32,000 bases of DNA from Pirellula staleyi DSM 6068 (GCA_000025185.1 CP001848.1:3720001-3752000); one strand, 5' to 3'; shown: positions 1 to 32,000, counted from the stretch's first letter. Notes: generated by a model not told the origin, from the letters alone. Numbers and translations: made by a program.

Positions 1-1
1 C

Positions 2-343
2 GTCCAAGAGGCGTTTGCCTCGGGGCGTCCGCTACAGGGGTGGGAAGTCGACGATGCCTGTCGCGAAGTCATCGTGAAGGCAGGCTATGGCGACTATTTC
101 ATTCACCGGACCGGGCATAGCATCGGTCAAGAGACGCACGGCAACGGCGCGAATATCGACAATCTCGAAACGCACGAAGATCGACTGATTCTCCCGGGAA
201 GTTGCTTCTCGATCGAGCCTGGTATTTATCTCCCTGAGTTTGGGGCGCGTAGCGAGGTCGATGTCTTTGTCGATTGGAGCGGCAACGTGCATGTCACCGG
301 CGGACCCCTGCAAACCGAGGTCCTTCCGATTTTGGCAAAATAA
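2..343 (+). CDS. M24-family Xaa-Pro peptidase (aminopeptidase P / prolidase-like), C-terminal fragment; 5' end outside the window
   Basis: Frame 2 is open from nt 2 to the TAA at 341-343; the listed ORF 74..343 is only its Met-initiated tail. The translation carries C-terminal pita-bread metal-site motifs HRTGHSIG..ETHG and SIEPGIY. Confidence 0.8.
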   Translation, partial: VQEAFASGRPLQGWEVDDACREVIVKAGYGDYFIHRTGHSIGQETHGNGANIDNLETHEDRLILPGSCFSIEPGIYLPEFGARSEVDVFVDWSGNVHVTGGPLQTEVLPILAK

Positions 344-369
344 CTTGAGAGTCAAGCGTGCTACAAGCG

Positions 370-1626
370 TTAAGCAATCAGGTTGCCGCTCACGATTTCT
401 CCACCGAGAATCGTACACTCGTGATGCAATTGCAGATCGCGCAGAGATAGCACCACAAGATTAGCTGGTGCCCCGATTTCGAGGCCATGGCTGGCCATCC
501 CCAAGTGTTGCGCTGGTCGAAGACTTGCCAGATCGATCGCATTTTCGATCGATAGCCCGAGCGCTGAGCGCAAATGATTGATGCAGTAGAGTAGATCGCG
601 CGAAGCCCCTGCGAGCAATTGACGCTGGTGCGCCACGACGAGCTTTCCGTCTTCGAGCACTTCCACTTCCCCCAGTCCGCTGCGGTAGATTCCGGGGGGC
701 ATTCCGGCAAGGGCCGTGATATCGCTAACGAGTAGCGACCGCTCGAGTCCTTTCACGCGCAGCATCGACTTGAGAACACTCGTGGGTAAGTGATGCCCAT
801 CGGCAATCAGCGTCGCTGTGAGTCGATCGTCGGCAAGCTGATCCCATATGTAATTCGGATGACGCTTGATGCTGGGATGAGCGCCATTTCCCAGATGTGT
901 GCTCAGTGTAGCGCCAGCGTCGACCGCAGCGGTGATTTGCTCGGAACTAGCAGCCGTATGTCCGATTGCCACAAGCACACCCTGCTGTACTAGGTAGCGA
1001 ATTAACTCAATCGAATCGGGATATTCCGGCGATAGAGTGACGAGTTTGATATGGCCACGAGCGGCTGATTGCAGCTGTTTAAACTCTTCGAGGGAAGGTG
1101 GACGGACATGTTCGCGGGGGTGAGCTCCGCGCGGGCCATCTTCGGCAGAGATGTACGGTCCTTCGAGATGAATGCCGGCGATCGATTGCCGGCTTCGTGG
1201 CAAACTTTCTTTGGCCGTGGCAATGACTCCCAGCGATCGCACGAGCAGTTCGCGCGAGTCGGTCGTGCACGTTGGCAAGTAATGCGTAACGCCAGCTTGC
1301 AGCATCCCTTGAGTCACCGCCTCCACATCGTCTGGCGAAACATGGGGGTGATTGAGTTCGTGTCCGGCAAGACCATTCACCTGCAGGTCGATGAGTCCCG
1401 GAGCAACGATTGGCAAATGGCCAGCCGATGTTTGGTGGGCAAAATCGGCCTGGATCGACTGAATGTGACCAGCCGCAATGTCGACGACGACAGGGCGAAG
1501 CGTGTCGTAGCGGCGGGCGAGGAGGCGAAAGGTATTCAAACGAACAGGCTCCTCGGCGAAGTGAGTAACGCAGATGCGACGCTCTGTGCCGATCGAGAAA
1601 ATGGAGGCAGGAAGCTCAGTCGTCAT
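370..1626 (-). CDS. nagA: N-acetylglucosamine-6-phosphate deacetylase (amidohydrolase superfamily)
   Basis: Part of the 453-aa ORF 370..1731. E. coli-type NagA motifs are present: GLIDLQVNG (QxN replacing HxH), IHLEGPYIS, AIGHTAAS, THLGNGA. Start trimmed to ATG 1626 (MTTELPAS) because the 35 upstream codons run into the divergent cstA upstream region. Start 1731 is not excluded. Confidence 0.7.
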   Translation of the reverse strand: MTTELPASIFSIGTERRICVTHFAEEPVRLNTFRLLARRYDTLRPVVVDIAAGHIQSIQADFAHQTSAGHLPIVAPGLIDLQVNGLAGHELNHPHVSPDDVEAVTQGMLQAGVTHYLPTCTTDSRELLVRSLGVIATAKESLPRSRQSIAGIHLEGPYISAEDGPRGAHPREHVRPPSLEEFKQLQSAARGHIKLVTLSPEYPDSIELIRYLVQQGVLVAIGHTAASSEQITAAVDAGATLSTHLGNGAHPSIKRHPNYIWDQLADDRLTATLIADGHHLPTSVLKSMLRVKGLERSLLVSDITALAGMPPGIYRSGLGEVEVLEDGKLVVAHQRQLLAGASRDLLYCINHLRSALGLSIENAIDLASLRPAQHLGMASHGLEIGAPANLVVLSLRDLQLHHECTILGGEIVSGNLIA

Positions 1627-1745
1627 GATTGCGACGGAACTCGCGAGCGACAAGGGTGGATCGACGGCCTTGGAATTGCATGCGCTCGGTGATCGTCGTA
1701 TTCTAAACGGGCTATTCCTCTCTCCCGCCATGTTTTGGTGAAGTC

Positions 1746-3566
1746 ATGAGTTTACTCTACGTTGTGCTCCCGGCCGGGCTATTGCTGCTCGCGGCCTACT
1801 TCACCTATGGTCGACTACTTGCGCGACTGCTGCAACTCGATCCCAATCGCGTGACTCCCGCTGTCGAACGGCAAGATGGTCTCGATTACGAACCAATTAG
1901 CGTCGGTTCGCTTGTACCCCAGCATTTTTCTGCCATTGCAGCAGCTGGGCCGATTGTGGGGCCGATTTTGGCAGGACTTACGTTCGGCTGGCTCCCGGCG
2001 CTCATTTGGATTTTGATCGGCTGTATCTTCATTGGTGGTGTTCACGACATGACGGCGCTAGTGGCCTCGGTTCGCCACAATGCCTGCTCGATCGCCGAAG
2101 TGGTGCGCGACCATATGAGTCGTCGCAGCTACCTCCTCTTTCTCGCTTTCATTTGGATCGCACTGGTCTACATCATTGTGGCATTCACCGACATCACGAC
2201 GCTGTCGTTTGTTGGTGCTCCAAACGCTGAAGCTGGTGGTGTGGGTGGGGGCGCGATTGCTTCGTCGTCGGTGATGTACCTGCTGCTGACACTCGCCATG
2301 GGACTCTGCGTCCGGTATTTGAAGACGCCGATGTGGGCGGCCACGATTGTCTTCATTCTGCTGATCGGGGTCGCTATCGTCGCCGGCAAGTATATTCCGC
2401 TCGACATCACGATGGGTGGCGACATGAGCGACGCGCGCGGCCGAAAAGTGTGGGCCGTGATTCTGCTGGTTTACTGCCTCGCTGCGGGCGTGGCCCCTGT
2501 GTGGCTGATCCTTCAGCCTCGTGGCCATTTGGGAGGTTACTTCCTCTATTTTGCTCTCGCTGCTGGTGCCCTTGGGCTGATGCTCGGTAATAGCAAGATC
2601 GAGTACCCAGCGTTTCGGGGCTGGACCGCTACCGATCAAGCGGGTGTGTCTCAAAGCCTCGCGCCGATGCTCTTCATCATGATCGCATGTGGCGCTTGCA
2701 GCGGATTTCATTCGCTCATTTGCAGTGGCACGACGTCGAAGCAACTGCGGCGCGAAACCGATGCCAAAATGGTGGGCTACGGAACGATGCTGCTCGAAGG
2801 AATGGTGGCTATCGTGTCGCTCTGCTGCGTGATGATGTTTGCGCAAGGTGCCCCGGAATTAACGGGCACCAATGCTAAGCCTAACATGATTTACGCGCAA
2901 GGGATTGGCAAGTTTCTGGAAGTGCTCAGCATCGGCAGCTTGCGTATCCCCAGAGATGTGGGTGTCGCATTCGCGCTCATGGCATTTACGACCTTCGTCT
3001 ACGATACGCTCGATGTCTGCACACGTCTGGGGCGTTTCATTTTGCAAGAGCTCACTGGACAGTATGGCATGTTTGGCAAACTGTTCGGAACGGCCCTCAC
3101 CGCTGGTATTCCGCTCTACTTTCTGCTGTCGCATCCTGAGCAAGGGGCGTTATTGGCCGACGGGACACACGCCGCTGTTCCACCCGTTTACGTCACGTTC
3201 TGGAGCCTGTTTGGTGCGAGCAACCAGTTGCTGGCAGCTCTGACACTGCTCGGTGTCACGGTCTGGCTCTATCGCACGCGCCGCGCGTGGTGGGTCTGGC
3301 TCGTCACCGGTGTTCCCACCGTGCTGATGTATGTGATGAGCATCTGGGCGCTCGTCTCGCTGACGATTCCAAAGTTCCAAGTGAATGGACAATGGACCTT
3401 CCCGCTCGACACCGTAGCGTGGGCCGGCATCGTGCTGATCGCACTGGCGATCTTCATGCTCTACGAAGCGGTCGTGATTCTGCTATCGCTCGGAGGCAAA
3501 GGGGACGACTCGTCGCGTGGCGAACTCGTGGGCGACAAAGAACTGAAGCCAGCGACAGCAACGTAA
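1746..3566 (+). CDS. cstA: Carbon starvation protein A family peptide/pyruvate transporter
   Basis: 606-aa polytopic membrane ORF with CstA-family stretches FSAIAAAGPIVGPILAG, FIGGVHDM, ACGACSGFHSLICSGTTSKQ and LFGASNQLLAALTL. Divergent from nagA. Confidence 0.85.
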   Translation: MSLLYVVLPAGLLLLAAYFTYGRLLARLLQLDPNRVTPAVERQDGLDYEPISVGSLVPQHFSAIAAAGPIVGPILAGLTFGWLPALIWILIGCIFIGGVHDMTALVASVRHNACSIAEVVRDHMSRRSYLLFLAFIWIALVYIIVAFTDITTLSFVGAPNAEAGGVGGGAIASSSVMYLLLTLAMGLCVRYLKTPMWAATIVFILLIGVAIVAGKYIPLDITMGGDMSDARGRKVWAVILLVYCLAAGVAPVWLILQPRGHLGGYFLYFALAAGALGLMLGNSKIEYPAFRGWTATDQAGVSQSLAPMLFIMIACGACSGFHSLICSGTTSKQLRRETDAKMVGYGTMLLEGMVAIVSLCCVMMFAQGAPELTGTNAKPNMIYAQGIGKFLEVLSIGSLRIPRDVGVAFALMAFTTFVYDTLDVCTRLGRFILQELTGQYGMFGKLFGTALTAGIPLYFLLSHPEQGALLADGTHAAVPPVYVTFWSLFGASNQLLAALTLLGVTVWLYRTRRAWWVWLVTGVPTVLMYVMSIWALVSLTIPKFQVNGQWTFPLDTVAWAGIVLIALAIFMLYEAVVILLSLGGKGDDSSRGELVGDKELKPATAT

Positions 3567-3591
3567 AAATTCACGCTGATGGTGCGGAGCA

Positions 3592-3858
3592 CTAGGCTGC
3601 TCGAGGACGCGCTAGTCCGAGCAATTCCTTCACGCGTGGGGGTGCGCTCGTGGCATCAAGCGTGGGATCGTTTTGCAGCGTACTGGTGACGAGCTCGAGT
3701 TGCTCGACCATCGTCAGCGCCTGATCTAAAAAAAGATAGCGGCGTCCGCCAAATTCACACATGCCGCCACCTGCGCCACCGAGCCATTCGTGCCGCACGG
3801 TGTAGCCCATTCGCTCTGCCAGCGCGATCGCACGCTCCAGTAGTTCGACAGTATGCAT
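3592..3858 (-). CDS. Small hypothetical protein (about 88 aa), no recognisable family
   Basis: ORF 3592..3993. I prefer the internal ATG at 3858 (MHTVELLERAIALAERMGY...), which is preceded by GGAGAAG. The composition is protein-like but I recognise no motif. Confidence 0.45.
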   Translation of the reverse strand: MHTVELLERAIALAERMGYTVRHEWLGGAGGGMCEFGGRRYLFLDQALTMVEQLELVTSTLQNDPTLDATSAPPRVKELLGLARPRAA

Positions 3859-4096
3859 CCCAGCTTCTCCAGTTCGCCAATCCGTGGCCGCAATTCGATC
3901 AAGCGGCCGGATTATAAGCCGCGATGCTGATGCGAGCCAGTTCGATTCGTCGATACCACAACAGACGTCACGAGCGTCACGATCGTTAAGCATGGGTTGC
4001 TAGCGGAAGGGTGAAATACCTGTATCTGCTAGCGGTTCGTGCTGTCGCGTGATCGAGTTTTGCGACGACGCATGTTGCACTTGGGGGAGGACTGGA

Positions 4097-4942
4097 ATGT
4101 CGGCTGAGGATCGTGCGCTATCGGCTCAGGAAGAGATTGAAGTCCTGCGTCGGCAATTGCTGGAAGCACAGAAGCTCACCGCGATTGGAGAACTATTGGG
4201 TACCACCACCCATGAGTTCAACAACGTGCTGATGACGATCCTGAACTATGCGCGACTCGGTATTCGGCATAAAGACGAGCCGACCCGCGACAAGGCGTTT
4301 GAAAAAATCTTGGCCGCCTCGCAACGTGCCGCGAAAATCACCAGCAGCGTGCTTGGCATGGCTCGCAATCGAAGTGATTCGCTCGAGCCCACCGATGTGG
4401 CTGCCATCATCGAAGAAACCCTCGTGCTGCTCGAACGCGAGATGATGAAATATCGCATCTCGATCGAAAAGCAAATTGGCGAAGTTCCTCCGGCTCTCGC
4501 TTGTGGCAATCAAATTCAGCAGGTTTTGCTGAATCTTTTGATCAATGCCCGGCAAGCCATGCTGCAAGGTGGTCGACTGCTAATCAAACTCGAACACGAT
4601 ACGAGCGCTAACACCGTCGACCTTGTCGTACGCGATAGTGGCACCGGTATTCCACCGGAAAAGCTCCGCAAGATTTTCGATCCCTTCTTTACGACCAAGC
4701 CAGGCCCTGATGAAAGTGGTCGAGGCGGAACTGGTCTCGGGCTCTCCGCTTGCAAGTCGATCATCGAGGCGCATCGCGGCCGAATTCGAGTCGAAAGCAC
4801 GGTCGGTAAAGGGACCGCTTTCACCATCAAGCTCCCGGTCGCGACGAAAGACTCGCCCAAAGAGATTTCTGCTCCGACAACGATTCCGGCCATCAGCACA
4901 TCCGTTGCAACAACGACGGGCGAGCAGTCAGCATCGTCGTAA
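4097..4942 (+). CDS. Cytoplasmic sensor histidine kinase (HisKA + HATPase_c only)
   Basis: H-box HEFNNVLMTILNY, N-box QVLLNLLINARQAM, G1/F DSGTGIPPEKLRKIFDPFFTTK, G2 GTGLGLSACKSIIEAHRGRIRVES. ATG 4097 follows a GGGGAGG Shine-Dalgarno; GTG 4049 in the ORF track is less likely. No TM helix or sensor domain, only a short coiled-coil N-terminus. Confidence 0.85.
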   Translation: MSAEDRALSAQEEIEVLRRQLLEAQKLTAIGELLGTTTHEFNNVLMTILNYARLGIRHKDEPTRDKAFEKILAASQRAAKITSSVLGMARNRSDSLEPTDVAAIIEETLVLLEREMMKYRISIEKQIGEVPPALACGNQIQQVLLNLLINARQAMLQGGRLLIKLEHDTSANTVDLVVRDSGTGIPPEKLRKIFDPFFTTKPGPDESGRGGTGLGLSACKSIIEAHRGRIRVESTVGKGTAFTIKLPVATKDSPKEISAPTTIPAISTSVATTTGEQSASS

Positions 4943-4963
4943 GTGGTTCGCGATCACTGGATC

Positions 4964-5854
4964 CTACGGCGGAGGAAGAATGTCGATGCTTCCTTCTCCT
5001 TCGTCGCTCGGTAGGTTCGTGGGAGGTCCGATCGGTGGACCGAGTTCCAGTGGAATGCGCTGCTGCGACTGCGGAACTCCTTCGGGCTGATTCGACGGTG
5101 CTCCCTCGTAGTACTCTCCCGGGGGCAACTCTTCGATGGGGAGTTCCACGCCGATCGGCGGCAGCGATTGAATCTCAGCGGGGACCGACAGCCGCGCGGC
5201 AATGTCGGCGAGAATCCGCTGCTCGAGTGTGGGATCGCGTCCTAGGGGAATCCAGCCGAGCGTTACGCTGTAGCGACTTGCGGCCCCCTCTTGCCGGACG
5301 AGCGAACCATCGTGACGCAGTGTCGAGCCACCTGCCGTCGATGCTTCCGGCTTATCGAGGTCCTCGAGTTCCTTCTTCACGGCGACATCGACGAGGTAGC
5401 CACCTTCCGTCGGAATCACTCGGACGAGCGCTTGTCTGCGAATCGATTGCAGGGTTGCATGTATTTTTTCATAGCCTCGCGTGCTATCGACGCGCCAAGG
5501 CTCGAAAATGGTGCTTCCGACCATCGGAAAGGTATCGATACGACCTTCGGAAAGAATACCGCCGACGAGTCGCACGCGCTCTTCGCGTTCGATGCGAAAA
5601 TAGTCATCCACCGCATCGACCGTTTGATTCCACAGAAATTCGCGATCGCAAGCTGGCACAAACAGAGGGTTCGCAATCGGTGTAGATGCTTGGGCTCCAC
5701 CTGGCCAGCGCAAAAAGCCTCGAGCACAACCGGTCGAGCACAGAACGGCAACCAGCAGAGCAATGATCGTCGCCTGTTTTATAGCCTGCGCGCAGCACGA
5801 TCGAGCGAAGGCTGCTAAGCCTGTTTGATCGTCGATGGTCTGCAAGTGCGACAT
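4964..5854 (-). CDS. Putative lipoprotein with Pro-rich C-terminal tail, unknown function
   Basis: ORF 4964..6031 trimmed to ATG 5854 (MSHLQTID...), 23 nt after the stop of the upstream gene. Hydrophobic signal ending in the lipobox-like LCSTGC. The C-terminus is LPPIGVELPIEELPPGEYYEGAP...GPPIGPPTNLP. No Shine-Dalgarno seen. Confidence 0.5.
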   Translation of the reverse strand: MSHLQTIDDQTGLAAFARSCCAQAIKQATIIALLVAVLCSTGCARGFLRWPGGAQASTPIANPLFVPACDREFLWNQTVDAVDDYFRIEREERVRLVGGILSEGRIDTFPMVGSTIFEPWRVDSTRGYEKIHATLQSIRRQALVRVIPTEGGYLVDVAVKKELEDLDKPEASTAGGSTLRHDGSLVRQEGAASRYSVTLGWIPLGRDPTLEQRILADIAARLSVPAEIQSLPPIGVELPIEELPPGEYYEGAPSNQPEGVPQSQQRIPLELGPPIGPPTNLPSDEGEGSIDILPPP

Positions 5855-5877
5855 GCGAGGTGATTTGGTTCTTGGAT

Positions 5878-7251
5878 TTAAAATCGGCTGCGAATGACAG
5901 GGCGATTCGACGAGGCGTTGTCGGTTGTGGGAGGTGTACCAATCACGCTCGGAGCGGTGCTCGTTGGAACTGGCGTGGCGACAGCCGCGGACGTGGTCCG
6001 CGAAGCGAGGTTCTGTAACTGCTGCTTGCATTCGAGCATCAGCAGGGCATCGCAGCGTGTGGCCGAACTATCGAGCGGAAGAATTTTGGCGAGCGGACCT
6101 TTCGCGTCGGGCACAGGACTCGCTACCACGCCACACGAAAGGAGTAGCACTTCATCGCTCGACCATTGAAAACGCTCGTGTAGTCGCCAGCTTACGATTT
6201 GCGGCACTTGCACCGTCACACGCTGTGCTTGGCTAGGGGTAGGGACATCCACGACCAGGGGCAACATTTTCTCAACCTGATCGACGTGGCACTTAATGAC
6301 TGTATCGATTGATTTTCCACCCACAGCCACCAGCGGGCTGATCTCGAGCGAGAAGCCTTCGTCGATCTTTCCGCTAAGCATTTCGTAGCCTGGCCAACTA
6401 TCGGCTCGCATCTTAATGCCACGCGAGTACGAGCGAGGCTGAGTTCGGGCAATTCGTAGCGACTCGCCACTTGCAACCTCTTGATGGGGCGAGCCGAGTT
6501 CGCGGAAATCGGCCCGCTCACGCAAGGTTCCGATCAGCACCGCAGCATTCTCTTTCGAGAGGAGCCACGCTTCCACGCCTGTCGCTTTGACATCGACAGG
6601 CTTCATCATCGGGAGCATTTTCGTTCGCCAGCTTGGGCTGCTCACGGTGATTAACTTCACCGAGAGTGCCTGCCCTTTTCGCGAACTGGTTACGAACTGT
6701 TCTACCATTCCCTGCACCACTGCCTGCATCGACGGAGTGTGGTAGACCCGAAGTGTGGTGGGGGTAGCGGAAAGGACACCAAGTGGCTCGGCAAACCAAA
6801 CTTCCGTTCCGGTTTCGCGTAAGATCCAGTCGACGATCAGTTGCTCGGGGTGTTCGCCACCAACCACCGACGTATAGGGGCTGATGTCATACTCGCGCCA
6901 AATCTGACCATGGTCGTTAGGCAGCGTTCCGTTCCCCTTGGTCACCTTCACGCTACTCTCGAGCGGATTGCGATCGATCCCAATGGGAGTCAGGGGTGTT
7001 TGCGGAGAAGTGATCGTGCCAGCAGTAGGCTGTGGGGCAAAAACACCGGGAGGAGGTGGCAAGTTGACAGCGGAATTGGGTGAAATCGTGGCAGGTGGAT
7101 TGGCCGTTGCTGGTGCTGCAGCCCCGGTGCTCCAGGGCCATTTGATTCCAAACTGAGCCCGTGCTTCGAGAGGCGAAATCAGGTTCACTAGAATTGTCGC
7201 CGCGATAAGCGCGCAAGGCATCACGGGCCTTGAATTCCATGGGCACTTCAT
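5878..7251 (-). CDS. Secreted protein of unknown function (Pro-rich N-terminus; faint secretin-like beta-domain pattern)
   Basis: ORF 5878..7434 trimmed to ATG 7251 (MKCPWNSRPVMPCALIAATILVNLISPLEARAQ, a signal peptide), preceded by GAGGAG. Long uninterrupted ORF directly upstream of the lipoprotein gene. Confidence 0.55.
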   Translation of the reverse strand: MKCPWNSRPVMPCALIAATILVNLISPLEARAQFGIKWPWSTGAAAPATANPPATISPNSAVNLPPPPGVFAPQPTAGTITSPQTPLTPIGIDRNPLESSVKVTKGNGTLPNDHGQIWREYDISPYTSVVGGEHPEQLIVDWILRETGTEVWFAEPLGVLSATPTTLRVYHTPSMQAVVQGMVEQFVTSSRKGQALSVKLITVSSPSWRTKMLPMMKPVDVKATGVEAWLLSKENAAVLIGTLRERADFRELGSPHQEVASGESLRIARTQPRSYSRGIKMRADSWPGYEMLSGKIDEGFSLEISPLVAVGGKSIDTVIKCHVDQVEKMLPLVVDVPTPSQAQRVTVQVPQIVSWRLHERFQWSSDEVLLLSCGVVASPVPDAKGPLAKILPLDSSATRCDALLMLECKQQLQNLASRTTSAAVATPVPTSTAPSVIGTPPTTDNASSNRPVIRSRF

Positions 7252-7558
7252 CGGGAAGACTCCTCTACAACATCGGCAAACGATCGAAGGCTTCATCGCG
7301 CAGGGACTTACGAGCGCGCGGCAAAGCGGCGGGAGTGTAGCGACGACATCGCAGCTGGCCAAGGTCAATGAACCCCCGGAAAACCTTGGGCCAATCGCTG
7401 CTAGCAGAAACTTGCAGCAAGTTTTGCTTTCCAACGCACGAGCGGCCGTTTATGCTTCTCCAGCGGAGTTCGGCTGACATGCTCCGCGCGACAGCCGATC
7501 TCCTTCCCTCCTCGACGATTGCCCACTCCTCCTGCCTCACGTTCTCGGAGACTTCTCG

Positions 7559-9781
7559 ATGCTCGCTTGCCGCGTGTTCCGTTTTGCTCCTTCGCTAGCG
7601 ATCGCCGTGACTCTGCTGTTGCTGCAAAGCATGGTCGCTTATGCCGAGCCTGTCCGAGTGCTTGCAGGTGGGGCCAAGTCGGCTGATGTACGGCTCGCTC
7701 CCCCCAAAGATCTGGATGGCTACTTCCCCTTCACGCCCAGCAAATCTCCCGAACTCTGGCAGCCTCGCGCGGAGGAGTTGAAGCGCCGAGTGCTCGTGTC
7801 GCAGGGGCTTTGGCCTATGCCGCAAGGGGCCGATCTTAAGCTCTCGATCCATGGGCTTGTCGACATGGGGGACTACACAATCGAAAAAGTGTCGTTTGAG
7901 AGTATTGCAGGACTCTACGTCACAGGAAGTCTCTACCGACCGACGAAAGCCACGGGCCAGCGCCCTGGAATTCTTTGTCCCCATGGTCACTGGAATGAGG
8001 GGCGATTTCACGATGCTGGTCGGCAGAACACACGCCGCGAAATCGTAAAGGGAGCCGAACGTTTTGAAGAAGGGGGGCGTAGTCCGCTGCAATCGCGCTG
8101 CGTGCAACTTGCTCGCATGGGCTGTGTTGTGTTTCACTACGACATGCTTGGCTACGCCGATAGCCGACAGCTTTCGTTCGAACTGGTGCATCGCTTTGCG
8201 AAACAACGCCCCGAGATGAACCATCCAACCGAGTGGGGGCTCTACAGCCCGCAAGCCGAGTCGAATTTGCAATCGGTCATGGGGCTGCAAACCTATCACA
8301 GCATGCGAGCCCTCGATTTCCTTGTCTCGCTGCCAGATGTCGACCCGGCACGATTGGGTGTGACCGGTGCTAGTGGTGGCGCTACGCAAACCTTTTTGCT
8401 CGCAGCTGTCGACCCTCGGATTGCTGCCGCATTTCCTGCTGTGATGGTTTCGACCGCCATGCAAGGTGGTTGTACCTGTGAGAATTCATCGCTGCTGCGC
8501 GTCGGGACCGGAAATGTTGAACTCGCCGCACTCTTTGCCCCTAAGCCGTTGGGACTCACCTCCGCAGATGACTGGACGCGCGAGTTCCACCAGAAAGGGA
8601 TGCCCGATTTGGCCGCGCACTACGCCATGATGGGTGCGCCAAGCAACGTGCAACTCACGGCGTTAACCCATTTTGGCCACAACTATAACTACGTCAGCCG
8701 CGCGGCGATGTACTCATTCTTCAACAAGCACTTCAAGTTGGGACTTGAGGAACCGATTGTGGAGGAGGATTACAAGTTTCAAACAGCTGCGGAACTTACG
8801 GTGTGGGATGCCGAGCATCCCTTGCCTGAATCTGGCGATTCGTTTGAGCGCAAGCTCTGCCGCGCATTGGCAGCCGACACGCGGAAGCAACTCGATGCTT
8901 TACGTCCAAATTCAGCTGACATGCTCGAAAAATATCGTGATGTTGTCGGTGGTGGGGTGAGTGTAGTGATTGGCCGATCGCTCCCAGCAGCGAGTTCACT
9001 CGAGTACGACCAAAAGATCAAAACAGACCGTGGCGACTATATCGAGATGCATGGTCTGGTGAAGCACAAGCCAGCTGGTGAGGAAATTCCAGCCTCGTTC
9101 TTGTATCCCAAAGAGTGGTCGGGAAGTGTTGTCCTTTGGATCGATCCAGCTGGAAAGAGTTCGATTCTCGATGCAACAGGTGCACCAACTGCGCCTGTAA
9201 AAAAGTTGATGGCGGCTGGTCATGCTGTGGCATCTGCCGATTTGCTGGATCAAGGCGAACAGCGTCTGGGTGATGCTTCTCAGAACCGTGTCGTTGCAAA
9301 TCCTCGGGAGTTTGCGGGCTACACCTATGGCTATAACCCGTCCCTTTTTGCTCAGCGGGTGCACGATGTGCTAACGATGGTGGCTTTCATTCGTAGTCAC
9401 GAGCGCGAGCCAAAATCGCTCGCCATCATTGCCGGCGAAGGTGCTGGGCCTTGGGCACTCGCCGCTCGTAGCCAAGCTCCGACGGCCATCAATCTGCTGG
9501 CGGCCAGCAGCGGAGGATTTCGATTTGCTAGTGTGGCCGATTATCGTCACGAACACTTCTTGCCAGGTGGTGCGAAGTACGATGATCTTCCGGGTATGAT
9601 CGCTCTATCGGCCCCGGCCAAGCTGTGGCTCGCGGGTGAGTCGGAAGCTGCGGTATCGCTGGCGAGTGATGCGTACGCCGCTGCTGGAGATCGCGCCGCG
9701 CTTACTCTTGCCACCAAGCCCGAAGATGGGACCGTTGACAAAGCTGTGGCGTACATCCTGGGCCAACTTCCCGCAAAATAG
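7559..9781 (+). CDS. Secreted alpha/beta hydrolase (acetyl-xylan-esterase / dienelactone-hydrolase-like) with long C-terminal extension
   Basis: 740-aa ORF; ATG 7559 after GGAGA. Signal peptide AIAVTLLLLQSMVAYA. Nucleophile elbow LGVTGASGGATQTF (GxSxG) preceded by CPHGHWNEGRF. The C-terminal half repeats the strand-elbow pattern without the Ser (LAIIAGEGAGPWAL). Confidence 0.6.
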   Translation: MLACRVFRFAPSLAIAVTLLLLQSMVAYAEPVRVLAGGAKSADVRLAPPKDLDGYFPFTPSKSPELWQPRAEELKRRVLVSQGLWPMPQGADLKLSIHGLVDMGDYTIEKVSFESIAGLYVTGSLYRPTKATGQRPGILCPHGHWNEGRFHDAGRQNTRREIVKGAERFEEGGRSPLQSRCVQLARMGCVVFHYDMLGYADSRQLSFELVHRFAKQRPEMNHPTEWGLYSPQAESNLQSVMGLQTYHSMRALDFLVSLPDVDPARLGVTGASGGATQTFLLAAVDPRIAAAFPAVMVSTAMQGGCTCENSSLLRVGTGNVELAALFAPKPLGLTSADDWTREFHQKGMPDLAAHYAMMGAPSNVQLTALTHFGHNYNYVSRAAMYSFFNKHFKLGLEEPIVEEDYKFQTAAELTVWDAEHPLPESGDSFERKLCRALAADTRKQLDALRPNSADMLEKYRDVVGGGVSVVIGRSLPAASSLEYDQKIKTDRGDYIEMHGLVKHKPAGEEIPASFLYPKEWSGSVVLWIDPAGKSSILDATGAPTAPVKKLMAAGHAVASADLLDQGEQRLGDASQNRVVANPREFAGYTYGYNPSLFAQRVHDVLTMVAFIRSHEREPKSLAIIAGEGAGPWALAARSQAPTAINLLAASSGGFRFASVADYRHEHFLPGGAKYDDLPGMIALSAPAKLWLAGESEAAVSLASDAYAAAGDRAALTLATKPEDGTVDKAVAYILGQLPAK

Positions 9782-9881
9782 TTGTCCCTCGATACTTGCC
9801 ACTGCGCAATGTGGTGTGTAAATTTGTTCATGGCTGTGTTCGTGTAAAGAACATGGCCGTGGTTTCCTTCAGGGAGGGCTG

Positions 9882-10343
9882 ATGATGTCGCGCAGTTACA
9901 TTCGATTTGTCTGGGCCGCAGTGTGGCTCGTAGCAATGTGGATGGCAGTCCAGACAACGCAAGCCCAGGAATCTGCCCCTGAAACCAAGGCCAATCCGGT
10001 GGGAGAATTGGTTGCTCGCATCACCAAAGCGGTAGGAGACGATAAGCCGTTCTCGCTGATTGTCCGTTTGAAGTTAAAGCCAGAGGCGATCGAAAGTTTC
10101 ATCGCAGCGGCTAAAGAGGGGGCTGCTGAGAGTCGCAAAGAAGCAGGCTGCCTGCTCTACGACTTTCACCAAAATCAAGAGGACCCCACCGAAGTGTTCG
10201 TGCTCGAGAATTGGAAAGATGTCGCCGCACTCAAGCTGCATCTCGCCTCGCCTCATTTTGCAAAACTTGGGGCTGCTGTGGGACCGGCTGTTGTCGAACC
10301 GATGCAAGTTCGCATCACGAAGCTGGTCACCCCGATCCAGTAG
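9882..10343 (+). CDS. Antibiotic-biosynthesis-monooxygenase (ABM/YgiN-like) domain protein with signal peptide
   Basis: 153-aa ORF, GGGAGGG Shine-Dalgarno before ATG 9882, signal peptide ending TTQAQE. ABM ferredoxin-like pattern FSLIVRLKLKPE...F..A......SRKEAGCLLYDFHQN..DP..F.VLE.W.D..AL..H..S.HF. Confidence 0.65.
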   Translation: MMSRSYIRFVWAAVWLVAMWMAVQTTQAQESAPETKANPVGELVARITKAVGDDKPFSLIVRLKLKPEAIESFIAAAKEGAAESRKEAGCLLYDFHQNQEDPTEVFVLENWKDVAALKLHLASPHFAKLGAAVGPAVVEPMQVRITKLVTPIQ

Positions 10344-10378
10344 CCACATCAGAATTCGGAGGCGGATGAGTCGTGAGG

Positions 10379-11362
10379 CTATTTGGCTCTCTTGGCTTCG
10401 ATGCAATCCTGAATGATGGAATCGAGGTCGTATGCAGCCTGATAAGCGATTGTTCGTTTCAGTTTTGATAGGTCGGGAACGCGGCGACGAATGTCCTCGA
10501 ACGTTTTGTCGTACGCTTGCTGGTACGACACGAATTCCACCTGCGACTCGCTTCGCGCGAGCGCAATCACACGTTTAGCAAGCTCTAAAATCGAGACGGG
10601 CTGATCGCTGCCGATGTTGAAAATTTCGCCCGTGGCTTCGTGAGTTTTCATCAGCCGCAGCACAGCCGAAACGACATCACGCACATGAGCAAAGCAGCGC
10701 GTTTGCTTGCCATCGTCGTGCACCTGCAGTGGGTGCCCCATGAGTGCAGCATCGACAAATCGTGGTAAAACCATGCCGTAGGCACCGGTTTGTCGCGGGC
10801 CGACGACATTGAAAAAACGCCCAATCACGATCGGAAGTCGACTCGTCTTGTAATGGGCAAGAGCCAGGAATTCATCAACCGCTTTACTCACCCCGTACGA
10901 CCAGCGTGGTTTGGTCGTGCTGCCAAACACCAAGTCGTCTTCCTCGTTCCAGACCGGCTTCGGATTTTTTCCATACACCTCGCTCGTGCTGGCGAGGAAC
11001 AATTTGATGTAGCGACCAGCCCGATGCTGCTGCAGCACCAAATCGAGTAGCTGATGCGTGGGAAAGATGTTTCGCTCGATGGTCTGGATCGGCTGGCTGG
11101 CAATCAGTGCCACCCCCACGGCAGCTGCTAGGTGATACACCTCGTCGATCGACGGAATCACATCGGCGACGATTTTGGCGTCGGCAACGCTCCCCCTCAA
11201 AAGCTGAAGTTTTGGGTGCGATTTCACCTTGGCCAGATTGTCGAATTGGCCGGTCGACTCATCGTCGATCACCGTGACATGGCAACCTTCGGCCAAAAGG
11301 GCTTCGGTGAGATACGACCCAATGAACCCGGCTCCACCTGTCACCAATACCTGTCGTGTCAC
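10379..11362 (-). CDS. NAD-dependent epimerase/dehydratase (extended SDR; UDP-glucuronate decarboxylase / UDP-sugar epimerase-like)
   Basis: Rossmann VLVTGGAGFIGSYL, ASTSEVYG, catalytic YGVSK. Start is uncertain. GTG 11362 puts the GxxGxxG about 8 aa from the N-terminus (typical) and follows AAAGGA. ATG 11473 or 11539 would add 37-59 non-conserved residues. Confidence 0.75.
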   Translation of the reverse strand: MTRQVLVTGGAGFIGSYLTEALLAEGCHVTVIDDESTGQFDNLAKVKSHPKLQLLRGSVADAKIVADVIPSIDEVYHLAAAVGVALIASQPIQTIERNIFPTHQLLDLVLQQHRAGRYIKLFLASTSEVYGKNPKPVWNEEDDLVFGSTTKPRWSYGVSKAVDEFLALAHYKTSRLPIVIGRFFNVVGPRQTGAYGMVLPRFVDAALMGHPLQVHDDGKQTRCFAHVRDVVSAVLRLMKTHEATGEIFNIGSDQPVSILELAKRVIALARSESQVEFVSYQQAYDKTFEDIRRRVPDLSKLKRTIAYQAAYDLDSIIQDCIEAKRAK

Positions 11363-11894
11363 GTCCGGTCCTTTGTAACCGCGTAGCGTCAAACTGCTTG
11401 CTATCGCGACCGATTCCAGCCTGTCGGTGATAGCTCGTTCTCGATTGTGACCTCCCCAGCAAGCTGCCGCCATGCCTGCTAGAGAACCTCGGGGGAGCGA
11501 TTTGGAACTTTTTCCTTCGCCAGTTCGTAACACTCGCACCTGGTGAGGACCATACGACTACAACCTCTTCTGCTACTCCGTTCGGACTCAGCGACCCGCC
11601 CTTGGCCGAAAAACAGCGGTCCATCGGCTCGCGATTTGCCTGCGGATGAGTAGGGCAGCTTTACGCCCCTTCCGTGCAGAAGTAGACTCGCAGATAGGGT
11701 TTGTGCGCGGTGATTGTATCGCGGGCACATAAGAATCCATGGAAATGACGGGATCGATTTGGGCACGTTGCGGCAGGTGTGCGGCTGAAATGCGACTCTC
11801 CTTGTGAGGGGGCTTCCAGCCTGACGCTTGGGACCATGCGGCAACAACACTCTCCACCGGCTCGGCAGCCGTTTGAACTTTGAGGGAATCTGCG

Positions 11895-14800
11895 ATGCGA
11901 TATGCAGCGATTCGATGGACTCACGTGGTGTTTTTGCTGGCGGGGATGCTCGCTGGGGGGGCACTGTCTTTCACTACTGTGGCACAGGCTCAGGAAAAAC
12001 CAGCGGAGTCGCCCCCAGCAGCACGCCAGAAGTTTGTCGACGCCGGTAACTTCCAAAACAACGGCGCTTTCGACCTCGCAGTCGACGAGTGGCAGGCATT
12101 CCTCAAGGCCTATCCGACCGATCCACTCGCTGGCAAAGCACGTTACTACCTGGGCGTCTGTTTGCTGCAGCAGAAAAAACCCGAAGAGGCTCTCGCCGCA
12201 TTCGAAAAGGTGCTCGCGGACTATCCCAAGTTCGAGCAAATGGAAGACTTGCTCGTCAATCTCGGCAGCTGTCAGTATTCCCTGGGGCAAGCGGGAAAAG
12301 CGGAGATGTTTGGCAAGGCTGCCACCTCCTACGCCAAGCTGGCCAAAGATTTTCCCAAGAGCAAGTTTGTCGAAGAGTCGCTCTTCTATCAGGGAGAATC
12401 TCTCTACTCGGCTGGCAAGAAGGGCGAGTCGCTCGCACCTTACGAGCAGTTGATCAAAGATTTTCCGAAGAGCACTCGTCGTGAAGAAACTCTCTACGCG
12501 CTCGGCTGCACGCAAGAGGAACTGGGTAAGTATGAACCAGCTTTAGCTACTTTCGAAACACTGCTGAAAGAATTTCCCGAGAGCAAACTTGCCACCGAAG
12601 TGACGATGCGAAAAGCAGAGGCGCTTCTGCAAAAGGGTGACTTGGCCGCCGCTGAAAAGCTGTTTGGCGAAGTTGCGGCCGTGAAGGGATTCTCTCAGGC
12701 GGACTATGCCTTGTTGCGACAAGGGACAGCGCTCGCGAAGCAAGAAAAGTTTCCTGAAGCAGCGGCGGTGCTTGTGAAGCTTGTCACCGATTTTGGCTCC
12801 TCGGCCTACGTCGCCGATGCCACCCTCGGCGCTGCTCGCTACTTCTATCGTGCCAACAACGATGCCGAAGCCGAAACGTGGCTCAAAAAAGTAGTGGAAG
12901 CCAAAACACCAGCCGCTGCAGAAGCTGCCCACTGGCTCGCGCGCCTGTACATCAAAACCGGTAAGCCAGCCGATGCTGAGAAGGCGGCAAAGGACGCACT
13001 TGCTGCCGGAGGGGATAGCCCGTATCTCGTCAATTTGCTCCTCGATCAAGCCGACGCACTTTTCGAAATTTCCGAGCGTCGCGCTGAGTCGCTTCCGCTA
13101 TTCCTGAAGTTTGCTGCCGATCATGCTTCGCACGAGCAAGCTCCGCTGGCGCTCTATAGTGCGGCATTTACTGCGCTTGATCTGAAAAAATTTGACGAAG
13201 CCCTAAAGCATGCTGCTGACTTCGAGAAGGCTTACGCCACCGCGCCACTTCTGCCCGACACCAAATACGTTGCAGCCGAGGCCAATCTTCAGCTTGGCAA
13301 ATTGCCTGAAGCAGAAGCTGCTTATCGAGAACTGGTTGAAAAGTTTGCTTCCCACGCCGAGGCCGATACGTGGAAGATTCGACTCGCACGCACGCTGCTG
13401 CTCGAGAAAAAATACGACGATCTCGTCACCACGGTCACTCCCCAAATTACGACGCTGAAGAAGCACGAACTCGTTGCCGAGGCTCATTTCCTCGTCGGCA
13501 GCGCTCAGTTCTTTGCCGACAAGTTCAAGGAAGCCGAAACCTCGCTCAATGCGTCGCTCGCAGCCGATCCGAAGTGGCGTCAAGCCGATGAAACGATGCT
13601 GCTCGTTGCACGGACGCAGCGCAAGCTCGATCAGGTCGATGCCGCTAAATCAACGCTCCAAAAGTTGATGACCGACTTCGCTAGTTCAACGGTACTTGAT
13701 CAGGCCCATTACCGCATGGGAGAGATTTTGTACGCCGCCAATGATTTTGCAGGATCAGCCACCGAGTATTCGGTAGTCGTTACGAAGTACCCTGAAAGTC
13801 CTTTTGCTCCCTATGCTCTTTATGGTCAGGGATGGTCGCTACTGAAGTCGAAAGAGTTTGCCAAAGCGGTCGAAAGCTTCACTTCGGTAATCGACAAACA
13901 TGCGTCGCACGAACTCGTGGCAGATAGTCAGTACGGACGTGCCGTGGCGCGTCGACAAGCAGGAGACGCCGCGGGCTCACTGGCCGATTTCGATGCTTAC
14001 CTGAAAAAAGAGCTCACTCCCGATCAGAAATGCGACGCCCTCTATGAACGTGGTTTGGCACAAGTTGCCATCATGAAGTACGCCGATGCCGTGGCGAGCT
14101 TCGACGAACTGCTGAAGGTGAACGCCAAGTATTCGGCCGCCGATAAAGTGCTTTATGAATTGGCTTGGGCTCAAAAGTCGCTCGACAAACATGCTGAAGC
14201 GGTTCCCCTGTTCGAGAAGATCGCCAAGGATTATCCCGAGAGCCCACTCGCAGCAGAGGCTTGGTTCCGTGTTGGTGAGGATCAGTACGAGAAGAAAACG
14301 TACGACGTGGCGGTAAAGTCCTACACTGAAGCGATGGGGAAAAAACCGGCTGGCGAACTGGGTGAAATGACGAGCTATAAGCTTGGATGGGCCAATTTTC
14401 AGCTGAAGCAGTATCAACCCGCACTCGATAGTTTCTCGTCGCAAGTGAAAGATCATCCCGCTGGTCCGCTCTCGGCCGACGGTATCTTCATGAAGGCGGA
14501 ATGCCTCTTCCGCATGGAAAACTATAAAGACGCTTACCCAGCGTACGAAGCCGCCTCGAAGACCAAGTTCTCGAGTCCCACGTACGAAATGCTAACGCTG
14601 CTCCACGGTGGTCAAAGCGCCGCCCAACTCAGCAAGTGGGACGATGCACTGAAGCTCTTGTCGCAGATTCCCGCTAAATTTGCCGACTCGCCTCTCTTGC
14701 CCGAAGCTACTTATGAAATCGGCTGGGCCAAGCAGAACCTCGGCAAGCTCGACGAGGCGCTCGTCGACTACGAAGCAGCTGCGAGTGCCTCGCGTGATCA

Positions 14801-15125
14801 AGTCGGAGCGAGGGCTCGCTTCATGCGTGGTGAGATCATGTTTGAACGCCGCGAGCATGATGCTGCGATCAAGGAGTTTCAGCGCGCCATGTTTGGCTAT
14901 GGTGGAGATGCTGCGGCACCGGAAGTGAAGAACTGGCAGGCACGTTCGGGTTTCGATGCCGGACGCTGTGCTGAAGTGCAGATCATGGGTGCTGCCGATG
15001 CTGCGGCGAAGGCCAAAGCGATTGCCGAAGCAAAGCGGCTCTACACCTATGTGGTTGAGAAGCATCCGCAGCATGAACTTGCGGCCGAAGCGAAAAAACG
15101 ACTCGCCGCACTCGAAAAACTATAG
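11895..15125 (+). CDS. Secreted giant TPR protein built from repeated CpoB(YbgF)/BamD-like TPR units
   Basis: ATG 11895 after GAGGGAA (the ORF track starts at TTG 11880). Signal peptide VVFLLAGMLAGGALSFTTVAQAQ. At least 8 recurrences of the unit signature D[YFH]P.S....E..[FY]..G...: DYPKFEQ, DFPKSKFVEESLFYQGESLY, DFPKSTRREETLYALGC, EFPESKLATE, KYPESPFAPYALYGQGW, DYPESPLAAEAWFRVGE, DHPAGPLSADGIFMKAE, KFADSPLLPEATYEIGW, KHPQHELAAEA. Confidence 0.8.
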   Translation: MRYAAIRWTHVVFLLAGMLAGGALSFTTVAQAQEKPAESPPAARQKFVDAGNFQNNGAFDLAVDEWQAFLKAYPTDPLAGKARYYLGVCLLQQKKPEEALAAFEKVLADYPKFEQMEDLLVNLGSCQYSLGQAGKAEMFGKAATSYAKLAKDFPKSKFVEESLFYQGESLYSAGKKGESLAPYEQLIKDFPKSTRREETLYALGCTQEELGKYEPALATFETLLKEFPESKLATEVTMRKAEALLQKGDLAAAEKLFGEVAAVKGFSQADYALLRQGTALAKQEKFPEAAAVLVKLVTDFGSSAYVADATLGAARYFYRANNDAEAETWLKKVVEAKTPAAAEAAHWLARLYIKTGKPADAEKAAKDALAAGGDSPYLVNLLLDQADALFEISERRAESLPLFLKFAADHASHEQAPLALYSAAFTALDLKKFDEALKHAADFEKAYATAPLLPDTKYVAAEANLQLGKLPEAEAAYRELVEKFASHAEADTWKIRLARTLLLEKKYDDLVTTVTPQITTLKKHELVAEAHFLVGSAQFFADKFKEAETSLNASLAADPKWRQADETMLLVARTQRKLDQVDAAKSTLQKLMTDFASSTVLDQAHYRMGEILYAANDFAGSATEYSVVVTKYPESPFAPYALYGQGWSLLKSKEFAKAVESFTSVIDKHASHELVADSQYGRAVARRQAGDAAGSLADFDAYLKKELTPDQKCDALYERGLAQVAIMKYADAVASFDELLKVNAKYSAADKVLYELAWAQKSLDKHAEAVPLFEKIAKDYPESPLAAEAWFRVGEDQYEKKTYDVAVKSYTEAMGKKPAGELGEMTSYKLGWANFQLKQYQPALDSFSSQVKDHPAGPLSADGIFMKAECLFRMENYKDAYPAYEAASKTKFSSPTYEMLTLLHGGQSAAQLSKWDDALKLLSQIPAKFADSPLLPEATYEIGWAKQNLGKLDEALVDYEAAASASRDQVGARARFMRGEIMFERREHDAAIKEFQRAMFGYGGDAAAPEVKNWQARSGFDAGRCAEVQIMGAADAAAKAKAIAEAKRLYTYVVEKHPQHELAAEAKKRLAALEKL

Positions 15126-15232
15126 AAGCGTTTGTAGCGGTATCCCCGATCGAATCAACGGACTCAGCACACTTGGGCAGATCAATCCATGGGGCGATCT
15201 GCCAACTTGTTCAAGCGAAGGTGACAGTGGTT

Positions 15233-16174
15233 ATGCAAGCTATTCGTCGACATTACCGACTGCTGTTGCTCGCAGTTTTCCTGCTGGGCTCTTTGGCCAT
15301 CTCATCGCTCACTCTCCGCCAAGTTTGGGCTCAGACACCAGCCGATACGCAGGCAGGCCCAAGCGCCGATCCTGTACCGACGGGAAGTGAAACGACAGAA
15401 GAAGCTGTCCCGGCAGCGGCTCCCGCGCGCGACGATTCAATCAACGTGCTGCAACTGGCGCTCGATGGTGGGATCTTCATGATTCCGATTGCCGCCATGT
15501 CGCTCCTGGGAGTGACCATGGCAATCGAGCGTTTCATCGGTCTGCGAAAAGAGCGAATTCTTCCCGACGGACTCGTCACCGATCTCGGACAGCTAAGTCT
15601 GCAAGGTGGTTTTGATCCGCGAAAAGCCTATCGCATTTGCCAGCAGTATCCATCGTCGGCAGCCAATATCGTCCGTTCGATGCTGCTGAAAGTCGGCCGT
15701 CCACTTTCAGAAGTGGAGCATACCGTGAGTGAAGCAAGTGCTCGCGAAGCCGATCGCTTGTATGGCAATGTCCGGTGGCTCAATCTGGCCGCTTCAGTGA
15801 CACCGCTGCTAGGTCTACTCGGAACGGTGCAAGGGATGATTCTGGCGTTTCATATGACCACCGTCATCGACGCTGGGCAAAACAAGTCGATCGCGCTGGC
15901 CGAAGGTATTTACACCGCGCTGGTCACCACGTTTGCTGGGCTGACCGTGGCAATTCCAGCGGCGATGCTGTCGCACTACTTCGAAGGTCGGATTCAAACG
16001 TTGTTCCACCAAGTCGACGAGTTGATCTTTAACCTGCTGCCGCAGATCGAGAAGTACGAAGGCCGTGTTCGATTTGGTCGAGCGGGTGGCGAGCCCGACA
16101 TGACGCTCGACGAACCACGTCCCGCACCTGCTGCGCAGCAAGCTCCCGCAGTGGCAGCATCGTCGTCGAAGTGA
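15233..16174 (+). CDS. exbB: MotA/TolQ/ExbB proton-channel family protein with N-terminal signal-like extension
   Basis: Motifs LLGLLGTVQGMILAF and ALAEGIYTALVTTFAGLTVAIPAAMLSHYF. ATG 15233 after GAAGGTGA gives MQAIRRHYRLLLLAVFLLGSLAISSLTLRQVWAQ. The exbB versus tolQ assignment cannot be made from sequence alone. Confidence 0.85.
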   Translation: MQAIRRHYRLLLLAVFLLGSLAISSLTLRQVWAQTPADTQAGPSADPVPTGSETTEEAVPAAAPARDDSINVLQLALDGGIFMIPIAAMSLLGVTMAIERFIGLRKERILPDGLVTDLGQLSLQGGFDPRKAYRICQQYPSSAANIVRSMLLKVGRPLSEVEHTVSEASAREADRLYGNVRWLNLAASVTPLLGLLGTVQGMILAFHMTTVIDAGQNKSIALAEGIYTALVTTFAGLTVAIPAAMLSHYFEGRIQTLFHQVDELIFNLLPQIEKYEGRVRFGRAGGEPDMTLDEPRPAPAAQQAPAVAASSSK

Positions 16175-16267
16175 AGTCTGATTGGCTAAGGTTGCGAGTT
16201 CGGTTTCCGTTGTCGGTCGAGATCCAATCGGTTTCGGAAACTTCGATTAGCTGAAGGTTGGTGCGTG

Positions 16268-16684
16268 ATGGCGGTGAAGATCAACAAGGGTAAAGCCCTC
16301 GACCTGTTCAACCTTACACCCATGATCGACATGGTGTTCTTGCTTTTGATTTTCTTTCTCGTGGCAAGCCGGTTTGAGGAAGAAGATCGCGAGCTCGATG
16401 TGGAGTTGCCGAGCGCTAGTGAAGCACGTCCGCAGATCTCGAAGCCAAAGGAAATTTACGTCAACGTCGATAGCACGGGTAAGATGTTCGTGGATGGACG
16501 CGTGGTGAGTTCACTTGAACTCGACCGCTTTCTGACACGTGCGGCTGTCGACAATCCACTGGGACAAACAGTGGTGATTCGCGCCGACAAACGAGTGGAA
16601 CTCGACAGCGTGGTGGTGGTGATGAACTTGTGTAATAAGGCCGGAATTCGCGATTATTCTCTCACCACTGCGGGCGAACCGTAA
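16268..16684 (+). CDS. exbD: ExbD/TolR biopolymer transport protein
   Basis: 138-aa ORF (GTG 16265 / ATG 16268 after GAAGGTTGG). Single TM with the conserved Asp: LTPMIDMVFLLLIFFLV. Periplasmic domain pattern IYVNVD..G....DG......L......VVIRADK.V....VV.VM..C..AGI. Confidence 0.85.
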   Translation: MAVKINKGKALDLFNLTPMIDMVFLLLIFFLVASRFEEEDRELDVELPSASEARPQISKPKEIYVNVDSTGKMFVDGRVVSSLELDRFLTRAAVDNPLGQTVVIRADKRVELDSVVVVMNLCNKAGIRDYSLTTAGEP

Positions 16685-16728
16685 CGAGTCGTAGCGAGCA
16701 TAGGGCACGCGAGACGGAATTAATAAGT

Positions 16729-19700
16729 ATGGCCAAGATCAGACGCGTCGTTCGCAAGGTGCAAGCCAGCGGGGGCGACTATTTTGACGAGCATCTGTGG
16801 CCCGTATTTATTGCGCTCGTCGTTCTCGGCGGCTTCTTGATGGGCATTAGCGCGGCCTATCTCAAGTTCAGCGATACGCCCTGGTATGCCAATGCCCTCA
16901 CGTCGCTGATTCTAATTCCGGTCGTCATCGCGGCTTTCATGTTCGCGTTTTGCTACGTCGACAACCGCGTAGTGCGGCGCTCGATGCAGCTGTCGGTGGT
17001 GCTGTGTGGCATTCTGCATATCGCCCTCGTGATTCAAATGCTCGAGACCAAGATCTTCAGCGCGTTCTTCGATGAACCTGCAGCAACCGAGCAGATTGTC
17101 GAGCGCCGTCCGCCGAAAGTCATTCCCGAATATCGCCCCGAACAGTTGCTGCCTGCAGAGGATCGTCCACGGCAAGATTTCGAACGTCCTGTGGAAACGC
17201 AGACCCCTGAACCTGTGGAACCCGTGACCGAGATTGTTCGTCAGCCAGAACAAGAGAAGCAAGAGACCCCGCCCGAGCCGCAGCCGGTGCCAGTTCCCGA
17301 GCAAGTGGCGACGACTGAGCCCAACGTGGTGAAGCGTCCCCGGCCGAACGAAGCGGCTCCGCGACAAGCGGAGCAAGCGTCGAAGCTTTCTCGACAAACC
17401 AAGCCATCGGAAATGAAGGTGAGTCAGGTCACCGAGACGCCGCAGATCACGGAGCCTCGCCCGACTGGTGTAGAAGCGACAGCTGCGAAAAGCACGGTGA
17501 AACGTCAAGATCCAGCCGCCTCTCCGAGTGGCAAAGTGGCTGCCGATGCGCCGAGTAGCACGCTCGATACTCCGCAGCCCCGCGTAGCACGGCAAACGGC
17601 ACAGCGTTCGGCCGAGCAGTCTGCGACAAAAACCCCTACGCTCGAACGCGCAGTAGCAACGCCTGCGGCAACTCCGCGATCGCAAGTGGCTGTGAGTGAG
17701 ACCCCAGCGACCTCGAAAGCGACAACGCCAACGGAGCTTGCCCCATCGACAGTCTCGCCCACGAAGCGGACAGCTACTTCGGTTGAAGTTGCCAGTAAAG
17801 AAGCGACCGATGTACCACTGGCTCGAGCCACTCCCGATTCGAAGCCTCAGCGAGCAGAGCTTCCCTCGGAGCAGCGTCCTCAAGTGGCTCAGGCACAGCA
17901 GCCAACTCCTTCTCGTCAAACTCGCAACACGGCCAGACCTGACTTAGCAACTGCTGCCGCCGAAGTTGCACCAGGAGAAGCCAGCCCCACTGCTCAGCCG
18001 ACGGAAATGGCGCCAGCTGCGACGGCGCTTGCGCGTGCCTCGGCCGAAGTTTCGTCGCCGACTCCGTCGACCACGCCCGCCACGGAACCGAACACGGCCA
18101 ATACACAGCAAGCAGCAGCGCGTATCGCACGTACGACGGGCCAATCGGCTCCGGCAGCAACGGCCAATCCTCAAGCAACCCCGACTCGCACGCGAGCTAC
18201 GGGGAATCCCAGCATCAATAACGCCCCGCAAGTGGAGGTAGCTGCTGCCGCGCCGACCACGGCCTCGACATCGGGCGAACTGGCTCCATCGAGCATGGCG
18301 ACACGTCGTCAAGCGACAGCCGAGAGTGAAGCAGCTCCATCGGCAGGTAATCCGACTCCTGCGGCAGTCGCGGCTGCGACCCCTAGTAATACGCCAAGCG
18401 AGACACCGCGTCGCACGACAGTAGCAGCCAGTAGTGGTGATGCGCCTCCTGCTGATTCGCCTGCTCAGCCTGCACCGAGTGCTCGCTCCAGCACGCGACC
18501 TGCTGTAGCCAATGTGGTGACCAACGTGAGTGACGTGCCGACCAATGCCGCGCCAAACACGGCTGCCAGCAGTAATCCTGGCCCCTCGAGTGCCACAGTG
18601 TCGCGTCAAACTGCTCCCGGAAGTGTCGCAGCGCAGCGCACGCAAAACAGTGCCGATAGTGCTTCCTCGAGCGCTGCCACTCAAATCACCGCAGGCAGCT
18701 TCAGCCGAGTCCCAACCGCTCAATCGCCATCGATCTTGCCTGCACCAGTGGCGGGAGCTCCTCGCCGAGCTGTGGCTGCAAGCAACAGCGCCACATCGCC
18801 CGCTGCTGTCGAAAGTCCAGCTGCAGCTGTGGCGCAGGGAAGCGGCGACCAGTCGGCTGAGCCGGCCCGCATGGCACTCAGTCGATCGATTGCAGGGACC
18901 GCAGGGGCTGGTCGTTCGCCAAACTTCGATCGGGCACTTCCAGGAGCCGAAAGCCCAGCTCAAGTTGCCTCGGCTGCCGCTCGACGTGCAGAAGCAACGC
19001 AAAAAGCGGAACCTGGCGATGCGCTTTCCCCCAGTGCACCTGCGACGGTAGCTCGCTCGCGTAGCGATGCCGATTTGCCTACCGCATCGCTGCGTGCCGA
19101 AGCTACGGAAGTCGCCACCGCTCCAGGCAGCAACACTACGGCTGACATCTCGGCGAGCTCTAGTGCCGCACTCTCTCGCGCCGATGCCAATGCACGTCCG
19201 TCGCAAGTCACAGGTGCACCTGGAGCCAGCGACGTTGACGTCGGCAGCACGCAGGTGGTGGCCGAACAGGGGATGGGGCGTGCTTCTGGAGGTGGGCAAA
19301 CGCAGCTGAATTTCGATACTCAGTCGCCCCAGATCGCCCGTCGAACCAGCAGCGGCGGAGCCCCCATCGTATCGCTCGCCGCGGCTGATCTAGGAGATAC
19401 TGCTTCGGCCCCAATGGCTGATGGTGGTGGACAACCGTCGGCTGCTCAGCCCGATGCCACCACGCTGGCGATCAATCGCACCACAGCTGGAGGTGAGTCG
19501 ACGATTTCTGGCGGCCCTTCGAAAGCAGATGAAGCTGGCCCTGTCACCGAAGTGAACACCGCACAAACCCTTGCTCAAAGCCAAGTGAGCCGCGCCGACA
19601 ACTCCGATGGTTCGGCTTCCGGAGGTGGCGAGCCGGCCCTCACCGCTGAAGAAGAGGAAGAAGAGCGTAAGCGTCGCTTAGCACGCGCTGCAGCCGGTGG

Positions 19701-21765
19701 AGCCCCTCAACTGGCGCTCAGCGGACCGACACTGGCCGACGTAGCAGCATCTCCGATGGGCGATGGTGGCGACGGTGGGACTCCCTCTCCAGAGCCTAAC
19801 GCCGCACCTTCGGCACTGGCGACCAATCGTCAACAAAGTCCTGATGGTGGTGCGCCAGCCGGTGGTGCTCCCCAAGCTCTGGCCGCCGCTGGTGAACCCG
19901 GCGAGTCGGGAGCTGAAACCAAGGGGGCCATCGCCATTGCTCGCGCTGAAGCTGCCGAAGCAACACCGGGCACTCCTGAGGTAGGTGGCGGAACCGCTTC
20001 CCCTTCACGCGCACCAACAGGTCCCGCTTTTGTCGCTTCAGCTCAGGCCGATGTGGCGATGGTAGGTGGCATGCCCGAGTCGGGTGGTTCGCCTCAAGGT
20101 GCCCCGCTGGAAGCCCAAGGAGTTGACGGCGGACGCATTGCTGGTGGCGCTCGTGCAACGGCTGATAGCGGACCTGCCGGAGCGATGGCGGGAAGTGAAG
20201 TGGCGATCGCCGATTCGGTCGGGGGAGCAGGTTCCGCGCCTGGAAGTCGCAGTACATCAGCCGCTGGTAACGAAGGTCCGATGGTCGATGGCTCCGATGT
20301 GGCTGGGGGTCCAGCCCGCTCGAGTGTCGATTCACCAGGACCTCTCGGAGCGTCGGTGGTGGCCGAGATTCCTGAAATCGGGCCCAACTCTGCAGTAGCT
20401 CAAGCCGAACTCGATCACAGCATGGGTGGCATGGGCGACACGCCCATGTCGCGACCCGCTGGTGAGGCAATTGCCGTGAACATCGAAGCTCCGGATGGAC
20501 CCGGTGGACTCGGTAGCGAATTCACACCCCAGGTTGGCCTCAACAATCGTCAGGCTCGCAGCGACAGCATCGACGTGCAAGTTCGCACGGCCCGATTTGT
20601 CCGACAAGCAGTGGGTGGTCTGCCGAGCATCAGCACCACGGCGATCGTTGCCACCGATTCCTTCTCCAAGCGTTCTTCGCGAACTCCTGGAACGGAATCG
20701 GGAGGTGGCAAGGGGGCTCCACCACCGCAGACAGAAGAAGCGATTGAGATGGGGCTCGAATTCTTGGCTCGTCATCAACAGCCCGATGGAAGTTGGTCGC
20801 TGCAAGGATTTGGCGAAGAGACCATGCTCGTGAGCGATACTGGGGCGACAGCGCTCGCGCTCCTCTCGTTCCAAGGGGCCGGGTATAACCATCGCGAGCA
20901 TCGCTACAAAGATGTGGTGCGCATGGCCCTCGACTACATGATTAAAAATCAAAAGGAAGATGGCGATCTCTTCCTGCCGCTCGACGATCAGTCGAATCAA
21001 AGTGTCTGGCTCTATAGTCACAGCCTGGCGACGCTGGCTCTCTGCGAAGCCTATGGCATGACGCAAGATCCCTCGCTGAAAGAACCAGCCCAAAAGGCAA
21101 TTGATTTCATCGTCAAATCGCAGCATCCCGAGCGTGGCGGCTGGCGCTATTCACCCGGCGTAAGCGCCGACACGTCGGTCACAGGCTGGATGACGATGGC
21201 CCTCAAGAGTGGCGAACTGGCGAACCTTGAGGTTCCTCCCGAGACCTACACCAAGATTCAAAAATGGCTCGATTCGGCCCAAACTTCGGCTGATAGGCCT
21301 TACGAATATCGCTACAACCCACTCGCCCCCGACACCATCGAACAGCGTCATGGTCGGGCTCCCACAAAGTCGATGACAGCCGTGGGGCTCCTCATGCGAC
21401 TCTATACCGGCTGGCGTCGCGACAACCCGAACATGGTGAGTGGTGCCGACTATCTCAAGGAACACTTGCCAGCGATCGGCTCCGCGCGTCAACCAGAACG
21501 AGACACCTACTACTGGTACTATGCCACGCAGGTGATGTTCCACATGAAGGGTGACTACTGGAAAGAGTGGAACGCCAAACTCCACCCACTGCTAGTGAAC
21601 ACGCAAGTGCAGCAAGGTCCGCTTGCCGGAAGTTGGTCCCCTCGCGGACCAGTTCCTGATCGCTGGGGCCCCCATGGTGGTCGCATCTACGTCACCACGA
21701 TGAATCTGCTTTCGCTCGAAGTCTACTACCGCCATCTGCCGCTGTACGAAGACACCGCGAAATAG
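16729..21765 (+). CDS. Giant membrane-anchored protein: N-terminal TM helices, TonB-like Pro/Glu spacer, about 1,100-aa Ala/Pro/Thr/Ser-rich low-complexity region, C-terminal prenyltransferase/squalene-cyclase-repeat-like alpha/alpha-toroid domain
   Basis: 5,037-nt uninterrupted ORF starting 44 nt after exbD. Three hydrophobic helices lie in the first ~110 aa (PVFIALVVLGGFLMGISAAY, LTSLILIPVVIAAFMFAFCYV, LSVVLCGILHIALVIQML). It continues with PEPVEPVTEIVRQPEQEKQETPPEPQPVPVPEQ. The C-terminal ~340 aa carry QPDGSWS, ERGGWRYSP, PLAGSWSP and YYWYYATQVMF motifs separated by helix pairs. Confidence 0.8.
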   Translation: MAKIRRVVRKVQASGGDYFDEHLWPVFIALVVLGGFLMGISAAYLKFSDTPWYANALTSLILIPVVIAAFMFAFCYVDNRVVRRSMQLSVVLCGILHIALVIQMLETKIFSAFFDEPAATEQIVERRPPKVIPEYRPEQLLPAEDRPRQDFERPVETQTPEPVEPVTEIVRQPEQEKQETPPEPQPVPVPEQVATTEPNVVKRPRPNEAAPRQAEQASKLSRQTKPSEMKVSQVTETPQITEPRPTGVEATAAKSTVKRQDPAASPSGKVAADAPSSTLDTPQPRVARQTAQRSAEQSATKTPTLERAVATPAATPRSQVAVSETPATSKATTPTELAPSTVSPTKRTATSVEVASKEATDVPLARATPDSKPQRAELPSEQRPQVAQAQQPTPSRQTRNTARPDLATAAAEVAPGEASPTAQPTEMAPAATALARASAEVSSPTPSTTPATEPNTANTQQAAARIARTTGQSAPAATANPQATPTRTRATGNPSINNAPQVEVAAAAPTTASTSGELAPSSMATRRQATAESEAAPSAGNPTPAAVAAATPSNTPSETPRRTTVAASSGDAPPADSPAQPAPSARSSTRPAVANVVTNVSDVPTNAAPNTAASSNPGPSSATVSRQTAPGSVAAQRTQNSADSASSSAATQITAGSFSRVPTAQSPSILPAPVAGAPRRAVAASNSATSPAAVESPAAAVAQGSGDQSAEPARMALSRSIAGTAGAGRSPNFDRALPGAESPAQVASAAARRAEATQKAEPGDALSPSAPATVARSRSDADLPTASLRAEATEVATAPGSNTTADISASSSAALSRADANARPSQVTGAPGASDVDVGSTQVVAEQGMGRASGGGQTQLNFDTQSPQIARRTSSGGAPIVSLAAADLGDTASAPMADGGGQPSAAQPDATTLAINRTTAGGESTISGGPSKADEAGPVTEVNTAQTLAQSQVSRADNSDGSASGGGEPALTAEEEEEERKRRLARAAAGGAPQLALSGPTLADVAASPMGDGGDGGTPSPEPNAAPSALATNRQQSPDGGAPAGGAPQALAAAGEPGESGAETKGAIAIARAEAAEATPGTPEVGGGTASPSRAPTGPAFVASAQADVAMVGGMPESGGSPQGAPLEAQGVDGGRIAGGARATADSGPAGAMAGSEVAIADSVGGAGSAPGSRSTSAAGNEGPMVDGSDVAGGPARSSVDSPGPLGASVVAEIPEIGPNSAVAQAELDHSMGGMGDTPMSRPAGEAIAVNIEAPDGPGGLGSEFTPQVGLNNRQARSDSIDVQVRTARFVRQAVGGLPSISTTAIVATDSFSKRSSRTPGTESGGGKGAPPPQTEEAIEMGLEFLARHQQPDGSWSLQGFGEETMLVSDTGATALALLSFQGAGYNHREHRYKDVVRMALDYMIKNQKEDGDLFLPLDDQSNQSVWLYSHSLATLALCEAYGMTQDPSLKEPAQKAIDFIVKSQHPERGGWRYSPGVSADTSVTGWMTMALKSGELANLEVPPETYTKIQKWLDSAQTSADRPYEYRYNPLAPDTIEQRHGRAPTKSMTAVGLLMRLYTGWRRDNPNMVSGADYLKEHLPAIGSARQPERDTYYWYYATQVMFHMKGDYWKEWNAKLHPLLVNTQVQQGPLAGSWSPRGPVPDRWGPHGGRIYVTTMNLLSLEVYYRHLPLYEDTAK

Positions 21766-21806
21766 ACTCGATCAACTTTCCACGATTTGCTGCCGCTGCT
21801 GCGCAA

Positions 21807-23138
<1,332 letters not shown>

Positions 23139-23179
23139 GCCTGGCTACTCCCAAGTACGACCGAAAATGAAACATGAAA

Positions 23180-23875
23180 CTAAGTATAAATCTGCCAAAA
23201 CGCATGCATCCCCATGAGCATGCGCAGCACGATGGTCGCGGCAAGGTACACCGCATAATGAAACGCGCCGGTGCCGAATTCGAGATCCAAACTGGCGTTG
23301 GCGGTTAAGGCACCCACGCCGATCACGAGCGGCACGACGATGGCAATCGCCGTGAAAGGTGGTGGCGGGGGAAGTTTTATCTGCCAGAAAATATACCAGT
23401 AGACGCCCCACAGTAGTGGATAGACGATCGACGGCGCGATCAGCCGCACAAGGAGCGCTGTGCCACGATGGGGCTCGAGTTCGTCGTCGCGTAAAATGGC
23501 ATAGCCGGCAGCTGCCAAGGGTGGAGCCAGCAGCACGGCACCAATGCCGATCATCAGCTGCGATACCTGTCCTGGTTTGGGCGCGCTAATGCGAAGGGCT
23601 ACGGCTGCAATCAGCGTGAGCAGGATCCCTCCGGCGATCGCGCCGATCAGGAGCGGCGAGAGCTTGCTCTCCTTCCGCAAAATCGGATTGAGGACCAACT
23701 CCCCCTTCGAGTCTTTGGGACCGGAAGGTTCCGGGGCATGAACCTTTACTTCTTCTTTGAGTTCGGGAACTTTGATGACGGTTTTGCATTTGGGGCAGGG
23801 GCCCGAGCGACCAGCGAACTTCTCGCTCACCTGAAATCGAGTCAGGCATTTACCGCAAGTGACGTCAATCGGCAT
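23180..23875 (-). CDS. Zinc-ribbon membrane protein (N-terminal CxxC...CPxC ribbon plus several TM helices)
   Basis: MPIDVTCGKCLTRFQVSEKFAGRSGPCPKCKTVIKVPE is followed by hydrophobic helices (LLIGAIAGGILLTLIAAVAL, MIGIGAVLLAPPLAAAGYAIL, IVYPLLWGVYWYIFW, AIAIVVPLVIGVGALT, AVYLAATIVLRMLM). It ends 42 nt upstream of the HD gene on the same strand. Confidence 0.65.
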   Translation of the reverse strand: MPIDVTCGKCLTRFQVSEKFAGRSGPCPKCKTVIKVPELKEEVKVHAPEPSGPKDSKGELVLNPILRKESKLSPLLIGAIAGGILLTLIAAVALRISAPKPGQVSQLMIGIGAVLLAPPLAAAGYAILRDDELEPHRGTALLVRLIAPSIVYPLLWGVYWYIFWQIKLPPPPPFTAIAIVVPLVIGVGALTANASLDLEFGTGAFHYAVYLAATIVLRMLMGMHAFWQIYT

Positions 23876-24048
23876 AGAAAAGCCCGAAGAGAAGAGCGGT
23901 CAGCTGAAACATGCGCGTTGCCGCGACATAACAACTGAACTACGATTCAGTGGATGTAAGACAAGTGACGCAATCGAAAAGTGTCGGTGCAGTAGCGTAG
24001 TCAATTCGAAGCTGAGAATCACTCGGGGCTCCTCGGACCACATCTCGT

Positions 24049-24873
24049 ATGGTGATTAAATTCCTTTGTCCGAACAACCACCCCCTGACGGCGCCGGAAA
24101 ATCTGGCAGGAAAAGCAGGGAAGTGCCCCAAGTGCAACACACCGTTTAAGGTCCCTGAGCCCGATCAACCGGCAGGTTCCGAACAATCGGCCCCAGCGGC
24201 TGACGAGGGGCCTGTAACGCGCGCCGAACTCTCGGATCAGTCGCCGACGATTCCGGAGTCGGGCAGCGGCATGTCAACCGCAGCAGGCAACGGTGTAACA
24301 GGCCCTAAACAGCCCGCTGGCGAGGTTTTTGTGTTTTTGTGTCCAAACGGCCACAAACTGAACGGACCGCCCAGCTTGAAGGGTAAGGCGGGACAATGCC
24401 CACATTGCGGCGAACGGTTCCGAATTCCAGCCGACGACGATCCACCCCCGGATGATCTCGAGGAGATTCCAACCTCGGAAATTGTCGAGGAAGATGCCTA
24501 CGAAGAGGCCTCCGCCGATGGGGGCGCTTTTTCGTTTAACTTCGGAGGGGAGCCTTCGGAGGAAGAACCGGTCGAAGAGACCTATGAAATTCCCGAGCCC
24601 GATCCCTTTCCGACCGATGTGAGCGCGATGAGCTTCATCATGGGTCGGCTGTGGGATCAAAAGACCGAGGATACCGAGCTCGATGTCTTTTTGATCGAAG
24701 GGGAAATCATGTCCCCCGAGCATTACTCGGAGCACCTTTCGACCCGCGAGTTTGGTGTGTTCGCCACAAAAGAGAGTGATGGCACGTTTGCCATCACCGT
24801 GATTCCGTGGTCGGCGATTCGGCGAGTCGGCATGCGCAAGATTGGCGAACTGCCGCCGCAGTATTTTCGCTAA
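24049..24873 (+). CDS. Double zinc-ribbon protein with acidic linker and uncharacterised C-terminal domain
   Basis: Two ribbons: MVIKFLCPNNHPLTAPENLAGKAGKCPKCNTPFKVPE (aa 1-37) and VFVFLCPNGHKLNGPPSLKGKAGQCPHCGERFRIPA (aa 93-127). A Asp/Glu/Pro-rich linker follows, then an ~80-aa C-terminal domain. Divergent from 23180..23875. Confidence 0.65.
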   Translation: MVIKFLCPNNHPLTAPENLAGKAGKCPKCNTPFKVPEPDQPAGSEQSAPAADEGPVTRAELSDQSPTIPESGSGMSTAAGNGVTGPKQPAGEVFVFLCPNGHKLNGPPSLKGKAGQCPHCGERFRIPADDDPPPDDLEEIPTSEIVEEDAYEEASADGGAFSFNFGGEPSEEEPVEETYEIPEPDPFPTDVSAMSFIMGRLWDQKTEDTELDVFLIEGEIMSPEHYSEHLSTREFGVFATKESDGTFAITVIPWSAIRRVGMRKIGELPPQYFR

Positions 24874-24913
24874 GGCTTCACCCGGTTGCTGAGCCTAGCC
24901 CGATAACTCGAAG

Positions 24914-25414
24914 CTAGTTGGGTTCTTCTTCGTCGACCAAGTCCCCTTCGGTAATCATCGTGAAACCCTTGTTATTGAGGGTTTCCATCGCCATCTCGAG
25001 GTTGTCGACCATCAGGGCGACTGCGGGGCGACCGTGCGGCCGCACGATCAGCGGATATGCCTGCACGATGTTGATTTCTGCTTGCAGCAGGGCGGTGCAG
25101 ATTTGCAGCAGAGGTTGTGGGCCATCGGGAAGCTCAACGCCGATCAAATCGCTTTCGATAATCGCAAGTCCAGCCCGCTCGAGGATTTCGCGACCGCGCT
25201 CGGGATCGCTGAGCAGGAATCGAACGAACGCACATTCAGTGGCGTCGTTGATCGAGAGCGCAACAATGCGAACGCGGCTCCCTTCGAAGCGGCGCACCAC
25301 TTCCAGGAGCCGTCCGACCCGGTTCTCGAGAAACACGGTGAATTGGCGAATCGTGGGATAGTTCCGGCCACGCATGGTGGAAAATCCGGTTGTTGAACCC
25401 TCTCCGGTGCTCAT
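24914..25414 (-). CDS. Tandem ACT-domain (amino-acid-binding regulatory fold) protein
   Basis: 166-aa ORF with two beta-alpha-beta-beta-alpha-beta-like units: IRQFTVFLENRVGRLLEVVRRFEGSRVRIVALSI and LIGVELPDGPQPLLQICTALLQAEINIVQAY. Assignment is by pattern only. An alternative start lies at Met14 (25375). Confidence 0.5.
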   Translation of the reverse strand: MSTGEGSTTGFSTMRGRNYPTIRQFTVFLENRVGRLLEVVRRFEGSRVRIVALSINDATECAFVRFLLSDPERGREILERAGLAIIESDLIGVELPDGPQPLLQICTALLQAEINIVQAYPLIVRPHGRPAVALMVDNLEMAMETLNNKGFTMITEGDLVDEEEPN

Positions 25415-25586
25415 GCGCGGTGGCGTCGAGTAGACGACCCTTCTCGGTACGGTGGCGGGACTTGCGGATGGCTCGATAGCCTAAAAAGTTCTCACCACGG
25501 TATTCCAAACAGTGCGCCGATTCAAGCGCTGGCCCCGAAGAGGGGAGTCTTGAGCCGTGCTAGATGCCCCGCGCCTCGCCCAAAAT

Positions 25587-25916
25587 TTAGGCGCTGGCTG
25601 GCGGATTTTGCACGCGACCACAGAGTCCCACGAGCCGAACCAGCTGTTTTTGGATTTCGAGTTCGTTGTCGCGGGTTTGAGCGGCAGCAGCGAGTCGAGC
25701 TGCCGATTCGGCCAAGTGCGGCTGATGTCCGGTTTGACTATTGTGTGCCAGAACCTGGCTAAGACGCGACACTTCCGGCCAGTCTTTGCTTTTGGCTGCA
25801 AAGAGCAACTGGTCGACCATGCCCGGTAGTGAGTCGAGCAGGCTCACTACACGAGCGTTTTGGTTGGCGAGTTGATACGAAAGATCAGCGAGCGATGGCA
25901 AGGCTTGAGGTTGCAT
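25587..25916 (-). CDS. Small helical protein, possibly a degenerate Hpt-like four-helix bundle
   Basis: 109-aa ORF with ATG 25916 preceded by AGGAGAG. Helical heptad-like sequence with DWPEVSRLSQVLAHNSQTGHQPHLAESAARLAAAA, resembling the Hpt layout (D....L...aH.L.....G...L...a..LE.aa) but lacking the canonical HxLKGS. Confidence 0.4.
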   Translation of the reverse strand: MQPQALPSLADLSYQLANQNARVVSLLDSLPGMVDQLLFAAKSKDWPEVSRLSQVLAHNSQTGHQPHLAESAARLAAAAQTRDNELEIQKQLVRLVGLCGRVQNPPASA

Positions 25917-25978
25917 CTCAAACTCTCCTGCGGCAAAGGGCTGGCCAGGAATCTTCCGATCGAAGAGGGCGGGCGAGA

Positions 25979-26314
25979 TTACGCCACGCGTCGTTTTCCT
26001 GGCTGGGTCTTGATCACACGACTGCGCGAATCGCAGAGCATGCGAACCATCGCTTCGACGGCGGCAGGGATGAGTGCGTCGCGAAGCTTCGGCGAACTCA
26101 TGTTTTCTTCAGCGAGAAGTTTTTCAGTCTCGGCAGTAATCGGCATCACCGCTCGCGATCGAACGTAGCCTTTCGCTTCGGCGCCTTGCATGGCGGGAAG
26201 TCGGTGTGCCACACGTTGCCAAACTTGCATGCGACTGCGGACCGCAATCTTTTCGGCAAGTTGGGCCACGCGATCTGTCACGAGCCACTGGGCGAGCATT
26301 TGGGGGAGTCCCAT
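25979..26314 (-). CDS. Small hypothetical protein (111 aa)
   Basis: ATG 26314 preceded by GAAAGGA. It lies 62 nt upstream of the Hpt-like gene on the same strand. No recognisable motif. Confidence 0.4.
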   Translation of the reverse strand: MGLPQMLAQWLVTDRVAQLAEKIAVRSRMQVWQRVAHRLPAMQGAEAKGYVRSRAVMPITAETEKLLAEENMSSPKLRDALIPAAVEAMVRMLCDSRSRVIKTQPGKRRVA

Positions 26315-26809
26315 CGACGCATCCTTTCACTGAGCGGGGGGATGCCAGAGGTCTGCTATCACCCTCGAAGGGGTGTGTGACGAAAATCCTCGTCGTAGCA
26401 GACTCAATCGTTGGGAACCTTTTGCCGATACTAGCGTCTATGACGGGCAACGAGCTCCCCGGAGAACGATCGCTGGCTAGTCTTTAGTGATCGTTCGAAA
26501 CGGGAGTCGTTCTTCAGCTATCACCCTCCTGGGTCGTGCTGGAACGGATGTGCAGCCTTTCTTGCGGCTGAGACTCGAGAATCGGTCCCGTTTTGGTCGA
26601 TATCGAGCACTCAAGCGGTTGGTTGACGATTCGATAGACTCGCTCTAATCGCTATCATCCCCTTGACCGTTAAAGTTTGCTTCCTTAGTTTGACGATAGA
26701 TGGTTGTACAAGACGCCTGAGTGGTTTCGCTCCTCAGCGTGTCCTTTGTAAAGTCAGTAAATTAACTCTTTTGCCTAGACTTACTCTGGCAAATGAGTTT
26801 CGGAAATAG

Positions 26810-26881
26810 GGCGCCGTAGCCAAGTGGCTAAGGCAGCGGATTGCAAATCCGCCATCGTCGGTTCAACTCCGACCGGCGCCT
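26810..26881 (+). tRNA. tRNA-Cys (anticodon GCA)
   Basis: Manual cloverleaf. Acceptor GGCGCCG / CGGCGCC. Anticodon arm GCGGA-TTGCAAA-TCCGC with GCA at 26843-26845. T arm GTCGG-TTCAACT-CCGAC. Discriminator T at 26881. CCA is not encoded. Confidence 0.9.
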
Positions 26882-26887
26882 CTTGAA

Positions 26888-26936
26888 ATAAAATCGCGGC
26901 GATGAGCTTTACCACTCATCGCCGCGATTTTTTTGT
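26888..26936. terminator. Bidirectional rho-independent terminator shared by tRNA-Cys (+) and the HTTM gene (-)
   Basis: 16-bp stem AAATCGCGGCGATGAG (26891-26906) / CTCATCGCCGCGATTT (26915-26930) with an 8-nt loop. It is flanked by an A-run upstream and a run of seven T (26928-26934) downstream, so it is functional in both orientations. Confidence 0.75.
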
Positions 26937-26971
26937 TTCTTGCTGATCTGTTTACTGTGGCAGGATCGCAA

Positions 26972-28015
26972 CTACTTGGTGGCAGCCATCACGCCACTGG
27001 GAAGTGGATTGCTGGTGATGCTCGAGCTCGCGTGAATGGTTCCAGGTGTCGCAGCTGTTTTCTTCGAACCGAATCGGCGCGTCAAAGCTGCAACGGCTTG
27101 CTTCACCAAATCGGGGCTGAGAAACGCCATGTTGCCAATGATCATGGCAATGCCGAACGTGGGCATCCCGAGGCACAAAGCAATGCCGCCATGAACGGCA
27201 ACCGCCATCGCCAGGCATAGGGGGCGGGTGAAACGGGGCCAAACCAGGAAGCAGTAGAACGTTTCCCAAAACACCGTCAGGTGGGTCAGGATCGAGATGA
27301 TCCAAGGCCAACGCACCATCCAGGTCATATCGAGCGACTGATATTCGAGGCTGGCAAACGAAAACCAAACGGCCGAACCATCCCACCACGTTTCGCCACG
27401 CATTTTGCCGATGCCGCCAAACAGATAGATCACGCACATCTGCACTTGGATCAGCCGCACGGCAATGTTGGTGCTAGCGCGGGGAGTCGGCTCTTCGACA
27501 TTCCCCCGCCGAATAGCGAGCCAGCGATCTACCGAAAAAGCATCCCCCGAGCGGCCCAGCATCAGGTAGAGCGCGATCATCGCATTCACTTGATCGAGGC
27601 CGAAGAGAGCTCCGTTAAGTCGATGGCAATAGGAAAGGGTGAAGAGGCACGCAAGAATCGAAGCGATGCGTGTCTGGTAGCCAACCACCAGCATGGCAAA
27701 AACCACGAGGGCCAGCAGGTGCATGGTCCAGAGCAGGGGAGCAGAGTCGATGTACCAAAGATGGCTGAAAGCGTAGACCTCGCCATCGAAGCCCTTGTTC
27801 AGTAGCACCGATGCGCGGCGGCTGATCCACGCGCTCTTGCCCAGGAAACTCTCGAGGTTGAGCGTCCAAACCAGGTGCGTGTAGAACAGCATGCCACCAC
27901 CCAGCACACGCATCATGGCCAGCGTGTGTGGTTTGGATGGTGTGAACCAGAACCGATCCCAGGCTTTCGCAAGATCCTGAAACCAATCAATCGTGGCTTG
28001 GAGGACGAGATTCAC
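26972..28015 (-). CDS. HTTM-domain (vitamin-K-dependent gamma-carboxylase-like) polytopic membrane protein
   Basis: 347-aa ORF. The N-terminal signature W.RFWFTP..PHTLAMMRVLGG.MLF is typical of HTTM proteins, and multiple TM helices follow. The GTG start at 28015 overlaps the TGA of the upstream gene (GTGA). Confidence 0.75.
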   Translation of the reverse strand: MNLVLQATIDWFQDLAKAWDRFWFTPSKPHTLAMMRVLGGGMLFYTHLVWTLNLESFLGKSAWISRRASVLLNKGFDGEVYAFSHLWYIDSAPLLWTMHLLALVVFAMLVVGYQTRIASILACLFTLSYCHRLNGALFGLDQVNAMIALYLMLGRSGDAFSVDRWLAIRRGNVEEPTPRASTNIAVRLIQVQMCVIYLFGGIGKMRGETWWDGSAVWFSFASLEYQSLDMTWMVRWPWIISILTHLTVFWETFYCFLVWPRFTRPLCLAMAVAVHGGIALCLGMPTFGIAMIIGNMAFLSPDLVKQAVAALTRRFGSKKTAATPGTIHASSSITSNPLPSGVMAATK

Positions 28016-28794
28016 TGGGCACCTCCAGCGGTCTTAGGTTCCACGAGATCGGTGTAGGTATCGGCCGCGTTCAGCTTTTTGCCAAACTCGGTTACTTCGT
28101 TCGGGAAGAGTGGGCGATGCTCGACACGGACGAGCGATACTTTGCCACCAGGATGCAGCGACTCGAGATGTTTAACCATCGAATCGCGAACGGCGACGTG
28201 CTGATCGCGGCGCATTTCCCACGCTTGCTTGGCTTCGCGAAAGAGTGGGAGATCGACACGCTGAAATTGCGTCTTCTGTTCCTGTGTGGCGCCAGCAGGA
28301 GGTGGCGTTGGCTCGACAGGACCCGTTGGCGGCGCGTAGGTATTGTGAAGTGTCTCAGCCATCATGAAGTGGCGATGGTAGAGAAGTCGTGGCCACTGAT
28401 CGGCGAGGCTGGGAAAGGTCTTGTTAATCTTTTCGCGGCCATCGGTGTACGTCACTTCGTAGCGCACCAAGTGGCAAGGGCCAGGATCGGGAGCGAAGAA
28501 GAAGTACCCATGATCGAGATAAAGCATCTGCGAGTAGGGGCGCGCGATGGCGTAGAGGCTGCTCGCAAACGGTGACATCGACTGGTTGCTCACCTGGCAG
28601 GCGAATGCAAACGGACAGATGAAGACCGCCAGCACATGCGCGGCGATGAGTCCGCTGATCAGCAGCCGGACGCGCGGATTGGCCCCCCCCGCTGCGAGCC
28701 AGTCGGTGGAGTTGTCCATCGTGCCTGCTGAGGAGTTTGGCGCGATACGCGAGTCGCCCGATGCCTCGGGCGCATTTGTTCGTCGAGGATTCAT
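28012..28794 (-). CDS. Membrane-anchored HTTM-partner protein, unknown family
   Basis: ORF 28012..28851. One TM helix (RLLISGLIAAHVLAVFICPFAFA), then a soluble domain with LDHGYFFFAPDPGP and RLLYHRHFMMAE. Candidate starts are GTG 28851, ATG 28794 (chosen, weak GAGAGA) and ATG 28719. Translationally coupled to the HTTM gene. Confidence 0.55.
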   Translation of the reverse strand: MNPRRTNAPEASGDSRIAPNSSAGTMDNSTDWLAAGGANPRVRLLISGLIAAHVLAVFICPFAFACQVSNQSMSPFASSLYAIARPYSQMLYLDHGYFFFAPDPGPCHLVRYEVTYTDGREKINKTFPSLADQWPRLLYHRHFMMAETLHNTYAPPTGPVEPTPPPAGATQEQKTQFQRVDLPLFREAKQAWEMRRDQHVAVRDSMVKHLESLHPGGKVSLVRVEHRPLFPNEVTEFGKKLNAADTYTDLVEPKTAGGAQ

Positions 28795-28868
28795 GTCTCT
28801 CGTTATCGACGAAGCTGTGCCGCGCACGCAAACTTTTCGCTCTGGGGTCACCTTTCCGGAAAGGCACG

Positions 28869-28903
28869 AAAAAACCCTCGTAGCGGCAAAACCGTTACGA
28901 GGG
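28869..28903 (-). terminator. Rho-independent terminator after the TIGR03000 gene (minus strand)
   Basis: On the minus strand: CCCTCGTAACGGTTTTGCCGCTACGAGGG followed by TTTTTT. The 8-bp arms at 28896-28903 and 28875-28882 are extendable by inner CGG/CCG pairs. The U-run corresponds to 28869-28874. Confidence 0.7.
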
Positions 28904-28984
28904 TCGTAAGTCGAATCACGGATCGCTCGGCAGCAGAATGTGAATTTTCACAATCGCTACCGAACTTCGATGTTCTTTATCGAA

Positions 28985-30049
28985 TTAGTTGCGAGCAGCG
29001 ACCTTGTCACCTTCGAAGTCGAAAGTGAGTTCCTTGGTCTCGCCGCCACGGAGCGAAACTTTCTCTTCCTTCGAGAAGGTTTGGCCACCACGGTTCCATT
29101 CCACGCGGACGGTGTAATCCTTCCAGGCGTTGTCGCCCGAGAGGCCGGTGGTGCGGAATACGCGAGTTTCCCCTTGAGCCTTGGTTTCGCGGCCAGCCAG
29201 GTAGACCTTCGCATCGGCTGGAACGTGCAGCGTCAGCGAGGTTTCAACGCTCTTGGCACTTTCGAAATCGAAAGCAACGTTGGCGGTTTCGCCAGCGCGG
29301 AGATCGACCGTCTTCACCACTTCGAGAGTCTTACCGTCACGGACCAGTTCAGCCTTCACTTCATAGGTGTAGCTATAGCCGGTCGAAAGATTACGCGAGA
29401 CATACTGGCGGTTTTCGCCGGTGCTCGACGTCGATTGACCATTGACGTAAATCTTGGCATCGGCTGGAACGTCGACCATCAACAAACCGTCGGCACGACG
29501 ATTCGAGGTGTCGAGACCAGGAGCTGGTGCCATCGGGGTCATCGGAGCAACGCCTGGATTCATCGGTGTAGTCGATGGATCGGTTGGCACGGTCATCGGC
29601 ACTTCGCTCTCCATGGGAGCGTAGTAATAAGTGCCACCGCTGCCGCCGGATGAACCACCCGACGAGCCGCCGCTCGAGCCACCCGAGCTGCCCCAGCTTC
29701 CGCTGCTGCCACCGCTCGAACCGCCCGACGAACCGCTGCTGCCGTGCCACTTCTTCTTCCAGTGGTGCTTGAACAGGCCGCTGCTGCCGCCCGAGCTGCC
29801 ACCACTGCTGCCCCAGGTATGTCCGCCCGAGCTTCCGCCGCTCGAACCACCCGACGACATGCTGTACGAACCGCTCGAGCCACCCGAGCTGCCCCAGCTT
29901 CCGCTGCTGCCACCGCTCGAACCGCCCGACGATCCACCGCTGCTACCGTGCCAGCGCCAACCGGCCAGGGCTTCGCCAGCGCCTGCGGTCAGCAGAGCCA
30001 GAGCAACCAAGCCACCGGCAGCCAATTTTCGAAAAACATTCGTGCTCAT
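28985..30049 (-). CDS. Secreted protein: Gly/Ser-repeat region, Met/Pro linker and two TIGR03000-type (Planctomycetes-specific) domains
   Basis: ORF 28985..30256 trimmed to ATG 30049 (MSTNVFRKLAAGGLVALALLTAGAGEALA, a signal peptide) after GAGAGGA. Aa 31-140 are (SSGG)n punctuated by W/H/Y. Two ~77-aa domains follow: LLMVDVPADAKIYVNGQSTSSTGENRQYVSRNLSTGYSYTYEVKAE... and LTLHVPADAKVYLAGRETKAQGETRVFRTTGLSG...YTVRVEW... Confidence 0.75.
   Translation of the reverse strand: MSTNVFRKLAAGGLVALALLTAGAGEALAGWRWHGSSGGSSGGSSGGSSGSWGSSGGSSGSYSMSSGGSSGGSSGGHTWGSSGGSSGGSSGLFKHHWKKKWHGSSGSSGGSSGGSSGSWGSSGGSSGGSSGGSSGGSGGTYYYAPMESEVPMTVPTDPSTTPMNPGVAPMTPMAPAPGLDTSNRRADGLLMVDVPADAKIYVNGQSTSSTGENRQYVSRNLSTGYSYTYEVKAELVRDGKTLEVVKTVDLRAGETANVAFDFESAKSVETSLTLHVPADAKVYLAGRETKAQGETRVFRTTGLSGDNAWKDYTVRVEWNRGGQTFSKEEKVSLRGGETKELTFDFEGDKVAARN
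29670..29932. repeat. Perfect 62-nt direct repeat (29670-29731 and 29871-29932), 201 nt apart, inside the Gly/Ser-rich coding region
   Basis: Base-by-base comparison: both copies read CCGCTCGAGCCACCCGAGCTGCCCCAGCTTCCGCTGCTGCCACCGCTCGAACCGCCCGACGA. Similarity continues with one 3-nt indel to ...CCGTGCCA. The offset of 201 nt equals 67 codons, so the repeat is in frame. Confidence 0.9.
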
Positions 30050-30537
30050 TAGCAACAATCCTCTCAAAGGTGAACGAAAAGAGGCCACTGGGCCTGTGTA
30101 CTCAAATAGGAGTAGGCGCGAGGTTTCCCTTGAAAACCTAACCAACCCTAGCATGCAATTCAAGCAGTTTGGGAAGTATTTCCCGTTTGCGAAGACTGCA
30201 TTCTTTAGCGAAAATTTTTCGACGGGAGCATTTCCGTAAGCTACAGCGCTGCCCAAGACAGGCTACTACGTAAGCTTATGCCAGAAAACAGCTTGCGCCG
30301 TCAATTGCCAGCAAAACTCCTGTAACTACCCCATTATGGATAGTAGCCTGCCCCTAGTGCTAGCAATTAAGCGGGAGCTTGCAAGAAATGCCACGCTTTA
30401 AATGGCTGTTTAAGTGGCGAAGCGCTAGGGTCTTTAGGAGCCAAGGCTCACTTTTGACGCGAACGCAATTTCTACAGAACTAATTCCCCAAAGAGTGGGG
30501 AGAAGAAGTGTGTCGCAGCCAACCACTAGTTCTGGGC

Positions 30538-30801
30538 CTAGGTTTCTGCGTCGTCGGCGTGCTCGGTGCGGCTGTTTTGCATCGCTTTCATCGCCATTCG
30601 AATCAGCGTGGCAGCGGTGGCGATAATTCCCGCCACCATCAACGCACCACCTTGGAGCATCTGCGTTTGGCGAGTCTTCGTCAGGCTCTCCATCAACTCG
30701 GCTTCGGCCCCAGCGGGTATTTCCATCCCCATCGCTGTGAAAAGTCGATAGGCCCCAACAACTGCGACTCCAATCGTGATGACGATCAGCGGAAACTGCA
30801 T
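30538..30801 (-). CDS. Small two-helix membrane protein (87 aa), unknown function
   Basis: ATG 30801 preceded by GAAGGTG. Two hydrophobic helices (FPLIVITIGVAVVGAYRLF and GGALMVAGIIATAATLIRMAM) with a charged loop. The overlapping + strand 209-aa ORF is Arg/Ser-rich and looks non-coding. Confidence 0.5.
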   Translation of the reverse strand: MQFPLIVITIGVAVVGAYRLFTAMGMEIPAGAEAELMESLTKTRQTQMLQGGALMVAGIIATAATLIRMAMKAMQNSRTEHADDAET

Positions 30802-30895
30802 TTCACACCTTCATATCAAGCCATGGTGGCACCAAGAGTGTGCCGAAACGGGGGGCCCAAATTAACGGTCGGCGCTCAGGAATTCAGAACGACAT

Positions 30896-32000
30896 TTAGG
30901 GGGCTGATGGAGTCTCTGAGGTTTCAGGGATTTCCGCAACTACTTTTTGCAGCGAAATCCCATCGAAGCTCGCCGTCCCCGTCGCGCCGAACAAACCGAT
31001 TCGCAATACACCTTCGCGTGTTTGCGCTGGAATGCGAATCTTCTTACTCTTCTCGGCCCAGTCATGTGTGCCGCGAAAGGGGCCCAGCAAGTGATGCCCC
31101 ATTTGCCGACGATTCTCGTCGTAAAGCGTCACAATAATATAAGCAATGTCATCTCGACCTGGGCCGTCGATCACGTTGTCGGTCTTCACCCACCCCTTCA
31201 TCTCCAGTTCGGGGACCTTACGACCATCAATGGCAAATCCTTGCAGCAAGTGCGAGCTTAAGCCTGGAACGGAATTAGTGAAGCTCACATGGTGTTTTCC
31301 GTCGGGGGAATTCTCGTCGGTCTCCCATCGAATATTCCGCTCGTAATACCAGCCAGGCTGACCACCTGCCGGAAACGCTTCCTGTTCGAAACTCCCGTTC
31401 GCGCACCGGGGATTCGCCGGATCGGGCTTAATTTCCCGGTTGTCCTCGGCTTTGCCCGTCATCGGCACAAACAGGGTGGGGAGGAGCGCTTCGGATTCGA
31501 GTTTTCCATTGCGTTTGCGAAACAGGTAGAGCGTCTGCTCGTAACGCTGTCCCACAGGAACCACCATCAGCCCACCTTCGACCAGTTGATCCTCCAGTGG
31601 TTTGGGAACTTTTTCGGGTGAGCAGGTAACAATAATTTTGTCGAACGGCGCGTGTTCTTCCCATCCCAGATAACCGTCACCCACTTTCGTAAAGACGTTT
31701 TTGTAGCCCAGCCGCGTAAGGGTTTTGGCAGCGTTTTTCCCGAGAGAATCGACAATTTCAATTGAGTACACCTCTTTGACGAGCGGACTCAAGATGGCTG
31801 CTTGATAACCCGAGCCGGTGCCGATTTCGAGCACCTTGTCGGTCGCTTGAGGCTGCAGCGACTCGGTCATGTAGGCCACGATAAACGGACTGCTGATCGT
31901 TTGCGAATCGCCGATCGGCAACGCCATGTCGAGGTAGGCATTCTTACGGTGCGTGATCGTGACAAATTCGTGCCGCAGCGTGTCGCGCATCGACTGAATC
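30896..32000 (-). CDS. pcm: Protein-L-isoaspartate O-methyltransferase fused to a ~180-aa C-terminal domain; 5' end outside the window
   Basis: PCMT motifs RHEFV...AY.D.ALPIG..QTIS.PFIVAYMTE.L, SAM-binding VLEIGTGSGYQAAIL, DKIIVT and GG.MV.PVG. The frame stays open to nt 32000, so Met 31990 is probably internal. Extra C-terminal region spans 30896-31444. Confidence 0.85.
   Translation of the reverse strand, partial: IQSMRDTLRHEFVTITHRKNAYLDMALPIGDSQTISSPFIVAYMTESLQPQATDKVLEIGTGSGYQAAILSPLVKEVYSIEIVDSLGKNAAKTLTRLGYKNVFTKVGDGYLGWEEHAPFDKIIVTCSPEKVPKPLEDQLVEGGLMVVPVGQRYEQTLYLFRKRNGKLESEALLPTLFVPMTGKAEDNREIKPDPANPRCANGSFEQEAFPAGGQPGWYYERNIRWETDENSPDGKHHVSFTNSVPGLSSHLLQGFAIDGRKVPELEMKGWVKTDNVIDGPGRDDIAYIIVTLYDENRRQMGHHLLGPFRGTHDWAEKSKKIRIPAQTREGVLRIGLFGATGTASFDGISLQKVVAEIPETSETPSAP

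Follow-up and report, generated by a model that had tools for sequence, protein, structure and literature searches.

A four-gene locus kept in order across Pirellulales

The DNA analyzed here, a window of 32,000 nucleotides from Pirellula staleyi DSM 6068 (CP001848.1:3720001-3752000), carries four genes, Psta_2881 to Psta_2884, on the plus strand at positions 11895-21765. They encode a secreted, 1,076-aa all-TPR solenoid (Psta_2881, 11895..15125, +), an ExbB/TolQ-type proton-channel subunit (Psta_2882, 15173..16174, +), a single ExbD/TolR subunit (Psta_2883, 16268..16684, +), and a 1,678-aa candidate force transducer, whose whole gene is a single ORF (Psta_2884, 16729..21765, +). A preliminary description of this region had listed four co-directional ORFs, all of which are present at these coordinates on the plus strand. 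The gaps of 107, 93, and 44 nt given there are likewise correct with start codons ATG 15233 for ExbB and ATG 16268 for ExbD; public gene calls start ExbB at TTG 15173, which reduces the gap between the TPR and ExbB genes to 47 nt. The module is flanked by divergent genes, both on the minus strand: an epimerase gene (10379-11539) and a gene for an HD-domain protein (21807-23138). A scan for promoters and terminators returned 0 promoter-like sites, and terminator-like sites were scattered within genes.

The comparison with related loci extended the four-gene neighborhood, the conservation of which the preliminary description had left to be tested, well beyond this genome, with the gene order kept across Pirellulales. 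The ExbD gene was found directly upstream of the giant gene in 62 of 64 Pirellulales loci (61 direct cases and L042, whose small overlap had scored as a miss), while an ExbB gene was present upstream in 58/60 and a TPR gene in 44/48 loci. Since the arrangement recurs in dozens of genomes, it represents more than chance. Of at least 520 loci, the genome scan comprised the best 80, among which every named genus belongs to Pirellulales, including the cultured genera Anatilimnocola, Roseimaritima, Allorhodopirellula, and Laterigemmans. Around the four genes, no further conserved gene family emerged from the related loci compared. Furthermore, almost all related loci encode the giant protein in a single ORF, 798-2,273 aa long. 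A GC-rich low-complexity artefact was rejected, as more than 60 genomes have this ORF intact and with its ends conserved. In R. baltica, the salt-induced RB12053/RB12055 (PMC2754498) may be the orthologous pair. It should be noted that in two loci (L049 and L073), no ExbBD genes lie in the 7-8 kb upstream of the giant gene, which counts against a coupling of its product to the motor.

The stator subunits and the TPR protein

The MotA/TolQ/ExbB channel expected from the preliminary description was identified in Psta_2882 through PF01618 (MotA_ExbB; E = 1e-23, 84 bits versus a gathering cut-off of 22.9 bits). In addition to a cleavable signal peptide, the protein has an N-terminal extension. Similarly, Psta_2883 matched PF02472 (E = 5e-27, 95 bits versus a gathering cut-off of 25.4 bits), and 34/34 orthologues share its transmembrane (TM) Asp (codon 16328-16330), in agreement with the claim of a single ExbD/TolR with a conserved TM Asp; the identical sequence is already recorded as P. 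staleyi ExbD/TolR. The TM1 motif of ExbB, AAMSLLGVTMAIER, contains a Ser at nt 15500 that, within a set of 50 orthologues, is kept in 48/49 at the same spacing from an E-R motif. In the same set, the TM2 Thr (50/50), the TM3 Thr-Thr (49/49), and the TM3 Pro (48/49) are conserved. Judging from the conservation of the ExbD Asp, the ExbB TM2 and TM3 Thr, and the TM3 Pro, the motor residues are intact. The Glu equivalent to ExbB E176 is retained in only about half of the orthologues, which counts against the machine proposed below.

With regard to the type of stator, the scores of Psta_2882 lie below the equivalog cut-offs of both TolQ (TIGR02796, 57.9 bits versus 221 bits) and ExbB (TIGR02797, 34.2 bits versus 206 bits), and its sequence assigns it to a divergent stator clade. 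Nevertheless, the stator scores slightly nearer to TolQ/TolR than to ExbB/ExbD (57.9 versus 34.2 and 66.7 versus 57.6 bits).

Psta_2881 was found to have a signal peptide (aa 1-31, ending VAQA|QE) without a lipobox Cys and to consist of TPRs throughout (Pfam TPR_16 at 1e-57). The NCBIfam model tol_pal_ybgF (TIGR02795) reached 341 bits, compared to a cut-off of 90 bits, via 11 repeated stretches, and the BamD model reached 148 bits in 8 stretches. Iteration within the protein resolved approximately 15 tandem YbgF/BamD-type units of about 75 aa each between aa 62 and 1075. The CpoB-like TPR protein proposed in the preliminary description is therefore borne out with respect to its secretion, its length of 1,076 aa, and its YbgF-type repeats, but not as a CpoB orthologue: with 123.5 bits versus a cut-off of 383 bits, it fails the full-length CpoB model PRK10803, and no match to the coiled-coil trimerization domain of CpoB (PF16331) was obtained in this all-TPR protein. 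Across 49 orthologues with identities of 32-58%, the length varies only between 1,068 and 1,119 aa. A secreted, length-invariant TPR solenoid would be suited as a periplasmic scaffold or adaptor, and, with approximately 1,075 aa, it could span the periplasm and scaffold or ensheathe the tether of Psta_2884.

Anchor, tether, and C-terminal toroid of Psta_2884

Psta_2884 had been described as a giant protein with N-terminal TM helices, a Pro/Glu-rich spacer, more than 1,000 aa of low complexity, and a folded C-terminal domain, all of which was confirmed. This succession, in which the anchor leads via a P/E-rich segment and a disordered spacer to a globular domain at the C-terminus, is a TonB-like layout and supports a reading of the protein as a transducer. 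Hydropathy revealed three hydrophobic helices at aa 24-45, 54-76, and 86-106, corresponding to a three-helix membrane anchor (16798..17046, +; TM1 16798-16863, TM2 16888-16956, TM3 16984-17046) that is conserved in 177 of 193 full-length relatives. Since the basic N-terminus and the basic TM2-TM3 loop fit the positive-inside rule, the N-terminus is predicted to reside in the cytoplasm and the C-terminus in the periplasm.

TM3 contains the motif C93-G-I-L-H97 (17005..17019, +), a candidate ExbB-docking pair with the family form S/C/G/A-x3-H/N. Among 177 orthologues, the polar position is occupied by His in 141, Asn in 33, and other residues in 3 cases, and position -4 by Ser (128), Cys (30), Gly (12), or Ala (5). 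His and Asn have been exchanged in at least 10 independent switches with almost no other residue tolerated, and the pattern of substitutions points to strong selection on the Ser-x3-His(Asn) pair. At the sequence level, this pair matches the motor-contact pairs Ser16/His20 of TonB and Ser18/His22 of TolA. In cryo-EM structures, TonB S16/H20 contact ExbB S34/W38, and TolA S18/H22 contact TolQ S28/W32 (PMC12215075), while the title of a study on E. coli TonB states that Asn fully substitutes for His20 (Swayne & Postle 2011, cited in PMC8928145). An alignment with hhalign placed the TM3 motif in register with TolA Ser18/His22, with only 31% probability over 25 columns. In Psta_2882, the TM1 Ser at nt 15500 takes the place of ExbB S34/TolQ S28. 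Several features count against docking in this manner: TM3 lacks the Leu-x3-Ser half of the SHLS motif, the anchor comprises three TM helices compared to the single TM helix of TonB and TolA, and the position of ExbB Trp38/TolQ Trp32 is a Val in Psta_2882. The ExbB residue adjoining this Trp position (+5) covaries with the polar position of TM3, with Thr accompanying His in 32 of 40 and Asn in 1 of 7 cases (Fisher p = 0.0016, uncorrected for phylogeny and confounded by shared ancestry). When the N-terminal anchor was used as a query, either alone or as a 32-sequence profile, short fragments only were retrieved, and no protein with another head domain was among them.

The anchor is followed by a periplasmic tether delimited by composition (aa 107 to approximately 1308; 17047..20652, +). 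Pro and Glu account for 38% of aa 107-200, and a low-complexity stretch rich in Ala, Ser, Pro, Thr, and Gly continues from there to approximately aa 1300. Overall, about 1,100 aa are disordered, with a pLDDT of about 30 for aa 1225-1302, and Tandem Repeats Finder detected no tandem repeats in the tether DNA. In 177 orthologues, the tether ranges from 262 to 1,761 aa (median 750), and only the two ends of the protein are universally conserved in the family. Within the disordered region, approximately 34 aa after His97, lies the short motif PKVIPEYR (17113..17136, +), which is followed by D-F-x-x-P-V-E. Its columns hold Pro in 125, Glu/Asp/Gln in 154, and Tyr/Phe/His in 158 of the 177 orthologues, and strict versions of the motifs in this region far exceed the shuffled expectation. 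From this conservation, we infer that the motif may serve as a "motor box" or bind a partner. In a normal periplasm, a much shorter tether would suffice, which counts against a transducer; the planctomycete periplasm is variable and can be greatly enlarged.

After a short docking helix (approximately aa 1310-1316), the protein ends in a predicted (alpha/alpha)6 toroid (aa 1336-1678; 20734..21762, +), which was modeled by AF2 with a pLDDT of 90 and a pTM of 0.91. The model thus bears out the earlier view that the C-terminal domain belongs to a fold class unrelated to that of TonB and TolA. Matches to TonB_C (PF03544; E <= 0.1) or to TolA_C were not obtained in Psta_2884 with Pfam and NCBIfam profiles, and a cryptic domain of either type was rejected in view of this result and of the confident (alpha/alpha)6 barrel at the C-terminus. 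A vWA Pfam domain was not matched in Psta_2884 either. Foldseek matches in the PDB comprised the single-domain SHC 8paj, AprG (9c95), MstE (6sbe), glucose-2-epimerase, and GH76, with TM scores of about 0.6 and identities of 10-17%. The toroid shares its fold and four QW-like repeats with such (alpha/alpha)6 barrels, which also include class II terpene cyclases and prenyltransferase beta-subunits. It differs from them, however, in its low identity, in being predicted to be periplasmic and tethered to a motor-linked anchor, and in lacking the DxDD motif, with SADTS at the equivalent helix cap. PF13243 scored 22.3 bits and thereby remained below its gathering cut-off of 26.1 bits. An active class II terpene cyclase was therefore rejected. 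No part of the module is more conserved than the toroid (median identity of 64%, compared to 54-58% for ExbD and ExbB). Its invariant residues are located where the six inner helices begin, and in the (alpha/alpha)6 fold this end usually forms the ligand funnel.

A candidate envelope machine and its alternatives

ExbBD/TolQR-type 5:2 motors had long been thought to act only via TonB or TolA. In line with the preliminary description, which had noted no TonB_C, TolA domain III, TolB, Pal, or TonB-dependent receptor, profile searches of all window ORFs yielded no match to the TonB_C, TolA_C, TolB, Pal, and TonB-dependent transporter families. Planctomycetes are devoid of Pal (supplement of PMC12204202), and their Tol-Pal gene set is reduced (PMC8871954); therefore, an ExbBD-type motor in these bacteria needs another partner. 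We consider it probable, though by no means certain, that the four genes encode one cell-envelope machine of Pirellulales, in which Psta_2884 transmits force in the manner of TonB/TolA but carries a new head domain. The suggestion of an ExbBD-type stator energizing a noncanonical effector, already made in the preliminary description, gains support from the conserved neighborhood, the lack of a cryptic TonB_C or TolA_C domain, the TM3 pair, and the ExbB Ser together with the co-variation. It is from domain content, predicted topology, synteny, motif conservation, and co-variation that we infer physical coupling, force transmission, and a target.

In such a machine, ExbB and ExbD would build a proton-driven ExbBD/TolQR-type stator in the cytoplasmic membrane, and TM3 of Psta_2884 would dock outside the ExbB ring via its Ser-x3-His(Asn) face, as TonB and TolA do. 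The short motifs just past the membrane probably touch the periplasmic domain of ExbD, the TPR protein, or both. The long disordered tether would carry the conserved toroid across the periplasm to a target located at, or close to, the outer membrane or cell wall, and proton flow would result in a pulling or repositioning of this head. As an outer-membrane partner, no barrel or TonB-box-like protein was identified among the window ORFs or the neighbors of related loci.

The same motor and transducer could substitute for Tol-Pal, linking the inner membrane with the outer membrane or cell wall as cells bud at the pole, with the TPR protein as a CpoB-like coordinator. Besides the lack of Pal and the reduced Tol-Pal set in Planctomycetes, the YbgF/CpoB-type units and the marginally TolQ/TolR-like stator argue for this function, and the module occurs almost throughout the sampled order, as would a housekeeping envelope function. 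A further feature shared with Tol-Pal is the alignment of TM3 with the TolA TM helix, with Ser and His in register. However, none of the stator scores comes close to its equivalog cut-off, neither TolB nor a gene with a Pal-like OmpA domain was found, and the module also differs from Tol-Pal by the absence of TolA domain III (PF06519) and YbgC. Moreover, Psta_2881 is four times as long as CpoB (approximately 260 aa) and lacks its trimerization domain. On balance, we regard a Tol-Pal substitute as somewhat unlikely.

Alternatively, Psta_2884 might not be coupled mechanically at all but represent an independent, membrane-anchored periplasmic enzyme or binding protein, with the co-transcribed ExbBD serving a vWA-type or divergent TonB transducer elsewhere. 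The high conservation of the toroid with its invariant funnel residues is indeed enzyme-like, the anchor has three TM helices, two loci lack ExbBD near the giant gene, and vWA transducers have been reported in Planctomycetes (PMC12204202). Nevertheless, the linkage to ExbD in 62/64 loci persists over toroid-domain identities of 59-75%, the S-x3-H/N motif stays confined to H or N despite at least 10 switches between them, and the H/N state covaries with ExbB TM1. In addition, the toroid lacks DxDD and matches no enzyme family above its gathering threshold, which renders this explanation unlikely.

The resemblance to the Ton system includes ExbB (PF01618) with the partner Ser in TM1, ExbD (PF02472) with the TM Asp, the Ser-x3-His helix (with Asn tolerated), the N-in/C-out orientation, and the Pro/Glu-rich spacer. 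It does not extend to TonB_C, a nearby TonB-dependent transporter, or ExbB Trp38, which is replaced by Val, and Psta_2884 has two extra TM helices and a spacer approximately 10 times as long. A TonB-like energizer of import, in which the toroid engages an outer-membrane pore or a captured glycan and pulling drives the proton motive force (PMF)-dependent entry of macromolecules into an enlarged periplasm, would be consistent with the abolition of dextran and GFP uptake into the planctomycete periplasm by CCCP (PMC5394234). The long tether of variable length, the invariant residues at the funnel end of the inner helices, and the carbohydrate-active proteins among the structural neighbors of the toroid (GH76, glucose/cellobiose 2-epimerases, and AprG with bound GlcNAc) point in the same direction. 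We nonetheless judge this role to be decidedly unlikely, as the structural matches are generic (TM about 0.6, identity 10-17%), neither an outer-membrane barrel nor a TonB-box-like partner is encoded nearby, and uptake was demonstrated mainly in Planctopirus and Gemmata, whereas the module was mapped here in Pirellulales.

The Myxococcus AglRQS system resembles the module in that a TolQR-type stator energizes the non-TonB, non-TolA envelope-spanning partners GltG and GltJ; these, however, still possess TonB_C-type domains and operate as part of a large Glt complex, and no Glt-like genes lie near the P. staleyi module. A comparable surface motility or adhesion machine, in which the motor moves an envelope-spanning adhesin or fibre, is very improbable, considering that no Glt-like partners, secretins, or adhesin domains are encoded nearby, that the head is a compact toroid instead of an adhesin fold, and that Pirellula is not known to glide. 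What speaks for it is that non-flagellar MotAB/TolQR-type stators power gliding (AglRS; PMC12505986), that gliding was raised as one option for vWA systems (PMC12204202), and that the Ser/Thr/Pro/Ala-rich tether resembles fibre or mucin-like linkers.

The closest parallel to a toroid-headed transducer is provided by the vWA-headed transducers whose genes follow TPR-tolQ-tolR-tolR in PVC bacteria (Williams-Jones et al. 2025, Mol Biol Evol, PMC12204202). Both protein types combine an inner-membrane anchor, a TonB/TolA-type Ser/His motif, a disordered or proline-rich linker, and a globular C-terminal domain other than TonB_C, and in PVC bacteria, the genes of both lie downstream of a TPR gene and a tolQ-like gene. 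They differ in the head, which is a vWA/Rossmann fold in the published systems and a predicted (alpha/alpha)6 toroid in Psta_2884, in the anchor (one versus three TM helices), in the tether (approximately 100 aa versus 262-1,761 aa in the Psta_2884 family), and in the number of partner genes, with a heterologous tolR pair compared to one ExbD/TolR gene in P. staleyi and related loci. By this analogy, the architecture is not without precedent. The claim that no description of it is known thus holds for the toroid, as our literature search retrieved no prior report of an ExbBD module with a toroid-headed transducer or of Psta_2881-2884, but not for the general arrangement, given the vWA-headed analogue with TPR-tolQ-tolR-tolR synteny.

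The vWA-headed transducers showed that the head domain can be swapped (PMC12204202). If true, the toroid module would represent a second independent head swap, to (alpha/alpha)6, and motor-coupled force transduction would then be a modular principle instead of two special cases. We tentatively suggest, as a possibility that falls short of being the likelier case, a third structural class of proton-motor-coupled periplasmic transducers, in which an enzyme-like head on a tether of about 260-1,760 aa powers a planctomycete-specific envelope process. This process could be the CCCP-sensitive uptake of macromolecules or a Pal-independent coupling of outer membrane and wall in budding. For Planctomycetes, which lack Pal and take up macromolecules in a PMF-dependent manner, this motor module, conserved order-wide, offers a concrete candidate, and the Ser-x3-His/Asn motif together with the co-varying ExbB position provides a handle for targeted mutagenesis.

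Organization and conservation of the four-gene module

The four co-directional, closely spaced genes noticed in the preliminary description correspond to Psta_2881 to Psta_2884 of Pirellula staleyi DSM 6068, which all lie on the + strand with intervals of 107 (or 47), 93, and 44 nt between them and with opposite-strand genes on both sides. RefSeq annotates them as a tetratricopeptide repeat (TPR) protein (Psta_2881, 11895-15125), ExbB (Psta_2882, 15173-16174), the biopolymer transporter ExbD (Psta_2883, 16268-16684), and a prenyltransferase/squalene oxidase repeat-containing protein of 1,678 aa (Psta_2884, 16729-21765), referred to here as the giant protein. As had been stated, no ORF of the window matched TonB_C, TolA_C (TolA domain III), TolB, Pal/OmpA, or a TonB-dependent transporter.

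The gene order proved to be conserved beyond this genome. A scan that covered one genome per species revealed a relative in at least 520 loci, the best 80 of which were examined. All 80 belong to Planctomycetota, and the named genera among them (Anatilimnocola, Blastopirellula, Roseimaritima, Rubripirellula, Rhodopirellula, Allorhodopirellula, and Ca. Laterigemmans) are all Pirellulales. Where enough upstream DNA was available, ExbD adjoins the giant gene upstream on the same strand in 62 of 64 loci (61 as scored, plus L042, missed as an artefact of a few-nucleotide overlap), ExbB is present in 58 of 60, and the TPR gene in 44 of 48. Clustering of all flanking ORFs identified no other conserved neighbor, save an epimerase, found upstream in 20 close relatives. 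Two Pirellulales MAGs encode a full-length giant orthologue, anchor included (L049, 7355-11122; L073, 8489-11137), with no ExbB, ExbD, or TPR gene within 7-8 kb upstream, and thus the module can be split or relocated. Furthermore, the TPR gene is absent from locus L067, and in L050 (357-4154) a 1,265-aa FG-GAP/ASPIC-type protein with a weak TPR match replaces the approximately 1,075-aa TPR protein ahead of ExbB-ExbD-giant.

Properties of the module proteins

Psta_2881 had been described as a secreted protein built of CpoB(YbgF)/BamD-type units, which is supported by a cleavable signal peptide (without a lipobox), TPRs along the whole length (some 15 units in tandem, each about 75 aa long), and strong scores on the YbgF and BamD TPR models; it fell short of the full-length CpoB model. 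Its orthologues keep a length of 1,068-1,119 aa even at 32% identity, whereas the tether of Psta_2884 orthologues shows a nearly seven-fold spread (262-1,761 aa). This near-fixed length points to a structural ruler or scaffold. Conservation within Psta_2881 is highest in the C-terminal segment of approximately 90 aa (14800-15060), which reads ARARFMxGEIxF...AIxEFQRVMFGFGG...WQAKSGxEAGRCxE, with invariant W1014-Q1015 and one nearly invariant Cys; given this conservation, it could be an interaction site.

The MotA/TolQ/ExbB channel and the single ExbD/TolR with its TM Asp were likewise recovered: Psta_2882 matches PF01618, is extended at the N-terminus, and carries a signal peptide, and Psta_2883 matches PF02472, with the Asp present. 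Both score far under the TolQ/ExbB and TolR/ExbD equivalog cut-offs and are, by these scores, marginally closer to TolQ/TolR. In Rhodopirellula baltica, an exbB/exbD pair (RB12053/RB12055) is induced 1 h into salt stress (PMC2754498).

For Psta_2884, every element of the proposed layout (TM helices, Pro/Glu spacer, more than 1,000 aa of low complexity, folded C-terminus) is present: the basic N-terminus is followed by three hydrophobic helices, a stretch with 38% Pro+Glu, an Ala/Ser/Pro/Thr/Gly-rich low-complexity part of approximately 1,100 aa, and the folded C-terminal domain. Orthologues are single ORFs of 798-2,273 aa, in which only the ends (aa 17-150 and 1250-1678, window protein numbering) are universally conserved; conservation of aa 150-400, 700-950, and 1080-1250 is limited to about half of them. 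The otherwise uncharged, Ala/Ser/Gly-rich tether contains an acidic-basic island, TAEEEEEERKRRLARAAAGG, at aa ~980-995 (about nt 19670-19710). Its DNA (17000-20000) has a GC content of 62-64%, compared to 55-58% in the flanks, a strongly positive AT skew of up to 0.21, and long opposite-strand shadow ORFs, e.g., 17944-19299 (-; 451 aa). In three long-contig MAG assemblies (L001, 6442-9233; L002, 6745-9479; L043), the giant gene is split into two or three frames within the tether, probably through assembly or homopolymer errors; the resulting "toroid only" calls of 410-520 aa could mislead family surveys.

The C-terminal domain, which had been assigned to an unrelated fold class, was modeled by AlphaFold2 from a 40-sequence alignment as an (alpha/alpha)6 toroid (pLDDT 90, pTM 0.91). 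In a longer construct, a disordered segment (residues 1225-1302, pLDDT about 30) and a short helix (~1310-1316) precede the barrel. Foldseek searches against the PDB returned generic (alpha/alpha)6 barrels only (TM about 0.6, 10-17% identity), including single-domain squalene-hopene-type cyclases, MstE, AprG, sugar 2-epimerases, and GH76. A profile search of PDB sequences gave only marginal QW-repeat matches to terpene cyclases, and the domain has no DxDD motif. Invariant residues probably cluster where the six inner helices are capped at their N-termini, the place at which (alpha/alpha)6 folds usually have their ligand funnel. The domain family is large: after 50% clustering, 13,817 representatives match at E <= 1e-3, and a threshold of E <= 1e-30 leaves 4,697. 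In nearly all of the best 150, the domain forms the end of a protein of 680-2,293 aa. The toroid also has the highest median identity in the module (64%), followed by ExbB (58%), ExbD (54%), TPR protein (47%), and anchor (43%).

Candidate contact between TM3 and ExbB

Hydropathy and the positive-inside rule predict an anchor with the N-terminus in, three TM helices, and then an exit to the outside, so that TM3 would be oriented like the TonB/TolA helix. TM3 reads MQLSVVLCGILHIALVIQMLE. Among 177 orthologues, 141 have His at the His position, 33 have Asn, and one each has Met, Tyr, and a gap; four residues earlier, Ser occurs in 128, Cys in 30, Gly in 12, and Ala in 5. This small-x3-His/Asn pair is the same as in E. 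coli TonB, where, according to the title of Swayne & Postle 2011 (as cited in PMC8928145), Asn fully substitutes for His20. Parsimony on the toroid-domain tree requires at least 13 state changes at this position, with Asn in 10 separate clades and almost no third residue. Cryo-EM structures from 2025 place TonB Ser16/His20 against ExbB Ser34/Trp38 and TolA Ser18/His22 against TolQ Ser28/Trp32, and the Leu-x3-Ser half of the SHLS motif is the less conserved one (PMC12215075). The ExbB of the module reads AAMSLLGVTMAIER, in which the Ser stands at the same distance from E/Q-R as in TolQ SIASWAIIIQR; 48 of 49 orthologues retain this Ser, but Val takes the Trp position. Furthermore, the ExbB residue that follows the Trp position (+5) is Thr in 32 of 40 loci with a His transducer vs 1 of 7 with an Asn transducer (Fisher p = 0.0016, phylogeny ignored; the Asn loci are spread over several clades).

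In hhalign, the anchor profile pairs TM3 with the helix of TolA residues 1-70, Ser and His in register, at a low probability of 31%. The E. coli TonB helix pairs with TM1, not TM3, via its "PWPTLL" start (14% probability); TM1 opens with a nearly invariant Trp-Pro (W24-P25, 16798-16803), and the pairing may be due to chance, or it may hint at TonB-like features common to TM1 and TM3. Past the membrane, the conserved short motifs [TV][VI]P[ED]Y (~34 residues after the His) and then D[FW]xxPV[ED] are far commoner than shuffled expectation within otherwise variable, disordered surroundings. They are candidates for a counterpart of the "motor box" known from TonB/TolA (PMC12204202), although their sequence differs from it.

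Possible mode of action and relation to known systems

On balance, we favor a model in which Psta_2884, driven by ExbB5-ExbD2, moves or pulls an envelope target through its toroid head. Proton flow through ExbB5-ExbD2 would be converted into movement, with TM3 holding Psta_2884 to the outer side of the ExbB ring and the post-membrane motifs of the protein engaging ExbD, the TPR protein, or both. On its disordered tether, the toroid would extend across the periplasm, which can be greatly enlarged in Planctomycetes (PMC5394234), to a target at the outer membrane or wall, and motor action would pull on or reposition this target.

As to its physiological role, the module might tentatively be regarded as a Tol-Pal substitute for budding cells, in agreement with the YbgF-type TPR protein and with the absence of Pal from Planctomycetes (supplement of PMC12204202); another survey found the Tol-Pal gene set largely reduced there (PMC8871954). 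The null hypothesis, that Psta_2884 acts without mechanical coupling to ExbBD, is unlikely, being disfavored by the conserved synteny, the TM3 Ser-x3-His/Asn motif, and the co-variation of ExbB with the His/Asn state. Slightly less probable still is an energizer of macromolecule uptake, a process that is CCCP-sensitive; this role would suit the carbohydrate-enzyme-like toroid fold, but the locus encodes no outer-membrane partner.

The published system nearest to the favored motor-driven transducer is the family of vWA-headed force transducers, in which a TM helix with the SHLS His is combined with a disordered linker and a C-terminal domain that is not of the TonB type (Williams-Jones et al. 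2025, PMC12204202); that paper makes no mention of a toroid or prenyltransferase-type head. The architecture had been considered undescribed, and full-text searches for it and for the locus tags found no description, but the transducer principle has a precedent in the vWA family. Thus, the motor and the transducer principle are already known; what is new is the head domain, together with the anchor of three helices and the very long tether of variable length. Membership in the TonB, TolA, CpoB, or vWA families or the terpene cyclases was rejected because a defining feature of each was searched for and not found.

Elsewhere in the window, sizeable ORFs of 355, 518, 347, 279, and 423 aa (4964-7434, 26972-28851, and 28985-30256, all on the - strand) either lacked any Pfam match at E <= 0.05 or had marginal matches only. 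A 4-nt overlap between two of them (26972-28015 and 28012-28851) points to translational coupling.
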